From IMG/VR virus record IMGVR_UViG_3300008266_011815: 64,000 nt of DNA. The stretch is one strand, 5' to 3'. A program made the translations under genes and the position numbers. Shown here in pieces: positions 1 to 64,000 of this stretch; the first letter of the stretch is position 1; each line of letters starts with the position of its first letter. The notes under the pieces were generated by a model, which was given only the letters and a program-made list of their open reading frames with translations, was not told the origin of the DNA and ran no database searches. The stretch is from an uncultured virus (IMG/VR IMGVR_UViG_3300008266_011815) (Duplodnaviria; Heunggongvirae; Uroviricota; Caudoviricetes).

Positions 1-498
1 ATGTATGCTGCGGCAAACTTAACTGAAACACAGCCACATCGCAGTCACCGCACAGCAATCAAGCAGCTTTGGTTTGATCAATCAGATAAGCTAGAAGGTG
101 CTATCTTAAATCACAGTTTGTTATTTGAACGTAAAGGTTATAAAGATGAAGCACTAAGCCAACTCAAGATGTGGACCAAGTACTTTCCTCGAATATGGCA
201 GCTAATTAGTCTAAGACCTAAATGGGGATTAGATTTCAGCATGGACTATGTAGACTGCTACGGTAACTGTTTTGAATTACTACATTGGGAATATGATGGG
301 TTTGACTACGAAGAGATGTTGTGGATGAAACAGCATGTAGAACCCGTACTAGCCAGTATTGACTGGGAAGATGCGGCTGTAAATGTATTACGACGTAAAG
401 CAGAATGGCATCATTTAGATTTCTTTGCGCAGAGTGAGTGGAAGTGTAATTACTTTGGCATACCACGAGAACGTTTTAAAATGGTAGCATGGGAATAA
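1..498 (+). CDS. hypothetical phage protein (possibly 5'-partial)
   Basis: 165 aa ORF at the window edge; no recognisable motif. Confidence 0.6.
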   Translation: MYAAANLTETQPHRSHRTAIKQLWFDQSDKLEGAILNHSLLFERKGYKDEALSQLKMWTKYFPRIWQLISLRPKWGLDFSMDYVDCYGNCFELLHWEYDGFDYEEMLWMKQHVEPVLASIDWEDAAVNVLRRKAEWHHLDFFAQSEWKCNYFGIPRERFKMVAWE

Positions 499-667
499 AA
501 CATGTGGCTTTTACTCATTATAGTCTTAAGTTCAGAACCTCCTTATAGACATAAAGGAAGTGTTCAAAACTTTTACACTTCTGAAGCTGAATGTAAAATA
601 CTCAAGTAACAGGTAGTTGTAGTTTTAGAGATTACCTCACTCCAAATAAAACTTTTTAGTGATAAAG

Positions 668-693
668 AAAAAGGACTCCGAAGAGTCCTTTTT
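668..693. terminator. bidirectional rho-independent terminator
   Basis: AAAAAGGACTC-cgaa-GAGTCCTTTTT between convergent genes. Confidence 0.85.
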
Positions 694-709
694 GTTTGAT
701 TTAGGTTAA

Positions 710-979
710 TTACTTCTTTGCGCTTTGATTTACAAAGTTGTACATCTTTTCTGCGGCTTCTAACACTTTATCAATTCCTGGAAATTCTGGCATACCTACT
801 GTGGTAACGATCTGACCAGTCTTCTCGTCACGCTTGGCTGACATTTCCCAACCAGCAAACTTAGTTGAATGTTCTGATTGTATTAGATCCTTGGCCATGC
901 CAAGAATATCTGTACGGATTTCGTAGCCGTTCTTGTTGAATTTTACTTCTGGTAGTTTTGGTGTTTCAAATTGTGACAT
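710..979 (-). CDS. hypothetical phage protein
   Basis: 89 aa ORF with AGGAGA RBS. Confidence 0.8.
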   Translation of the reverse strand: MSQFETPKLPEVKFNKNGYEIRTDILGMAKDLIQSEHSTKFAGWEMSAKRDEKTGQIVTTVGMPEFPGIDKVLEAAEKMYNFVNQSAKK

Positions 980-1190
980 TATTTTCTCCTTGTGTGTATG
1001 TCTTATATGCTGTTACGCATACAGTATTATATATCTTATTTTAAAGACTTGCAATCTTTATTGGGGATTTTCGTGGGGTTATTCACCCACTCAACTTCGT
1101 CATCAGTCATAGGTTGCCAGGTCAAATTTCTAAGATATAGATCGGCCTGACGTTGCTTATATTCAGCGATAGCTTGAATTAGCTTGCAGA

Positions 1191-1346
1191 TCATGACCAG
1201 CCTCTCATTTGTCTGTAGGTATATTCTTGTACTATACGTTCAACATCTGCGGCGTTTTTAGGATTGCGTTCTTTGATATACTGATCTAGTTCGTTTTGAT
1301 ACGAACCAGTGAGACTTTGGATCATCTTTTTTAAAAGATCTAACAT
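1191..1346 (-). CDS. small protein, DUF3563-like
   Basis: Manual translation MLDLLKKMIQSLTGSYQNELDQYIKERNPKNAADVERIVQEYTYRQMRGWS; CAGGAG RBS; below the ORF-track cutoff. Confidence 0.6.
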   Translation of the reverse strand: MLDLLKKMIQSLTGSYQNELDQYIKERNPKNAADVERIVQEYTYRQMRGWS

Positions 1347-1421
1347 TTTTAACTCCTGTGTCAATGTGTAAAAGTATTTAGTAATATTAAAAAACGATTA
1401 AATATACAAAAGGGAATATCG

Positions 1422-1682
1422 ATGAGAAAGAGTACTAGGTCAATTTTACAGGGTTTAACTGAAGTAGGTGTAAATCGTAATACCGATGCTATAATTGAAA
1501 GTCGCGGTGCCAATCTTATTGACAGCGCCGTTAACCTATTAACTCTAATTAGAGAACAATATGACTTAGAAACTGCTGCTGAATTAGAGCGCAGATTTAT
1601 TAATGCTATACGTACTGCCGAACCCGCTAAATTTAAACGAGGAATCAAAAAGATTCAAGAAGGACGACAAAACAACAACTAA
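1422..1682 (+). CDS. hypothetical protein
   Basis: 86 aa ORF, RBS, TAAATA upstream. Confidence 0.75.
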   Translation: MRKSTRSILQGLTEVGVNRNTDAIIESRGANLIDSAVNLLTLIREQYDLETAAELERRFINAIRTAEPAKFKRGIKKIQEGRQNNN

Positions 1683-1763
1683 AAGCCGTTTTTTTGACTT
1701 CTGGATAAATAATATTACAATACTCACAGAGCGTGAGTAAAAGCATATTGAGGAGAAAATATT

Positions 1764-2180
1764 ATGCCAAGTATCTATACAAGTACCGTAGGTAGCACCA
1801 CAGTAGGTGCTAATACCCGTAAAGTTCCAGCAACCCCTATTAGCAATTTTGGTACACCAGTACTTAAAGCTATCAGTGTTTCTGTAGCTGACGCTAACCT
1901 AAGCACAACCCCAACAATCAGCAACAGCTTATTAAGCCAAGCTATCCGTGCTCTACAAGGTCAATTTGAGATCTATTATGTTGGTGGGTTTACAAACGCA
2001 AACCCAAGCGTTGGTTTAGTTATGGTTCATGACAACACCGGTAATGACGGTTCAGCTGCTAATCCAGCAGTAGCTGATGCTAGCTATGGCGCAGCTGAAG
2101 CTGCTATCGTAGCAACCGTAACTGGCGCAACTGCTTGCACAATGGCAACAGTTACTCCAACTGGTTTAACATTCTCTTAA
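1764..2180 (+). CDS. putative virion structural/decoration protein
   Basis: Thr/Ala/Ser-rich 138 aa; GAGGAGA RBS; ATAAATA upstream; followed by a terminator. Confidence 0.6.
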   Translation: MPSIYTSTVGSTTVGANTRKVPATPISNFGTPVLKAISVSVADANLSTTPTISNSLLSQAIRALQGQFEIYYVGGFTNANPSVGLVMVHDNTGNDGSAANPAVADASYGAAEAAIVATVTGATACTMATVTPTGLTFS

Positions 2181-2207
2181 TTTAGAGATTTCCTAGGGAT
2201 GGGAAGG

Positions 2208-2237
2208 GTAGGGCAGTTTTTACTGCCCTATTTTTTT
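2208..2237 (+). terminator. rho-independent terminator
   Basis: TAGGGCAGT-tttt-ACTGCCCTA plus T run. Confidence 0.85.
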
Positions 2238-2253
2238 GTCTGATAAGTACTAG

Positions 2254-2658
2254 ATGAAATATAGTCTGTATACATTAGTGGATATCAGTTATACTGGTCA
2301 ATATAGAAACGAACCAGATAAAAAATTACAAAGAAATCAACAACAGAATTTTGATACTGTTATACAAACCTTAGAATTAAGAAGTAATATCAGCTATGAC
2401 AAAAAGCCCGCAGTCTTAATTGAAAAAGCATCCGACTACGGATTCAATTCGACATCAGAACAAAAAATATGGAACTTTGAATGGGAAACAGAACAAGTAG
2501 ATGTGTACATCAAAGACGAAAACCACATAGGGCAACTAATTGAAGATTTTCAGTTTGTACCTTTTATCACAAATTTAGATGAAACTGCAATAATACAAAA
2601 ACCAATTTTTATAACACAGGGAACAGGACTGAATATTGTTTTTAAAATTAAACAATAA
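2254..2658 (+). CDS. hypothetical protein
   Basis: 134 aa ORF. Confidence 0.75.
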   Translation: MKYSLYTLVDISYTGQYRNEPDKKLQRNQQQNFDTVIQTLELRSNISYDKKPAVLIEKASDYGFNSTSEQKIWNFEWETEQVDVYIKDENHIGQLIEDFQFVPFITNLDETAIIQKPIFITQGTGLNIVFKIKQ

Positions 2659-2733
2659 ATATAAAATAAGGCACAATTTAGGCACTACTTTTTTTGGCTA
2701 AAAAAATAGCATTAAATTTAAGGAGATGCCCAA

Positions 2734-3117
2734 ATGGCACGAGTGGCAAAAATAGCTTCAGTACCCACACAGGAACGTGTAAGTGTACTAGAAACTAAAG
2801 TAGAAGCAATTGACGAAAAGTTAGATGATTTAAAAGTCGATGTAAAAGACATGCATGACTGTCTAGATCGTACTAGAGATCAAGTCAATGAAAAGTTAGA
2901 CACTATGTTAGACGAGTACAGAACAACTAGAGACAAGTTTTATGCTCATGCCGACGAGTTACACAAGCAACAAACAGCACAACATCATGAATTAGCTGAT
3001 AAGATATCTGATTTAGAAAAGTTTAGAGCCAAGTGGACTTATATGGGTCTAGGCGGTGTAGCAGTAATAGGTTGGTTATCAGCATATTGGGATACCTTAC
3101 TTAAAATATTAGAATAA
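2734..3117 (+). CDS. coiled-coil protein with C-terminal transmembrane helix
   Basis: Heptad-like N-terminus, hydrophobic C-terminus; AAGGAG RBS. Confidence 0.7.
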   Translation: MARVAKIASVPTQERVSVLETKVEAIDEKLDDLKVDVKDMHDCLDRTRDQVNEKLDTMLDEYRTTRDKFYAHADELHKQQTAQHHELADKISDLEKFRAKWTYMGLGGVAVIGWLSAYWDTLLKILE

Positions 3118-3123
3118 TGAACG

Positions 3124-4371
3124 ATGTATTTGAGAGAATTTACACAAGAAGGAATTTTAGACAGTGCAGTTATCTTTCATGATGAACTAAATCCTGCCCT
3201 TTGGAAAAATAATAGTCTTAAATCACAGATACGTTATAAATTATTAGCTATAGCTAAACACTTTATCAACTTTATTGATATTCCAGAAATAAATTTAAAA
3301 GATATCACAATCAGCGGATCAAATGCTGCCTACACATATACTCCCTACAGCGATCTAGATCTACATCTAATTGTAAACATTCCAGCAGATCAAGAACTAC
3401 AGCTCAAATCTTTATTTGATGCTAAAAAGAATCACTATAACTTTAAACATAATATAAAAATAAAAGGTATAGATGTAGAACTATATGTACAAGACGATCA
3501 ACAACCCCACCACAGTGCTGGAATTTACAGTGTACTAGATAATCGCTGGATCAATGAACCCAAGGCAGAGCGTGTAAATATTAACGATGATGACGTAGAA
3601 AATAAGGTAAATAGCTATATTGATAAAATTCAGCAGGCCTTAAAATCAAAAGATATTGAAGTTGCAGAAATTGTCAAAGATGAGATAGCAAAGATTAGAA
3701 AAGCTGGTCTAGCTAGAGAAGGCGAATTTAGTGTAGAGAACTTAACTTTTAAAGTTTTAAGATCTAGAGGTTTAATTGAAAAACTTCGTAAACACATAAT
3801 AGATTTAGAAAGCCAAGGACTAGGATTAGCGGAACATAAAAAAGGTTTTAGAGCTAGAAAATACGCAAAAAAAACTCAAGCACTAAATGGTACAAAGAAA
3901 AAGTCAGATACACTTATTGGACCTGCAGTGCCTAAAAAGGTAGACGATATGAAAATTGAAGATTTATTAGGCGAAGGATTACGCGACCCGAAAGACAATC
4001 CTTGTTGGAAGGGTTACAAGCCTGTGGGTACAAAGAAAAAAGGCGGCCGCACAGTTCCTAACTGTGTACCAAAAGAAAGTACTGAGCCTACAGTAGAAGA
4101 AATTATGGCCGGAAAACTATCAGCACTTCAACCCGGAGTTGCTGCTGAGATTGATCACGGTAATGGAACAAAAACCCAACTTGATTTAAAAAAGAATCCT
4201 TCTGCGTTAACTAAAGATGCTTCAGGTAAGCTAGTGTTAAATACTAAGTCCAAGGGAGCATTAGGGTCAGGAGGACAACAAACTTCTAATGATCCAGATG
4301 CTCCTAAGGTAGGCGACGATGTTGAAATAGCTGCCCAGGAAGACATTTTAAGATTAGCTGGATTAAGATAA
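3124..4371 (+). CDS. Pol-beta-superfamily nucleotidyltransferase-domain protein
   Basis: ISGSNAAYTYTPYSDLDLHL (GS...DxD) plus DVELYVQ; PCWKGY...VPNCVP module; ends RLAGLR. Confidence 0.65.
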   Translation: MYLREFTQEGILDSAVIFHDELNPALWKNNSLKSQIRYKLLAIAKHFINFIDIPEINLKDITISGSNAAYTYTPYSDLDLHLIVNIPADQELQLKSLFDAKKNHYNFKHNIKIKGIDVELYVQDDQQPHHSAGIYSVLDNRWINEPKAERVNINDDDVENKVNSYIDKIQQALKSKDIEVAEIVKDEIAKIRKAGLAREGEFSVENLTFKVLRSRGLIEKLRKHIIDLESQGLGLAEHKKGFRARKYAKKTQALNGTKKKSDTLIGPAVPKKVDDMKIEDLLGEGLRDPKDNPCWKGYKPVGTKKKGGRTVPNCVPKESTEPTVEEIMAGKLSALQPGVAAEIDHGNGTKTQLDLKKNPSALTKDASGKLVLNTKSKGALGSGGQQTSNDPDAPKVGDDVEIAAQEDILRLAGLR

Positions 4372-4380
4372 GGAAAAATT

Positions 4381-5871
4381 ATGAAAATTAACGATATTGT
4401 ATTAAGTGAAGCTCCAAAAACTGCTCAAGCAGCAGCAGCGCAAGCAGATATCGCTAGGCAAGATGCGGCAGCGGATGCAGAGTCAGACAGGTTAGCTGCG
4501 GATTTCAATAAAAGACAAGCGACTATGAATAAATTACCCGGAGCAACAGGTTTAACGGGTGCAACAAATACAGGAACTCCAGCTGCTGGTGTTCCTAAAC
4601 CGGTTCCATCAACATCAGCGCCCAAAACAATGAATGCTCAACAGTTAAAAGCAGCACAAGATGCGGCTGCAGGTAGACCGCGGGCACCAGCAGCAGCAAC
4701 TAAGGCACCAGCAGCACCAGCAGCAGCAACTAAGGCACCAGCAGCACCGGCAGCAGCAACTAAGGCACCAGCAGCACCGGCAAAGACAGCAACAAAAAAA
4801 TCAGGTCAAGGCACTCAGAATAGAGCTCCTGGAAGTGTTGCCCCACAACCTACATTAGGTGGCAAACCATCTACTGGTCCTAAAGGACAGGCATGGTTAC
4901 AGAAATACGGAGCAACACACAATCCAGATGGTACTCCTAAAGCCGCAGCACAACAAGCTGATCCATCGATAGATCCATATGATCCAAATAAAGATCCTAA
5001 CGTGCAAATGGCACAACCGTCAGCTGGAGCTTCTGCTGAGCTTGATAGAATGAAACAATTAGCCATAGGTGGAAATCAACCCCCAGTGGCAGCAGCACCA
5101 GCACCAGCACCAGCACCAGCACCAGCACCAGCACCAGCACCCGAAAATCCATCAACTGGTAATGCTGCATCTGCTATGGCTTCAAGATCGAGCACATCTA
5201 CTACACCAGAGCCTAAAACTAACGCATTAGGAGTAACAGCACAAGCAGCAGGCGGCGGCTATGGTAACTTTACTGGAGGCTCACAACAGGGACAGGCTGT
5301 AGCAGCAGGAGACAACCCTAATACACAAACAGGACAAGCAACTCAACCAGCTAAAGATCCAACAGTAGCACCGGCAGTTAAAACAGGCACAGGCGGAAAT
5401 GTAACTAGCAGTTCAGATGACGAACTAGCATGGGTAGCTAAAAACGGTGGTTCTTTCGCTAACAGAGGCATGTATCCTGGACCCGGTAATTGGGATCCAA
5501 AAACCGGAGCGACTACTAGGGCAGCAGATAAAGCCCTAGCAGCTTCTGGAGCGAATCCTTGGGAAGGCAAAGACCCGGCTAAGGCAGCAGCATGGGCAGC
5601 GTTATCACCAGAAGATCAAAAATGGATTGGTAAAGGAGATCCAACTGACAAATTTATTCTTGCAAGGGCTCCAAGTAAAGGAGGATTTTTAGGCAGTATT
5701 ACTCCTAACTTCATGAAGAAAGATAAAGGTCAACCAGCAGCTCCTAACCCTCAGCAGGGTCAAGGCACACAACCTACAACAGTTACTGGACCAAATCCAC
5801 CAGCTGGTGGCTACGGAAGATTCCAAGAATCTGAATTATCTGCTATTAAGAGATTATCTGGGTTAAAATGA
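4381..5871 (+). CDS. Ala/Pro-rich low-complexity protein, probable virion internal protein
   Basis: 496 aa with tandem repeats; starts MKINDIVLSE, ends IKRLSGLK. Confidence 0.7.
   Translation: MKINDIVLSEAPKTAQAAAAQADIARQDAAADAESDRLAADFNKRQATMNKLPGATGLTGATNTGTPAAGVPKPVPSTSAPKTMNAQQLKAAQDAAAGRPRAPAAATKAPAAPAAATKAPAAPAAATKAPAAPAKTATKKSGQGTQNRAPGSVAPQPTLGGKPSTGPKGQAWLQKYGATHNPDGTPKAAAQQADPSIDPYDPNKDPNVQMAQPSAGASAELDRMKQLAIGGNQPPVAAAPAPAPAPAPAPAPAPENPSTGNAASAMASRSSTSTTPEPKTNALGVTAQAAGGGYGNFTGGSQQGQAVAAGDNPNTQTGQATQPAKDPTVAPAVKTGTGGNVTSSSDDELAWVAKNGGSFANRGMYPGPGNWDPKTGATTRAADKALAASGANPWEGKDPAKAAAWAALSPEDQKWIGKGDPTDKFILARAPSKGGFLGSITPNFMKKDKGQPAAPNPQQGQGTQPTTVTGPNPPAGGYGRFQESELSAIKRLSGLK
4684..4782 (+). 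repeat. 30-bp coding tandem repeat, ~3.3 copies (APAAATKAPA)
   Basis: gcaccagcagcagcaactaaggcaccagca units. Confidence 0.9.
5095..5142 (+). repeat. (GCACCA)x8 coding repeat, (AP)8
   Basis: Directly visible; last unit GCACCC. Confidence 0.9.
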
Positions 5872-6074
5872 AAATTAATGAGCTAATTAAGAATTTTGAA
5901 ATATACGTTACTAACGAGGAAAAAGAGATTCTTAAAAAGTTAGATTCAGCTAGATCTTTTTTAAGCTTTTCGGAAAGGGAAAGATTCATTATTGAGGGGT
6001 TGATTCGTAAAAGTTTGGTAATTAAAGTAGGACACGACAATCCTTATATAATCGCTAATGAAAAAGAAGAATAA
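5868..6074 (+). CDS. hypothetical protein
   Basis: 68 aa, overlaps both neighbours. Confidence 0.7.
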   Translation: MKINELIKNFEIYVTNEEKEILKKLDSARSFLSFSERERFIIEGLIRKSLVIKVGHDNPYIIANEKEE

Positions 6075-6501
6075 AAAACAATTTGAAGAATTTGAAACTT
6101 TTATAAAAGAAGTTTTTGAAAAAAAGCTACCCATAACTGTTTTTAATGATGGAAGCATACAATACAAAGACTTTGCTATTGTACAAGATAAAAATAAAAA
6201 TTGGGCTCTTTATAGCTTGAAAAATACCAGTGATGTAATTGATACGTTTTACCTCAAAGCAACAGCCTTGCTAGCAGCTAAAACGTATCAAAGTTTTAAT
6301 TTTAAAAAATACTTACAGATAAAAGAATTAGACCATAAATACAATCAAAATGCAACTGATACAATTTACTTTAATCATTATAGAAAAATAACTAATGATC
6401 TAGTAAAAAGAGATGTGTTTACATGGAGATATGAACTAAGTCTGGGCCGAGCTAAACGCTACAAAACAGAAATAGCATCTCTATTTAAAACCAATTTCTG
6501 A
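6058..6501 (+). CDS. hypothetical protein
   Basis: 147 aa ORF. Confidence 0.7.
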   Translation: MKKKNKKQFEEFETFIKEVFEKKLPITVFNDGSIQYKDFAIVQDKNKNWALYSLKNTSDVIDTFYLKATALLAAKTYQSFNFKKYLQIKELDHKYNQNATDTIYFNHYRKITNDLVKRDVFTWRYELSLGRAKRYKTEIASLFKTNF

Positions 6502-6535
6502 CATAAATAATAAAAACAATTTAGGAACAATTGAC

Positions 6536-7447
6536 ATGCAAATTACAGAATTTTCCAAACCAGTTAGTAGCAAAAAGCTAAATGAAAATTTAGCTAAAAC
6601 TTTTGGATATAGCTTAAAACTTGAGGATTTAACAGTTGAGGATTTATACCAAGCTGCTGCTAAATTAAAAAACAAGATCTATAACTACGAAATGACTGAA
6701 AGTTATGACTCTGTCGTAGAGAATCATGATTATCAAAAAACTCGTGCATTTTTAGATGTTATCAGTCAAGCTATTACTGAAAGAACACTTTCCCCTGAAG
6801 AAAAGTCTAAAAAAGAAAAATACTTTAAAGGTATGAAAAAAGTTAAGGGCGACTTTTCTAAACGCTACGGCGAAAGAGGAGACGAAGTGATGCATGCCAC
6901 TGCTACTAAGATGGCAAAGAAAGAATCAGTAGAAGAAGCAATGGATCTTCTTAAAACAGTTCTCAGTGAAAAAATTCTTAGAGAAAGTGAAGAAGACAAG
7001 GCTAGTATTATCATGTCAGGAAAAGACATGGTTGATCGCATTACTGGTTGGATCGAAGACGTTGCATCTATGCAATCTGAATCATTATTGCAACTACTTG
7101 ACAGTATCAAGCAAAATATGGGATCAGATGTTAGTACTAGATTTAGCGAAATTGTAAAACCGGCCTTATCAGAATTACAAGCATCTTTAGAAACACAGCG
7201 TCAAGCATTAAGCTCAGGAATGGGATTGTTAACAGGCGAAGAACCACCTGGACCATCAATGGGTAATGAAGTTCCTACATCTGGTGCTACCGAGGAACCA
7301 GCAATGGGACCAGAAGAGCCAGCAACTGATGAATTTGCAGCTAGCGCACCAGCAGCAGGCGGAACTGAAGTTGCAGGTCGTGCCAAAAGAGAAAGCATTG
7401 AATACAGCCGAAGAATCGGACAAATTCTTTCTTCAAAAAAAAAATAA
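6536..7447 (+). CDS. putative head core/scaffold-like protein
   Basis: Acidic helical 303 aa; ATAAATA upstream; ends in an A10 run. Confidence 0.55.
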   Translation: MQITEFSKPVSSKKLNENLAKTFGYSLKLEDLTVEDLYQAAAKLKNKIYNYEMTESYDSVVENHDYQKTRAFLDVISQAITERTLSPEEKSKKEKYFKGMKKVKGDFSKRYGERGDEVMHATATKMAKKESVEEAMDLLKTVLSEKILRESEEDKASIIMSGKDMVDRITGWIEDVASMQSESLLQLLDSIKQNMGSDVSTRFSEIVKPALSELQASLETQRQALSSGMGLLTGEEPPGPSMGNEVPTSGATEEPAMGPEEPATDEFAASAPAAGGTEVAGRAKRESIEYSRRIGQILSSKKK

Positions 7448-7761
7448 ATGAGGATGCGGAAGATCTTTTCCGCATTCTTAATACCTTCCAAAACAGTGCA
7501 GATTCAAAAAGACAAACCTCTGTCCATACTTGGTTAGATATCAGTAATAGTCTCGACGATGGCACTGCTCTTGATTACAATTCTTTTGATAAAATTTATA
7601 ATTCTGATCCAAGAATAAAAAATTTAGTCCAAAAGTATGACGCAAATGGCGTAGTCCTCAAAACTAAAGCCAAGGCCAACGATCAAGTTACTCTTAATAA
7701 AAAAACCAGTAATTTAGATAGTATGGCTAAACGTGCTGCTGCAAAAGAATTAAAGACTTGA
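7444..7761 (+). CDS. start-less ORF in the -1 frame; probable frameshift extension of 6536..7447
   Basis: Frame open 7402-7761 (INEDAEDLFRILNTFQ...MAKRAAAKELKT) with no ATG/GTG/TTG near its 5' end. Confidence 0.6.
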   Translation: MNEDAEDLFRILNTFQNSADSKRQTSVHTWLDISNSLDDGTALDYNSFDKIYNSDPRIKNLVQKYDANGVVLKTKAKANDQVTLNKKTSNLDSMAKRAAAKELKT

Positions 7762-7792
7762 CATTTCATTTACAAAGATGTAATAATAGAGT

Positions 7793-8512
7793 ATGACTCT
7801 ATTAAAACACAAATTTGTATACGAAAAAATATCTAGACAAGAAATAAACGGACGCCGGCTATATGCAACACCAGCCGGCGACAGTGTTCCTAGCGTAACC
7901 ACAATATTGGATCGTACCAAACCAGCCGAAGCAAAAGAAGCTCTTGCCAACTGGAAAAAAGCAGTTGGGGAGAAACGAGCTCAAGAAATAACTACTGAAG
8001 CTGCCGGACGTGGGACACGTATGCATAAGTTTTTAGAAGACTACATCAAAGGTGAACAACTTAGAGAAAGTCTTACTAATCCATATGCACAACAAAGTCT
8101 ACTTATGGCTCAAAAAGTTATAGAAGTAGGTTTTCCTAAAGTAGATGAAGTATGGGGTAGTGAAGTACCTTTATATTTCCCCTCATTATATGCTGGTACC
8201 ACAGACTGCGTAGGACTTCACGAAGGTGAAGAAAGTATATTAGATTTTAAACAAACTAATAAGCCTAAAAAATTAGAGTGGATTGGTGACTATTTCTTGC
8301 AGCTTACTGCATATGCACTAGCTCACAACGAAGTACACGGGACTAATATACGCAAGGGTGTAATTATGATGTGTGTACGTCCTCCTGAAATAGAGCCAGG
8401 AAAGTGGGGAGAACCAGAATATCAGCAGTTTATTTTAGAACCAAAAGACTTTGATATGTGGACAAATCGCTGGTGCGATAGAGTGAGTCAGTATTACAAA
8501 ATAGACGGATAA
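7793..8512 (+). CDS. PD-(D/E)XK exonuclease
   Basis: PSVTTIL, RGTRMH, YAGTTD, ILDFKQ, QLTAY motifs; TTGACA at 7758. Confidence 0.85.
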   Translation: MTLLKHKFVYEKISRQEINGRRLYATPAGDSVPSVTTILDRTKPAEAKEALANWKKAVGEKRAQEITTEAAGRGTRMHKFLEDYIKGEQLRESLTNPYAQQSLLMAQKVIEVGFPKVDEVWGSEVPLYFPSLYAGTTDCVGLHEGEESILDFKQTNKPKKLEWIGDYFLQLTAYALAHNEVHGTNIRKGVIMMCVRPPEIEPGKWGEPEYQQFILEPKDFDMWTNRWCDRVSQYYKIDG

Positions 8513-8536
8513 ATACTGTCTACTGGAGTTAAGAAT

Positions 8537-10156
8537 ATGGCCGTTGTTCAAATTAGCAAAATACAAAATCGTAGAGGTATAAGAGAAGATCTACCCCAAC
8601 TTTCGGGTGGTGAAATTGCATGGGCGATAGATACCCAAGAGTTGTTTATCGGTAACGGCTCAGTTGCAGAAGGGTCTCCGTATGTGGGGAACACTAAAAT
8701 ATTGACCGAACACGATAATATACTTGATCTGTCTGATCAATATGAATACAGAAAAATGGATAGCACTATACAAACTAGTGACGACATCAACTATCCGATT
8801 CAAACTACTTTACAAAGTAGATTAGATCAACACATTACAGTAGCTAGTTTTGCAGTTATTAATGGTACTGTCTGTGGAGATAATCTGCAAAGAGCCATTG
8901 ATCAACTTTTCTTAAATATTTCTACAAGAGATACTACTACCAATAGATACATTTTAGAAGTTGGGCCAGGTACATACGACATCGATAGAACAATTTATAT
9001 TCCAAGTTATTGCAATCTAGTAGGTGCTGGTACTGATAAAGTTATTTTTAACTTTGTAGGTGAAGGATACGACGCTGCATTTAGATGTGTAAACGATAAT
9101 AGTGATCAAGGAGATCCTGCACCTATTGCTAGTGCAACACTGGGAACACAGCCTAAAAGAATTACTCTTAAAGGGTTTAGTATTAAATTAAACGATGCAT
9201 CTACTAGCGGTATTATTTTAGATGCTGCCAAAGAATCATATTTTGAAGATATCAAAATTGAAGGAGATTGGACTCCTACAGTACAAGATGAAACAGCAAT
9301 ATCAAGAGGTATATCTCTTAATGCCTTAAGTGCGTTAGTTACCAGTAGAAATAATACATTTAATAATATCACAATCAGTGGTGTAGATTGCGGAATCCAT
9401 TCAGACAACGATATTCGGTTCAATATCATTGAAAACTGTAATATCACTGACAGCAGAGTTGCTGTCTCCTTTGGTGCTAACACCGACGGTATTAGTACAG
9501 GGGAAATTTACGGACCTAGATCTAATATTATTTCTAGATGCTTTTTTGAAAGAATATATCAAGAAGGTGTATTAGTACAAAAGGGAACCAATAATCTTGT
9601 TAGCCATTGCTTCTTTAATAATGTAGGTAATGATCTTGGTAATAGCAGTGTTCCTATCTATAACCAAATTAGATTTGACATTATTGGTAATAATAGTAAT
9701 GATTGTATTTTTGACAGGTCGACTATTTTATCTGATTCTGGTTCAACTGAACCGTATATTGCAGAAGTTGCTGGTATCTCTGAGTACAAAATTAGTCAAA
9801 CACAAAAAGTTATCTTAACACAAACACCGATATTTACAGATTTATTTAGATTGCCCGCTTATGACTTAGCTGGTTACGAAATATCTTATATCTACAGAAG
9901 TTCGAACTCAGTACTAATGAGAAAAGGTACAATTAAGATTGCACTAGATGCTGCTCGTAATAATCTAGTATTAAGTGATGATTATGATTTTACAGGTGCG
10001 TCCGGCGGCGATTTGGATTTAACTTTTTCTGCACAGTTAGTTGATACTGACGGTGCTTCAAGTTATGATACTATTATTATCAAGTACAAAAATTTAACTT
10101 ACAATGATTCGGGAGAATTATATTATTCATTTGCAGCAATTTATAAAAATATTTAA
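8537..10156 (+). CDS. tail fibre/spike with pectin-lyase-like beta-helix
   Basis: N-terminal IQNRRG..LPQL..GE..ELFIGNG tail-attachment motif; GPGTYDIDRTIYIPS..LVGAG and Asn-rich beta-helix rungs. Confidence 0.7.
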   Translation: MAVVQISKIQNRRGIREDLPQLSGGEIAWAIDTQELFIGNGSVAEGSPYVGNTKILTEHDNILDLSDQYEYRKMDSTIQTSDDINYPIQTTLQSRLDQHITVASFAVINGTVCGDNLQRAIDQLFLNISTRDTTTNRYILEVGPGTYDIDRTIYIPSYCNLVGAGTDKVIFNFVGEGYDAAFRCVNDNSDQGDPAPIASATLGTQPKRITLKGFSIKLNDASTSGIILDAAKESYFEDIKIEGDWTPTVQDETAISRGISLNALSALVTSRNNTFNNITISGVDCGIHSDNDIRFNIIENCNITDSRVAVSFGANTDGISTGEIYGPRSNIISRCFFERIYQEGVLVQKGTNNLVSHCFFNNVGNDLGNSSVPIYNQIRFDIIGNNSNDCIFDRSTILSDSGSTEPYIAEVAGISEYKISQTQKVILTQTPIFTDLFRLPAYDLAGYEISYIYRSSNSVLMRKGTIKIALDAARNNLVLSDDYDFTGASGGDLDLTFSAQLVDTDGASSYDTIIIKYKNLTYNDSGELYYSFAAIYKNI

Positions 10157-10224
10157 AATTAATAACAGAAGTTTTATTCTCGTTTTTGGCATCAATAAAT
10201 AAGTTTCTTAAAAAATAAAAAGCA

Positions 10225-12555
10225 ATGACAAACATAACAGTAATTAAACGCGACGGAAAAAAAGAGCCATTAATGATTGAAAAATGGCAGACACAGATAG
10301 CTAAAGTATGCAAGGAAATCGCTGACGTTAGTCAGTCAATGATTGAAATTAAAAGTCAACCGCACTTCTACGATGGAATTACAACCAAAGAAATCGATGA
10401 AATAACACTAAGAGCAATAGTGGACCTTATCGATATCGAAAGCAATCCAGATCTAGGACACACCAATTATCAATATGTAGCAGGCAAACAACGTTTGAGT
10501 ATGCTACGTAAGGATGTATATGGCCAATACGAGCCTCCCCACCTTTACGAAATCGTAAAAAGAAACGTAGCTACGGGGTTGTATACTAATGAGCTATTAG
10601 AGTGGTATAGTGAAGAAGACTGGAATAAAATGAATGATATGATCGATCATTCCAAAGATGAACAATATGGATATGCGTCTATTGAACAACTAATTGAAAA
10701 ATATCTAGTTAAGAATCGTAGCACAAAGGAAATTTATGAAACTCCACAGGTTAGATACATGGTGGCAGCGGCAACAGTCTTCCATAGAGAAGAACCCAAT
10801 TCAGCAAGAATGCGATATATCAAAGAGTATTATACCGCCGCATCTGACGGCTTGTTTACTCTTGCAACACCTGTGTTGGCTGGTCTTGGCACTCCGACTA
10901 AACAGTTTAGTTCTTGTGTTCTTATCCGCAGTGATGACGACCTGGATAGCATTTTTGCTTCAGGAGAAATGATGGCCAAGTATGCCAGCAAACGTGCAGG
11001 CATTGGTTTAGAGATTGGTCGACTACGTCCATTAGGCAGTCCTATACGTGGTGGTGAAATCATGCACACTGGCATGATTCCTTTTTTGAAAAAGTGGTTC
11101 GCAGATTTAAGGAGTTGCAGTCAAGGTGGTATACGTAATGCTAGTGCTACAGTTTTTTATCCTATTTGGCATCATCAGTTTGATGATCTTATCGTGCTTA
11201 AGAATAATCAAGGCACAGACGAAACCCGAGTTAGACACATGGACTACGGGGTGGTATTGTCTGCTTTCTTCTGGCGCAGATTTAAAAATAAAGAATCCAT
11301 TACTTTCTTTGATCCCAATGAAGTACCAGACCTTTATGAAGCTTTCTATAGAGACTCGAAACGGTTTGAAGATCTATACGTCAAGTACGAGAAAGTACCT
11401 GGCCTGCGCAAGAAAACTATATCAGCAGAAGAAGTTTTTAAGAGTGGAATTCTAAAAGAACGTACAGACACAGGTCGTATCTATCTTGTGTTTATTGATA
11501 ATGTAATGAATCAAGGACCATTTGATCCTGAGTATCATACCATTTATCAAAGTAACCTATGCTGCGAAATTCTATTACCTACTAAACCATTTAAGAGACT
11601 TGATGATGATGAAGGACGTATTGCCTTATGCACCTTGGGTAGTGTTAACTGGGGAGCGTTCCGTAACCCAGAAGATATGCGACGTGCTTGTCGCATTTTA
11701 CAACGTAGTCTATGTAACATACTGGACTATCAAGATTTCTTATCAATTCAGAGTAAACTAAGCAATGACGAAATTCAGCCTTTGGGTATTGGTGTTACTA
11801 ATCTTGCTTATTGGCATGCTAAACGCGGCCTACGATACGGTGAAGCCGATGCATTGGGAGAGGTTAAATCCTGGATCGAGCATCAAGCTTACTACCTAAC
11901 AGAAGCCACAGTTGAACTAGCCAAAGAAAGAGGCAAGTGCAAAGATAGTGATCAAACACGTTACGGTCAAGGTATTTTTCCTTGGGAATTAAGAGCCGAC
12001 GGTGTTAATAAATTAACTAATTTTACACCAGAACTAGATTGGGAACCTCTTAGGAAGGAGATGAAACAATATGGTGTACGAAATGCTACTCTTATGGCTA
12101 TTGCTCCAGTTGAGTCTAGTAGTGTTGTTATTAATAGTACAAATGGCATTGAAATGCCTATGAGCTTGATTAGCGTTAAAGAAAGCAAAGCTGGTTCGTT
12201 TACTCAAGTTGTTCCTGAGTATCATAAATTAAAAAACAAATATCAGCTAATGTGGGATCAAAAAGATTGTGCAGGATACATCAAGACTGCGGCAGTTCTA
12301 GCTGCATATGTTGATCAAAGTATTAGCACAAACACATTCTACAATCCTGCGCACTATGCAGATCGTAAAGTACCAACTACATTGATTGCTAAAAACTTAA
12401 TGATGGCTCACTATTGGGGATTGAAAACTTTCTATTATAGCCTTATTAACAAAACAGGCGTCAAGGCAGAAAAGGAAGAAACACCGTTAGAAATGAAGTA
12501 CAACGGGTTTCATGAAGTATTAGAAGATGATGATTGCGAGGCATGTAAACTATGA
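10225..12555 (+). CDS. nrdA: class Ia ribonucleotide reductase alpha subunit
   Basis: ATP-cone start (VIKRDG), QFSSC, SNLCCEI, GLKTFYY, C-terminal CEACKL. Confidence 0.97.
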   Translation: MTNITVIKRDGKKEPLMIEKWQTQIAKVCKEIADVSQSMIEIKSQPHFYDGITTKEIDEITLRAIVDLIDIESNPDLGHTNYQYVAGKQRLSMLRKDVYGQYEPPHLYEIVKRNVATGLYTNELLEWYSEEDWNKMNDMIDHSKDEQYGYASIEQLIEKYLVKNRSTKEIYETPQVRYMVAAATVFHREEPNSARMRYIKEYYTAASDGLFTLATPVLAGLGTPTKQFSSCVLIRSDDDLDSIFASGEMMAKYASKRAGIGLEIGRLRPLGSPIRGGEIMHTGMIPFLKKWFADLRSCSQGGIRNASATVFYPIWHHQFDDLIVLKNNQGTDETRVRHMDYGVVLSAFFWRRFKNKESITFFDPNEVPDLYEAFYRDSKRFEDLYVKYEKVPGLRKKTISAEEVFKSGILKERTDTGRIYLVFIDNVMNQGPFDPEYHTIYQSNLCCEILLPTKPFKRLDDDEGRIALCTLGSVNWGAFRNPEDMRRACRILQRSLCNILDYQDFLSIQSKLSNDEIQPLGIGVTNLAYWHAKRGLRYGEADALGEVKSWIEHQAYYLTEATVELAKERGKCKDSDQTRYGQGIFPWELRADGVNKLTNFTPELDWEPLRKEMKQYGVRNATLMAIAPVESSSVVINSTNGIEMPMSLISVKESKAGSFTQVVPEYHKLKNKYQLMWDQKDCAGYIKTAAVLAAYVDQSISTNTFYNPAHYADRKVPTTLIAKNLMMAHYWGLKTFYYSLINKTGVKAEKEETPLEMKYNGFHEVLEDDDCEACKL

Positions 12556-13655
12556 GCAAAGCTCAGTATGATTTAAACACAAAGACAGACTACTTACATC
12601 GTAAGATGTTTCTAGACCCAGAAGGTCCGGTTACAATTCAGCGATTTGAAGAAGTTAAGTATCCTAAGATACAAAAAATAGAACAGACAGCACGAGGGTT
12701 CTACTGGGTTCCTGAAGAAATTAGTTTAACTAAAGATGCCGGAGACTTCAAAGAATCTAGCGATGCGGTCAAACACATTTTTACCAGTAACTTATTAAGA
12801 CAGACAGCCTTAGACAGCTTACAGGGTCGAGGCCCAGCACAGGTATTCACACCGTGTGTTAGCTTGCCTGAGTTAGAAGCATTAATGTATAATTGGAGTT
12901 TCTTTGAAACTAATATACATAGTCGCAGTTACAGTCATATTATTCGTAATATCTACAACGTGCCTAAGGAAGTGTTCAACACTATTCACGACACTGAAGA
13001 AATTGTCAATATGGCATCAAGTGTAGGCAAGTATTACGATCAACTACACACAATTAATTGTGCAAAAGAATTAGGTAGTCCTCCAGTGTCTGAAGAGCAA
13101 CACATTCGAGCCATTTGGTTAGCACTAAATGCCAGTTATGCACTAGAAGCATTCCGCTTTATGGTATCGTTCGCTACAAGTTTAGCAATGGTTGAGAATA
13201 AAATCTTTATCGGAAATGGTAACATTATCAGTTTAATTTTGCAAGATGAAATTCTACACAAAGAATGGACTGCTTTGCTAATTAATACAGTGGTAAAAGA
13301 CGATGAACGTTTTCAGCGAGTAAAGATTGAATGTGAAGCTGAAGTGTATTCTATGTATGAAGACGTCATACGCGAAGAAAAAGCATGGGCAGATTATTTG
13401 TTTAAGAAAGGTCCTGTGATTGGACTTAATGCAAATATATTAAAAGATTTTGTAGATTATACAGCCGCAGGTGCTTTAAAAGATATTGGTATTAAGTATC
13501 AGCGCCCTGCACCAAAAACTACACCCATTCCTTGGTTTAACAAGCATAGCGATACTAGCAAGAAACAAACTGCATTGCAAGAGAACGAATCGACTAATTA
13601 TGTTATAGGTGTCATGTCAGATGCCGTTGACTATGAAGAATTACCAGAATTATGA
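12552..13655 (+). CDS. nrdB: ribonucleotide reductase beta subunit
   Basis: YWVPEE, ETNIHSRSYS, LEAFRF, DEILH diiron motifs. Confidence 0.97.
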   Translation: MSKAQYDLNTKTDYLHRKMFLDPEGPVTIQRFEEVKYPKIQKIEQTARGFYWVPEEISLTKDAGDFKESSDAVKHIFTSNLLRQTALDSLQGRGPAQVFTPCVSLPELEALMYNWSFFETNIHSRSYSHIIRNIYNVPKEVFNTIHDTEEIVNMASSVGKYYDQLHTINCAKELGSPPVSEEQHIRAIWLALNASYALEAFRFMVSFATSLAMVENKIFIGNGNIISLILQDEILHKEWTALLINTVVKDDERFQRVKIECEAEVYSMYEDVIREEKAWADYLFKKGPVIGLNANILKDFVDYTAAGALKDIGIKYQRPAPKTTPIPWFNKHSDTSKKQTALQENESTNYVIGVMSDAVDYEELPEL

Positions 13656-13666
13656 TGGAGAAATAA

Positions 13667-13891
13667 ATGAAAGCAGTAGTATGGTCGAAATATCATTGCC
13701 CATTTTGCGATCAAGCAAAGGCACTACTTACGTTAAAAGGTATTGAATTTGAAGAACGTAAAATTGGCGATGGGTATAGTAAAGAAGATTTATTAGAAGC
13801 AGTACCAACAGCACGTACAGTTCCACAGATTTTTTTAGATGATAAATTAATTGGTGGATTCACAGAACTTAAACAATTTTTGAAAGGTTAA
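13667..13891 (+). CDS. glutaredoxin
   Basis: CPFC, TVPQIF, IGGF. Confidence 0.95.
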   Translation: MKAVVWSKYHCPFCDQAKALLTLKGIEFEERKIGDGYSKEDLLEAVPTARTVPQIFLDDKLIGGFTELKQFLKG

Positions 13892-13892
13892 C

Positions 13893-14183
13893 ATGTTAAT
13901 TGATAAAGGCGTATCCGTAGGCGAAGTAATTACTCTAAAACTAACATCAGGCGAAGAAATCGTAGCTAAACTGATTGAAGAAAATGATTTACATTATAAA
14001 CTATCAAGACCAATGGTAATTGGTATGGGGCAACAAGGTCCCGGTCTGATGCCCTACTTGTTCACAGTAGACCCAGACAAAGAAATCAAATTGCAAAAGA
14101 AAACTGTCACAGTAGCTGAAGCATCTGATGAAAAGTTTGCTAAAACATTTTTAGAACAAACTTCTGGAATTAAACTAGCTTAA
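13893..14183 (+). CDS. hypothetical protein (Sm-like fold suspected)
   Basis: TLKLTSGEEIVAK motif. Confidence 0.7.
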   Translation: MLIDKGVSVGEVITLKLTSGEEIVAKLIEENDLHYKLSRPMVIGMGQQGPGLMPYLFTVDPDKEIKLQKKTVTVAEASDEKFAKTFLEQTSGIKLA

Positions 14184-14184
14184 C

Positions 14185-14634
14185 ATGTCTACTGCATCTC
14201 CCTCTATACTTACAACTGTGGAAGAATTTCAAAATTTTACTCAAAGTATAAGTGTAGAGGATGTAGGATTTTTAGAACCAATCGCTGCTACGGTAACTGG
14301 TGTTAGTGCAAATTTATCCACAGAGGGATTGACTATAAACTATAGCGGATCTAATGTTACTATTTCCGGAAGATACATCAATATATTCACAGAAAAAACT
14401 TTTGAATATCTAACAACTGAACCACAAAAAGAAGTAGATATAACTCCATATCAAGATATACCTCCTAAAATTTACGCTCTTACCCAGTTTAACCCGTCAA
14501 AAATTTTAAGTAAAACGATTACTTATACCATAAGTACTACATCAGGATCAGCTTCCGTGACTCAAACTATACAAAATAATTGGGACACTGGTAAAGCTCA
14601 AATGGTGCAAGCGTTGTCGAGAGGATCAGTATAA
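14185..14634 (+). CDS. hypothetical protein, probably baseplate-associated
   Basis: 149 aa, directly upstream of PAAR. Confidence 0.65.
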   Translation: MSTASPSILTTVEEFQNFTQSISVEDVGFLEPIAATVTGVSANLSTEGLTINYSGSNVTISGRYINIFTEKTFEYLTTEPQKEVDITPYQDIPPKIYALTQFNPSKILSKTITYTISTTSGSASVTQTIQNNWDTGKAQMVQALSRGSV

Positions 14635-14924
14635 TGCCAGCAGTTACAAGATTAGGTGATGGATGTACAGGGCACGGCAGTTGGCCACCAAGGGTAAATG
14701 ACTCAGCCAGCGACGATGTATTCTGCAATAATATTAAAGTACATAGACAGGGCGATCATTGGGTGACACACTGCAATCCAGAACCTAGTTGCCATGATAG
14801 TTCTTTGTCCTCGGGTAGTGGATCTGTTTTTGTAAACAATAAACAAATTGGACGTATTGGCGATCCTATAGGCTGTGGCTCTTCTGTAGCAGCAGGATCT
14901 AAAGATGTGTTCGCTGGGGGATAA
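14634..14924 (+). CDS. PAAR-domain spike tip protein (T4 gp5.4-like)
   Basis: MPAVTRLGD..GH, HRQGD, GRIGD..CGS repeats. Confidence 0.92.
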   Translation: MPAVTRLGDGCTGHGSWPPRVNDSASDDVFCNNIKVHRQGDHWVTHCNPEPSCHDSSLSSGSGSVFVNNKQIGRIGDPIGCGSSVAAGSKDVFAGG

Positions 14925-15215
14925 TTGAACGATTTATTTTATGGAATTTTTTCTTGGATTAGGACTGACTATTATTCCAGCCGTACTCGTTTTTGTATTG
15001 AGCTGCTGGCTTGGGCTATTTCTATTGGTTGCAGCGTTACTATGGCTCTCACTGTGCCTAGCCCACCTCTTCTCATACTCTACCCGTTTTGGATTACTGG
15101 GTGTGCTTTGTACGTTTGGGCTTCTTGGACTCGTAGGAGCTTCGGTATGCTCGCAAATTACCTGTTATTAGTTAGTATTGATGCACTTGGGCTAGTAAGG
15201 ATGCTAGCACAATAA
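14925..15215 (+). CDS. membrane protein
   Basis: Three hydrophobic segments; TTG start. Confidence 0.65.
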   Translation: MNDLFYGIFSWIRTDYYSSRTRFCIELLAWAISIGCSVTMALTVPSPPLLILYPFWITGCALYVWASWTRRSFGMLANYLLLVSIDALGLVRMLAQ

Positions 15216-15226
15216 ATATTTGTATC

Positions 15227-15817
15227 ATGCAAATAGTTTATATCCACGGTGCAAGTGCAACCGAAGAAAGTTTCAATTATATTAGGGATCACCTAGATGT
15301 TCCTAGTATATCTTTTAACTACGACAGCAGTAACGGCTTTCTTAATAATTTAGAAATATTCAAAGAAAAATTAAAACATCTTGACAATGTGTTTTTTGTA
15401 GCACATAGTTTAGGCGGGATTTATTCTCTGCATTTAGCGAATCATTATCCTGATCAAGTAATTGGTGCAGTAACTATTTCTACTCCGTACGGTGGTAGCA
15501 GAGAAGCAGATTATGCTAGATACTTCTTACCATTTAGTAGACTAATGAGAGACATTGGTCCTAATAGCGATCCCATGAAAATAGCCTCAAGAATAAAGGT
15601 TCAACATCCTTGGACTAATGTAGTAACAACTAGAGGAAAAAGTCCGTTTATTCTTGAACCAAATGATGGAGTAGTTACAATTCAAAGTATGCAACATCAC
15701 GGTGACGATATGGAATTGATAGAAGTAAATTACAACCATTATGAAGTCGTAATGAGTCCATTAATTGTAGAAATAATAAAATCTAAAATGGGGGAGTTAA
15801 AAAATGTCATACAGTGA
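15227..15817 (+). CDS. alpha/beta hydrolase
   Basis: YIHG, AHSLGG nucleophile elbow, NDGVV, NHYE. Confidence 0.88.
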   Translation: MQIVYIHGASATEESFNYIRDHLDVPSISFNYDSSNGFLNNLEIFKEKLKHLDNVFFVAHSLGGIYSLHLANHYPDQVIGAVTISTPYGGSREADYARYFLPFSRLMRDIGPNSDPMKIASRIKVQHPWTNVVTTRGKSPFILEPNDGVVTIQSMQHHGDDMELIEVNYNHYEVVMSPLIVEIIKSKMGELKNVIQ

Positions 15818-16184
15818 TCAAGTTATAGACCACTACGAAAACCCTAGAAATGTAGGCAAACTAGATAAGGATGATCCTAGAGTAGGAACAGGATTAGTTG
15901 GCGCACCTGCTTGCGGTGATGTGCTACAACTTCAAATACGAGTTGACGAAGGGATAATTACAGATGCCAAATTCAAAACTTATGGCTGCGGATCGGCGAT
16001 TGCAAGTAGTTCGCTGGTTTCGGAATGGGTTAAAGGTAAAACTCTCGAGCAGGCGTCTGCTATTAAAAATACGCAAATCGCGGAGGAGCTTGCGTTACCT
16101 CCAGTTAAAATTCACTGTTCAATATTAGCGGAAGATGCAATAAAATCTGCGATTGCTGATTACAAGGCCAAACATAATGTTTGA
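15804..16184 (+). CDS. iscU: Fe-S cluster scaffold protein
   Basis: DHYENPRNVG, GAPACGD, GCGSAIASSS, LPPVKIHC. Confidence 0.97.
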   Translation: MSYSDQVIDHYENPRNVGKLDKDDPRVGTGLVGAPACGDVLQLQIRVDEGIITDAKFKTYGCGSAIASSSLVSEWVKGKTLEQASAIKNTQIAEELALPPVKIHCSILAEDAIKSAIADYKAKHNV

Positions 16185-16506
16185 TAATATTTCAGTTACT
16201 AATACCGCCGCTAATAAAATTAAACGATATTTAGAAAAAAGAGGAGTAGGTATTGGCATCAAAATTGGTGTTAGGACAACAGGCTGTTCTGGACTAGCCT
16301 ATACCCTTGAGTATGTTGATGAAGTTGACCCTACAGATCATTTGTTTGAAGATCGAGAAGTTAAAATTTTTGTAAGTCCAAAAAACTTGCCGTATTTGCA
16401 AGGAATGGAAATTGATTTTAAACGTCAAGGTCTAAATGAAGGTTTTGAATTTAATAATCCTCAAGCAAGAGATCATTGCGGTTGTGGAGAATCTTTTAGG
16501 GTATAA
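16177..16506 (+). CDS. iscA: Fe-S cluster A-type carrier
   Basis: TGCSGLAY and CGCGESF. Confidence 0.95.
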   Translation: MFDNISVTNTAANKIKRYLEKRGVGIGIKIGVRTTGCSGLAYTLEYVDEVDPTDHLFEDREVKIFVSPKNLPYLQGMEIDFKRQGLNEGFEFNNPQARDHCGCGESFRV

Positions 16507-16509
16507 ATC

Positions 16510-16836
16510 ATGTGGACTAGAAATAACACAAAAGATTGGTTGTTTCAAATAGAACATAGGTTATATGATTTTGAATATTATTTAAAAATTACCGAAGAAT
16601 GGTGTGAGGAGCATTGTATTTTTAACGATGCTGCTGTTTTCATGTGCTATGTTATGACATTGGTTTGGGTAAGTCATATGCGTGGCGAAGAGCTTACAAA
16701 AAACGAAGTTTTTGAAATTTTAGGATTTGAAGAACACGTTAACGATAATTCTACATTTGAGCTGTCCAAAGATTTACTAAATTTGGACCACGAAGAGCTT
16801 TTATCTAAAGTAATCAAAGACCTACCAAATTACTAG
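16510..16836 (+). CDS. hypothetical protein
   Basis: 108 aa ORF. Confidence 0.7.
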   Translation: MWTRNNTKDWLFQIEHRLYDFEYYLKITEEWCEEHCIFNDAAVFMCYVMTLVWVSHMRGEELTKNEVFEILGFEEHVNDNSTFELSKDLLNLDHEELLSKVIKDLPNY

Positions 16837-16900
16837 ACAAAATCAAATTTTTCCTTTAAACTTATATTTTGTTTGTTATTAAAGGAGACTTGATTTGACT

Positions 16901-17281
16901 ATGCACTTACACCATCCCAGTTTGAGCATGACTGGTAAGAAAAAAGGCAAAAAAAAGTTTCGTAATGCAGAACAAGCTCGTTTAACAAGAGAGCTGGAAG
17001 AAAGCTGGAATGACCTTAAATCAAAATGGGGAGTTGATCCAAATGTTAAAAAACACCAAAAAAGTGTCAAAAATGACGTTTATCAGCCGAAAATCAACCC
17101 CAGATTAGAGGAAAGTCGTAAATATAATAGCCTGGTGACAACATGGGCACCATGCACTAAGAAGCCAAATCCAACCTACACTGGAGATAAAATTATCGGA
17201 ATTGGCACTATGCATAAGTCTAACGCAGTTCCTATTTTTAGTGACGATGCTGCTAAAGACATTTCTAAGATGCGTAGGTAA
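16901..17281 (+). CDS. hypothetical basic phage protein
   Basis: AAGGAG RBS; C-terminal GIGTMHKSNAVPIF motif. Confidence 0.75.
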   Translation: MHLHHPSLSMTGKKKGKKKFRNAEQARLTRELEESWNDLKSKWGVDPNVKKHQKSVKNDVYQPKINPRLEESRKYNSLVTTWAPCTKKPNPTYTGDKIIGIGTMHKSNAVPIFSDDAAKDISKMRR

Positions 17282-17345
17282 TAGAGTATAAATTTTTAGC
17301 AATTAAAATATTTCTTTTATACTCGAACAATCAAAGGAGAAAAAT

Positions 17346-17873
17346 ATGATTAGATTAATTAAAGCTTCGCTTATACTTTTGGCCGCCTTTATGGTTGCTT
17401 CTATAGCACAAGTGGCTATAAACTATAAGCTGAATAAAGTTGACGTCTTTCACAAGACCAGTCACGTCACAGCAGAAGTACGTAATAAACAGTTAGAGTG
17501 TCTAGCTCAAAATATCTATTACGAAGCTGGTTACGAACCTTTTGAAGGAAAGGTAGCAGTTGCACAAGTTACAATGAATAGAGTAAAAAGTGGACAATTC
17601 CCATCAGATGTATGTGCAGTAATTCATCAAAGGAATGTTGTTTACAACAAAGTTATTTGCCAGTTTAGTTGGTATTGTAACTCCCCAGCAGTACGTAGGC
17701 CAGTTAACCAGCCGGCATACAAAGAAAGTTACGAAGTTGCAAAACAAGTATTACTTGAAGGATTTAGACTTCCTAGTCTAAAAACCGCTCTCTACTATCA
17801 CGCAGATTATGTTGATCCAAAGTGGGGTCGAGAGCGAGTAGCAAAAATTGGTCAACACATTTTTTATAATTAA
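17346..17873 (+). CDS. cell wall hydrolase (SleB/Hydrolase_2 family)
   Basis: CLAQNIYYEA, VAVAQVTMNRV, CQFSW, YYHADYVDPKW, IGQHIFY. Confidence 0.92.
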   Translation: MIRLIKASLILLAAFMVASIAQVAINYKLNKVDVFHKTSHVTAEVRNKQLECLAQNIYYEAGYEPFEGKVAVAQVTMNRVKSGQFPSDVCAVIHQRNVVYNKVICQFSWYCNSPAVRRPVNQPAYKESYEVAKQVLLEGFRLPSLKTALYYHADYVDPKWGRERVAKIGQHIFYN

Positions 17874-17881
17874 GGAATCAC

Positions 17882-18187
17882 ATGGTAGCCGAACACATTA
17901 ATAAATTTGTAGAAGTTCTCAAAGAAAATCTAAGCCACTTGTCTGCAGAAGCATTAGGATGGGTAGCAGTAATGATTATTCATCTGTCAACTATTCCTAC
18001 ATTATTGGCTGTACTTACAGGTGTTACAGAAAAGTTTCCTCCTGTAGATCTCTTTCTTTTAACTTGGCTTGGTTTGGTGTTGTTTTTTATCAAAGCTGCT
18101 ATCCAAAAGGACATGCTGAATGTTGTAACTATCGGCATTGGCTTTTTTGTACAAGCATCTTTGGCCGCTTTGATACTTTTCAAATAA
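17882..18187 (+). CDS. three-TM membrane protein
   Basis: Hydrophobic segments; next to the hydrolase (holin-like role possible). Confidence 0.65.
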   Translation: MVAEHINKFVEVLKENLSHLSAEALGWVAVMIIHLSTIPTLLAVLTGVTEKFPPVDLFLLTWLGLVLFFIKAAIQKDMLNVVTIGIGFFVQASLAALILFK

Positions 18188-18196
18188 CCAAAACTG

Positions 18197-18225
18197 TTGA
18201 CTTTTATTAGCCTCTACAGTATAGT
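18197..18225 (+). promoter_or_regulatory. sigma70-type promoter
   Basis: TTGACT-N17-TATAGT. Confidence 0.65.
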
Positions 18226-18272
18226 ATAGCTGTAGAGGTTTTATTTTTTTACACACACTTTGAAAGGCAAAA

Positions 18273-18869
18273 ATGAAAAAGGCACTCGTACTAACAACTC
18301 TAGCATTATCACTGACAGCATGTTCTGGAATGAAAGAACTGCGTACTGAAAATATCAGTAAACGTGAAGTACCAGATTGGTATTTGGAACATGCTGATTC
18401 CGGTAAAGAAATGGACGGTTTCAAATTCTGGGATCGAAAAGGTTATTTTTATGCTGTAGCAGAAGACGTTAGCCCATCGATGGAAATGGCTATGAAGAAA
18501 GCTACACTCAAAGCTAAAGCAAAGTTGATTGATCGAGTCAACGGCGAAATGAATAATCGTACCACAATGACCTATAATGAAGCCGGCGGGCCTGAGGAAG
18601 TTAACGGACGTCAAGCCAATCAAGATGTCATTGTTAATCTAGTTGCTGAAAGTGTTCTTAGGACTTATGGCTTAGATAAGAAGATGGTAGTCTATAGTCC
18701 AGAAATGAGACACTATCGAGCTTTTGTACTAATGAAGATTAGTCAAAAAGATATTCAAGAAATGGCAAGAACGTTTGACGAGAACAAACAAATTAAACTA
18801 CAGAATCGAGTTGCAGGTAAAACTGTAGACGAGACTGCGGCTGAAGTTCTCGAACAATCGAGAAAATAA
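18273..18869 (+). CDS. lipoprotein (LPP20-like)
   Basis: Lipobox LTAC; VPDWY motif. Confidence 0.75.
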   Translation: MKKALVLTTLALSLTACSGMKELRTENISKREVPDWYLEHADSGKEMDGFKFWDRKGYFYAVAEDVSPSMEMAMKKATLKAKAKLIDRVNGEMNNRTTMTYNEAGGPEEVNGRQANQDVIVNLVAESVLRTYGLDKKMVVYSPEMRHYRAFVLMKISQKDIQEMARTFDENKQIKLQNRVAGKTVDETAAEVLEQSRK

Positions 18870-19210
18870 TGAAAAATTTATTTCTCATTATTTGTTTGAC
18901 TGCAGGCCTAAGTGCCTGCAGTTCGAATCCTCCTATTAAAACATCTGAACAGTTTTGTGATTTAAGATCTGAAACTGTTGTAGTTAAAGGAGACTTCGGA
19001 CAAGTCAAAGACGAGAAGACTGTCGAAGTAATGAAGTGCAGTGATAATCGATTCGACAGAATTTATCAAACTAAGATTGGAGTTGCAAAGTTTTGCGGCG
19101 AAAGTCCTATTAGAAGATATAAAAATGGCCAAATTATTGAAAGCACAGCATATGCTTGCCTTAAACCGGATGGTACTTGGGAAGTTATTGATCTTTACGC
19201 TCTGTACTAA
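18869..19210 (+). CDS. lipoprotein
   Basis: Lipobox LSAC; C-terminal ACLKPDGTWE. Confidence 0.75.
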   Translation: MKNLFLIICLTAGLSACSSNPPIKTSEQFCDLRSETVVVKGDFGQVKDEKTVEVMKCSDNRFDRIYQTKIGVAKFCGESPIRRYKNGQIIESTAYACLKPDGTWEVIDLYALY

Positions 19211-19577
19211 CTGTTACGCTCAATCTTGGGACTCTCCTAGTAGAGATGATTATGTACGATCAGATAGTATTCCTGCATTAGTTTATAACATGTGGAATAC
19301 CTTTTCTAATCGTATAAATGAAAGTGATAAACAAAAACACGAACATGCGGTCTATTATGCATTGGAACATTTAGATAACGGCGAGTTAATCAAATGGTAT
19401 AATCCTAGAACTAATAGTAACGGCCATGTGCAAGTTGCAATGACTTGGATGAACGGCGGACTTAGTTGTCGTAGAATCTATGGTCAAATACAAACTGAAA
19501 AGTTTAATAGACCATTCTCTGATACCGCTTGTTATAATCCGAGTACAAATGCATGGCGTTTTTCAGATAAATATTAA
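19170..19577 (+). CDS. 17-kDa surface-antigen-like (RT0821/Lpp0805) protein
   Basis: ALE..NGE..WYNP..G..CRR..TAC..W pattern; start uncertain. Confidence 0.65.
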   Translation: MVLGKLLIFTLCTNCYAQSWDSPSRDDYVRSDSIPALVYNMWNTFSNRINESDKQKHEHAVYYALEHLDNGELIKWYNPRTNSNGHVQVAMTWMNGGLSCRRIYGQIQTEKFNRPFSDTACYNPSTNAWRFSDKY

Positions 19578-19579
19578 TT

Positions 19580-21244
19580 ATGGTCTTTGCTATACTACTA
19601 CTGTTAACCGGTTTAACTATATCGTCTGTTGCCATTTATTATTCGGTAATGGGTCTGACTGCTATCTTTGCAGCAGCCTTTTATCCAATTATAGTCATGG
19701 GCATCAGCCTAGAACTAGCCAAGTTAGTTGCCGCCACTTGGCTTAAAGCTTATTGGGCAAGAATTCCTATCTTACTAAAAAGTTACATGCTGGCAGCTGT
19801 CATTGTACTAATGGTGATTACCAGCATGGGTATTTTTGGTTTTTTAAGCAAAGCTCATTCTGATCAAAGTTTAGTAAGTGGTGATGTATTAAGTAGATTG
19901 GCTGTCTATGATGAGCAGATTAAAACCTCCAAGGACAATATAGAAACTAACAGAAAAGCTCTCCAACAAATGGATGCGCAAGTAGATCAGATGTTAGGAA
20001 GGACTGATACAGAACGAGGGGCTGAACGTGCTGTACAAATTAGAAGAAATCAAGCCAAAGAACGTGCAAGACTACAATCAGAAATTGCACAAGAACAAAA
20101 GAACATTACCAAATTAAATGAGTTACGTGCTCCGATCGCAGCCGAAAATAGAAAAATAGAAGCAGAAGTTGGACCGATCAAATATATTGCTAAGTTTATA
20201 TACGGTGATAATCCAGATGCTAATATTTTAGAAAAGGCAGTAACTTGGGTCATCATAATGATAGTTATTGTGTTTGATCCGTTAGCAGTGTTGCTATTAA
20301 TTGCGGCACAAATGAGTTACTTCTGGTGGAAGGATGACCGTAAAAAAGCGAAAGAAGTTCCAGTTGAAACTGCGTTAGTTGAAACTCAAGAAGAATTAAC
20401 ACACTGTCCTAAGTGCGGTACAGAGATTATAGAAGCACCCGGTATTGGACCTTTCTGCCCTAATAAAGAGTGCGATGTAGTTGATAACTTATACGGCAAT
20501 GTAGATCCTAAAGTAACTGAGTTTTTTAATCATTTAAGAAATATTTCTAGAAAAGAAGATGAAGAGGACCGCGCTGCCGAAGCTAATGAAAAAATTGCCG
20601 AGTACGAACAAGATGATGGACCGTTAACTGATGAGCAAATTGCTCAGATACGTGAATTAGCAAAACAAGAACTAGATCAGACCGAGGAACCTGTAGAATA
20701 TTATCCATTTCCAACGGAACGTCCTCTAGAAGGCGATGCTAAAATAGCGGCAGAGTTAGCAGAAAAAAATGAAACATTAGAAAAATTAAATGAGATAGCA
20801 GAATCTAAAATAAAGTCAGGTGAAGAAACTGCTGAATGGACATGGCCTACCTCTAAAGATTTAATCTGGACCAACGATGATGCAGATCAAGAGATGGCCA
20901 GTGATATGGAAGAATTAAAAGAAAATTCTTTAAAGAGAAAATGGAAGGAAGAACATCCGGACGTAAACCTTAAAGAAATTAAACACTTGTATGCCATTGG
21001 CGCTATCGAAAATCTTCCTTGGGAAGCAGTTGAGCAATTAGATGATCAACTAAATGAGAAACCAGAGGAAAATATCGAACAATCAGAATCATCAGAAGAA
21101 GACCAAAAAAAAAACTACATACATAGTAATGCTTCAGGACAGACAGATACAGAAGGAAAAAGTAGAGAAGAAATAGAATATGTTCAAAATCAAGAACAAA
21201 GTGAAAATTCTATTTGGAACAGAATAAAAAATAGGAACATATGA
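19580..21244 (+). CDS. multi-TM coiled-coil protein with Zn-ribbon and acidic tail
   Basis: N-terminal TMs, EAEVGPIKY, FDPLAV, CPKC...CPNKEC. Confidence 0.75.
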   Translation: MVFAILLLLTGLTISSVAIYYSVMGLTAIFAAAFYPIIVMGISLELAKLVAATWLKAYWARIPILLKSYMLAAVIVLMVITSMGIFGFLSKAHSDQSLVSGDVLSRLAVYDEQIKTSKDNIETNRKALQQMDAQVDQMLGRTDTERGAERAVQIRRNQAKERARLQSEIAQEQKNITKLNELRAPIAAENRKIEAEVGPIKYIAKFIYGDNPDANILEKAVTWVIIMIVIVFDPLAVLLLIAAQMSYFWWKDDRKKAKEVPVETALVETQEELTHCPKCGTEIIEAPGIGPFCPNKECDVVDNLYGNVDPKVTEFFNHLRNISRKEDEEDRAAEANEKIAEYEQDDGPLTDEQIAQIRELAKQELDQTEEPVEYYPFPTERPLEGDAKIAAELAEKNETLEKLNEIAESKIKSGEETAEWTWPTSKDLIWTNDDADQEMASDMEELKENSLKRKWKEEHPDVNLKEIKHLYAIGAIENLPWEAVEQLDDQLNEKPEENIEQSESSEEDQKKNYIHSNASGQTDTEGKSREEIEYVQNQEQSENSIWNRIKNRNI

Positions 21245-21654
21245 ATCTAGGAAAAATTAATCTTATCACTCCTCCGGATAAGCTTTTTAATAATAATTTA
21301 AGTTACCTTTTAGTTAAGCCTTCGACTAAAATTAAAATGCAGTTTCAAACAATATTAAGTTCAATTGATCACGATCTAAATGTTTTCGTGTACGATCAGG
21401 AAGAAAGCAATATAGAATGGCTGCTTAGTGTTGCTCATCAAGTCGATGAAATTATTATAGATATAGATAATTGTGATTCAACAACTAAAATGTTCATCAG
21501 CTTTTTACTAGCTGAACAAAATGTTTATTATATTACTAATGATGATTTAACTCCATGGGGGTTAATTAGTAAAAATAGAATTTACGACTTAGACTGGGTA
21601 GTTAAAAATCTTCAAGGAGACGATGACGAAGAAGAGGACACAGATGAGCAATAG
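21241..21654 (+). CDS. hypothetical protein
   Basis: 137 aa ORF. Confidence 0.7.
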   Translation: MNLGKINLITPPDKLFNNNLSYLLVKPSTKIKMQFQTILSSIDHDLNVFVYDQEESNIEWLLSVAHQVDEIIIDIDNCDSTTKMFISFLLAEQNVYYITNDDLTPWGLISKNRIYDLDWVVKNLQGDDDEEEDTDEQ

Positions 21655-21883
21655 AGAGGAATGGAAATTAGCAGGTAGTATTGTCTACGTCAAAAATGAT
21701 GATGTCAATCGTGCATTAAAAAAACTTAAAAACAAAATTGAAGAAGGCGGAAAATTAAAAGACCTTCAAAAAAAAGAGTATTACGAAAAACCCACAACAA
21801 CCCGCAGAAAAGACAAAGCAGCTGGACGTCAGCGTTTTGTTAAAAAGCTCGAAAAACAACAACTTCCTAAAAAATTATATTAA
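21644..21883 (+). CDS. rpsU: ribosomal protein bS21
   Basis: V.V...VNRALKKLK..., EYYEKPTT.RR motif. Confidence 0.85.
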   Translation: MSNREEWKLAGSIVYVKNDDVNRALKKLKNKIEEGGKLKDLQKKEYYEKPTTTRRKDKAAGRQRFVKKLEKQQLPKKLY

Positions 21884-21892
21884 AATTACACT

Positions 21893-22420
21893 ATGTCAAA
21901 ACATTTAATGGTTGATTTAGAAACCCTTGCCACCACTCCCGATGCTGCTATCTTAACAATAGGCGCAGTTACTTTTGATCCTAAAACAGATAAAATTTTT
22001 GATGAATTTTATGCGAGAGTAGATCTTGAATCTGTAACTGAACTTGGCATGACTGTTGATAACAAAACAATCGAATGGTGGAGTACGCAAGCACCAGAAG
22101 CGCAGGACGAAGCATTCGGAGATGGAGATAGAATTTCCATACAAGAAGCTATAGACCGATTCCACAAATTTTCTTGGCATTGCTCTAATTTTTGGAGTCA
22201 CGGAGCAGCCTTTGATATTGTTATTATTGAACAGTATTATAGGGCATTAAAAAAAGCACCGCCGTGGAATTTCTGGCAAGTTAGGGATACTAGAACAATT
22301 TTTGATTTGGGCATAGATCCAGAAATGCCTCAAGCTAACAAACACCAAGCATTAGAAGATGCTCGTAGACAAGCAATAGGTGTACAAAATGTCTACAAAA
22401 AATTACTACAAGATAAATAA
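21893..22420 (+). CDS. DEDDh 3'-5' exonuclease
   Basis: MVDLETL, FDIVI, RDTRT, HQALEDA. Confidence 0.88.
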   Translation: MSKHLMVDLETLATTPDAAILTIGAVTFDPKTDKIFDEFYARVDLESVTELGMTVDNKTIEWWSTQAPEAQDEAFGDGDRISIQEAIDRFHKFSWHCSNFWSHGAAFDIVIIEQYYRALKKAPPWNFWQVRDTRTIFDLGIDPEMPQANKHQALEDARRQAIGVQNVYKKLLQDK

Positions 22421-22468
22421 ATTTGTCTAGCGCCAATAGGGCTATACAAAGGACAAGAGTCCAAAAAA

Positions 22469-22488
22469 TCTTGCTTACTTAAAGGAGA
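22469..22488 (+). promoter_or_regulatory. ROSE-like RNA thermometer hairpin in the dnaK leader
   Basis: TCTTGCTT pairs with the SD AAGGAGA. Confidence 0.65.
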
Positions 22489-22496
22489 AAAATATT

Positions 22497-24377
22497 ATGA
22501 GCAAAGTCATCGGTATCGATTTAGGTACTACCAATAGCTGCGTAGCAGTCATCGAAAACGGAACCCCCAAAGTAATTGAAAACTCAGAAGGTGCTCGTAC
22601 TACACCTAGTATTGTAGCATATGCTAACGATGAGATTCTTGTCGGTGCGTCAGCTAAAAGACAAGCAGTAACAAATCCCAAAAACACAATTTATGCATCT
22701 AAGCGTTTAATTGGACGTAAGTTCCAAGAACAGGCAGTGCAAAAAGACATCGAATTAATGCCATATGAAATTATGGAATCAAAGAACGGCGATGCTTGGG
22801 TAAGAGCCAACGATAAAGAATTAGCACCTCCACAAATTTCAGCAGAAGTTCTTCGCAAGATGAAGAAGACCGCAGAGGACTATTTAGGTAGCGAAGTTAC
22901 CCAAGCAGTTATCACCGTGCCTGCGTACTTCAACGACAGTCAACGCCAAGCAACCAAAGACGCTGGTAAGATTGCTGGCTTAGAAGTTTTGCGTATTATT
23001 AACGAGCCTACAGCAGCAGCATTGGCTTATGGTGTTGATAAAGAAAATAACAAGGATCGTAAAGTTGCTGTCTATGATTTAGGCGGTGGTACATTTGATG
23101 TTAGTATTATTGAAATTGCTAATGTTGATGGAGACAAACAAATTGAAGTTCTAAGCACTAATGGCGACACGTTCTTAGGTGGTGAAGATTTTGATAATCG
23201 CATCATGGATTACCTAGTCTCTGAATTTAAGAAAGAGTCGGGTGTTGATCTAAGCAAAGACGTTATGGCATTACAGCGTCTAAAGGAAGCAGCTGAACGC
23301 ACGAAGATTGAACTATCTAATAGCGCACAAACAGATGTTAACCTTCCTTATATTACTGCTGATGCGAACGGACCTAAGCATCTCAATATTAAAATTACTC
23401 GTAGTAAATTAGAAAGCCTAGTTGAGGATTTAATTCAACGTAGTCTAGCACCTTGCCGTCAAGCAATCAAAGACGCAGGTATCACTGCTGCTGATATTGA
23501 CGAAGTTATTCTTGTTGGTGGTCAAACACGTATGCCTAAGGTGCAAGAAGAAGTTGAAAAACTATTCGGTAAAGCACCACGCAAAGATGTTAACCCTGAT
23601 GAAGCAGTTGCAGTTGGTGCTGCTGTTCAGGGAAGTGTTTTAGCAGGCGATCGCAAAGATGTTCTCTTACTAGATGTTACTCCATTGAGTCTTGGTATTG
23701 AGACACTAGGCGGAGTAATGACTAAATTAATACAAAAGAATACAACTATCCCAACTAAGGCCAGTCAAACTTTTAGCACAGCAGAAGACAATCAACCTGC
23801 TGTTACAATTAAAGTCTTCCAAGGAGAACGAGATTTTGTACAGCACAATAAATTGCTTGGGGAATTTAATCTAGAAGGTATCGCACCTTCGCCGCGTGGT
23901 ATGCCACAAATTGAAGTTACCTTTGATATTGATGCCAACGGCATTATGAATATCAATGCTAAAGATAAAAATACAGGCAAAGAAAACAAAATTACCATCA
24001 AGTCTGATTCTGGATTATCTAAAGACCAAATTGATGCAATGATCAAAGATGCTGAAGCTAATGCAGAAGAAGATAATAAGAAAAAAGAATTAATTACAGC
24101 TAGAAATGCAGCTGATAATATTGTTCATCAAATTAGAAAAGACATGACCGAAGTTGAGTCAGTTCTAACCGAAGAACAAAAAGATACAATTAAAAAGTCA
24201 ATTGATTCAGTTGAAGCCGCAGTTGCTGGCGATGACAAAGCAGCCATTGATAGTACGCTAAATGATCTAGTAAATGCTAGTCAAGTCATCCAAGAAGCAA
24301 AAGTTAAAACTGAGGGATCTAAAAAATCTTCAGACGATGCTGTAGTAGATGCTGAATTTACAGAAGTTAAGGGCTAA
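22497..24377 (+). CDS. dnaK: Hsp70 chaperone DnaK
   Basis: [35 protein letters not shown]. Confidence 0.99.
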
Positions 24378-24393
24378 CAGTTAGCTCTTACTA

Positions 24394-24445
24394 TGTGCGG
24401 TGCCCGGGTGGGGCCGCACAATATTCTTGCTTAATAAAAGGAGAA
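24394..24445 (+). promoter_or_regulatory. ROSE-like RNA thermometer in the hsp20 leader
   Basis: GC-rich hairpin TGTGCGG..CCGCACA, then TTCTTGCTT-aataa-AAGGAGAA sequestering the SD. Confidence 0.7.
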
Positions 24446-24450
24446 AAATT

Positions 24451-24882
24451 ATGAACTCGTTACAAAGACTAGACACCACAGCACTTGCTCAACTTAATAG
24501 AGCATTAATTGGATTTGATCGTATTTTTAATAACTACGAATCAAGGTTTGCAAATCAAACTTCGAACTATCCACCATACAATGTTCTAAAACACGACGAC
24601 AGTCATTATGAAATTGAATTGGCAGTAGCCGGTTTCGATAAAGATGACATCACTGTCGAAGTAAATCAAAATGAACTTATCATTAGAGGAAACAAAATAA
24701 ACGAAGAAGATGCCTCTAAATATGTTCATAGAGGATTGGCTGCAAGAAGCTTTGAGCGTATATTTACACTCATGGAACATCATGTAGTTCAAGATGCCGA
24801 AGTGGTTAACGGCATGTTAAAAATCAAGATCAACGTAATCGTTCCAGAAGAGTTAAAGCCTCGACTAATTACGATTAAATAG
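24451..24882 (+). CDS. small heat-shock protein (Hsp20, IbpA-like)
   Basis: YPPYNV, IELAVAGF, HRGLAARSF, NGML. Confidence 0.95.
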   Translation: MNSLQRLDTTALAQLNRALIGFDRIFNNYESRFANQTSNYPPYNVLKHDDSHYEIELAVAGFDKDDITVEVNQNELIIRGNKINEEDASKYVHRGLAARSFERIFTLMEHHVVQDAEVVNGMLKIKINVIVPEELKPRLITIK

Positions 24883-24885
24883 TTG

Positions 24886-25620
24886 ATGCACTATATAGAA
24901 CAAATAACAAAAAAGTTTAAGTCCAAAGACTATTCAATGGACTATAGCCAGGGGACTCCTGTTCCCTGGCTTTTTTTCGATGATTTCTTACCAGAAGAAT
25001 TACTAAAAAAAGTACAAGCAGAAATCAATCAAATTCCAAAGTATATGTGGACACATTTTACTAGGAATGGAAGCTTTATGGAAGAATGTAACAAGCTTCA
25101 TGATTATTGCCCCACAATACGAGACCTTACTTTAAATCTTAATAGTTCTGAATTTATCAGTTGGCTAGAAGAATTAACTGGTATTAACAAAGTTATACCG
25201 GATCCGCATCTTATCGGTGCTGGCCTAATGAGATGTTATACTGGACATAGTTTAAAACTTCACACAGACTTCAATTGGAATGAAGAATTACACTTAAATA
25301 GATGTCTTAGTTTAATACTATACATCCATCCAGAATGGGATAGTTCTTGGCACGGCGGACTTGAATTTTGGGATTTCAAAAGAGAAAATCTAGTACACAA
25401 AATTGAATGTAAACCGAACAGACTACTGTTATGGAACTATCATTCAAAACTATTTCACGGGCATCCTACTCCATTAACCTGTCCTGAAAACGTAAGTCGA
25501 GACGGGCTAAGACTCTTCTACTTTAAAAGTAATTCTACTCCCGAAGAATTACCACACAGAAGTCTTTATTGGATAGATGAAACCACTAGAGAACCTTACG
25601 ACGTCAGATCAAATAGATAA
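24886..25620 (+). CDS. 2OG-Fe(II) oxygenase
   Basis: LHTDFN, GGLEFW, FHGHP, R..L.LFY. Confidence 0.88.
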   Translation: MHYIEQITKKFKSKDYSMDYSQGTPVPWLFFDDFLPEELLKKVQAEINQIPKYMWTHFTRNGSFMEECNKLHDYCPTIRDLTLNLNSSEFISWLEELTGINKVIPDPHLIGAGLMRCYTGHSLKLHTDFNWNEELHLNRCLSLILYIHPEWDSSWHGGLEFWDFKRENLVHKIECKPNRLLLWNYHSKLFHGHPTPLTCPENVSRDGLRLFYFKSNSTPEELPHRSLYWIDETTREPYDVRSNR

Positions 25621-26495
25621 TGTCTAAAAATTTACCCTACGGAGGAGCATGGGCTATTAATGATCCTCAAATGGAAGAATTCGTAAAATCGTCCTCTCTA
25701 ATAGCATTAGAAAACATGAGAGACGACTCCGTAACTAAAGTCTTTTTAGACAGTTATGTTCAATGGATAAAATCTACGAAGTTTAATAAAATCCAAGGAT
25801 TAGATAATTTTCCTATAACTGCATATTCAAATGGTACAACTGAAGCGTTTGATAAATTTTATTTAAAAAACAACACTAGACGATTTAGATGTTTCCCTGG
25901 AGAATATTTGTATCATCAATTAGCATGGAGAAATTATTTTCCTAATTGGAAGTTTATTGAAAATTTAGATATTGAAGAAAACGATGCAGTAGTTATTAGT
26001 CTACCATTTAGCGACACTGGTAACAAGCACGACAGCACAGAAGCATTACTTGCTTTATGTTCTAAGTTATCTGTACCAGTATTAGTAGATTGTGCATTTT
26101 TTGGTATATGTGCAAATATAGATTTTAATTTTAATCATAGTTGTATTACAGATATAACCTTTAGTCTATCTAAAAGTTTTCCAGTTGCACACTATAGAAT
26201 AGGAATGCGGTGTAGTAGAGTAGATGACGACGATAGTCTGTTTGTATCAAACAAAGCAAATTATACTAATAAGTTCGGAGCATTACTAGGTATCGAATTA
26301 ATGAAGTTCAGTCCTGATCACAATTGGGCTACTTGGTCTATACAGCAAAAGAAATTTTGTCACGAGTTAGGGATTGAACCAAGTAATAGTGTTATATTTG
26401 GTATTGACCTTTTTCGATACCCCATGTATAATCGTGGTAACAATACTAATCGTTTGTGCTTTGCTAAGTATTTAAAAAGTGGTACTTTACCTTAA
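25620..26495 (+). CDS. PLP-dependent transferase-like protein
   Basis: NGTTEAF, LVDCAF, FSLSK..RIG. Confidence 0.7.
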   Translation: MSKNLPYGGAWAINDPQMEEFVKSSSLIALENMRDDSVTKVFLDSYVQWIKSTKFNKIQGLDNFPITAYSNGTTEAFDKFYLKNNTRRFRCFPGEYLYHQLAWRNYFPNWKFIENLDIEENDAVVISLPFSDTGNKHDSTEALLALCSKLSVPVLVDCAFFGICANIDFNFNHSCITDITFSLSKSFPVAHYRIGMRCSRVDDDDSLFVSNKANYTNKFGALLGIELMKFSPDHNWATWSIQQKKFCHELGIEPSNSVIFGIDLFRYPMYNRGNNTNRLCFAKYLKSGTLP

Positions 26496-26514
26496 ACAAA
26501 ATGGAGATTATAAT

Positions 26515-26820
26515 ATGGCTATTTCAGATGTAAAATTAGATAAGAAAATCGTTGTTAAGATTACAGAGCCAAAAAATTGGAAAGTCATTTTCCTTAATGA
26601 CGATCAAACTCCGATGGAGTTTGTAATTTCTGTGTTAATGGAAATTTACAAACATAGTATAGAGAGAGCGAAAGAAATTACGATAGAAGTACACGAGGCT
26701 GGTAAGGGAGTTGCAGGCAGCTATTGTTATGAAATCGCTGAAATAAAATTAGTAGAAACTATAAATCTTGCTAGAGCTAATGGATTCCCACTCCAAGCAA
26801 AAATGGAAGAGGAAGAATGA
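26515..26820 (+). CDS. clpS: ClpS N-end-rule adaptor
   Basis: KVIFLNDDQTPMEFV, VH..G.GV, FPL. Confidence 0.93.
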   Translation: MAISDVKLDKKIVVKITEPKNWKVIFLNDDQTPMEFVISVLMEIYKHSIERAKEITIEVHEAGKGVAGSYCYEIAEIKLVETINLARANGFPLQAKMEEEE

Positions 26821-27356
26821 GTCTTAGAGAAATAACCAAAGATCTACACGCAGATGCAGAAAGAACTATCTTTGCTAAAAAACTTGTAACTGGATCATTT
26901 ACTAAAGAAGAATATGCAAACTATCTTTGGCAAATGGTTCTTGTTTATAACGGCATCGAAGTAGCAGCTAAAGGTCAAGGTATGCTTAAAAACTTACCTG
27001 ATATCGAACGAGCACATAAAATTTATCAAGACTGCATTGAACTTGTAGGACCTAATCATAACTTAAAATGGTTACCTGAAACAATCGAATACTATCAATA
27101 TCTTTTAGCTTTAAGTTATAGTGATAACAAGCATCTAGTTAAAGCTCACTTATATTGCAGACATATGGGAGATTTATTTGGCGGACAGATTATTGCCAAA
27201 AAATGTCCAGGGTCAGGAAAATTCTATCAATTTAAAGATGCAGAAAATTTAAAGACTGCAATTAGAGCAGAGCTCACAGATGACCTAGGTGACGAAGCCC
27301 GAGTCGCTTTTCAGTGGGCTATCAAAATTATGAAAGCGTTGGTCAAAGATGAATAA
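26817..27356 (+). CDS. heme oxygenase
   Basis: LRE.TK.LH..AE; AHLYCRHMGDLFGGQ. Confidence 0.92.
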   Translation: MSLREITKDLHADAERTIFAKKLVTGSFTKEEYANYLWQMVLVYNGIEVAAKGQGMLKNLPDIERAHKIYQDCIELVGPNHNLKWLPETIEYYQYLLALSYSDNKHLVKAHLYCRHMGDLFGGQIIAKKCPGSGKFYQFKDAENLKTAIRAELTDDLGDEARVAFQWAIKIMKALVKDE

Positions 27357-28029
27357 TGTATGGGATACATTAATAGGTATACAAAATTTATTAGAAGAAA
27401 AATTTAATGAAACAGGAACAGAAATACATGAGCCTGGTATGGATCGTTTTAATCAGCCTGGCTGGGTCAATCGCGTATGGAATAGCGATCGTTATCGCAG
27501 AGCACACATAGATGTAGTTGATGCTAGAGATACAAAAGGTCTTTGGATGATGCATTGTTGTATTTTCCCGCATCTTCATAATCCTGCCCCAATCTATGGG
27601 TTTGATGTGATTGCCGGTAAACACAAAATTACTGGTTGTTTTCATGACTTTAGCCCAGCAGGAGATCATGAGCATCCTTTAATAGATTGGTTTGCCAGCG
27701 AAGCTGCTAAACTGCAATGGAACAAGACTAGAAAATTACCCGACTGGGCTGAACGTATTTTTACTGGCAGTATGGTTGCAGCAGGTAATGTCCAGGACGA
27801 TCAAGAACTTGCTCAAATTTTTAATTTTGCTAATCTTAGTATTAAACATTATCTAAGTGCCGTAGCAGAAACTAATTTTACACATAAAAATACTACTAGT
27901 AATCAAAACTACTACTGCGAAAATCAAAAACAGAATCCGCATACTCCTAAAGTAATGGCAAGTTTAGGGCTTAATGAAGAAGATGTACGTATTTTTATAC
28001 AGGATTGTCTGTTCCCTGAAATACGCTAA
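27349..28029 (+). CDS. ferredoxin-dependent bilin reductase (PcyA/PcyX-like)
   Basis: RRAHI, MMHCCIFP, PIYGFD, HDFSP, YCENQKQNPHT. Confidence 0.88.
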   Translation: MNNVWDTLIGIQNLLEEKFNETGTEIHEPGMDRFNQPGWVNRVWNSDRYRRAHIDVVDARDTKGLWMMHCCIFPHLHNPAPIYGFDVIAGKHKITGCFHDFSPAGDHEHPLIDWFASEAAKLQWNKTRKLPDWAERIFTGSMVAAGNVQDDQELAQIFNFANLSIKHYLSAVAETNFTHKNTTSNQNYYCENQKQNPHTPKVMASLGLNEEDVRIFIQDCLFPEIR

Positions 28030-28039
28030 ATATTAAACT

Positions 28040-29467
28040 ATGCGAGCATTAGAATTTATTAAAGAATCTGAAGGTGGAATTATCCGGCGTGGACAAGAGG
28101 TTTCACAAGGCAAAACTATAACCTTCGCTAAAGGTGATCAACAGATCAATCTAGTCGGTACAACAGTATTACCAGCGAACGAACTACGTTATGATGTACA
28201 AGATGATCTTAGAGCTTCTTTAAAAGATACGCTGGCAGCAAACGGCAACCCGACTGTACTATACTATAGTCCAGTAAATCCAAAGTCTGGTGCTGCACTT
28301 ATTACAGTATGGCATGATCAAACTACTAATCAACGTTTGGCTTTTGTTAAGTTTGCCAACACTAAAAAAGCCGGTGCATTTCCTATTACTTGGACAAATG
28401 CTGACTTTGGCCGTGACACTGGTTTCTCACAGATTAATAGTAAGATAGCAGAACGTGCTCAGTTTAAATTAAAACCTAATGAATTATTTCCTACAGATGT
28501 TGATATTTCTATCACTGAGCTAGCAGGTACTGTAAAACAACGTACTGATCTTAGTCCAGAAATTAATCAACAGATTAAACAACTATTATCTAATGTTACT
28601 AACGGTGATGATACACCAGTCGCTGGTGCTGATCAATATATAACAACTTACGAAGTTGACCTAGGAGAAAGTGCCGCACCTATTGCATTAGCTACCGGTA
28701 ACTTTGTCAGCGGTAGCTACAAAGAAGCAGAATCTGCACTATTAACGCCCTTAGGACTGTCATGGCAAGATATTAACAGTGTTCTATTTCCGGGCGCAGG
28801 CTCTAATTTATTATACGACAGTTATCTCCGTTTAACTGAAACTACAACTCTTAAAGTTAGTAGTAAAGATAAGAAGGGCGGGGCTGCTGCCGCAGTTACT
28901 GGTCTAGTTAAGGATATTGAAGAAAATCCAGCTCGTTTCTCTGGAATTACTAAAAACAAACAATATCAAGAAATATTAAAAATTATAAAAACAGTTGCTG
29001 ACTATAGTGCCAAAGACGGCCCAATACAGTTAGCAATACAATTTGGATTTATATCCTCAGAAGAAGGTCAACTAATTTTAAGTAAATTAGGTCAAGGTGA
29101 AAAATTTAATCCTAAAGCATCGTGGGCTGCAACTCCTGGAATACAAATGGCCTTAAACAGAAAAGGTGCAAAGTTTACTGACCCAGCCTATGACATGGGA
29201 TATCATGTATTGGCTGGTGTTGCAGAATTAATTGCTGATCATTTAAACAAAATGCCTGGCATTAGTAACTTCTTCAAAGCTGTACTAGAACGTAGTACAA
29301 TGATACAGGTTAAATCTGCCATGAAAAAAGGCCAAGGCGGTGCCAACTTTAATAATTTTAATGTCATCTATCCTCCTGTGTTTAATGGAGTTATCAAAGT
29401 TGTAGCAGGTAATAATTATATGGCTACACGTAAACCTATTGGTAAGATTAGTTTCAAAGTACCATAA
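28040..29467 (+). CDS. hypothetical protein, probable virion protein
   Basis: 475 aa; TAAATA upstream; starts MRALEFIKE. Confidence 0.7.
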   Translation: MRALEFIKESEGGIIRRGQEVSQGKTITFAKGDQQINLVGTTVLPANELRYDVQDDLRASLKDTLAANGNPTVLYYSPVNPKSGAALITVWHDQTTNQRLAFVKFANTKKAGAFPITWTNADFGRDTGFSQINSKIAERAQFKLKPNELFPTDVDISITELAGTVKQRTDLSPEINQQIKQLLSNVTNGDDTPVAGADQYITTYEVDLGESAAPIALATGNFVSGSYKEAESALLTPLGLSWQDINSVLFPGAGSNLLYDSYLRLTETTTLKVSSKDKKGGAAAAVTGLVKDIEENPARFSGITKNKQYQEILKIIKTVADYSAKDGPIQLAIQFGFISSEEGQLILSKLGQGEKFNPKASWAATPGIQMALNRKGAKFTDPAYDMGYHVLAGVAELIADHLNKMPGISNFFKAVLERSTMIQVKSAMKKGQGGANFNNFNVIYPPVFNGVIKVVAGNNYMATRKPIGKISFKVP

Positions 29468-29529
29468 AACACTCGCAAAATTTTTGATTCGCTCCTACTT
29501 AAATAAAATAAGTTGGGAGCGAATCAACT

Positions 29530-30336
29530 ATGAAGAACAAAATAACAATAATAACATTGATGGCTGCTATGTCTGGGTCTTTGGCCCAGACATATGATAG
29601 TAGCACACTAGTAGATACAAATAGCACTAGCACTAGTACCAGTACGGTCAATAGTAATAGCACTAGTACAAGTAATAATGTTAATGATACTACAGTTAAC
29701 AGTACAAGCACTAATACTAACATAAATCAAAATACCAGTACAAGTGTTAATACAAATAACAATATAAACAGTGGAACTCAAACATTTAATAACAATAATG
29801 TAAACACTGGTGATATGACTAATCGTAACATTAATTCTACAACCAGTAATAATATAAACACAAATGTTAATTCTGGTGATATGACTAATCGTAATATCAA
29901 TGATAGTAATATAACACAGAAGGTTATACAACCTCCGCCGACTGCTATTGCTCCGGCAATGATGAGTGGCGGCAATAATGACTTATGTACTACTGGAACT
30001 AGTGGTGCTGTACAAACACAGATACTAGGTATCAGTAGTGGAGGTACAATACGTGATATGAATTGCGAAAGATTAAAGAACGCCAAGACACTTTATGATA
30101 TGGGAATGAAAGTTGCTGCGGTGTCTATCATGTGTCAAGATCGTCGTGTGTTTGATGCTATGTGGAATGCTGGTACACCTTGTCCCTACGAGGGTGCAAT
30201 TGGCGAGCAGGCTCGCGTGGCATGGAACGAAAATACTAACAAGTGGCCAAAATACGAGGAACCAAAGAGTGATGATTTCTATAAGAAAACTGGTTGGGGT
30301 GCTTTACTTGGCATCCTTCTTTTCAGTCTGTTCTAA
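29530..30336 (+). CDS. secreted Asn/Thr-rich protein with Cys-containing C-terminal domain
   Basis: Signal peptide, NTN repeats, PPPTAIAP..C..CER..C..PCP, C-terminal TM. Confidence 0.75.
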   Translation: MKNKITIITLMAAMSGSLAQTYDSSTLVDTNSTSTSTSTVNSNSTSTSNNVNDTTVNSTSTNTNINQNTSTSVNTNNNINSGTQTFNNNNVNTGDMTNRNINSTTSNNINTNVNSGDMTNRNINDSNITQKVIQPPPTAIAPAMMSGGNNDLCTTGTSGAVQTQILGISSGGTIRDMNCERLKNAKTLYDMGMKVAAVSIMCQDRRVFDAMWNAGTPCPYEGAIGEQARVAWNENTNKWPKYEEPKSDDFYKKTGWGALLGILLFSLF

Positions 30337-31720
30337 CGCTCAGGAATTAGATCCTTCACAGGTCTATACTACTAATAATTTAGTAGGTAATACTGGAAAT
30401 GCCTGGTCCGGCTGTTATACCAACCAGAGTGGATCTTTCTGGGGAGGAACATCGGGTGGTCCTTGTCCAGGTTACGATTCCAGTACCGGGCAAATTATTT
30501 TTAGTTATGGCCAATATACTCTAAGTCAGACTATAGCCATTAATCAAGCATTAGCCAATGCTGGCACAGGTTTACAAATTAATGGTTATAATTATTCCTG
30601 GAGTGTAAAAAATTCTAACATCAACGGACAGCAACCAGGCGGGTTTGATCCTATCACCTACGTTGATGTTAATCTCTATAGTAATACAGGTTCATTATTA
30701 GTTAATGACAGATATAATTATGGTTATCATATTCCAAATTGGACTTCATTCTCTGGAACAAGAACATATGACAATCCCTACTCTTTATCGGCAGTAAGCA
30801 ATATACAATTAGCAGTTACTAGTCGAGACTCTGGATATTGGGCAGGACACTACGGGCCAGAATTTATGAATTTCAGTCTTAGTCTAAATTATAGTGTAGA
30901 TCCTTGCGTTTCTAATCCTTTGTATAGTCCTAGTTGTTCAGGGTACGGCGCTGCCTTTGTAGCATCTCTAAATTCAAATACTGCCAGTACACCTACTGTA
31001 ACTTATAACGCAGCTTCTGGTTATACTAATATAAATCTAGCACCTGATAGTACACGTACAGATCCTACTGTGCAAAATGCCGGTGGTGTTGAATTAACAA
31101 CTTCAGGAGAATTAAGTGCTCCTGATGGCGTTCCTACTGTAACAAAAGAATCATCAAAAGAAAATAAAAAACAGCAACAACAGATAATATCAATGTCTAA
31201 TTCTATAGCATTAAACACTATTGCTAAAAATGAAAAACGCGAACAAAGTATAATTAAAAATATTCAAGAACAGAGTTTGTTACAATCGGTAATTGAACAA
31301 CAAAGTGTAGTAGAATCTATTTTAAGAGAACAAGCTGTACAAAAAAGAAATGACACAGGTACTTCAGAGACGGTTACTCAGCCGAGTAGTTCTACACAAT
31401 CAGGACCTTTAAATTCTATAAATCAAAGTTCTAATCCTAAACCAGCAGATACATCCACTCAAACTACAGGGCCAACTGTAAATAAAAATGTACAACCAAA
31501 TACAGCAGCCGGCAACATGGACATTGCCGCAATAGCACAAACACCACAAGGATTTGAGTTGTACATGAATGGTATGCGCGATGGACAGTTTTACACACCT
31601 AAAGAAATTTATAAGGGACAGCGTACAGTAGATAATGCTAGAGCTGAACGTTTTTTAAATGGTAAGAGCGATGTTCTACATCAGATGATGATAGAACAAC
31701 AGTATAACATAGGAAATTAA
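30272..31720 (+). CDS. secreted protein
   Basis: Signal peptide; WAGHYGP and DPC..PLYSPSC.GY motifs. Confidence 0.7.
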   Translation: MISIRKLVGVLYLASFFSVCSNAQELDPSQVYTTNNLVGNTGNAWSGCYTNQSGSFWGGTSGGPCPGYDSSTGQIIFSYGQYTLSQTIAINQALANAGTGLQINGYNYSWSVKNSNINGQQPGGFDPITYVDVNLYSNTGSLLVNDRYNYGYHIPNWTSFSGTRTYDNPYSLSAVSNIQLAVTSRDSGYWAGHYGPEFMNFSLSLNYSVDPCVSNPLYSPSCSGYGAAFVASLNSNTASTPTVTYNAASGYTNINLAPDSTRTDPTVQNAGGVELTTSGELSAPDGVPTVTKESSKENKKQQQQIISMSNSIALNTIAKNEKREQSIIKNIQEQSLLQSVIEQQSVVESILREQAVQKRNDTGTSETVTQPSSSTQSGPLNSINQSSNPKPADTSTQTTGPTVNKNVQPNTAAGNMDIAAIAQTPQGFELYMNGMRDGQFYTPKEIYKGQRTVDNARAERFLNGKSDVLHQMMIEQQYNIGN

Positions 31721-31721
31721 T

Positions 31722-32345
31722 ATGAGTAACAAAAACATAGACGAACAAGTCGACAAATTAGAAGAAGCAGCAGAAAAATATGCTAGTGCTAACACTGTGA
31801 TTAGTATTGGTGGATATGAGTTTACACCTGCTAAACTAATGATAGCTGGTACTATAGTCAGTACTATACTAGGTGGTCTTTATGGAGCATTTGAAGTGTA
31901 TAAAGATTACATGGATATGAAAGATAAGATAGCAAACTATGTAGCACCTGACCTTAGCGAACTTGAAAAGAAATTAGAAGTTATTGAAGCTAGTGTAAAC
32001 AAGAGTACAGAATATACACAGGATATTAAAAACGATTTAAAGAATGATATACGTCGTTTAGAAACTGTAGTCGAGAACGTAGAACGTAGTAGCAAAAGTG
32101 GGCTGCGTGATGCTGACCAAACAGTAAACAGCACTAAAAAAGAAGTTGATTCGGCTGTAAAAGAAATACGTAAAGAAAGCGACAACGCCATTAAAGATAT
32201 ACGTCGTTACAGTGATCAAACTATCAAAGAGATCAATCAAGAACTTACACGTAACCAAAAAGAAACACAACAAGAAATTAAACAACTACGACGGGAAATT
32301 GACGATAAGATTAAAAAAGCCTTGGATAATCCTCTAGCCAATTAA
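31722..32345 (+). CDS. TM plus coiled-coil protein
   Basis: One TM, long heptads, ends ALDNPLAN. Confidence 0.75.
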   Translation: MSNKNIDEQVDKLEEAAEKYASANTVISIGGYEFTPAKLMIAGTIVSTILGGLYGAFEVYKDYMDMKDKIANYVAPDLSELEKKLEVIEASVNKSTEYTQDIKNDLKNDIRRLETVVENVERSSKSGLRDADQTVNSTKKEVDSAVKEIRKESDNAIKDIRRYSDQTIKEINQELTRNQKETQQEIKQLRREIDDKIKKALDNPLAN

Positions 32346-32369
32346 TAAATAAAGTTTTAGGGACCTAAA

Positions 32370-32708
32370 ATGAAGACCTTGTTAGCTGCCATCTTACTGG
32401 CTACCGTCACTCTAGCAGCTAACGCTGAACCTAGAAGCAGACAAGTTAAAGCCATGTGCGGAAGCTTTGAAGATGTAGAAGCAACTATGGAAAAATACGG
32501 AGAAAAGTTAGTTATAGCTACTCAAGCTCCTAATGAACTCACTGTTAATTTACTCTACGTAAATTTTGAAACACACACAAGTAGTTGGTTTATACACGAT
32601 TTACAAACAGACGAATATTGTATGATAGGTGTAGGCAAAGAAATTTATACACCTAAAGAAAGTCCGCTTAATAATTTAAGTATAGGAACTAGAGTAATTT
32701 ATAAGTAA
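32370..32708 (+). CDS. secreted hypothetical protein
   Basis: Signal peptide; followed by a terminator. Confidence 0.75.
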   Translation: MKTLLAAILLATVTLAANAEPRSRQVKAMCGSFEDVEATMEKYGEKLVIATQAPNELTVNLLYVNFETHTSSWFIHDLQTDEYCMIGVGKEIYTPKESPLNNLSIGTRVIYK

Positions 32709-32733
32709 GCCTGGTTAGTCCAGGCTTTTTTTT
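32707..32733 (+). terminator. rho-independent terminator
   Basis: AAGCCTGG-ttagt-CCAGGCTT plus T run. Confidence 0.85.
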
Positions 32734-32991
32734 GGAGTAAAATATGTCATGGTTCTCGCACAAATCTAAACGTTACCCAACACCACCCTCTCCACCGGAG
32801 CCTTACCGTACTCCGGCGATGTTCCTTTACTGGTAAGAGATTTTAGGACTGGGCTTAAAAAAGAAACAGTACTGGCCAAGGTTATTAATCGAACAGAAAA
32901 AGAAGGCGCAAGAAGTCCTGGGTATGTAAAAGGGGGTGTTGGTAAGGAAGGTCAAACAGCGATACTAGAAAAACTAGGCATAGAAAATCCT

Positions 32992-33675
32992 GTGTTTACC
33001 AAAATGGATCTACCAGATAGCACATTTGCCTTTCACGGTGATCCACACATATTCATACCTCCTCCAGACAGTAGTGTATACTGGAGTCCTAAAATTGAAG
33101 ATCTAGGCGGACAACGTCTAGCCGGTGAAAAAAGAGAACTTGGTAAGACTACCGTTGTAGGCTGGATGGCTAAAGAAGCAGACAAGTGGGCAGCAACTTA
33201 TCAAAATGAAATGCCTACAGAGTTCACCCGTAATGAAGTCATATGGGACTGTGAATTTTACTATCTGTTAAACATACAAGAGTTCCTACATCGTTTCAGT
33301 GGTAAAGCAAATAAGATGAGTCTAACTGCTGGCAGCGTCGGTAGTAAAAAGATTGATCCTAGTGTGTGGGCAGAACGTGTTCGTTCGTATAGTGATGTTG
33401 CTAATTTTCTACGTAAGTATGGTGTAAGTTATGTACAGTGGTATAAAGATAACGTAGAAGGAAAGAGTCCAAGCGAACGACAGTCAGCAATGGCTAACAA
33501 GCCTCAAAAGCCAACCTGGGAAGTAAAATCAGAAACTGGTCGTAGTGTTGCAGTATCAGCCAACGATGAGCAAGAAGCAATTTATCAAGCACTAAACAGT
33601 CGAGGCGCCACTGGACAACATGGTACGTTTCCTAACGGTCGAGAAAGTATTGTCAGTGTTGAGAAGAAAGCGTAA
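32992..33675 (+). CDS. hypothetical protein (frame open from 32770; true start unclear)
   Basis: 227 aa from a GTG; upstream in-frame extension looks coding. Confidence 0.6.
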   Translation: MFTKMDLPDSTFAFHGDPHIFIPPPDSSVYWSPKIEDLGGQRLAGEKRELGKTTVVGWMAKEADKWAATYQNEMPTEFTRNEVIWDCEFYYLLNIQEFLHRFSGKANKMSLTAGSVGSKKIDPSVWAERVRSYSDVANFLRKYGVSYVQWYKDNVEGKSPSERQSAMANKPQKPTWEVKSETGRSVAVSANDEQEAIYQALNSRGATGQHGTFPNGRESIVSVEKKA

Positions 33676-33684
33676 CCTTTCTTC

Positions 33685-33825
33685 TTATCTTCCTTGACCT
33701 CGATAGGCTTTATGAGTCTTTTTTTCAGTTTTATTCATTGAACTTGTTTTAACTTTGCCGCCCTGCTTAGTTAATTTTACAACAGAAGTGTGTGCCAGTG
33801 CACCAGTACCTTTTGCTTTAGCCAT
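33685..33825 (-). CDS. small basic protein
   Basis: MAKAKGTGALAHTSVVKLTKQGGKVKTSSMNKTEKKTHKAYRGQGR; GAGGA RBS. Confidence 0.7.
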   Translation of the reverse strand: MAKAKGTGALAHTSVVKLTKQGGKVKTSSMNKTEKKTHKAYRGQGR

Positions 33826-33979
33826 TTATTTCTTCCTCATTATTTTTACAATCTATGCATAGACATTCATTACAATCGCAATCATCTGTAAGACAACTAT
33901 GACCACAGTGCTTATGACATCCGCACGAACATTTATTAGGTTTTATGTACGAAGTATTATCGTCGAAAACTAGCTCCAT
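33818..33979 (-). CDS. Cys/His-rich metallothionein-like protein
   Basis: MELVFDDNTSYIKPNKCSCGCHKHCGHSCLTDDCDCNECLCIDCKNNEEEING; CAGGAG RBS. Confidence 0.7.
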   Translation of the reverse strand: MELVFDDNTSYIKPNKCSCGCHKHCGHSCLTDDCDCNECLCIDCKNNEEEING

Positions 33980-34001
33980 AATTTACTCCTGGAAACTTTA
34001 T

Positions 34002-35096
34002 TTATTTTGATTCAAGAGTGCTGTTATGCTGATTTTGAGATTTTATGCCATTTAGCTCAGTACCACAAATCAAACTGCATCTCTCTAATCTGCTGTTATT
34101 TGTCCAACTGTCCTGAAACAGTCTAAAAAACTCGCCCGAAACAATACTATTCAAATTAGTATAATTTAGATTCAACATTTTCATGCCTCCAGCACGATCA
34201 ATAATATCGTATAATTTATCGTGATCACTGTGCTGTTCAGCTTCGTATCCATACATACGATCATGTATCCACCCACAGGGAAATACCAGTCCTTCGGCGC
34301 TGATGTAAATTTGTTTAGCTGCTTTTTCGTGGCAGTTTATTTCAGTGGTTTGTAAATAATTTTTAAAGTTATTGTATTTTTTATCTAAAAATTTTATTGT
34401 TTGATAGCCTTCGTTAATATAATCAGAGTTAGAAGGCATTTCTAAGTAGTATTCTACTTTTTCATCTTTTGACAATACTGCATACCTATCTTGATATTCA
34501 TGATTTTTATTAAAAAATCTCCATGTCTTTTTTACAATAATATCTTGAAATCCAAGTTCTTTAGATAACAATCTAGCTTCGTCAACTTGGTGCTGGTTAT
34601 GTTTGAAAACTATAAAACTCCAGTAGGCCTTGCCGCCAGCAGAAATAAAAGACTTTGCATTTTCTATTACCTTCTCGTAATTTACTCCTCTTCTATACAG
34701 ATGATTAGTATCTTCAAGACCGTCAATTCCAAACACAACATGATCTTTATCTGATAACACACTGGCTAATTTTTTCCACCAATGATTATCTCTAATTCCG
34801 CCATTAGTTTTAATTTCTATTTTAACTTTAGGATTAACAGTTTTAATCCATTCAATAATAGATATTAAATTATTATTCATAATTGGATCGCCGTAGGTTC
34901 CGCAGAAATCAATACGTCTCATTGATAACCAAACAGATTCTGGCAAATATTTCTTAACCCAGTCTAGGTCAATTTGAACAATAGGAAGATTAGGCCATGT
35001 ATAACTACCGTAATAATTTCTAGGACATTGAGGACAAGCTGCATTACACGCAGATGTAATTTCCCATTCTATGCTATCAAATAAGTATGGAGTCAT
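34002..35096 (-). CDS. radical SAM protein with SPASM/twitch-like C-terminus
   Basis: CNAACPQC, CGTYGDP, TNG, IDGL, YISAEG.VFPC, C...C. Confidence 0.9.
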   Translation of the reverse strand: MTPYLFDSIEWEITSACNAACPQCPRNYYGSYTWPNLPIVQIDLDWVKKYLPESVWLSMRRIDFCGTYGDPIMNNNLISIIEWIKTVNPKVKIEIKTNGGIRDNHWWKKLASVLSDKDHVVFGIDGLEDTNHLYRRGVNYEKVIENAKSFISAGGKAYWSFIVFKHNQHQVDEARLLSKELGFQDIIVKKTWRFFNKNHEYQDRYAVLSKDEKVEYYLEMPSNSDYINEGYQTIKFLDKKYNNFKNYLQTTEINCHEKAAKQIYISAEGLVFPCGWIHDRMYGYEAEQHSDHDKLYDIIDRAGGMKMLNLNYTNLNSIVSGEFFRLFQDSWTNNSRLERCSLICGTELNGIKSQNQHNSTLESK

Positions 35097-35659
35097 TGTG
35101 ATTTCTTAATTTTAATATTTAAAACATCTATGCCGCTGGGCAGAGTACAAAGGTAGTATAATGTATCAATTACATGATCTATCTTCATACCCATAGATGG
35201 ATTCATATTACTTACAAAAGCTGATGGATCAAATGCAGTGACTTTAGTATTACTGGTTCCACTATGGCTCATTGACATTAAAAAATTAGTAACAGCCTGT
35301 TTGCTAGAATTATAGAACAATCGATCTTTTTCAATATTAGGCCAACTTGTCCAAGTTCCAGCATAACTGCTAACGACGATAACTCTGTCAACTTGAGAAG
35401 ATTCGTATAAAGCGTGAGCGATGTAATTTGTACCAACAGTATTAGTAAGATAAGTTTCCCATAAATCTGAAGACATGATACCAGCGGTAAGAACAACTAG
35501 ATCAAACTTGTTTAATTCTGATATTAATGTTTGACAAGATTCCTTATCTGAAATATCATAATCTGGTCTAAAGAATGTACTGATAGAAAATTTATCTTGA
35601 TATTTTTTTATGAACGATCTTGCTAGAGTACTATTACCAACAATGGCTAATGTTCTCAT
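35093..35659 (-). CDS. short-chain dehydrogenase/reductase
   Basis: Rossmann start, LTAG, VSS, YNSSK. Confidence 0.8.
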   Translation of the reverse strand: MRTLAIVGNSTLARSFIKKYQDKFSISTFFRPDYDISDKESCQTLISELNKFDLVVLTAGIMSSDLWETYLTNTVGTNYIAHALYESSQVDRVIVVSSYAGTWTSWPNIEKDRLFYNSSKQAVTNFLMSMSHSGTSNTKVTAFDPSAFVSNMNPSMGMKIDHVIDTLYYLCTLPSGIDVLNIKIKKSQ

Positions 35660-36198
35660 TGTTCACTTTCTAATTTAAAGTTTTTGCCTAATCGAAGAGC
35701 TATAGTAATTCTTGGTAGGTTAGTTGTTTTTAATACTACATTGTGCGGAGTTTTTACATTTAATAAAGTAGGCTGAATTATTTCAACTTTTTCAATAAGG
35801 GTACTGATCTCTGGATCAAAACTCATGTATGTTACAGATGTGTTGGGTACAACTTTCATTGTGGCAGGTGCCGACACTTCATAAAATGCAGTGTAAGTAT
35901 CTTTAGTGTTCTTAATTGGTAAATTTAAACTGTATTCAAAATCACCAGTGTCTTGATGTATAGGAAGATCTTGATAGTTAACCACAATGGCTGTTCCGAT
36001 CCAATAATCATACCAACCTAATCGTTTCATTTCTTCAGCTAACTCTGGAATTTTTTTAAATCTATCTGGCAAAAAATTATAGTCGTCTAAGTAGTAAAGG
36101 TGAGTATGAGAAGGTAAACCGCCATCCTCTATTACCTTTAAAGCTTTTTCTGTTATAATTTGTAAATTATTAATTTCAATATGTCTAAAGTTTTTCAT
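35656..36198 (-). CDS. cupin/2OG-Fe(II) dioxygenase-like protein
   Basis: PIHQD...PHNV...PRITIAL. Confidence 0.65.
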   Translation of the reverse strand: MKNFRHIEINNLQIITEKALKVIEDGGLPSHTHLYYLDDYNFLPDRFKKIPELAEEMKRLGWYDYWIGTAIVVNYQDLPIHQDTGDFEYSLNLPIKNTKDTYTAFYEVSAPATMKVVPNTSVTYMSFDPEISTLIEKVEIIQPTLLNVKTPHNVVLKTTNLPRITIALRLGKNFKLESEQ

Positions 36199-36755
36199 AT
36201 AAGGCATTCTTTAAAAATTTCAAGGGCTCGATCAAATTCTAAATGATCTGCAGGATCATTATTTAAATCAAGTAAAGTGTAACTAAGAGTCCATCTTTGT
36301 TTGTCGGTAAAATTAGTTGCATTATGCGGAATTCCAGCATTAACCAAATACCAACCTGCAATACACTCTGTATATTCTAAATCAACTTCTTCAGATTTGA
36401 ATCTTAAATAATCAGTTTTGAGCATAGTTTGAGAAGCCATCTTTTTCTTAAACTGCTCTTTAGGGGTAAACCAGTTCATTACACTCAACGGATCACAGAT
36501 ACAAAAATTTAATTTGGTCATATTGCTGTAGACATTTCTATCCACATGAATGTATAATTCTTGTTGTGGCGGAGTGTAAAAAATTTCATAAAATTTTACA
36601 TGAAGATTTTTTGAAGATAAAAAACTAATCAATTTTTTATCAATAGTAGACCAGGGCGGTCTAATCATGTACACTCGTTCTTCGTAATTTGTCGGAGGAA
36701 AATTTTTAAGATTTACTTCAAAAGGTAATTGAATTTTTCTACAAAATTTGTTCAT
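36195..36755 (-). CDS. cupin/2OG-Fe(II) dioxygenase-like protein
   Basis: IHVD...PHNATN...RWTLS. Confidence 0.65.
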   Translation of the reverse strand: MNKFCRKIQLPFEVNLKNFPPTNYEERVYMIRPPWSTIDKKLISFLSSKNLHVKFYEIFYTPPQQELYIHVDRNVYSNMTKLNFCICDPLSVMNWFTPKEQFKKKMASQTMLKTDYLRFKSEEVDLEYTECIAGWYLVNAGIPHNATNFTDKQRWTLSYTLLDLNNDPADHLEFDRALEIFKECLI

Positions 36756-36820
36756 ACCTTATTTACTTTTAAATTTTTAGAGCTCAAAAAAAACAATAAA
36801 TATCAAAAACAAGGAATACT

Positions 36821-37357
36821 ATGAACAACTATTTTCACAAATTTCATTTAGAGATATATCCATTTGATTATGAAAGTCTCAAAGGGGATCTTTTTACTGA
36901 GTTCGTTTCGAAAGAAAACGGAACAGGTATTCATTACTACATGCCTACTAACTTAGAAAAATTTATATCCCTACATCCAAAACCATTTTGTAAAATTCGT
37001 CCTGAAGGAGCATTTATTACAGAAGTAACAGGACAGGGATTGCTAGATCCGCATGTTGACCATACTATTAAATGTTGTATCAATTATTATTTTGAACCAA
37101 ATGGTTCGACAACTAGCTTTCATATACCAAAAGAATCTGCAGCAGCAAAATTGTATCCAGGACAAGAAAATGCAAATCTTTATCGAATTGACGATGTAGA
37201 AGAAGTTGCACAATTCACTGCTGAAAAGAATGATGCATATGTTCTTAATGTAAGTAAAATTCATTCAGTGTACAGTCCAAATCCAGGAACTAGAAAGTTT
37301 ATCAGTTACAATTGGGTAAATTACAGTTTTGAAGAAATCGTAGCCAATCTTTGCTAA
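36821..37357 (+). CDS. cupin/2OG-Fe(II) dioxygenase-like protein
   Basis: PHVD...IHSV...RKFIS. Confidence 0.65.
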   Translation: MNNYFHKFHLEIYPFDYESLKGDLFTEFVSKENGTGIHYYMPTNLEKFISLHPKPFCKIRPEGAFITEVTGQGLLDPHVDHTIKCCINYYFEPNGSTTSFHIPKESAAAKLYPGQENANLYRIDDVEEVAQFTAEKNDAYVLNVSKIHSVYSPNPGTRKFISYNWVNYSFEEIVANLC

Positions 37358-37432
37358 AATGAGAGTTAATGATTTGACAAACACAAGCAGTGAATAAATA
37401 ATATACATGTTTTAATTACTTAGGAGACCAAA

Positions 37433-37501
37433 ATGGGTTATAGAGCAAAATCACCAGTTAAAGCAGCAGCACGTCGAGCACTACGTAAAAGGCAAAAATA
37501 A
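37433..37501 (+). CDS. 22-aa basic peptide
   Basis: MGYRAKSPVKAAARRALRKRQK; TAGGAG RBS. Confidence 0.65.
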   Translation: MGYRAKSPVKAAARRALRKRQK

Positions 37502-37581
37502 TGGCTAAGTTTAGAGCACATCATCCTCGCAGTATTAAAGCTACTGCACGTAGAGTTCTACGCAAGGCGAAACGGAGATAA
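37501..37581 (+). CDS. 26-aa basic peptide, paralog of the previous one
   Basis: MAKFRAHHPRSIKATARRVLRKAKRR; TAATG coupling. Confidence 0.65.
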   Translation: MAKFRAHHPRSIKATARRVLRKAKRR

Positions 37582-37879
37582 TATATCTCCCTAGGTCCGT
37601 TGTAAGGAAGTTTAATGACCGGTTATATTTTATTTTTACTATTTTGGCTAGTGTTTGGGGTATTATATCTTTCACGAGATAAAACATTAGACGACGAAAA
37701 AATAAAAAACTGCGAGTTGTGGTAATTATGATCAAGTCATTAATAATCTGGATAGTAGTATTAATAGTTAGTGTGATTTTAAGCATTTGTTTCACTACAT
37801 ATTTGTACAATAAAAATATCCGGATATCTCGCAAGAAATAATATCTTTAGGTTATTCTAAAGGTAGGAAGATATTGTAG

Positions 37880-38205
37880 TACAACGCCTAAGAAGAAAGA
37901 TTGGACAAGACCCGGGGGCGGTACCCGGCCGGTCCACCAAAAAGATTTTTATGGATCAATGGGATAATTATATACCTCCCTTAAACTTGTGGAACTATTC
38001 GTTATTTAACGAATGGTTGGAAGAGTTCAAAGAGAATCTTATTGATGGGCCGGAAATAGTATCGATTGACGAGCAAGTATTCAAAGGATCTACACGGTAG
38101 GCGATCTCCGTAAAAGAAGCAAAACTATAACTGCAAACGACAGTTACTACGCAATGGCTGCTTGATAGCCATGCTGGGGCAGCTATGCCTTATTACCAAA
38201 AATAG
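37880..38205 (+). ncRNA. ssrA: circularly permuted (two-piece) tmRNA
   Basis: Acceptor piece GACCCGGGGGCGGTACCCGGCCGGTCCACCA ends at 37939; coding piece starts GGGCCGG at 38047 (G3:U70); tag ANDSYYAMAA* at 38133-38165; outer ends approximate. Confidence 0.9.
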
Positions 38206-38207
38206 TT

Positions 38208-38230
38208 ACAGGGTCTTCGGACCCTGTTTT
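38208..38230 (+). terminator. terminator after tmRNA
   Basis: ACAGGGTC-ttcg-GACCCTGT-TTT. Confidence 0.85.
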
Positions 38231-38261
38231 ACTAAATACTATTATGTGCTAACATAATATC

Positions 38262-38912
38262 ATGAAACCTAGAATAGCTTTATTCCTGCACCAACCTAGA
38301 TGTTCAATTCAATGCGCAAATGGAATGATCAAAGCATTTGAAGACAACTATAATCTTAAAGTTTTCACCAAACACGAACTTGAAGATGATTTTTTTGACG
38401 ACGTAGATATTGTTGCGTTTCCAGGTGGAGATGGTGACTCAGAATCTTGGCATTATCTTATGACACATCATGCTCCAAGAATACGTAAATTTGTGGCTCG
38501 CGGTGGCCGCTATCTTGGTATATGTATGGGAGCATATTGGGCAGGGTCGCACTACTTCAATATACTCAATAATGTAGATGCAGTACAATACATTACACGA
38601 CCTAACACTTGTACTCGTAGACCACACGCTAAAGCCATGCCAGTAACATGGTTCGGTGAACAACTAAAAATGTATTTCTACGATGGCTGCGCTCTAGTTG
38701 GTGATTCGACTAAATTTGAAACAGTAGCCACTTACTCAAATGGCGATCCGATGGCTATAATTCAAGGACGTATTGGATTAATTGGTTGCCATCCTGAAGC
38801 CGAATATAACTGGTATCAGTTACAATCTTGGATGAAACGTGAGTGGCATGGCGGGCAACACGACCTATTATTAAATTTTGTTGACTATTTGATGAAATCG
38901 AACAACAAATAA
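38262..38912 (+). CDS. BPL_N / class I glutamine amidotransferase-like protein
   Basis: FPGG, GGRYLGICMGAY, GCHPE. Confidence 0.85.
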   Translation: MKPRIALFLHQPRCSIQCANGMIKAFEDNYNLKVFTKHELEDDFFDDVDIVAFPGGDGDSESWHYLMTHHAPRIRKFVARGGRYLGICMGAYWAGSHYFNILNNVDAVQYITRPNTCTRRPHAKAMPVTWFGEQLKMYFYDGCALVGDSTKFETVATYSNGDPMAIIQGRIGLIGCHPEAEYNWYQLQSWMKREWHGGQHDLLLNFVDYLMKSNNK

Positions 38913-38959
38913 AATCCTGTAGCTTTTAACAACTATATATTATATTAATAAAAGGAATA

Positions 38960-39601
38960 ATGATGTCAGACCTACTTAATAAATTACAGTGGCGCTATGC
39001 TACAAAAAAAATGGATCCTAATAAATCAGTGCCTCAAGATAAAGTAGATAAAATCTTAGAAGCAGCTCGACTTACCCCCACTTCTAGCGGACTTCAACCA
39101 TTTGAAATTATTTGTATTACTAACTCAGAAATTAGAAACAAAATTAAAGAAGCAGCTAATAACCAATCTCAAATTACAGAAGGATCTCATTTATTAGTAT
39201 TTGCGGCATGGGACACATATACTGCTGATAGAATTAATTATATGTTTGATCTTACTAACAGCGAAAGAGGATTTACTAATGAAGGTTGGGAAGGTTATAG
39301 ACATCATTTGTTGACTACGTATCTAAACAGAGATAAATTAACGAACTTTGAACATGCTGCTAGACAAGCTTACCTAGCATTGTCATCTGCATTAATTGCT
39401 GCTGCATTTGAAGAAGTTGACAGTACTCCGATGGAGGGATTTCATCCTCCGGCAGTAGATGCAATTTTAGATTTAAATTCTAAAGGTTTAAAAAGTGTAG
39501 CACTGATGTCAATTGGTTATCGAGAATCAGGACAAGACTGGCTAGAAAATCTTAAAAAAGTTAGAAAACCTTTAGATAAATTTGTTACTGTAATTGATTA
39601 A
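38960..39601 (+). CDS. nitroreductase family protein
   Basis: WRYATKK, PTSSGLQP, DSTPMEGF, IGYR. Confidence 0.93.
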   Translation: MMSDLLNKLQWRYATKKMDPNKSVPQDKVDKILEAARLTPTSSGLQPFEIICITNSEIRNKIKEAANNQSQITEGSHLLVFAAWDTYTADRINYMFDLTNSERGFTNEGWEGYRHHLLTTYLNRDKLTNFEHAARQAYLALSSALIAAAFEEVDSTPMEGFHPPAVDAILDLNSKGLKSVALMSIGYRESGQDWLENLKKVRKPLDKFVTVID

Positions 39602-39620
39602 TTTTTTAAAAAAATTAGAT

Positions 39621-39654
39621 TTGTAATACTGCTGTAATCATTTTGTGTTTAAAT
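39621..39654 (+). promoter_or_regulatory. Pho-box-like 11-bp repeats
   Basis: TTGTAATACTG/CTGTAATCATT/TTGTGTTTAAA. Confidence 0.7.
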
Positions 39655-39660
39655 AAGATT

Positions 39661-40458
39661 ATGTACACAAAAACTTACAGAAGTATTTTTATATCAGATG
39701 TGCATCTTGGAGCGAAAGATAGTAAAGCACAGATTTTAAATAATTTTTTAAAACATAATAGCTGTGAACAACTTTACTTAGTAGGTGACATAATAGACGG
39801 ATGGAAAATAAAACAAAATAAATGGCGTTGGAAACAAAGTCATACTAATGTAGTTCGTCGAGTATTAGGTCACGCAAAAAGAGATACCAAGATAATCTAC
39901 GTCTTAGGTAATCACGACGAATTCATACGACCATTCCTTAATTACAATATTAATTTTGATATGATCACAGTGTGTAATCAATATGATCATATTGGCAAAG
40001 ACGGAAAACGTTATCTAGTAATTCACGGAGATTTATTTGATGGCATAACTCGTATAGCACCTTGGCTAACATTTTTAGGAGACAAAGCCTATGACTTCAT
40101 CTTATCAGTTAATAATAGAGTTAATTGGATCCTACATAGAATGGGTATTGGCTATTTTAGTCTTAGCCGTTTCCTTAAGCACAAGGTAAAAAAAGCTGTT
40201 GATTTTATTTTTGAATTTGAAAAAACTCTAGCAGCTTATTGTAAAAAACGAGGATATGACGGAGTAATATGCGGTCATATACACAATGCTGAAATAAAAG
40301 AGATTGATGGTGTAACATATATGAATGACGGTGATTGGGTAGAAAGCTGTACGGCTCTTGTCGAACATCATGACGGTCGTTGGGAAATTGTATTTTGGAC
40401 TAAGGATTCAGACAATGTGGATGATGATATTGATAGCAGTACACATAAACGATCCTAA
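39661..40458 (+). CDS. PlcP-like / LpxH-family metallophosphoesterase
   Basis: SDVHLG, LVGDIIDGW, GNHDE, HGD.FD, CGHIH, NDGDWVESCTAL.E. Confidence 0.85.
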   Translation: MYTKTYRSIFISDVHLGAKDSKAQILNNFLKHNSCEQLYLVGDIIDGWKIKQNKWRWKQSHTNVVRRVLGHAKRDTKIIYVLGNHDEFIRPFLNYNINFDMITVCNQYDHIGKDGKRYLVIHGDLFDGITRIAPWLTFLGDKAYDFILSVNNRVNWILHRMGIGYFSLSRFLKHKVKKAVDFIFEFEKTLAAYCKKRGYDGVICGHIHNAEIKEIDGVTYMNDGDWVESCTALVEHHDGRWEIVFWTKDSDNVDDDIDSSTHKRS

Positions 40459-40588
40459 AGATATACCCGGAAAGATCACATTACAATTCCAAACACAGCA
40501 GCAATGTGAGCAGACATTACAGTCAATGACCTATTGGTTAAAGTTTGAAAATTTTAAGGTAGAAGGAAAATGTCAAAAAATATCCTAA
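40415..40588 (+). CDS. small secreted/membrane protein
   Basis: MWMMILIAV...QCEQ...VEGKC; AAGGA RBS. Confidence 0.6.
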   Translation: MWMMILIAVHINDPKDIPGKITLQFQTQQQCEQTLQSMTYWLKFENFKVEGKCQKIS

Positions 40589-41289
40589 GTGAAAAACTCA
40601 CTATTATAATTCCTTGTAAAAATGAAGAACGATATATAGGCCAGTTGCTTGATTCATTACGACTACAAAAGGTAGGCAATACAAGAATAATTATTGCCGA
40701 TTGTTCAACTGATAGTACTAGAGATATAATAACAAACAATCGTTCATTTCTTAATGTAGAGATCATTGACGGTGGACCTGTTGCTATGGCAAGAAACAGT
40801 GCAGCTAAATTAGTTACTACACCTTACATATTGTTTATAGATGCTGATGTAATATTTTTTGACAGCTCTACAATTCGAGATGCTGTGTTTGAATTTGAAT
40901 TGGATAATTTAGACTTAATAGGTGCTAATATTAGATGCTATGAAAATGACTGGAGAGCAGAACTTAGTTTCTTCATTTTCAATCAACTTAATCACATTTT
41001 GAAATACTTTTCACCCTTTGCGGTAGGTGCTTTTATGCTTACTAGAAAAGACAAGTTTGACGAGTTTGGGGGATTTCCTGAGCAGTTCACAACATCAGAA
41101 GACTTTTTTTTATCATCAAAATACGATGTGAAAAAATTTAAAATCATTAATCACTATTATGGCCAAGATAGTCGCAGATTTAAAAAAATGGGATATTTTG
41201 GAATGGCATGGTACATGATAAAAAATTTTATCAATTTAAAAAATCCGTCATACTGGAAAAAATCAATTCATAACAAGTATTGGTCATAA
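40570..41289 (+). CDS. family 2 glycosyltransferase
   Basis: IIIPCKNEE, ADCSTD, ARN, FIDAD, SED. Confidence 0.92.
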   Translation: MSKNILSEKLTIIIPCKNEERYIGQLLDSLRLQKVGNTRIIIADCSTDSTRDIITNNRSFLNVEIIDGGPVAMARNSAAKLVTTPYILFIDADVIFFDSSTIRDAVFEFELDNLDLIGANIRCYENDWRAELSFFIFNQLNHILKYFSPFAVGAFMLTRKDKFDEFGGFPEQFTTSEDFFLSSKYDVKKFKIINHYYGQDSRRFKKMGYFGMAWYMIKNFINLKNPSYWKKSIHNKYWS

Positions 41290-41351
41290 TGTAATATTTG
41301 AGTAAAAAAATTGTAATTTGTAACACGCTTGTAATCATTTTGTGTTTAAAT
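41290..41351 (+). promoter_or_regulatory. Pho-box-like repeats upstream of pstS
   Basis: TGTAA-like units at 11-bp spacing; TGTAATCATTTTGTGTTTAAAT identical to 39633-39654. Confidence 0.72.
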
Positions 41352-41400
41352 ATTTGTGTAAGACAGGGTCGTCTTACAACACTCAAATAGGAGACACACA

Positions 41401-42426
41401 ATGCGACACTTAATCGCAACAGTTTTATTAGCAGTATCCTCCCTGGCATCAGCAGCCGATCTAACAGGAGCAGGTGCTACATTTCCATATCCAATCTATA
41501 GCAAATGGGCCGAAGCATACAAAGCCGCAACTGGTATTGGTTTAAATTATCAATCAATTGGTAGTGGCGGTGGCATCCGTCAAATCAAAGCTAAGATTGT
41601 AGACTTTGGTGCTAGTGATATGCCACTAAAACAAGATGAATTAGACAAAGAAGGTCTAATGCAATTCCCAGCAATTATTGGAGGAGTTGTACCAGTCGTC
41701 AACATCGATGGTGTTAGTGCCGGACAACTTAAACTTACCTCAGACGTTATTGCTGATATCTATATGGGCAAGATTACTAAATGGGATCATCCTAGTATCA
41801 CAGCAATTAACCCAGGAGTAAAATTACCTAACGCAAATATCTCTGTGGTACATCGCAGTGATGGTTCAGGTACAACATTTATATGGACCAACTGGTTAAG
41901 TAAGACTAATCCGGAATGGGCAGATAAAGTTAAAGATGGCACAGCAGTGAAATGGCCAGTTGGCGTAGGTGGCAAAGGTAACGAAGGTGTAAGTGCCGTA
42001 GTTCAACAACTCAAGAACAGCATTGGCTATGTGGAGTATGCCTATGCCAAGCGCAACAAGATTCCACACGCACAAGTCAAAAATCGTGACGGTAATTTTG
42101 TACAGCCTAGCGATGACACATTCAAGGCCGCAGCAGCCAACGCAGACTGGAACAGTGCTCCAGGAATGTATTTGTTACTAACAGATCAGAAAGGCAAGGA
42201 TGCTTGGCCTATTACTGGTGCCAGTTTCATTCTTATGCATAAACAACAGTCAGACGCATTAACAGGTCGTGCTGTACTTAAATTCTTTGACTGGAGTTAC
42301 AAGAACGGTAGCAAGATGAGTGAAGATTTAGAATATGTTCACTTGCCACAATCAGTTATCAAACTAGTACAAGACAACTGGAAACGGGATCTAAAAGGCC
42401 CAGACAACAATCCAATTTGGAAGTAA
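41401..42426 (+). CDS. pstS: phosphate ABC transporter substrate-binding protein
   Basis: GAGATFPYP, YQSIGSGGG, DFGASD, RSDGSGTT. Confidence 0.97.
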   Translation: MRHLIATVLLAVSSLASAADLTGAGATFPYPIYSKWAEAYKAATGIGLNYQSIGSGGGIRQIKAKIVDFGASDMPLKQDELDKEGLMQFPAIIGGVVPVVNIDGVSAGQLKLTSDVIADIYMGKITKWDHPSITAINPGVKLPNANISVVHRSDGSGTTFIWTNWLSKTNPEWADKVKDGTAVKWPVGVGGKGNEGVSAVVQQLKNSIGYVEYAYAKRNKIPHAQVKNRDGNFVQPSDDTFKAAAANADWNSAPGMYLLLTDQKGKDAWPITGASFILMHKQQSDALTGRAVLKFFDWSYKNGSKMSEDLEYVHLPQSVIKLVQDNWKRDLKGPDNNPIWK

Positions 42427-42431
42427 TCAAC

Positions 42432-42461
42432 TTGACAACCGTTGGCATTTAATGTTATAAT
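42432..42461 (+). promoter_or_regulatory. sigma70-type promoter overlapping a terminator-like hairpin
   Basis: TTGACA-N18-TATAAT with extended TG; AACCGTTGGCATT..AATGCTAACGGTT plus T run. Confidence 0.6.
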
Positions 42462-42488
42462 GCTAACGGTTTTTTATAAGGACACACA

Positions 42489-43901
42489 ATGAAAACATTT
42501 ACAAAATTAGCACTTGCCACTTCTTTGGCATTTTGCTTTACGGCGCCGGCCATGGCCGATGAATACAAAGATACACTTGATCTTTTACTGCAAAAAGGTA
42601 TTATTACTCAACAAGAGTACAATACAAAAATTGAAGCACACACTGAGCGTTTAGAGAACAAACAGTTCAATGCTGCTCGTATTGATAAAGATTTACGTGA
42701 TAACAACAATTCAAGATTTACAAAGGCTAATGATGGTTCAGTTACAGAAAACGGAATCGGACTCAAAAGCAAAGATGGCAACAATACCATCCAGCTTACA
42801 GGTCGACTACATATGGACTATCGTCAGTACTCCCCGGATTATGGTACAGGTCAAACCACAGATTCGTATCAGAACCTAGCAGAAGTTCGTCGTGCTAGAT
42901 TTGGTGTTCGTGGACAGTTTGCCAAAGACTTCAAATATCAGTTGTTGGCTAACTTTGGTAATGATGCTGGTTCAAGTTCTACTACAACCACAGCAGACGA
43001 AATGTGGGTAAACTATGCGGCTAATCCTGAAATGCAATTTCAGTTTGGTTTATTTAAAATGCCTTTCAGCTTAGAGCAATTAACTAGTTCTAATAATATT
43101 GATTTTATGGAGCGTAGTTTAATTGGTAATACTGACGGTGAGTTTATTCCTGCTAAGGAAACTGGCTTTATGTTACACGGTATTCCTAAACCTGGCTTAA
43201 CTTATGCTTTAGCATTAAGCCGCGGTCGTGCTAATAAAGACGCTACCAATGACGGATTTGACTACATCGGTCGCGTAACAACAAACGTTGCCGAACTACA
43301 AGGTAGCAAGGCCTATGTGTTACACCTAGGAGCAGCATACAGTACAGGTGATATCAAAAGTGGTGTAATACCAGCTAGCGGTAGAACTGAGGCACGAACA
43401 CAATCAGGTTGGTTCACAGGTTCTGCGTTATCAGGCAACACAACAAGAACACGTCAAGGTCTTGAAGCAGCATTTGCCTACAACGGTCTAAAGGTACAAG
43501 GTGAGCAATTCCAATTTAATTATGATCCTACTACAGGTAACGATCAGAAAATAAATGGATACTATGTTCAAGCTGTATACAACCTAACAGGTGAATCACA
43601 CGCATACAAAGATGGTACATTTGGTTGGATCAAACCAAATAATCCTACTGACAAAGGTGGACGTGGTGCTTGGCAAGTTGGTGTACGTATGAGCGAGTTT
43701 GATGCTAGTGACATCTCAGTAGCTACAGGCAAATCTAATCGTGCTACTGCTATGACATATGGCGTCACTTGGTTCGCTACAGACAACCTACGTTTTATGT
43801 TAAACTATGTAGACACAAAGTTTGATGCATTAGTTGGCAGTTCAGGTAGTCGTGTAAATGGCGAACGTGCTGTTATGTTAAGAAGTCAACTTAGTTTTTA
43901 A
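42489..43901 (+). CDS. phosphate-selective porin (OprO/OprP family)
   Basis: Signal peptide; GRLHMD, RRARFG, FKMPFSLEQLTS, FMERS; C-terminal Phe. Confidence 0.88.
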   Translation: MKTFTKLALATSLAFCFTAPAMADEYKDTLDLLLQKGIITQQEYNTKIEAHTERLENKQFNAARIDKDLRDNNNSRFTKANDGSVTENGIGLKSKDGNNTIQLTGRLHMDYRQYSPDYGTGQTTDSYQNLAEVRRARFGVRGQFAKDFKYQLLANFGNDAGSSSTTTTADEMWVNYAANPEMQFQFGLFKMPFSLEQLTSSNNIDFMERSLIGNTDGEFIPAKETGFMLHGIPKPGLTYALALSRGRANKDATNDGFDYIGRVTTNVAELQGSKAYVLHLGAAYSTGDIKSGVIPASGRTEARTQSGWFTGSALSGNTTRTRQGLEAAFAYNGLKVQGEQFQFNYDPTTGNDQKINGYYVQAVYNLTGESHAYKDGTFGWIKPNNPTDKGGRGAWQVGVRMSEFDASDISVATGKSNRATAMTYGVTWFATDNLRFMLNYVDTKFDALVGSSGSRVNGERAVMLRSQLSF

Positions 43902-43947
43902 ATCGAGCACATTTATAGAGTGCTGCGGGAACTCGTAACCCGTAACA

Positions 43948-43969
43948 AAAGGACCCATCGGGTCCTTTC
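43948..43969 (+). terminator. rho-independent terminator
   Basis: AAAGGACCC-atc-GGGTCCTTT. Confidence 0.75.
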
Positions 43970-44018
43970 TTGTTAATAAAAAATAAAGTTGCAAAAAAGC
44001 CACATTTCAGGCAGGTTC

Positions 44019-44047
44019 TTGACAAAAGATATAAATACTCATATAAT
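44019..44047 (+). promoter_or_regulatory. consensus sigma70 promoter P1 of the tRNA array, with embedded TATAAATA
   Basis: TTGACA-N17-TATAAT; TATAAATA at 44030-44037. Confidence 0.85.
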
Positions 44048-44105
44048 AGACTCATAGTTAAGTTTGTTGTTGAAATAGCAATTTTACCAAAAAGGTAAAA
44101 AGTTA

Positions 44106-44134
44106 TTGACAACAAGGGCAAATGACTATATACT
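44106..44134 (+). promoter_or_regulatory. sigma70 promoter P2 of the tRNA array
   Basis: TTGACA-N17-TATACT. Confidence 0.8.
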
Positions 44135-44182
44135 TGTGTCATGCGTTAGAGATAACGTTAATTTTAGGAAAACAGAAAGAAA

Positions 44183-44314
44183 ATGAAACTTACACTCAAT
44201 CATACAATTTATTGTATAGCCAAGCAAGGGAGCTTTATGCCCTCTTATTGGTCAGCGATTGAGAGTAATGATCGTACACCAGGCAAAGGGTCCATGGAGG
44301 ATCGTGTAGCGTAG
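44183..44314 (+). CDS. candidate attenuator leader peptide (43 aa, all 20 amino acids)
   Basis: MKLTLNHTIYCIAKQGSFMPSYWSAIESNDRTPGKGSMEDRVA*; lies between the promoters and a terminator. Confidence 0.7.
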   Translation: MKLTLNHTIYCIAKQGSFMPSYWSAIESNDRTPGKGSMEDRVA

Positions 44315-44339
44315 TAAAATACAAAACACAAACTTCAAA

Positions 44340-44377
44340 GGACCCTAGGATTAAAAACCCTGGGGTTTTTTGTTTTT
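44340..44377 (+). terminator. attenuator-type terminator before the tRNA array
   Basis: GGACCCTAGG-attaaaaac-CCTGGGGTTT plus T-rich tail; 5' arm also complementary to AGGGTCC at 44287-44293. Confidence 0.85.
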
Positions 44378-44575
44378 AGCAGTACAGTGTGTATAGGGAA
44401 CGCGACCCTGCTAGGCACTATAAACATCTAGCTATTAATGAGGGCGGCCTACCGGATGATAAGTCTATGGCGGTAACGTAGATGTGTAAAATGGTAGCGT
44501 AGTAAAGTATATTACTATTTTGGCAGGCACTAGGTAATATACTTTACTACACACATTCTAAAGAGTGTGTGATTT

Positions 44576-44664
44576 GGGTGGTGCCCCTTACGGCGGTCTG
44601 TAAAACCGTTGGCATTGTAAAGTAAGGAAGTTGCCTCGTGGAGCGTTACCATCACCACCCACCA
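44576..44664 (+). tRNA. atypical tRNA-Tyr(GTA) lacking a D-arm
   Basis: 8-bp acceptor GGGTGGTG/CACCACCC plus ACCA; loop CTGTAAA; long variable arm; T-loop AGCGTTA. Confidence 0.65.
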
Positions 44665-44670
44665 GATTAA

Positions 44671-44746
44671 GTCCCGTTCATCTAGAGGCCCAGGATACCG
44701 CCCTTTCACGGCGAACACACCGGTTCGAATCCGGTACGGGACGCCA
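44671..44746 (+). tRNA. tRNA-Glu(TTC)
   Basis: Cloverleaf, loop CTTTCAC, CCA. Confidence 0.95.
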
Positions 44747-44752
44747 AATAAT

Positions 44753-44826
44753 TCCGGTGTAGTATAATGGCAGTGCGACGGTCTCCAAAACCGTTAGTGG
44801 GGGTTCGATTCCCTCCACCGGAGCCA
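44753..44826 (+). tRNA. tRNA-Trp(CCA)
   Basis: Cloverleaf, loop CTCCAAA, CCA. Confidence 0.95.
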
Positions 44827-44832
44827 AGTATA

Positions 44833-44908
44833 GGTCTTAAAGTGTTCATGGACGCACGACGGCTTGTCACGCCGTAAGAGTGGGGATCGTTACCCCCTAA
44901 GACCGCCA
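44833..44908 (+). tRNA. tRNA-Asp(GTC)
   Basis: Loop TTGTCAC; T-loop ATCGTTA; CCA. Confidence 0.9.
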
Positions 44909-44913
44909 AGTTT

Positions 44914-44989
44914 GCAGATAATGGATAGGACGGGCATCTATTGGTGCCTAACACCGGTTGTCGCAGAGGTTCGAGTCCTCTGGTCTGCA
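44914..44989 (+). tRNA. tRNA-like element with CTA at the anticodon position (amber-suppressor-like or pseudo-tRNA)
   Basis: D stem GGAT/ATCT; TTGGT-GCCTAAC-ACCGG; T arm AGAGG-TTCGAGT-CCTCT; no encoded CCA. Confidence 0.5.
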
Positions 44990-45198
44990 TTAAGTTTAGA
45001 GGAGAACAATCATGGGGGCGTGACAGTTATGATAATGGTTGGAATTTTATTAATGTATATACACAAAAATTTACGATAAGGAGATCCTGTTATGGATAGT
45101 GACAAGAGTTGTAAGGGTGGTTTGTTAAGATACGGTTACACATACCAAAACAAGCATAAGCTTGCAGCAATTATGTGGCAACTGTACGGTGTAAGAAT

Positions 45199-45275
45199 GG
45201 GTGCGTAACTCAGTTGGTTAGAGTATCTGACTTTTAATCAGAGAGTCGTGAGTTCGAGTCTCACCGCACCTACCA
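45199..45275 (+). tRNA. tRNA-Lys(TTT)
   Basis: Cloverleaf, loop CTTTTAA, CCA. Confidence 0.95.
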
Positions 45276-45355
45276 TATAAAAACACATTCAAACACATAA
45301 TGGCGTCCGGAGCTATGGGTTACTGTTACGAGAATCCAAGAATGTGTTTTTATAT

Positions 45356-45431
45356 GGTAATGTAGCATAGTGGCTAATGCAGCACCTTCATACGGTGTTT
45401 ATCGTAGGTTCGAGTCCTACCATTACTACCA
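45356..45431 (+). tRNA. tRNA-Met(CAT), elongator-like
   Basis: Loop TTCATAC, CCA. Confidence 0.9.
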
Positions 45432-45433
45432 GT

Positions 45434-45507
45434 GCCCTTGTAGCTCAAAAGTAGAGCACTCGACTGATAATCGAAAGACGTAGGAGCGTTACCTTCCAAG
45501 GGTACCA
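45434..45507 (+). tRNA. tRNA-Ile(GAT)
   Basis: Loop CTGATAA; T-loop AGCGTTA; CCA. Confidence 0.88.
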
Positions 45508-45517
45508 TAAAGTTTAT

Positions 45518-45594
45518 TGACCAGTAGCACAGTTGGTAGTTGCGTCTGACTGTTAATCAGAATGTCGTAGGTTCGAGCCCTACCTGGTCAGCCA
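45518..45594 (+). tRNA. tRNA-Asn(GTT)
   Basis: Loop CTGTTAA, CCA. Confidence 0.95.
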
Positions 45595-45747
45595 ATACTC
45601 GCCCTTGTTGACGGCGTAGAGTAGGACAAATTGTCAACAGTCTACAGACCCCCGCTTTACTAGGTTGTGCGGTAAACAACCTAGACCGATTAAATAACAG
45701 TATGAAAGAGCTACTAAATCAAGTATCTTAAGTACATTCCTATCATT

Positions 45748-45909
45748 ATGATTTTAGCCGGATTAGGATATGGCATATTCTATTGGACGCAAAATTATAA
45801 AGATCCTTACGTCTGCGTGAACAATCATGTATTCGAACAACTTAGAATAGATTCCGACATTTATGTGTTTAAAGGCGGAACCTGTGTCGATTCTAAAGAT
45901 TTAAAATAA
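45748..45909 (+). CDS. small membrane protein (start possibly frameshifted from 45702)
   Basis: MILAGLGYGIFYWTQNYKDPYVCVNNHVFEQLRIDSDIYVFKGGTCVDSKDLK. Confidence 0.5.
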   Translation: MILAGLGYGIFYWTQNYKDPYVCVNNHVFEQLRIDSDIYVFKGGTCVDSKDLK

Positions 45910-45912
45910 TTA

Positions 45913-45988
45913 GGGCTGTGATTGAGCTGGGGTTCTTGGCTGCTTTGCAAGCAGTTATCGGTGGGTTCGATTCCCACACGGTCCACCA
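45913..45988 (+). tRNA. tRNA-Ala(TGC)
   Basis: Loop TTTGCAA; G3:U70; CCA. Confidence 0.88.
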
Positions 45989-45994
45989 TACAAT

Positions 45995-46070
45995 TGGGGA
46001 GTAGATCAATTGGTAGATCAACGGGTTTTGATCCCGCAGGTTGCAGGTTCGAGTCCTGTCTCCCTTGCCA
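45995..46070 (+). tRNA. tRNA-Gln(TTG)
   Basis: Loop TTTTGAT, CCA. Confidence 0.92.
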
Positions 46071-46072
46071 AT

Positions 46073-46148
46073 ACCGCTGTAGTGAAATAGGATATCATAC
46101 AACCCTGCGAAGGTTGAGTCTCAGGTTCAACTCCTGATGGCGGTGCCA
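46073..46148 (+). tRNA. tRNA-Arg(GCG)
   Basis: CAACC-CTGCGAA-GGTTG; CCA. Confidence 0.88.
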
Positions 46149-46154
46149 AACAAT

Positions 46155-46230
46155 GGTGTCATTAGTGTAGTGGCCTGCACCCTGCTCTGTGAAAGCAGTA
46201 GTACCGGATCGATACCGGTATGGCACCCCA
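46155..46230 (+). tRNA. tRNA-His(GTG)
   Basis: Loop CTGTGAA; G-1:C73; CCA. Confidence 0.92.
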
Positions 46231-46232
46231 AT

Positions 46233-46306
46233 GCTCTTATAGTATAAAGGTATTACACTACATTGGTAATGTAGAAACTCTGGATCGTTACCAGATAGGA
46301 GCACCA
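46233..46306 (+). tRNA. tRNA-Thr(GGT)
   Basis: Loop TTGGTAA; T-loop ATCGTTA; CCA. Confidence 0.9.
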
Positions 46307-46310
46307 ATTT

Positions 46311-46386
46311 GCTGCTTTAGCTGATGTGGTCATAGCGGCGGTCTGAAGAGCCGTTGAACGTGGTTCGATTCCACGAGGCAGCACCA
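46311..46386 (+). tRNA. tRNA-Phe(GAA)
   Basis: Loop CTGAAGA, CCA. Confidence 0.93.
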
Positions 46387-46394
46387 ACTAATAT

Positions 46395-46468
46395 GGCCTC
46401 ATATCTCAAAAGTAGAGCACTCGACTGATAATCGAAAGACGTAGTAGCGTTACCTGCTAAGGCTACCA
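46395..46468 (+). tRNA. second, degenerate tRNA-Ile(GAT)
   Basis: Central core identical to 45434..45507; different and imperfect acceptor and T stems. Confidence 0.6.
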
Positions 46469-47004
46469 GTAAAGTAAGGAAGAAATATTTTTTCTGCTTC
46501 TTCCCAAGTTATTCTTTTATCTGTGTTGATATGTTTTAATGCAAAAGAATAGCACTGTCTAAAAGTATTGCCATTGTGTACAGAATGTAGATCGTGTGCA
46601 TTAACTAAGGACACTGAATCTAAAATGCCTTGGTCTAAGATATCTAAGTCGTTAAGAGTGTAACCTCCCTCAACAGTTTCTCCTAGCGTATTAGTATAAG
46701 TCTTTATAGACTGTCCTGATTTTATTTTATACCAAATCATTTTAGCCTGTTGGCTATTGTAGATAAAATTTATTTTTACACAACCATATTCTGGACTACT
46801 GTCTCTATGTATGGTATACTGTTGATTAGGTACTGCAATTAACATTCTTGGAATGTCATAAGCGAGTCCAAGGGAACTTAACCAATTTTTAAAATTTTGA
46901 TCTATCATGTGTTCTTTAATTTCTAATTCTACATGAACCTTGATAGGTGGAAATTTGTAAGGCTTGAATTCAAATGGAAGATTAAGATAGTGATAACATT
47001 TCAT
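46450..47004 (-). CDS. cupin/2OG-Fe(II) dioxygenase-like protein
   Basis: IHRD...HSVHN...RQCYS. Confidence 0.65.
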   Translation of the reverse strand: MKCYHYLNLPFEFKPYKFPPIKVHVELEIKEHMIDQNFKNWLSSLGLAYDIPRMLIAVPNQQYTIHRDSSPEYGCVKINFIYNSQQAKMIWYKIKSGQSIKTYTNTLGETVEGGYTLNDLDILDQGILDSVSLVNAHDLHSVHNGNTFRQCYSFALKHINTDKRITWEEAEKIFLPYFTGSLSR

Positions 47005-47594
47005 AGAAGTAAACCTTTTTCTTCAAAATGTTTAACTACATCATCCCATTGATAATTTTCTAAATTGAATCTTACACTTATGCAAAATCGATATTCATGA
47101 TCATTAGTAATGGCATGAGGTAAGTCTACTCTAACTAATGTAGCTTGATCAGAAATTTCTACAGAATCAATCTTAGTTAGTTGTTCAATTGGCCATTTAA
47201 CATCGTAAACAGAAGGTGCATTTTTAGTTACATGCATTTTGCCTTCAGGTAACTCATACCAGTGCATTTGACTGTGTTTGCCGCCAATTACCCAATTAAT
47301 TGCAAAGGGTACCGACTTAATTTGATCTTGTGTACTATTAGCATCAAGATCTATATGTGCCATTTGATCAGTAGTACCAATAGGTCTATAAAAAATGATT
47401 GATTTATATGCAAGTTCTAGGCCTAGAGAATTTACATATTCTATCCAAGACTTTTTAAAAAGTTTATTCGATTCTACAGTCCAAACTCTAAAATTAGGCA
47501 GGAACCTCGGTTCTCTATAAAACCATTTATAGGACGTACTCAACGCATCTTGCGTGTTTATATTCACTCTATGCCAACTAGGTAGGGGTTTCAT
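47001..47594 (-). CDS. cupin/2OG-Fe(II) dioxygenase-like protein
   Basis: AHID...PHAI...RFCISVR. Confidence 0.65.
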   Translation of the reverse strand: MKPLPSWHRVNINTQDALSTSYKWFYREPRFLPNFRVWTVESNKLFKKSWIEYVNSLGLELAYKSIIFYRPIGTTDQMAHIDLDANSTQDQIKSVPFAINWVIGGKHSQMHWYELPEGKMHVTKNAPSVYDVKWPIEQLTKIDSVEISDQATLVRVDLPHAITNDHEYRFCISVRFNLENYQWDDVVKHFEEKGLLL

Positions 47595-47658
47595 AATGCT
47601 ACTCTAAATTTATATTTATGGGGATTAAATTACCTCATAAATACTGGAGGAGTTGATT

Positions 47659-48435
47659 ATGAAAAAATATTGGTTAAAACACGAAATACCTATTGCCGAA
47701 GAACTAATGTCCTTGGCACCAAAACTACTACAAGAATTTTTGGACTTTCATCCTGATTGGCTTACAGGCGGATTTAAAGAAGGAAGAAGCCATGATTTTG
47801 TCAATTGGAAAACTGAAGGATTAAAATATACTCATCCTTATGCAGAACCTCCAATTGTGTTTAATGGATTAGAACAACCAGATATTGTTGCTGCATTTCC
47901 AACTGCTGCGGCATTAACTGAAAAATATTTTGACGATTGTCCTAGTAGCTTATATTCAACACTGGAACCGGGCATTATTCCAAGACACACCGGGAAAGAA
48001 AATAGAGACAACGAATACCTGCGTATTCATGTTCCGCTGCATACTCCTGCAGGAGACATTTTCTTTGAATGCGAGGGAGTAGAAATAGACTGGACAGACC
48101 TTTGGGGATTTAATAATCAGTTGATACATTCTGCACACAATTATACAGGACGTAGAAGATTGATCTATATGATAGATATCAGTTATAAAAGATTAGGTCT
48201 TGAAATACAACCTAAATATAATCCTATACGCGAACTTAGGATACCTGCATTTGTAAGAGGTAAGTTACCTAAGCAGCTTCATGCACATCAGGAACTGGCC
48301 TTAAAAGCTAATTTAGGATTAAAAGAAGTGGCTTATCAAAGCCCAGTAATAGATATGAAACCAATAGAAGGTTTCGTCAGTTATAAAGAAGAAGAAGCAC
48401 TTAGAGCTCAAAAAAAGAAGGAACAAGAACAATGA
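47659..48435 (+). CDS. Asp/Asn beta-hydroxylase-like dioxygenase
   Basis: YSTLEPGIIPRHTG, LRIHVPL, HSAHN..RRLI..ID. Confidence 0.75.
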   Translation: MKKYWLKHEIPIAEELMSLAPKLLQEFLDFHPDWLTGGFKEGRSHDFVNWKTEGLKYTHPYAEPPIVFNGLEQPDIVAAFPTAAALTEKYFDDCPSSLYSTLEPGIIPRHTGKENRDNEYLRIHVPLHTPAGDIFFECEGVEIDWTDLWGFNNQLIHSAHNYTGRRRLIYMIDISYKRLGLEIQPKYNPIRELRIPAFVRGKLPKQLHAHQELALKANLGLKEVAYQSPVIDMKPIEGFVSYKEEEALRAQKKKEQEQ

Positions 48436-48510
48436 CGGCCTTTCGTTCAACGGATAGGATGCTGCGCTTCGAACGCAGAGATATGGGTTCGATTCCTGTA
48501 GGGCCGGCCA
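48436..48510 (+). tRNA. tRNA-Arg(TCG)
   Basis: CTGCG-CTTCGAA-CGCAG; CCA. Confidence 0.92.
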
Positions 48511-48514
48511 GCTT

Positions 48515-49177
48515 ATGACAAAATTAGCATTAATCACAGGCGGCACACGAGGCATCGGAGCTGCCATTGCAGACAATTTAAGTCTTGACTACAAAGTGGT
48601 CACTGTTGGTCGTAGTGCCGGCGCAACAGAACAGGGTGATTTAACTGATAGCAATTTTAGAAATTATCTTGTTGAAACGTATACTCCTGATCTGTTTATC
48701 AACAATGCTGCGGCATTGTTTTTAGACAAATACAAAATGATTCACGTCAATGGTACAGTTGCAGTAGACTTACTGTTTAAATTCTATGACAAAATGAATC
48801 AAGGACAAATTATTAATCTGTCAAGTATTAGTGCAGAAAGATTGACCGGTGTTAAAGAAGGTGAGCCAAGAACTGCCTATGCTCTGGCTAAAAAGTTTTT
48901 AAAAGACAGTAGTTTGACACTGAGCAACAGTAGAATGAAGCCAATTAAAGTTATGTGTCTAAGCCCGTCAGCAGTAGATACTGACATGGCTAGAAGTCTC
49001 ACTGAGTATAGAGTCAAAGACGAAGACTATCAAAACTACAATTGGGACTCTAGTATTTGTTGGGCAAGACCTCAAGAAATCGCTAGTATAGTTAGATGGA
49101 TGATAGAACAGCCTGAGTGGATTAATATACCAGAAATGGTAGTAGATAACCACTACAGCAAATCATTTATTTGGTAA
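48515..49177 (+). CDS. short-chain dehydrogenase/reductase
   Basis: TGGTRGIG, NNAA, YALAK. Confidence 0.9.
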   Translation: MTKLALITGGTRGIGAAIADNLSLDYKVVTVGRSAGATEQGDLTDSNFRNYLVETYTPDLFINNAAALFLDKYKMIHVNGTVAVDLLFKFYDKMNQGQIINLSSISAERLTGVKEGEPRTAYALAKKFLKDSSLTLSNSRMKPIKVMCLSPSAVDTDMARSLTEYRVKDEDYQNYNWDSSICWARPQEIASIVRWMIEQPEWINIPEMVVDNHYSKSFIW

Positions 49178-50317
49178 TTAAAGATTATAAAAATACAGTC
49201 GCTTAACTTGTTCTTGATCTTGAAAGAAAGTGTATTGACTATTTTGTTTTATCTTTTCCAACATGCCTGGTTTAAAATTTACATTGTCCCATACATAGAA
49301 AAGATACAGATCATTATCGAATGTAACACTGTGCGGTACATGACTTCCTGAAAAAACTAGGATACTAGATCTAGCAGTAATTTTAAATTCATGCGGTTGT
49401 CTTTGATCTGTGTAAGATCGTTTTAATAACGCAGGACTACTATAGTAGCCTAAAAGATTAGGATCATCATCTGGGATTGGATCCCAGAACTTATAAGTAA
49501 GTCCAGTGCCATTAAAAGTTACACGAACAGCAATTGTTAGTGTAAGTCTGTTTTCTTCCGTGACGCGATGTGTATGTACAATAAATTCATTGTCCAAACT
49601 TTCATGTCCAATTAATACAGCAGCGTGATCGCAATCTTCTATAAAAGTTTCTGCAAGAGTTTCTGCATCTCTAGTTAACTGCATGAATCTTCTGTAGATA
49701 TAAGGCTGATCATACATGGCAGTTTGCATAGCATGATCAAACGTGTACATAAGTAGCCAAGTAGGAATTTTACCTTTGTGGGTAGACAGATCATGCGGTC
49801 TGCGTACAATACTACTGGTTCTTTCTTTAAGAAAACGAGAACCAGTTAAGTCAGGGCTCTTGTCCCAAATACCATTTCCTTTGTAGTCAATCATATTACC
49901 AATAGGTATTATATGTTTGACAAACCAATCTAAATGTAAAGGTAACAAGGTCCAACAAATTATTTGATTTTTTGGCGGGTAGTAAGTATATGGAAATTTA
50001 CTGACATATTCATCATTAGATGTATATCGATTGAACTCTACATCGGCTGCAGAATGTGCATTATGAAAACTAAGAATGAGATCATCATATTTGACTCTAT
50101 TTTCAGCAGCCCATTCGTCGTACTCTGCTTCCGACCAGAATATCACCCGAAGTTCGGACTCTAAACCGTTTGGCGTCCAATGTTGCTCTATGTTAACAAT
50201 CGCGTCTGATTTGAGCAACAGCTTGTATAATTCTATAATATCTTTGATGTTATGAGGATTTTCATCAATTGTAGTTCTTTTAACTACATTGTAAACTATG
50301 TAAAGATTTGAGTTCAT
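49178..50317 (-). CDS. hypothetical protein with C-terminal cupin-like domain
   Basis: IVHTH...VPHSV. Confidence 0.55.
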   Translation of the reverse strand: MNSNLYIVYNVVKRTTIDENPHNIKDIIELYKLLLKSDAIVNIEQHWTPNGLESELRVIFWSEAEYDEWAAENRVKYDDLILSFHNAHSAADVEFNRYTSNDEYVSKFPYTYYPPKNQIICWTLLPLHLDWFVKHIIPIGNMIDYKGNGIWDKSPDLTGSRFLKERTSSIVRRPHDLSTHKGKIPTWLLMYTFDHAMQTAMYDQPYIYRRFMQLTRDAETLAETFIEDCDHAAVLIGHESLDNEFIVHTHRVTEENRLTLTIAVRVTFNGTGLTYKFWDPIPDDDPNLLGYYSSPALLKRSYTDQRQPHEFKITARSSILVFSGSHVPHSVTFDNDLYLFYVWDNVNFKPGMLEKIKQNSQYTFFQDQEQVKRLYFYNL

Positions 50318-50361
50318 TGTCAAATATTTATTGAGTTAGCAAAATCTAAATTAAAATTAGG

Positions 50362-50390
50362 TTGACCAAATTAATGTTTGATAGTATAAT
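50362..50390 (+). promoter_or_regulatory. sigma70-type promoter
   Basis: TTGACC-N17-TATAAT. Confidence 0.7.
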
Positions 50391-50415
50391 AATAGAAATA
50401 AAAAAGGAGAGCATT

Positions 50416-51015
50416 ATGCCTGCTGTGTTTTTAGTAAGCGACACGCATTTTGGACACGCTGGTGTGTGCCGATTTTTGCGTGAAGATGGAAGCAAACTTC
50501 GTCCTTGGGATGATCCTAGCGAAATGGACGAGGCTATGATCAAGCGATGGAACGAACGTGTTCGCCCAAACGACAAAGTTTATCACTTAGGTGATGTAGT
50601 GATTAATCGTAAAGCATTATCTACGTTATCTCGCTTAAACGGAGACAAAGTGTTAATCCGTGGTAACCACGATATCTTTAGGGATGACGAGTATAGAATG
50701 TACTTTCGTGAATTACGTGCATACCACGTTATGAACGGAATGATCTTAAGTCATATTCCAGTACACGAAGCAAGTTTAGGTCGGTTTGGTGTCAACATTC
50801 ACGGACACTTACACGCAGGTCGTGTTAAAAAAGCACGTGGTATAAATGCTAAAACGGGAGAAGTTTTATACAGTGACGAAATTGATACTCGTTATCATTG
50901 CGTATGTGTAGAACAAACCGACTACACACCTATCTTGTTTGAAGACGTTATCAAGCGTATTGAAGAAGAAGGTGGGACCGTTGGATTTAAAAACGGCAAC
51001 GGTCCTACTATGTAA
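50416..51015 (+). CDS. calcineurin-like metallophosphoesterase
   Basis: SDTHFGH, HLGD, GNHD, SHIP, HGHLH. Confidence 0.92.
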   Translation: MPAVFLVSDTHFGHAGVCRFLREDGSKLRPWDDPSEMDEAMIKRWNERVRPNDKVYHLGDVVINRKALSTLSRLNGDKVLIRGNHDIFRDDEYRMYFRELRAYHVMNGMILSHIPVHEASLGRFGVNIHGHLHAGRVKKARGINAKTGEVLYSDEIDTRYHCVCVEQTDYTPILFEDVIKRIEEEGGTVGFKNGNGPTM

Positions 51016-51025
51016 GGAGAACATT

Positions 51026-51202
51026 ATGAAACCAACATTGTTTGAAAATCTATTTACTAAAGAAGTTGTAATTTGTGATAACCCTAAAGACATTCAAGCC
51101 ATTGACGGTGTCGAATATCTATTAGTACATAGAGAATATAACCAAAGAAAGTTTCTTATTCGTAGAGACAGTTTGAAAAAAATAGATAAAATAAAAGCTT
51201 GA
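51026..51202 (+). CDS. hypothetical protein
   Basis: AAGGAG RBS; MKPTLFENLF... Confidence 0.65.
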   Translation: MKPTLFENLFTKEVVICDNPKDIQAIDGVEYLLVHREYNQRKFLIRRDSLKKIDKIKA

Positions 51203-51258
51203 CAGTCTGTTGGTAAGACTATATAATAGAAGAATAGTTTAATTGTTCATTAAAAATT
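51199..51258 (+). promoter_or_regulatory. sigma70 promoter plus boxA-like element for the second tRNA block
   Basis: TTGACA-N17-TATAAT (51199-51227); TGTTCATTAAAAATT (51244-51258). Confidence 0.75.
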
Positions 51259-51269
51259 AAGTTTCTTCT

Positions 51270-51351
51270 GCGCATGTGGTGGAATGGTAGACACGCTAGT
51301 CTTAGGAACTAGTCTTTCGGGGTGGGGGTTCGAGTCCCTCCATGCGCACCA
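51270..51351 (+). tRNA. tRNA-Leu(TAG)
   Basis: Loop CTTAGGA; variable arm; CCA. Confidence 0.93.
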
Positions 51352-51440
51352 TATAGAAACACATTAACGGTACCCTCCGAGTAAAGATTGGGCTAAGTTA
51401 ATGTGACGTAATCTGAAGCCAGGTTAGTGTGTTCCTATAT

Positions 51441-51516
51441 GGGAGGTTAGCTCAGTTGGTAGAGCGTTGCCCTTACAAGGCAAATGTCGCCGGTTCGAAC
51501 CCGTCACCTCCTACCA
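51441..51516 (+). tRNA. tRNA-Val(TAC)
   Basis: Loop CTTACAA, CCA. Confidence 0.95.
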
Positions 51517-51523
51517 AATATGT

Positions 51524-51615
51524 CCCCCGGTAGTTTAACGGTAAAACAGCGGATTTATATCCCGTGTGCAACAGATAATTGGCCAATGTGGGTTCGACTC
51601 CCGCCTGGGGGACCA
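51524..51615 (+). tRNA. tRNA-Ile(TAT)-like with long variable region
   Basis: GCGGA-TTTATAT-CCCGT; ~22-nt variable region; CCA. Confidence 0.7.
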
Positions 51616-51622
51616 ATTTAAT

Positions 51623-51712
51623 GGAAGTGTGGCAGAGTCTGGTTTATTGCACCTGTCTTGAAAACAGACGAACCGAAAGGTTCCGTGAGTTCGAATCTCA
51701 CCGCTTCCGCCA
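51623..51712 (+). tRNA. tRNA-Ser(TGA)
   Basis: Loop CTTGAAA; long variable arm; CCA. Confidence 0.95.
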
Positions 51713-51796
51713 GATTTGATAAAATAGTTCTTGAATTTTTTTTGAACTTCATGTAATATATAGGTTCATTAGTTAAGTTCTTGAAAGGAAACAAAA

Positions 51797-52003
51797 ATGA
51801 ATTTGAAACTCAAAGCAGCATTAATTTCAATTGGTGTAATGGGCAGCGCATTTTTAACAGGGCTTATTTTAAGCCAATTTCCTACTTGGGTAGTAGGAGT
51901 TATTGCTATTGTTTTTGCCCTAGGTATAGTTTATAATCTAGCACTTGCTGGATTGAAGTTTGATCAAGCAGTAGAAAAAATGAACGAGAAATATCAAAAG
52001 TAA
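51797..52003 (+). CDS. two-TM membrane protein
   Basis: 68 aa, AAGGA RBS. Confidence 0.7.
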   Translation: MNLKLKAALISIGVMGSAFLTGLILSQFPTWVVGVIAIVFALGIVYNLALAGLKFDQAVEKMNEKYQK

Positions 52004-52010
52004 AGAATAT

Positions 52011-52105
52011 GGAGCGTTGGCCGAGTTGGTCGAAGGCACTTTCCTGCTAAGAAAGCATCGGGGCTAAAACTCTGATCGTTGGTTCGAATCCAACACGCTC
52101 CGCCA
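52011..52105 (+). tRNA. tRNA-Ser(GCT)
   Basis: Loop CTGCTAA; long variable arm; CCA. Confidence 0.95.
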
Positions 52106-52127
52106 AAATTTTATCATAGGATAATAA

Positions 52128-52307
52128 ATGTTAAATTTTTTTAAAAAATGGACACCTGTATTCATAGTATTCGCAATAATTATTAATTTAATTGCAAGTT
52201 ATGGAGCAGACAACGATGCGGCATTCAATGCCAACATTATTGCACTAACAGGATGGATAGTTATTGCATTTGAAACATTTACAAAAAGGTCACAATATGA
52301 AAGCTAA
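52128..52307 (+). CDS. small two-TM membrane protein
   Basis: MLNFFKKWTPVFIVFAIIINLIASYG...; AGGA RBS. Confidence 0.55.
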   Translation: MLNFFKKWTPVFIVFAIIINLIASYGADNDAAFNANIIALTGWIVIAFETFTKRSQYES

Positions 52308-52467
52308 TTCAAGTTTTAAACTAAGTAAGTCTAGTAAAATGATGATGGCCAGTATGTTGCCGCCACGTAGTCATGCTTTTAAAGCAGCAATGATTCAAGC
52401 AGAATTAGCAGCAGCCGTTAGGCCTAAAACTAATAAAGCAGATCGATCAGCTAAGGCGGCAGAATAA
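52297..52467 (+). CDS. small basic hypothetical protein
   Basis: MKANSSFKLSKSSK... Confidence 0.65.
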   Translation: MKANSSFKLSKSSKMMMASMLPPRSHAFKAAMIQAELAAAVRPKTNKADRSAKAAE

Positions 52468-52719
52468 ATGGCTGGCAAAGGTTCTAGACCTAGGCCTTAT
52501 AGCATAAGTCAAAATCAGTTTGCTAGCAACTGGGATAATATTTTTAATAAAGGTAAAACAATGCAAGTAAGAGTTCAAGAAAAAATTGGTACGTGTGGCT
52601 GTGGTCGTAGCCCAACAGGTAATTGTATTGGTTGGCACGGTCTTAGCGAATCGGAGTATCAAGCAAAATTAGCTTCGTATATTGCAGAACAAGATAAAGG
52701 AACAACAAATGCAGGTTAA
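52468..52719 (+). CDS. protein with CDGSH-like Fe-S motif (possibly two fused small ORFs)
   Basis: [15 protein letters not shown]; internal ATG at 52561. Confidence 0.6.
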
Positions 52720-52978
52720 AGCCAGTCATATTTTAGTACCAACGCTCACAGAAGCACAAGCATTACACAACAAAATTTCAGCAGGCGAAGACTTTGCTGA
52801 ATTAGCAAGAAACAGTAGCAGTTGTCCCAGTGGCCGCAATGGCGGTGACCTAGGAATGTTTGGTCGTGGACAAATGGTTAAACCATTTGAAGATGCCGCT
52901 TTTGGTCTTGATGTTGGTGGCCTCAGCGAGCCAGTCCAGACACAGTTTGGTTTTCACGTAATCAAACGTACTGCGTAA
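52709..52978 (+). CDS. parvulin-type peptidyl-prolyl isomerase (PpiC-like)
   Basis: [35 protein letters not shown]. Confidence 0.95.
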
Positions 52979-52984
52979 GAAATT

Positions 52985-53058
52985 GCCCTTTTAGTTAAAT
53001 GGTATAACAGTTGATTTGTAATCATCAATTGGTGGTTCGATTCCATCAAGGGGCACCA
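52985..53058 (+). tRNA. tRNA-Thr(TGT)
   Basis: Loop TTTGTAA, CCA. Confidence 0.93.
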
Positions 53059-53256
53059 AGAACCTCGTAGGCCCATCTACGTTATAAATGGGGGTCTGTT
53101 GGCTTAACCAGAACGCCAAGGCTCATGCGATGTGCCTCAGAACCCGCTATATGGGTGCAAGAAAAATCGTAGGTGGGTTCTACACCTTACCAGAAGTAAA
53201 TGTAGCGGACAGAGTAACAGCTCAGTCTAGGGCTAGTGAGGACTAGTGGCTAGGCA
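53059..53256 (+). ncRNA. unidentified structured RNA
   Basis: GC-richer spacer with a pseudoknot and several hairpins; no convincing ORF. Confidence 0.45.
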
Positions 53257-53330
53257 CTTTTATAGAACACATTCGGTTGGCTCATAGCCAACAGAGACAT
53301 AAGAAACGTGAGTGTGTTTTATCAAAGTAT

Positions 53331-53404
53331 GCGGGGTTAGTTTAATGGTAAAACTACAGATTTCCAATCTGTTGTTGAGAGTTCGATTCTCTCACTCCGC
53401 TCCA
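53331..53404 (+). tRNA. tRNA-Gly(TCC)
   Basis: Loop TTTCCAA, TCCA end. Confidence 0.93.
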
Positions 53405-53411
53405 GACATTT

Positions 53412-53489
53412 CGGAGTGTGGCGCAGTCTGGCTAGCGCACCTGGTTTGGGACCAGGGGGTCCAAGGTTCGAATCCTTGTACTCCGACCA
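53412..53489 (+). tRNA. tRNA-Pro(TGG)
   Basis: Loop TTTGGGA, CCA. Confidence 0.95.
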
Positions 53490-53493
53490 AGAC

Positions 53494-53674
53494 GTTCTGT
53501 CTAATCAGCAGATACTGTGACCCGCAGGATGAGAAGTGGTGTGATAGCCAAGGGTGGTACCACTCCTACCGAAGTGGCGCTGGCAATGCGAGAACGGAAC
53601 CCGTCGGGGAGTGGGTGGAGGCCATGGGTACGCAAGTAACTATGGTATAATTACCACCGGGGTTCGCAGAGCAC
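53494..53674 (+). ncRNA. unidentified structured RNA
   Basis: GC-rich; ends pair (GTTCTG/CAGAGC); nested GAACCC/GGGTTC, GGTGG/CCACC, CCACT/AGTGG helices. Confidence 0.5.
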
Positions 53675-53683
53675 TTAATTCAT

Positions 53684-53761
53684 GCACAGGTGGCAGAGAG
53701 GCCCAATGCAAGAGTCTGCAAAACTCTAAAGCCGTCGGTTCGAATCCGACCCTGTGCTCCA
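53684..53761 (+). tRNA. tRNA-Cys(GCA)
   Basis: Loop CTGCAAA; U73; CCA. Confidence 0.93.
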
Positions 53762-53775
53762 TACTTTTAAACAGT

Positions 53776-53852
53776 GGCGGAAGGGTGAAACGGTTTACAC
53801 GCTGGTCTCATAAGCCAGAAACATCAGGTTCGATTCCTGTTTTCCGCAACCA
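53776..53852 (+). tRNA. tRNA(CAT), initiator-like
   Basis: Loop CTCATAA; unpaired 1:72 (G/A); lacks the three consecutive G-C pairs. Confidence 0.8.
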
Positions 53853-53880
53853 AAGATAAATTATTATATGGAGTATTACT

Positions 53881-54018
53881 ATGAAGACTGGTGAAACTTT
53901 AAATAAAGCGTATGGTAATATTCCAAAAGAAGTTCCTAGAATAAATCTCTATGAGTTTGGTCCAGTGAGAGGTATTAAATACTATTGGATTAAATTTATT
54001 AGAAGATTCACAAGATGA
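53881..54018 (+). CDS. small hypothetical protein
   Basis: GGAG RBS; MKTGETLNKAYGNIPKEVP...IRRFTR. Confidence 0.55.
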   Translation: MKTGETLNKAYGNIPKEVPRINLYEFGPVRGIKYYWIKFIRRFTR

Positions 54019-54019
54019 T

Positions 54020-54095
54020 GCGGGCGTAGCTCAGTTGGTAGAGCGTTACCTTGCCAAGGTAAATGTCGTCAGTTCGAACCTGATCGCCCGCTCCA
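54020..54095 (+). tRNA. tRNA-Gly(GCC)
   Basis: Loop TTGCCAA, TCCA end. Confidence 0.96.
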
Positions 54096-54096
54096 A

Positions 54097-54510
54097 TTAC
54101 TTAAAGTAATTAGTTTCTCTCAGAGCAATGTTAATAAACTTGCTAGCAAATTCAAAATTTTTACTCAATGCTGTAAACAATTCCGGATTTAAAGATCTAC
54201 TGGCTATACTATAGCTTGTTGACCCAATATTGATATAATAACCAATATCCATTCCTCGTTGTTTACCAAAGGTTGGGAATACTCCGCAGAGAAACAAACA
54301 TTCGTCACCAAGATGCTTGGCATCACTAGCCGTTTGTATTGTTAAATAATTTTCAGCAATACTAGGTTTTGGATACCAATCGCTCTTTTCCATATGATCT
54401 GCCAATAGCAGCAGTATATAACTTTCAACATATTTGGGGAGCTCGTAGCCATAAAACTCGCTAGCCTCTTGCAAAAGTTGATAAAAGGCTGTAATATAGT
54501 GGTTGTTCAT
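54097..54510 (-). CDS. hypothetical protein
   Basis: Start moved to MNNHY (the track's N-terminus is antisense tRNA-Trp); ATAAATA just upstream; LGDECLFLCG.FP motif. Confidence 0.7.
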   Translation of the reverse strand: MNNHYITAFYQLLQEASEFYGYELPKYVESYILLLLADHMEKSDWYPKPSIAENYLTIQTASDAKHLGDECLFLCGVFPTFGKQRGMDIGYYINIGSTSYSIASRSLNPELFTALSKNFEFASKFINIALRETNYFK

Positions 54511-54525
54511 AAAAATATTTATTAC

Positions 54526-54599
54526 TACTCCATAGTGTAACGGCAGCATACCGGTCTCCAAAACCGTTGGTCGCGGTTCGAATCCGTGTGGGGTAGCCA
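54526..54599 (+). tRNA. tRNA-Trp(CCA), second copy
   Basis: Loop CTCCAAA, CCA. Confidence 0.92.
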
Positions 54600-54615
54600 T
54601 TAAAGAGAGATACAA

Positions 54616-55182
54616 ATGAGAAACTTAATTTTAACTTTAGACAGCAGCGGATTACCTCATGATTGGACTACTTGGCAAGATGCCGTTACATTGAAGTGTA
54701 AGGGATCTATCGCCTGGGAATTTGGTGATGAAGAATTCGTTTTCAGAGGCGGTACTAACCGTATGACTGGGCTACCTTCTGAAGTTAGTATCAGTTCGAT
54801 TATAGCTCTCAAATCTAAATTTTCTAACCGAAATCGAACACCGGCATTTAACAATCGAAACCTTTTTAGAAGAGATCTAGGCGTATGTGCTTACTGTGGC
54901 GTAACACACAAAGAAATTGATCTTACCAAAGATCATATTCAACCACAAAGCAGAGGCGGAGTTACTAACTGGATGAACTGCGTTACTGCATGTAAACGCT
55001 GTAACAACAAAAAGGACGATAGAACTCCTGAAGAAGCAAATATGTTACTAAAGTATGTGCCGTATATTCCAGATCGAGCAGAAGGATTAATACTGCGTAA
55101 TAGAAACATACTTGTAGATCAAATGGAGTTTTTGAAAAACTTTTTACCCAAGCACAGTAGAATGTTATCAATGTTTAACTAA
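54616..55182 (+). CDS. HNH endonuclease
   Basis: RDLGVCAYCG, DHIQPQSRGG..W.NCVTAC..CN..K. Confidence 0.92.
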   Translation: MRNLILTLDSSGLPHDWTTWQDAVTLKCKGSIAWEFGDEEFVFRGGTNRMTGLPSEVSISSIIALKSKFSNRNRTPAFNNRNLFRRDLGVCAYCGVTHKEIDLTKDHIQPQSRGGVTNWMNCVTACKRCNNKKDDRTPEEANMLLKYVPYIPDRAEGLILRNRNILVDQMEFLKNFLPKHSRMLSMFN

Positions 55183-55195
55183 CCTTAAGGCAAAT

Positions 55196-56038
55196 ATGAA
55201 AAAACTTATCAGCATCTTTATTTTAGGCATAACTCTTTTTTCCAACAATGTACAAGCAGAACGACCAAGAGATGTCATTATGCGTGACTTTAATCAAGGA
55301 GTTAATAGACTAGATCTTAACGACGATCAAAAGAAGAAATGGGACGCTGTTATCAGCACCATCTTTCGTCTACATGAAAAGTTAGGTGGATGGGGTAAGT
55401 ACGCTCAAGCTGGCGCACCTTGGGTACAGTATCCAGGGCATTGGTACGTGGTTAGGCACACTAGTGACCCTGCTAGTGATCTAGTAAACAAATATTCTAC
55501 TATCACAGTAGAAGATTATAATCGAGTTATTAGAGCTCACATTGACATCCATATTCGAATGGAGGAATTTGATAATAGTCTAGATATAAAAACACGTCGA
55601 CAATTTCGTTCTCATTTTAGAGATGTTTGGGCATGGGTATATGACCAAATGACAGATCAGTTGAGTAGATCTCTAGACAAAGAAATCAAAGACACTAGAT
55701 CATTTACATCGAATATAAAACTTTCTAAAGAACAAAGAAAGCAAGTTGACGATTATCTGTCCGAACTTGAGCAAGCAAGAAAGGATACTTCCGAAGCTAA
55801 AAGCGAAGGACGTAAGACCATGTGGAAGATTATGACTAATGCTGAAATTCCATGGGGGCAAAATCCTCTAATGTGTTCGACCTTTTTTAATGCTTATGGT
55901 CGAACAATGGACACTTATATAGCCACAGTAAAAAATATTGAAGCTGTGTTAGACGAAGATCAAAAAATTATTTTTCAAAAAAATGTAGTAGCCAAATATC
56001 AAAAAGAATTTGACAGTCTTACCAGCACACTTAAATAG
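55196..56038 (+). CDS. secreted helical protein
   Basis: Signal peptide; two L..EQ/DQ..K-type helical repeats. Confidence 0.65.
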   Translation: MKKLISIFILGITLFSNNVQAERPRDVIMRDFNQGVNRLDLNDDQKKKWDAVISTIFRLHEKLGGWGKYAQAGAPWVQYPGHWYVVRHTSDPASDLVNKYSTITVEDYNRVIRAHIDIHIRMEEFDNSLDIKTRRQFRSHFRDVWAWVYDQMTDQLSRSLDKEIKDTRSFTSNIKLSKEQRKQVDDYLSELEQARKDTSEAKSEGRKTMWKIMTNAEIPWGQNPLMCSTFFNAYGRTMDTYIATVKNIEAVLDEDQKIIFQKNVVAKYQKEFDSLTSTLK

Positions 56039-56041
56039 TGT

Positions 56042-57355
56042 ATGAACGTAGATATTAGAGACTGTACACATTTTGGTATATTACACAGACCTGATAAGTA
56101 TCTTTCCGAAAGTGTTGCTAATCAAAGTTTTGAAATAACACAATACTGGACAGAAACTTATATAAAAACTTATCAGGTCTCTGCAGACATTGATGAACTT
56201 TTAAAAATTGCATTAGCGCAAGGCAAAAAGTATTGCCTTATTCAAGAATCAGGAAATATGATCTTTGATCATAGTTTCTACAAAACTCTAGCACCCTATC
56301 TTAATAATGACAATTGGTTTGCAATTGCTCACATCATTGCCAAAGAATCAACAGGCATACACCCCCAAACCATTTTTGTAAATGTAGAAAATTGGAATCG
56401 TATTGGACAACCTAGTTATCAAGAACACGCTCCTAATAGTCCAATAGATTTAATTGTACCAAAAAAAAGTTTAAGCAATATACACGATGATTATACGCCT
56501 TTATGGATATTGCCTTCTAAGAATACAACCGCTGTCAGTGATTATCAGCCTGGGTGGGGTTGGATTAACTCTGCGTTAGAAGCAGGACTGATCGTACGGA
56601 ACTTTACACATGATATGAGACAATATAAAGTTTTCTTGTACCCAGATAAAGACCACCTATGGTATGATATGCAGAGTATGATTCTTCATTCTCTAGCAGT
56701 AGAGCGTACTAAAGTATTTTTTGATAATACTGAAGGTATAAGTGGATTTGAATCTGTGTCTAATATTGATAATTTTTATCTAGTAGCTAGCGGTTTCAAA
56801 CCAAACGTTATTGCCGAAGCTTGCGGATTTAATAATAATACAAACATTTGTTATATAGACTATAGCGGCAATGCACTTGAATTTAAAAGATGGTTGCATA
56901 AGAATTGGGATGGTCGAAACTATGTAGAAACTGTTCGACAATATGTTACCATGATACCTGCACTATTTGAAAGTGTTAAATTTGCAGATGTAGAAGATCA
57001 CTGGCGTCAAGTAATTAATTATTTTGGTAGTGAAGAAAAGTTTGCTCTACACTGGAAAAAATTTAACAGTTGTAAAATAAGTTATTTGCTAGTAGACATT
57101 GTAGGATTTCAAAGAAACTATCTGATTAACGTAATTGATCCAACAAAGAACAATGCTATTTGGTGGAGCCATGCTTTTAATACATTTAACAGTCTTATGT
57201 TAAAAGGACGAGAAGGATCAGCAGTGTGCTATAAACATTGGATAGAAGATCTCTACAAACGAGATCCAAATATCATAACACTCAGTTGCTACGATAATCG
57301 ACAAGAGTTATTACCATCTACTTCACTCAAGGAATACTTTAATGGATCTATATAA
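56042..57355 (+). CDS. hypothetical protein
   Basis: 437 aa; HDDYTPLW motif. Confidence 0.7.
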   Translation: MNVDIRDCTHFGILHRPDKYLSESVANQSFEITQYWTETYIKTYQVSADIDELLKIALAQGKKYCLIQESGNMIFDHSFYKTLAPYLNNDNWFAIAHIIAKESTGIHPQTIFVNVENWNRIGQPSYQEHAPNSPIDLIVPKKSLSNIHDDYTPLWILPSKNTTAVSDYQPGWGWINSALEAGLIVRNFTHDMRQYKVFLYPDKDHLWYDMQSMILHSLAVERTKVFFDNTEGISGFESVSNIDNFYLVASGFKPNVIAEACGFNNNTNICYIDYSGNALEFKRWLHKNWDGRNYVETVRQYVTMIPALFESVKFADVEDHWRQVINYFGSEEKFALHWKKFNSCKISYLLVDIVGFQRNYLINVIDPTKNNAIWWSHAFNTFNSLMLKGREGSAVCYKHWIEDLYKRDPNIITLSCYDNRQELLPSTSLKEYFNGSI

Positions 57356-57959
57356 TTGGATTATATTTCAAAGTAGATTACCTTGGTTAAAGATTATGCA
57401 AGACTGTCCTCACGACGAGATGCTAGCCGAGGCACGGGCAGTTAGGTCAAGATTTGTAGCTCATAGATATACTACCGGTGAGACTCATCAAGGTTGGAGT
57501 AGTTTAGTCGTGCATGGCCTTGGTCCTGAATGTACTTTGGCCCACGAATCATATGGCTACGACGATATAATGCAAGCACCACATGCATGGACAGAAATAG
57601 CAGACTTATGTCCTGTAACTAAGAGTTGGATAGAAAGTTTAGAATTTGAACACCTTTTTAGAGTAAGATTTATGTTGTTAGAAGCTGGCGGATTTATTGC
57701 TGAACATACTGACACTGATCAGTCTAGATTATTTGCGTATAATGTAGCTCTTAATCAACCCGAAGAATGTGTGTTTACAATGACAGAACACGGTCCAATA
57801 CCATTTAATAAAGGCGATACATTTTTGTTAGATGTTAGCAACAGTCATCATGTGTATAATAATTCGAATGAAGATCGTTATCATATAATCATACACGGTG
57901 TTCCGGGAGCAAAGGCTAGAGATCGAGTAGTAAAAAGTTTCTTAAAGAATAAAAAATGA
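57342..57959 (+). CDS. Asp/Asn beta-hydroxylase-like dioxygenase
   Basis: RVRFMLLEAGG.I.EHTD...HHVYN.S.EDRYHIIIHG. Confidence 0.82.
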   Translation: MDLYNWIIFQSRLPWLKIMQDCPHDEMLAEARAVRSRFVAHRYTTGETHQGWSSLVVHGLGPECTLAHESYGYDDIMQAPHAWTEIADLCPVTKSWIESLEFEHLFRVRFMLLEAGGFIAEHTDTDQSRLFAYNVALNQPEECVFTMTEHGPIPFNKGDTFLLDVSNSHHVYNNSNEDRYHIIIHGVPGAKARDRVVKSFLKNKK

Positions 57960-58669
57960 GCACACATCCTTATTATCCAAGATTCACATACTTTAATCAG
58001 CAGTTAGAAAACTTCGATTGGACTAACAGTAAAATTTTAGACTACGGAGGTAACTGGGGTAATCTGTTAAGAGATCCTAGCAGTACTATACCCCAAGAAA
58101 ATTACTGGTGCATCGATGTAAGTGAAGATGCTATCAATCAAGGTAAACAAGATTATCCTAATGCACATTGGTACTATTACAATAAATGGAATCATTGCTA
58201 CAACAGTAACGGAGATAAGAGTTTAAAAATACCTAGCCTTGAAACTAAATTTGATCTGATTACTGCATTCAGTGTAGTAACACATGTCACAGAAGAAGAC
58301 ATGATAGACATAATATATCATGATTTATTTCCATTGCTTAATACAAACGGTATTCTAGCTTTTACATTACTAGAACCTTCTGCTTTAGTTTATTTTGCTA
58401 AAAAACGAGGACTTAGTCTAATTGAGATAACAAAACTATTAAGCAAGGCCGCAGCACACAAAGATAGTCTTTATTACATTAACTCAGATATCATTATAGG
58501 TGTAGATCAGCCAGTACCGTTGCCTAGCTCTGATTTCTTTGTAAGCTTTTATTCGATAGAACGTGCCAAAAAAATATTCTCTAATAACCTTCTAGATATT
58601 AAAAAACCTGCAAACAGCGAGATACAATATTGTGTATTTCTTAAGAATCATCCTGCTCAAGAAGAATAA
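57956..58669 (+). CDS. class I SAM-dependent methyltransferase
   Basis: ILDYGGNWG, IDVS, FDLITAFSVVTH, L...G.L. Confidence 0.85.
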   Translation: MSTHPYYPRFTYFNQQLENFDWTNSKILDYGGNWGNLLRDPSSTIPQENYWCIDVSEDAINQGKQDYPNAHWYYYNKWNHCYNSNGDKSLKIPSLETKFDLITAFSVVTHVTEEDMIDIIYHDLFPLLNTNGILAFTLLEPSALVYFAKKRGLSLIEITKLLSKAAAHKDSLYYINSDIIIGVDQPVPLPSSDFFVSFYSIERAKKIFSNNLLDIKKPANSEIQYCVFLKNHPAQEE

Positions 58670-59204
58670 TTGGATCAGGATCTAATCCTACAGACAGAGT
58701 TACCCGAGGAACTTTTGCTTCATCATTAAGTTTGATTCCGTGCGGCTTACTAATTCTTAAAACAGTTGGTTCGTCAACTGTTACTTCATCTACAAGATTA
58801 TAATCAGTGTTTACAACGCTGTAGAATACTGCCCCGTTAGGGAAAATCTCTTGGCTAAATTTAACATTAGCATAAAAACTTGTAACTGTTTCTTCACAGT
58901 TTACAATAGGAATGTTTACTCTTGCTCTATCTGCACCAGAGTCAACATGAATCGCGCCTTCATAATTACTCAACATTATGTAAGCAATAACAAATTTTAC
59001 CTTAAACCCTAATTCTTCAAATGCTTGATCAAACTCAGGACATTCTTTTCTAAACTCTTTATGATCAAATAAAAACACTGGAACTATATTTCTTAGATCT
59101 TGAGGATTAGTTAAAAACTTTTCTTTTTCCTTATCTAAAAACTCTTCTGCTTTTTTTTGAATAACATCCAGATTTTTTAATTTAATTTTTTTCCAGTATT
59201 TCAT
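58641..59204 (-). CDS. cupin/2OG-Fe(II) dioxygenase-like protein
   Basis: IHVD...PHGI...PRVTLS. Confidence 0.65.
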   Translation of the reverse strand: MKYWKKIKLKNLDVIQKKAEEFLDKEKEKFLTNPQDLRNIVPVFLFDHKEFRKECPEFDQAFEELGFKVKFVIAYIMLSNYEGAIHVDSGADRARVNIPIVNCEETVTSFYANVKFSQEIFPNGAVFYSVVNTDYNLVDEVTVDEPTVLRISKPHGIKLNDEAKVPRVTLSVGLDPDPIILLEQDDS

Positions 59205-59213
59205 TTCTAATCC

Positions 59214-59672
59214 TTAAAAAATACATCCACTTATACTTAATCTTTTTTTACCTGGAGTTAAGTTCCAAGCTCTATGCATGGTGTCAACTTTTAACATGTG
59301 CCACCTATGCGGCATTATTACTTCTGAATGCAAAATAGTTTCTTTATCATCTTCATAAAATGTTGTTTCGACATCTTCATTTCCTTGATTAAAGATGTAA
59401 TTAAATTTTATAGTTGCTCCAATGTCCTTGTGCATTGGTAAATCAGTTCGTATGACTTGCACAAACCATTTTATTGATTTACATATATTTTCTTTGCACC
59501 ATTGATTCAAATTATCAGTTGGTGGAATCGAACTGTATATATGTTTCATAATTTTATACTTTGGATCGTTCTCTGGGAACGCATTATTTTTTTGAGACAA
59601 GATATATTCGTCGGTTATCTCATCTAAAAGCTCTTGAGGTATTCTGGGTAAATTTATATAGGTCACGTACAT
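59214..59672 (-). CDS. cupin/2OG-Fe(II) dioxygenase-like protein
   Basis: PMHKD...MHRAWN...RLSIS. Confidence 0.65.
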   Translation of the reverse strand: MYVTYINLPRIPQELLDEITDEYILSQKNNAFPENDPKYKIMKHIYSSIPPTDNLNQWCKENICKSIKWFVQVIRTDLPMHKDIGATIKFNYIFNQGNEDVETTFYEDDKETILHSEVIMPHRWHMLKVDTMHRAWNLTPGKKRLSISGCIF

Positions 59673-59726
59673 GGAAAATATTTATCTGCTACTATTATCA
59701 ATAAATATAGAAAAGTAGAGGAACTT

Positions 59727-60599
59727 ATGCAAATCAAACCATTAGACTATTGCGGAGTAGAAATAACTGACATCGATCTTGCCAATCTGACAGACGATGA
59801 CTACGCTCAGATAAAAGAAATATACCTCCAACATTTGATAATTGTTATCAGAAATCAAAAAGTTGCTACAGTTCCTTATGCTAAATTGATTCAAAGACTT
59901 GGAACTATTGCCAATTGGAAACAGGCAGTATGGGATATTTTTGGAAAACCTTCTAAATTTTTTACAGGAAGTCCTGTTGATGCATTCAGCTTTACAGGAC
60001 CAGATTATATGTTTCCTGTACAACGAGTTACTGGTAAAAAAATAAACGGTCAGCGCACTGGAATTTTTGGACAAGGTAAACTAGATTGGCATTCGAATAT
60101 GAATGGACCTTTTAATCGAGCTCGAGGTGTCGCGCTCCAGGGAGTTTCAAAAGGCATTATTGGAACTAGTACCAGCTGGATGGACACTACATTAGCCTAT
60201 GCTGCTATGAGTGACGAGCTTAAAAAGAGATGTGAAGGTGTAGTTGGAAGATTTGAATATAGTCCAGAAATTTGGGCTGAAGGTCTTCCACCTGACCAAT
60301 ATTCTGATATGTTAAAGAATAAAGAAGAATATTATGAAATGCCGTTAGTTAACATAAGTCATTCAGGAAACCCCGGACTTTATTTTCATTTTATGAATAA
60401 ATGTTCGTTCCCTAGCGATCCAGAACTTCTCGAAATACTAAAAACACATTGCTTCCAACCACAGTTTATCTACACACACTTTTGGCAACCAGGAGATATT
60501 GTTGTCAGCGATCAAGTTCTTACTCTACATAAAAGAGATACTGACGATCCTAAAATTTTAGAAGAAAGAGTTCTCAGTAGATACACCTTTAATCACTAA
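59727..60599 (+). CDS. TauD/TfdA-family dioxygenase
   Basis: GVEI..IDL, WHSN (variant of WHxD), T.W.DT..AY, H.WQPGDIV..D...LH.R. Confidence 0.85.
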   Translation: MQIKPLDYCGVEITDIDLANLTDDDYAQIKEIYLQHLIIVIRNQKVATVPYAKLIQRLGTIANWKQAVWDIFGKPSKFFTGSPVDAFSFTGPDYMFPVQRVTGKKINGQRTGIFGQGKLDWHSNMNGPFNRARGVALQGVSKGIIGTSTSWMDTTLAYAAMSDELKKRCEGVVGRFEYSPEIWAEGLPPDQYSDMLKNKEEYYEMPLVNISHSGNPGLYFHFMNKCSFPSDPELLEILKTHCFQPQFIYTHFWQPGDIVVSDQVLTLHKRDTDDPKILEERVLSRYTFNH

Positions 60600-61213
60600 T
60601 GATTATTCATCGTATCGACAGCAACTATCCTATAGAAAAGATAATAGAATTCTGTAGTCATTCTAAAGTTGATCCGCTACCTGGTGCAATCAATATGTCT
60701 ATTGATGATTGGGAAAATAAAAATTATACCTTATTGTATACACTATACAAACAAAAAAGATATGATGACCCTAGCAAGTCGGCATACCTTGGTATAGAGT
60801 TCGCCGGTAAGATCATAGCAGCCGGTGGATATTATCCATTAGATTCGGATCCTAATATTGCTATATTAATGTCTAGGATGTATACTATACCTAAAGCCAG
60901 GAATCAAGCAGTACATGGTAAGTTTTTATTTCCGAGAATAATGTCGGAAGTTGCGGAATTGAACTACCAAGCAGGCCTGGTCTCATATAATCAATATAAT
61001 TTATGGATGAAGACCGCTCTTATGAGGGCTAGTAGTGGCCGAGGAATCTTTTTAGGTATTAAAACACCTGATGAATATCGAGGATGGACTGATATAGAAC
61101 AACCCCTCATGATAAAAAATACTCCACAATGGTGTTTATATAAACTGTTTAATCCTACTTATCTACCCATATTTCTAAAAAGTATAGATAAAATCAAAAT
61201 TTTATCTCAATAA
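60599..61213 (+). CDS. GNAT-like protein
   Basis: IIAAGG..., SRMYTIPKAR motif-A-like segment. Confidence 0.5.
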   Translation: MIIHRIDSNYPIEKIIEFCSHSKVDPLPGAINMSIDDWENKNYTLLYTLYKQKRYDDPSKSAYLGIEFAGKIIAAGGYYPLDSDPNIAILMSRMYTIPKARNQAVHGKFLFPRIMSEVAELNYQAGLVSYNQYNLWMKTALMRASSGRGIFLGIKTPDEYRGWTDIEQPLMIKNTPQWCLYKLFNPTYLPIFLKSIDKIKILSQ

Positions 61214-61220
61214 ATAAACT

Positions 61221-61940
61221 ATGTTTCCTTTAAATTTATATTCAGCCATTGCGCTGTCATTGTTATTCACCCATGTAACTATTATAGCAGTTACATTATA
61301 CCTACATAGGTGTGCTACGCATCGTGGATTAGAAATGCATCCAATACTATCTCACTTCTTTCGTGCATGGCTTTGGTTAACTACTGGTATGACTACTAAA
61401 GCATGGGTAGCAGTGCATCGCAAACATCATCAGAATACAGATGCCGAAGGCGATCCACATAGTCCACATATATTCGGAATCTGGAGATTGATCGGAGGTG
61501 GATGGAGTTTGTATCACGAAGCGACCAAAGACCCGGCCATGGTTATAAAATATGGATCAGGTACTCCTAAAGATTGGGTCGAGCGTAAAATCTACACCCA
61601 ATTCCATCAGTATGGTATTCTTGTAATGTTAGTTATAGACTTATTATTATTTGGATGGTGGGGCGCACTAATATGGGTAATACAAATGACTTGGATACCT
61701 TTCTGGGCTGCTGGAATTATAAATGGGCTAGCACACTGGTGGGGTTATCGCAACGGTGAGACTAAAGACCAAAGCAGAAATATTAGTCCATGGGGTATCT
61801 TAATTGGCGGTGAAGAGCTGCATAATAATCATCACATGGATCCTGCAAGTCCCAAGTTTAGTCGCAAGTGGTTTGAAATCGACATAGGTTGGGTATACCT
61901 TAATATTTTCAAGTTAATTGGATTGGTAAAATTAAAATGA
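61221..61940 (+). CDS. membrane fatty-acid desaturase (delta-9 type)
   Basis: His boxes HRCATH, HRKHH, HNNHH; GDPHSP. Confidence 0.93.
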   Translation: MFPLNLYSAIALSLLFTHVTIIAVTLYLHRCATHRGLEMHPILSHFFRAWLWLTTGMTTKAWVAVHRKHHQNTDAEGDPHSPHIFGIWRLIGGGWSLYHEATKDPAMVIKYGSGTPKDWVERKIYTQFHQYGILVMLVIDLLLFGWWGALIWVIQMTWIPFWAAGIINGLAHWWGYRNGETKDQSRNISPWGILIGGEELHNNHHMDPASPKFSRKWFEIDIGWVYLNIFKLIGLVKLK

Positions 61941-62812
61941 AAAAAACCCTTTTACTATTACTAATATCTTTTTTTATGAGTTCTCTGGCTTATGCCGAGC
62001 CACCTAAAAAATTTAAATCTAAAAAATATAAACAGTATCAAACAAAAGTTTATAAGAAAAAACTAAAGGTTTCTAAAAAATTCTATTCGCCTAATAGCTC
62101 ATATGCAATATACGATTACTCTAGTTCTCAATTTGACAATGAGCATAATGTAACCGACATTAAAAGCATTGCCAGTATAACAAAGTTGTTTACAGCTATA
62201 ACTGTAGTTAACAGCAAAGCCGACTTAAACGAAAAACTATACGTGACTGGTAACAACGGCGGCAAAGTTATCAAAGGCTCGTGGATCAGTCGAATAGATC
62301 TTTTAAAAGCAATGGTTACTAATTCTGATAACCTAGCAGCTGAAGTATTGGCCAACAATCATCCTAGAGGGTTTAAACAATTTATAATTGATGCAAATGA
62401 CTATAATAAACGAATTGGGTTAAAGCATACAGAAATAGTTGACAGTAGTGGTCTACTTCCGGGCAATGTTAGCACAGCAGCCGACTTAGTACTATTCTTA
62501 AATTCAATTAAAGATAATGACGTTATTAAAGAAATCGCTAATCTTAGAGGACACGAAATCGCAGTTCCTCGTCCTAAAGGTAAAAGAATTATAACAATTA
62601 AATTTCATAATACTAATCCTGACATTTACAAAATGGACAATGTTATTATAAGCAAAACAGGCTTTACTAATCCAGCAGGACGTTGTGTAGTCATGTTAGT
62701 TGAACGTGGTCAAAAGCTATATGCGTTAGTTGTGTTAGGTGCAAGAACTCCTAGCGACCGCAGTAGAATACTGCACAATTTATTAGACAAGGCTAATACA
62801 GTTCACATTTAA
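61937..62812 (+). CDS. D-Ala-D-Ala peptidase (peptidase S11, PBP7-like)
   Basis: Signal peptide; ASITK, SDN, SKTGF. Confidence 0.9.
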   Translation: MKKTLLLLLISFFMSSLAYAEPPKKFKSKKYKQYQTKVYKKKLKVSKKFYSPNSSYAIYDYSSSQFDNEHNVTDIKSIASITKLFTAITVVNSKADLNEKLYVTGNNGGKVIKGSWISRIDLLKAMVTNSDNLAAEVLANNHPRGFKQFIIDANDYNKRIGLKHTEIVDSSGLLPGNVSTAADLVLFLNSIKDNDVIKEIANLRGHEIAVPRPKGKRIITIKFHNTNPDIYKMDNVIISKTGFTNPAGRCVVMLVERGQKLYALVVLGARTPSDRSRILHNLLDKANTVHI

Positions 62813-62847
62813 TTTTACAAATCATAGTGCTCTATAAATAAAGCACT

Positions 62848-63426
62848 ATGATTATAAGAGAACTGACATTTGACGATCATGCACAGTTATTAGAACTGAT
62901 GCAGAAAAATCCAACTCTCATGAAAATTGAAGACGATGAGTATCAGGAAACACTAGCTCAACGTGCAGGATTTTTTTTAAAAGACCCACACTTTTTTAAT
63001 ATTGGCTGCTTCGATAACAATAAGTTAGTGTCTACCATTAATTTTTACGAATCAGATCAAGCACCAAGTTGGACTATCATTCAGTGTACTAGAGATCTTC
63101 CAGGAGCATTTTGCTCATTCCCCGAAGAAAGAACCATGTTAAGTATGATGTTTCAGGAAGCTGAAGCTAGAGATCTTACAAGATTTTATATCTGTTTTAA
63201 CTCAAAAATGCCTATGATGATGAATAGAAGCAGAGTGGGCGCAAGATTGCTTGCAAAATGGATCCCAGAAATTACTAAATATGAGATAGCAGACGATGCT
63301 ATTGTCCCGGCAGGAACTATGCCTAAGTACAGTTATCAAAAAATGTTATTAGGTAAACCCTGGCCCGTAGATTTAATTATAAGATGTGGATTCTTAAAAA
63401 ATGAGTACAGAAAAATTACAACTTAA
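62848..63426 (+). CDS. GNAT-like protein
   Basis: MIIRELT..D start; G.FD..KLV. Confidence 0.45.
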   Translation: MIIRELTFDDHAQLLELMQKNPTLMKIEDDEYQETLAQRAGFFLKDPHFFNIGCFDNNKLVSTINFYESDQAPSWTIIQCTRDLPGAFCSFPEERTMLSMMFQEAEARDLTRFYICFNSKMPMMMNRSRVGARLLAKWIPEITKYEIADDAIVPAGTMPKYSYQKMLLGKPWPVDLIIRCGFLKNEYRKITT

Positions 63427-64000
63427 AGACTTTCATACACATACATGGTTTAGTGTATTACCTTTATATCTCCTCTTTCTAGGATCCCTCAGTCAAATCG
63501 GAAGCACCTCGCTGTTGAGTCTGTGTTTATTTTTTGTTTTTTGGACATTAATTGGCGGCTGCGGAATAGAATTGACCTTCCACAGATTGTTAAGTCATAA
63601 ATCTTTTGAAATATCAAACTGGGCTAAAAAGTTGTTTTCTTATTTGGGGTGTTTAGCTATGAACGGTAGTCCTATTTTTTGGGTAGCTATTCACAAGCAA
63701 CATCATCCCTACGCTGACACAGATTCTGATCCTCATCATCCTGGACAAGGATTCTTTATGAGTTATATTGGTTGGGCGTTACACAAGCCTAGTTTAGACA
63801 AAATTAGATTCGCTCGAGCAGGTAAGGACCTATTGACTTCTAAGTTTCAATTATTTTTACAACAGCACTATTATTTGTTAGTCTGGGGCTTTTATCTAGC
63901 CGTATTTTTAATTAGTCCTACAATTTTTTGGTTAAGTTTTGTGCCAGCATGTTTGTTAGCGCACAATCAAGGTAATATAGTTAACTTTTTCTGTCATCAG
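63401..64000 (+). CDS. second fatty-acid desaturase (3'-partial)
   Basis: Manual translation: HRLLSHKSF, GSPIFWVAIHKQHH..DTDSDPH; runs off the window, absent from the ORF track. Confidence 0.88.
   Translation, partial: MSTEKLQLKDFHTHTWFSVLPLYLLFLGSLSQIGSTSLLSLCLFFVFWTLIGGCGIELTFHRLLSHKSFEISNWAKKLFSYLGCLAMNGSPIFWVAIHKQHHPYADTDSDPHHPGQGFFMSYIGWALHKPSLDKIRFARAGKDLLTSKFQLFLQQHYYLLVWGFYLAVFLISPTIFWLSFVPACLLAHNQGNIVNFFCHQ

What the first reader, a model, noticed from the sequence alone, without database searches (positions are those of the whole stretch)
44019..44377. Candidate all-amino-acid attenuator controlling the phage tRNA array
Seen: two consensus sigma70 promoters (44019, 44106) precede an unannotated 43-codon ORF (44183-44314, MKLTLNHTIYCIAKQGSFMPSYWSAIESNDRTPGKGSMEDRVA). 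It contains all 20 amino acids and 30 different codons; its five Ser residues use five different codons. A terminator (44340-44377) follows, ~200 nt before the first tRNA. Three mutually exclusive helices can be drawn. 1:2 is GCCCT..TGGT..GCGATT (44239-44260) with GATCGT..ACCA..AGGGT (44270-44291). 2:3 (antiterminator) is AGGGTCC-A-TGGAG (44287-44299) with CTTCA-AA-GGACCCT (44333-44346), enclosing the stop codon. 3:4 is the terminator. Known: this is the trpL/hisL attenuator layout, but those leaders carry runs of one amino acid. Inference: a codon-diverse leader would sense shortage or cleavage of many different host tRNAs. A stalled ribosome would free segment 2 and allow read-through into an array supplying tRNAs for all 20 amino acids, giving an inducible answer to starvation or anticodon-nuclease defence. 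Caveat: stalls in roughly the first 13 codons may not reach segment 1.
Basis: partly seen in the sequence, partly recalled or inferred. Interest (0 to 1): 0.93.

Follow-up and report, generated by a model that had tools for sequence, protein, structure and literature searches.

The report
All-amino-acid leader switch before phage tRNAs
A short conserved reading frame that holds every one of the 20 amino acids sits, together with an RNA on/off switch, in front of a giant phage's tRNA genes, and probably turns those genes up whenever translation runs short of any tRNA.

Summary
Comparison with relatives supports its central idea, with revisions.

- **Family.** The 43-codon ORF at 44183-44314 belongs to a family found only in uncultured freshwater jumbo-phage contigs. 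It has 54 unique versions found by profile search, 53 of them analysed, plus 11 more divergent ones.
- **Context.** It lies behind tandem near-consensus sigma-70 promoters, at the head of a same-strand tRNA array.
- **RNA switch.** A long hairpin (window 44287-44346) encloses the stop codon. It shares its CCC(Y) with the intrinsic terminator (44343-44365 plus a U-tract). Both helices covary. The hairpin is predicted in 53 of 53 nascent leaders.
- **1:2 helix.**
- **All 20 amino acids.** 44 of 53 homologs and 7 of 11 divergent ones hold all 20, against about 1.6% by chance. Neighbouring 47-60-aa ORFs score 0 of 32. Cys occurs exactly once in 42 of 53, at 19 different offsets from the invariant Trp.
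- **Codon diversity in the window.** The five-Ser-five-codon detail is not beyond chance.
- **Best reading (confidence about 0.6).** This is a two-state, ribosome-dependent attenuator. Read-through is the default. A ribosome that arrives promptly at the stop codon melts the antiterminator and causes termination. A delay at any codon therefore lets transcription run into the first tRNA cluster.

Nothing was tested at the bench.

The parts
44019..44047 (+). Promoter P1 (TTGACA-17-TATAAT)
   Evidence: 12/12 match. Identical in relative G002/G003. 50 of 53 relatives have two or more sites scoring >=10/12 within 260 nt upstream of the ATG, clustered near -60..-100 and -160..-200.
44106..44134 (+). 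Promoter P2 (TTGACA-17-TATACT)
   Evidence: 11/12 match. Conserved position in relatives. RNA contigs begin upstream of its expected start point, at 44087-44107.
44183..44314 (+). Leader ORF: 43 codons, all 20 amino acids, stop TAG followed by TAA
   Evidence: Homologous open frame in 89 loci, 54 unique versions. ATG and stop position conserved. All 20 amino acids in 44 of 53.
44287..44299 (+). Antiterminator 5' arm (AGGGTCC, A, TGGAG), inside the last 9 codons
   Evidence: Pairs with 44333-44346. 85.4% of cells paired; 55 double-change cells against 26.6 in shuffles (0 of 500).
44304..44329 (+). Apical hairpin of the antiterminator, holding the stop codon
   Evidence: Window fold. Covarying GTGTAA..TACAC / GAGTTAA..TAACTC variants are visible in A3. 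This explains the shifting C-terminal residues of the peptide.
44333..44346 (+). Antiterminator 3' arm (CTTCA, AA, GGACCCT). Its CCCT is also the start of the terminator stem.
   Evidence: Column 272 pairs with 193 (GC 23, AU 19) and also with 289 in the terminator (CG 30, UG 18, UA 5).
44343..44377 (+). Intrinsic terminator: stem CCCTAGG/CCTGGGG, 9-nt loop, U-tract 44366-44377
   Evidence: -19.4 kcal/mol. Consensus of 11 pairs, 4 with compensatory changes. Mean -17.3 kcal/mol, z = -5.6 over 53 sequences.
44378..44566 (+). Conserved structured RNA of unknown role between the terminator and the first tRNA
   Evidence: The 17-mer at 44442 is exact in 86 viral stretches. Consensus helices, covarying hairpins. 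No Rfam match. RNA contigs run into it.
44567..44664 (+). tRNA-Tyr(GTA)-like gene with aberrant D and T arms and an encoded CCA
   Evidence: Called by ARAGORN only at -ps80. Missed by Rfam. Covariation in the variable arm and acceptor stem against G002. Relatives often start the array with a standard tRNA-Tyr.
44671..46465 (+). First tRNA cluster, the likely regulated genes: Glu, Trp, Asp, Lys, Met, Ile, Asn, Ala, Gln, Arg, His, Thr, Phe and one further Rfam hit
   Evidence: Reverse-strand ORFs begin at 46450.

Best explanation
This is a ribosome-mediated transcription attenuator with two RNA states, placed between tandem strong host-type promoters and the first tRNA cluster of a jumbo phage.

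**Default state (read-through).** As the leader RNA emerges, AGGGTCC..TGGAG (44287-99) pairs with CTTCA..GGACCCT (44333-46) around a small apical hairpin that holds the stop codon. This long hairpin is made before the terminator's 3' arm and is more stable than the terminator. It uses the CCCT that the terminator stem needs, so without a ribosome RNA polymerase reads through.

**Termination.** A ribosome that translates the 43-codon leader without delay reaches the last codons and the stop while polymerase is making 44340-44377. It occupies or melts the 5' arm and the apical hairpin. GGACCCT is then free to form the terminator, and transcription stops.

**What is sensed.** Any delay at the roughly 30 upstream codons leaves the antiterminator intact and sends polymerase on into the conserved RNA element and the tRNA genes. 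The leader has been selected to contain every amino acid at least once. A shortage of any one aminoacyl-tRNA therefore raises phage tRNA synthesis, and a restored supply shuts it down again. This is a feedback loop on translation capacity. The shortage could come from starvation, codon-usage mismatch, host shutoff or cleavage by anticodon nucleases.

**Shown by comparison:** the ORF, both helices, their mutual exclusion, the geometry, the all-20 composition and the position before tRNA arrays.

**Inferred:** that the ORF is translated, the direction of the switch, and what is sensed.
For: **Family and context**
- jackhmmer from the window peptide finds an open homologous frame in 89 fetched loci, 54 unique versions. 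53 were analysed; one, cut by its locus end, was dropped.
- tRNA genes on the same strand start 270-1024 nt downstream in 46 of 53. Of the other 7, 5 have under 450 nt of downstream sequence. None lies upstream in 51 of 53.
- 50 of 53 have two or more promoter-like sites scoring >=10/12 upstream.

**Switch**
- Antiterminator: 12 pairs, 85.4% of 622 cells paired, against 25.6-65.4% when the partner is slid. There are 55 double-change cells against 26.6 +/- 4.6 in shuffles (0 of 500). Pair 193-272 is GC 23 / AU 19.
- Terminator: 11 pairs, 4 of them with compensatory changes.
- Mean energy of the antiterminator is -23.5 kcal/mol (z = -5.6). The terminator is -17.3 (z = -5.6).
- The antiterminator core is in the minimum-energy fold of the leader cut before the terminator's 3' arm in 53 of 53. 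In the full leader it appears in 39 of 53, and the terminator in 14.
- 11 more divergent loci keep the same architecture with other sequences, for example CUCGGGGU/ACCCUGAG with CCCUGAGA/UCUCAGGG.

**Geometry**
- The stop codon lies 20-29 nt after the GGG of the 5' arm. GGACCC starts 19-31 nt after the ORF end.

**All 20 amino acids**
- 44 of 53 have all 20; the rest have 18-19. 7 of 11 divergent ORFs have all 20, as does the copy in L212.
- Column-shuffled alignments give 11.8 +/- 2.7, with a maximum of 21 in 2000.
- With the 9 conserved columns held fixed and the rest resampled, 5.8 of 53 are expected. For one representative of each of 20 clusters at 60% identity, 14 are observed against 2.3 expected (0 of 200,000 simulations).
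- Cys occurs exactly once in 42 of 53 and is absent in 7. It sits at 19 different offsets from the invariant Trp.
- Controls: downstream ORF-B-like ORFs of 47-60 aa score 0 of 32, with 14-19 amino acids. Background ORFs of 40-55 aa score 6 of 1,157.
- The zone upstream of the 5' arm alone holds >=19 amino acids in 37 of 53.

**Not an ordinary protein gene**
- Column entropy shows no third-position excess: 0.51/0.37/0.58 in conserved columns and 1.36/1.24/1.25 in variable ones.
- Synonymous sites are fixed, often on codons that are rare in the phage's own genes: GCC 14%, CCC 8%, GCG 6%, GAG 17%.

**Expression**
- RNA contigs with 0-1 mismatches from four metatranscriptome runs of four studies cover 44107-44481, 44087-44494, 44179-44488 and 44106-44359.
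- Three of them bridge the terminator.
Against: - There is no experiment. Translation of the ORF is not shown.
- The SD-like AGGA starts 17 nt before the ATG, and -23 to -15 in all but three sites in relatives. Where this phage's long ORFs have one, it starts at -15 to -5.
- Two peptide blocks (FMPSYWS, NDRTPE) are well conserved. The model does not need this and I cannot explain it. A functional peptide, a nascent-chain effect or another RNA contact remains possible.
A third state is therefore not excluded.
- In the window itself the full-length fold depends on where the RNA is cut. The antiterminator wins (from 44141) and the terminator (from the ATG).
- Amino acids in the last ~13 codons would not be sensed. 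Glu is the only copy there in 34 of 53 under my footprint assumption.
- Between the terminator and the tRNAs lie a ~190-nt conserved RNA and, in 32 relatives, a further small ORF. The regulated product may therefore not be only tRNAs.
- Other tRNA clusters of the same phage have their own promoters.
- The excess of distinct codons (51 of 53, mean z = 1.7) was judged against the window's codon usage only, and the window itself shows none.
- Sequences are related, so the shuffle tests overstate independence.
- Contigs cannot show RNA ends or levels, and DNA carry-over in RNA libraries cannot be excluded.
Confidence: 0.6

Rival explanations
1. The RNA switch is the same, but the all-20 composition has no sensing role. 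The leader simply reports whether ribosomes follow polymerase at all: ribosome availability, host shutoff, or the coupling of transcription and translation.
For: The two-state design responds to any delay, including slow initiation. The weakly placed SD-like motif would make initiation limiting. Conserved codons include several that are rare in the phage, which slows translation in general.
Against: It does not explain why 44 of 53 and 7 of 11 versions keep all 20 amino acids. It does not explain why Cys is kept as a single copy at 19 different offsets. Neighbouring ORFs never have all 20 (0 of 32).
Confidence: 0.12
2. This is the first reader's trp-type layout with three alternative helices. 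Without translation, 1:2 forms and the terminator follows. Only a ribosome stalled over segment 1 (roughly codons 14-30) frees segment 2 for antitermination.
For: The helix can be drawn: -22.1 kcal/mol for 44225-44300 in isolation. 84.1% of 775 cells are paired, against 28.5-47.2% when slid. 5 pairs have double changes against 1.0 in shuffles (0 of 500). The two arms coincide with the two best-conserved blocks, whose synonymous sites are fixed.
Against: In folds of the nascent leader (ATG to the end of segment 2), the GGG:CCC pairs form in 0 of 53. Their mean pair probability is 0.001, and that of TGGT:ACCA is 0.06. The segment is no more stable than shuffles (z = -0.85), and GGG pairs with an upstream partner in 0 of 53. 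Only 7 cells show double changes. The amino acids needed for the full set lie largely outside codons 14-30.
Confidence: 0.12
3. This is an ordinary small protein gene (43-54 aa) expressed early from strong promoters, with its own terminator. The long hairpin only stabilises or shapes the 3' end of the mRNA.
For: The frame, the start and two peptide blocks are conserved. Gene callers have listed it as a hypothetical protein in 6 database clusters. RNA covering it is found in metatranscriptomes.
Against: There is no third-position excess in variability, and synonymous sites are fixed. The C-terminal residues change as the hairpin covaries: EDRVA, EIMS, EMLV, RTVV, EGWDG. Two covarying helices compete for the same CCCY. 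The all-20 composition with relocating Cys has no known reason in a protein. There is no Pfam domain on record for any of the 6 clusters.
Confidence: 0.1
4. This is an untranslated RNA switch that binds a ligand or a tRNA directly, in the manner of a T-box. The open frame is a by-product of sequence conservation.
For: Conservation is at the nucleotide level, including synonymous sites. TGG is invariant and ACACCA nearly so. These recall the UGGN-NCCA contact of T-box leaders; that resemblance is recalled, not tested.
Against: The frame is open from a conserved ATG to a stop at a fixed place in all 53 analysed and all 11 divergent versions, despite many insertions and deletions. There is no Rfam T-box or riboswitch match in the window or in 10 relatives. 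It does not explain the all-20 composition.
Confidence: 0.06

Closest known systems
Leader-peptide transcription attenuators of amino-acid operons (trpL, hisL, pheL, thrL, ilvL of enterobacteria). Established knowledge; not re-read here.
   Same: A short ORF lies in the 5' leader. An intrinsic terminator and an antiterminator helix compete for one strand. The position of the ribosome decides between them, and stalling for lack of charged tRNA gives read-through.
   Different: There is no run of regulatory codons; instead every amino acid occurs at least once. No supported 1:2 protector helix exists, so the untranslated state should read through. The stop codon lies in the tip of the antiterminator. 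The leader is three times as long as trpL. The genes behind it are tRNA genes of a phage, not biosynthetic genes.
toiL uORF of the E. coli topAI-yjhQ transcript (PMC12121999; only the search listing and the start of the abstract were seen)
   Same: A regulatory uORF reports general translation stress through ribosome stalling, rather than the supply of one amino acid.
   Different: As I recall, and did not read here, toiL acts on Rho-dependent termination and on translation of the next gene, and responds to antibiotics. Here the switch is an intrinsic terminator, and the selected feature is amino-acid completeness.
T-box riboswitches (Rfam RF00230)
   Same: A leader RNA with terminator and antiterminator alternatives couples gene expression to the state of the tRNA pool.
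   Different: A T-box binds one specific uncharged tRNA directly and needs no translation. No T-box match was found here, and the element has a conserved ORF.
Tandem P1/P2 promoters and feedback control of bacterial rRNA and tRNA operons (recalled textbook knowledge)
   Same: Two strong sigma-70 promoters about 90 nt apart drive stable-RNA genes. Output is tied to translation capacity.
   Different: Bacterial control acts at initiation (ppGpp/DksA, NTP sensing). Here a leader ORF and a terminator act after initiation.
Phage tRNA genes as an answer to tRNA-targeting defences (PMC10264068 and PMC12409363; only the listings and the starts of the abstracts were seen)
   Same: They give a reason why a phage would need tRNA output to rise when host tRNAs are lost.
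   Different: In what I saw, those papers concern the tRNAs themselves, not a regulatory element in front of them.

Membership tests
Ribosome-mediated (leader-peptide) transcription attenuator | Short ORF in the transcribed leader between the promoter and the regulated genes | tested here: met
   ORF 44183-44314 lies behind P1/P2. It is conserved in 54 unique versions. tRNAs lie downstream in 46 of 53 and promoters upstream in 51 of 53.
Ribosome-mediated (leader-peptide) transcription attenuator | Intrinsic terminator between the leader ORF and the regulated genes | tested here: met
   Stem 44343-44365 plus a U-tract, -19.4 kcal/mol. 11 consensus pairs, 4 compensatory. z = -5.6 over 53 sequences.
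Ribosome-mediated (leader-peptide) transcription attenuator | Antiterminator helix mutually exclusive with the terminator and overlapped by the ORF | tested here: met
   44287-99 pairs with 44333-46 and shares CCCT with the terminator. Covariation is above shuffles (0 of 500) and above slid controls. It is in the fold of 53 of 53 nascent leaders. The same design appears in 11 divergent loci.
Ribosome-mediated (leader-peptide) transcription attenuator | Protector (1:2) helix that sequesters the antiterminator strand when the leader is not translated | tested here: not met
   Predicted in 0 of 53, with pair probability 0.001 and z = -0.85. The pairing potential is conserved (84.1%), but only 7 cells show double changes. 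This feature defines the trp type, not the class as a whole.
Ribosome-mediated (leader-peptide) transcription attenuator | Regulatory codons: a run or enrichment of codons for the amino acid that is sensed | tested here: not met
   No runs. Instead 20 different amino acids in 43 codons, conserved in 44 of 53.
Ribosome-mediated (leader-peptide) transcription attenuator | Translation of the leader, and stall-dependent read-through | not testable with these tools
   Only indirect evidence: a conserved ATG and frame, and RNA contigs across the terminator.
T-box riboswitch | Match to the T-box covariance model (stem I, specifier loop, T-box sequence) | tested here: not met
   No hit at E <= 1 in window 40000-58000, nor at E <= 0.5 in 10 relatives.
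Any Rfam family (cis-regulatory leader or sRNA) | Covariance-model match over 44050-44566 | tested here: not met
   Searches match only tRNAs, plus weak chance hits elsewhere.

The most novel reading that the evidence does not exclude
The leader is a universal aminoacyl-tRNA sampler. It is a regulatory ORF whose selected property is not its peptide sequence but the completeness of its composition: each of the 20 amino acids at least once, with rare ones such as Cys kept as a single copy that is free to move. A ribosome can then finish it on time only if every tRNA species is in supply. The phage uses it as a homeostat, and as an alarm against tRNA-cleaving defences, for its own tRNA array. This would be the first attenuator known to sense the whole tRNA pool rather than one amino acid.
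Probability: 0.5. Interest if true: 0.93.

Novelty: new variant of a known kind. Interest (0 to 1): 0.88.

Why it matters
**Regulation of phage tRNA genes.** Why large phages carry near-complete tRNA sets, and how they control them, has been debated for decades. I found no regulatory element in front of a phage tRNA array in print. The five full-text searches were made, and only listings and the starts of abstracts were seen.

**What it would mean if the reading holds.**
- It gives a simple mechanism by which a phage measures translation capacity and answers with tRNA synthesis.
- That makes the codon-compensation and counter-defence ideas directly testable with one reporter construct.
- It extends leader-peptide attenuation from sensing one amino acid to sensing all of them.
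- It offers a compact part of about 200 nt that reports shortage of any aminoacyl-tRNA.
- It shows that selection can act on the composition of an ORF rather than on its sequence. Gene finders and conservation tests do not look for this kind of constraint.

Tried and rejected
**Searches for relatives that found little or nothing**
- GenBank phages: no match by blastn with window 43900-44700, by tblastn with the peptide, or by blastn with relative L197.
- The window's own assembly is not held. The nearest record, G001, ends at window 44012, before the element.
- An exact 32-mer of the ORF start found nothing in viral contigs.
- Of 80 loci fetched through the neighbouring porin gene, only two (one phage lineage) carry the leader within 6 kb.
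- A peptide-pattern search found only the five loci already known.
- The diverse peptide alignment A4 was too variable for pattern searches of bacterial genomes and metagenomes.

**Leads set aside**
- High-GC loci L090, L116, L128, L133 and L152 are chance matches to short motifs and were dropped.
- The filter wrongly listed 34 loci as lacking the ORF, because the extracted stretch was too short for loci that carry an extra downstream ORF. Only 11 are truly divergent, and they were examined.
- Excess of distinct codons given the amino acids (51 of 53, mean z = 1.7): I do not rely on it. The background was the window's codon usage only, and the window and its closest relative show no excess.
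- Two further all-20 small ORFs lie in the window's tRNA region (45748-45909, 53088-53246). The first is a conserved small hydrophobic protein whose relatives lack the property. The second has one partial match, 20 residues at 75% identity in L084. Both were set aside as chance.
- An internal start at ATG 44237 behind AAGGGAG was considered and dropped. It is GTG in one lineage, and the upstream frame and ATG are conserved.

**Metatranscriptome contigs**
- They give no cover at 43819-44052 or 44521-44637, and they stop at 44481-44494 in three studies.
- Contigs cannot show RNA ends, so this is only a weak hint of processing near the long hairpin at 44499-44550.
Full report
**1. What is at the site**

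The window reads as part of a jumbo phage.
- It carries ribonucleotide reductase, DnaK, PstS, a phosphate porin and a peptidyl-prolyl isomerase.
- It has 24 tRNA genes by ARAGORN, all on the + strand between 44671 and 54599.
- Its nearest complete relative is a 364,554-base viral contig (G002).

- The promoter-like sites at 44019-44047 (12 of 12) and 44106-44134 (11 of 12) are real.
- The ORF at 44183-44314 gives the stated peptide. It has 20 amino acids, 30 codons and five different Ser codons.
- The terminator is a hairpin, CCCTAGG 44343-49 with CCTGGGG 44359-65, followed by a U-tract up to 44377. Its energy is -19.4 kcal/mol.
- The consensus scan did not list the terminator because its loop is 9 nt.

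The first standard tRNA (Glu) starts 294 nt after the terminator. The "~200 nt" fits only a tRNA-Tyr-like gene at 44567-44664, which ARAGORN calls only at a relaxed threshold and Rfam misses.

**2. Relatives**

GenBank phages hold nothing similar. IMG/VR does.
- A 17-mer from the ORF found three lineages.
- A 17-mer from the region behind the terminator (44442) found 86 stretches.
- A 15-mer from the ORF found 28 stretches.
- An iterated profile search, started from the window peptide over all stop-to-stop frames of the fetched loci, found a homologous open frame in 89 loci, 54 of them unique.
- One version was cut by its locus end, so 53 were analysed (DNA alignment A3).
- Eleven further low-GC loci with the 17-mer have an ORF of 36-50 aa at the same place that the profile does not recognise.
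- One more copy lies on a 6.2-kb contig binned with a Polynucleobacter MAG.

The context is constant.
- tRNA genes on the same strand begin 270-1024 nt downstream in 46 of 53. Of the other 7, 5 have under 450 nt of downstream sequence.
- No tRNA lies upstream in 51 of 53.
- Two or more promoter-like sites scoring >=10 of 12 lie within 260 nt upstream of the ATG in 50 of 53, at two preferred distances.

**3. The RNA switch**

RNAalifold on A3 gives the terminator: 11 pairs, 4 of them with compensatory changes.

- 85.4% of 622 cells are paired, against 25.6-65.4% when the partner is slid.
- 55 cells have changes on both sides, against 26.6 +/- 4.6 in shuffles (0 of 500).
- The outermost pair alternates G-C (23) and A-U (19).
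- That same 3' column also pairs in the terminator (C-G 30, U-G 18, U-A 5). One nucleotide therefore serves two conserved helices, which is what a switch requires.

Per-sequence folding agrees.
- The antiterminator averages -23.5 kcal/mol (z = -5.6) and the terminator -17.3 (z = -5.6).
- With the terminator's 3' arm left off, the antiterminator core is in the minimum-energy fold in 53 of 53.
- In the full leader it wins in 39 of 53, and the terminator in 14.

The 11 divergent loci have the same design built from different sequences.

The tip of the long hairpin is a small covarying hairpin that holds the stop codon. This explains why the last residues of the peptide differ between lineages as if unconstrained.

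The geometry is kept. The stop is 20-29 nt after the GGG of the 5' arm, and GGACCC starts 19-31 nt after the ORF end.

**4. The 1:2 helix**

Evidence for it:
- It can be drawn. Folded in isolation it has -22.1 kcal/mol in the window.
- 84.1% of cells pair across the family, and 5 pairs show a double change.

Evidence against it:
- Only 7 cells carry such changes.
- The segment is no more stable than shuffles, z = -0.85.
- In folds of the nascent leader the GGG:CCC pairs form in 0 of 53, with a probability of 0.001.

I therefore read the element as two-state. I keep the three-state version as a rival.

**5. The all-20 composition**

Expectation by chance:
- A random 43-codon ORF with this phage's codon usage holds all 20 amino acids in 1.6% of trials.
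- Real 43-aa windows of its long ORFs do so in 210 of 13,049 cases.
- ATG ORFs of 40-55 aa in 940 kb of related phage DNA do so in 6 of 1,157 cases, the leader included.

Observed in the family:
- 44 of 53 hold all 20 and the rest hold 18-19.
- 7 of 11 divergent ORFs do so, and so does the copy in L212.

Controls:
- Shuffling residues within alignment columns gives 11.8 +/- 2.7, with a maximum of 21 in 2000 trials.
- With the nine conserved columns (M, A, G, W, D, R, T, P, E) held fixed and the rest resampled from the family's own variable positions, 5.8 of 53 are expected.
- For one representative of each of 20 clusters at 60% identity, 14 are observed against 2.3 expected. No trial in 200,000 reached 14.
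- The ORFs of 47-60 aa that follow the terminator in many relatives never hold all 20: 0 of 32, with 14-19 amino acids.

The clearest single signal is Cys.
- It makes up 1.1% of residues in the phage's genes.
- It is present exactly once in 42 of 53 leaders, absent in 7 and multiple in 4.
- It sits at 19 different offsets from the invariant Trp.
- Loss at one place has therefore repeatedly gone with gain at another.

His and Tyr are also mostly single copies (45 and 42 of 53).

The part of the ORF upstream of the antiterminator arm alone holds at least 19 amino acids in 37 of 53. The one usually missing is Glu, which lies just past my assumed footprint limit.

These tests treat related sequences as partly independent and are not a substitute for a tree-aware model.

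**6. Is it a protein gene?**

The frame, the ATG and the stop position are kept through many insertions and deletions. This argues for translation.

The substitution pattern, however, is not that of a protein under purifying selection.
- Column entropy is 0.51/0.37/0.58 for codon positions 1/2/3 in conserved columns, and 1.36/1.24/1.25 in variable ones.
- Conserved residues use a single codon throughout: His CAT 36 of 36, Arg AGA 25 of 25, Ile ATA 24 of 24, Thr ACA 43 of 43, Asp GAT 51 of 51.
- Several conserved codons are rare in the phage's own genes: CCC 8%, GCG 6%, GCC 14%, GAG 17%.

The constraint therefore lies on nucleotides or codons, not only on the peptide.

I cannot say why the two blocks FMPSYWS and NDRTPE are kept. 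The SD-like motif lies unusually far from the ATG. Both points are open.

**7. Mechanism proposed**

- Without a ribosome, the antiterminator forms first and polymerase reads through.
- A ribosome that reaches the last codons and the stop in step with polymerase covers roughly 44297-44327. The figures are textbook footprint sizes, not measured here.
- This prevents the long hairpin and leaves GGACCCT free for the terminator.
- Delay at any of the roughly 30 earlier codons keeps the antiterminator. Since every amino acid is represented, lack of any aminoacyl-tRNA raises read-through into the conserved RNA element and the first tRNA cluster (44567-46465).
- Abundant tRNAs restore termination.

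What is shown: conservation, covariation, mutual exclusion, geometry, composition and context.

What is inferred: translation, the direction of the switch, and what is sensed. Starvation, codon mismatch, host shutoff and anticodon nucleases cannot be told apart here.

The switch cannot control the whole array. Reverse-strand ORFs start at 46450, and a later cluster has its own 12-of-12 promoter at 51199.

**8. Expression**

Twenty public runs from 17 studies, nearly all labelled freshwater or lake water (two labelled fungus metagenome), hold the stretch or part of it, six of them RNA libraries. In four metatranscriptome runs from four studies, contigs with 0-1 mismatches cover:
- 44107-44481
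- 44087-44494
- 44179-44488
- 44106-44359, plus 44330-44443

Three of these contigs bridge the terminator. The flanks at 43819-44052 and 44521-44637 have no cover.

This fits an abundant leader RNA that partly reads through. But contigs show neither ends nor levels, and DNA carry-over cannot be excluded.

**9. Comparison with what is known**

- It works like the leader-peptide attenuators of amino-acid operons. It meets their core features: leader ORF, terminator, and a competing antiterminator overlapped by the ORF.
- It lacks the run of regulatory codons and a supported protector helix, and it regulates tRNA genes.
- It is not a T-box and matches no Rfam family.
- In spirit it is close to uORFs that sense general translation stress, such as toiL (PMC12121999; only the listing and the start of the abstract were seen).
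- Five full-text searches showed no description of a regulatory leader before a phage tRNA array, or of a leader ORF selected for all 20 amino acids. I saw only listings and the starts of abstracts, and subscription journals are not covered.

**10. Verdict**

- I rate it a new variant of a known kind of regulation.
- Interest is high, because the composition signal is strong and unexpected and the model can be tested with one reporter construct.

Noticed in passing
window 44378-44566: A conserved structured RNA lies between the terminator and the first tRNA. It has a small hairpin GGG-AACGCGA-CCC, a helix around the exact 17-mer at 44442, a long near-perfect hairpin at 44499-44550 that covaries with relative G002, and an ACACAC/GTGTGT hairpin. 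The 17-mer is exact in 86 viral stretches. There is no Rfam match. RNA contigs of three studies stop at 44481-44494, just before the long hairpin.
   Followed up: partly
window 44567-44664: A tRNA-Tyr(GTA)-like gene with a long variable arm and an encoded CCA, but aberrant D and T arms. ARAGORN calls it only at a relaxed threshold and Rfam misses it. The variable arm and acceptor stem covary with relative G002. Many relatives start their array with a standard tRNA-Tyr. Without it the window's array covers 19 amino acids.
   Followed up: partly
relatives, e.g. L135:1277-1439; absent from the window: A family of small ORFs of 47-60 aa (M.FEDFRKQ...LIEEKF.RA...) sits between the leader terminator and the conserved RNA element in 32 relatives. 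It may be co-regulated by the switch. It never holds all 20 amino acids.
   Followed up: partly
window 41401-43901: Phage-borne pstS (PBP_like_2) and a phosphate-selective porin O/P lie just upstream. A 12/12 promoter with an extended -10 at 42432-42461 stands before the porin gene, and a terminator follows at 43948-43968. The porin has 93 relatives in viral contigs at 70-88% identity.
   Followed up: partly
window 51199-51227 and 50362-50390: Further consensus promoters (12/12 and 11/12) lie inside the tRNA region, the first just before tRNA-Leu at 51270. The array is therefore several transcription units, and only the first has the leader.
   Followed up: no
L212 (contig of a Polynucleobacter MAG), 1330-1476: A copy of the leader (48 aa, all 20 amino acids) with promoter and terminator lies on a 6.2-kb contig of 40% GC binned with a freshwater Polynucleobacter genome. 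This is a weak hint to the host, or a mis-binned phage contig.
   Followed up: partly
window 45748-45909 and 53088-53246: Two more small ORFs with all 20 amino acids lie inside the tRNA region. The first is a conserved small hydrophobic protein whose relatives lack the property. The second has only one partial match in the fetched loci (20 residues at 75% identity, L084). Both are taken as chance.
   Followed up: yes
window 54616-55182; 47653-48435 and 57342-57959: An HNH endonuclease gene and two Asp/Asn beta-hydroxylase-like genes are interspersed with the tRNA clusters. A parvulin-type isomerase is at 52682-52978.
   Followed up: no
window 44216-44395 against L082/L083: Against relative G002/G003 this block is about 98% identical, while the flanks are about 75% identical and the first 11 codons of the ORF are heavily substituted. 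This suggests strong constraint on, or recent exchange of, the switch segment.
   Followed up: partly
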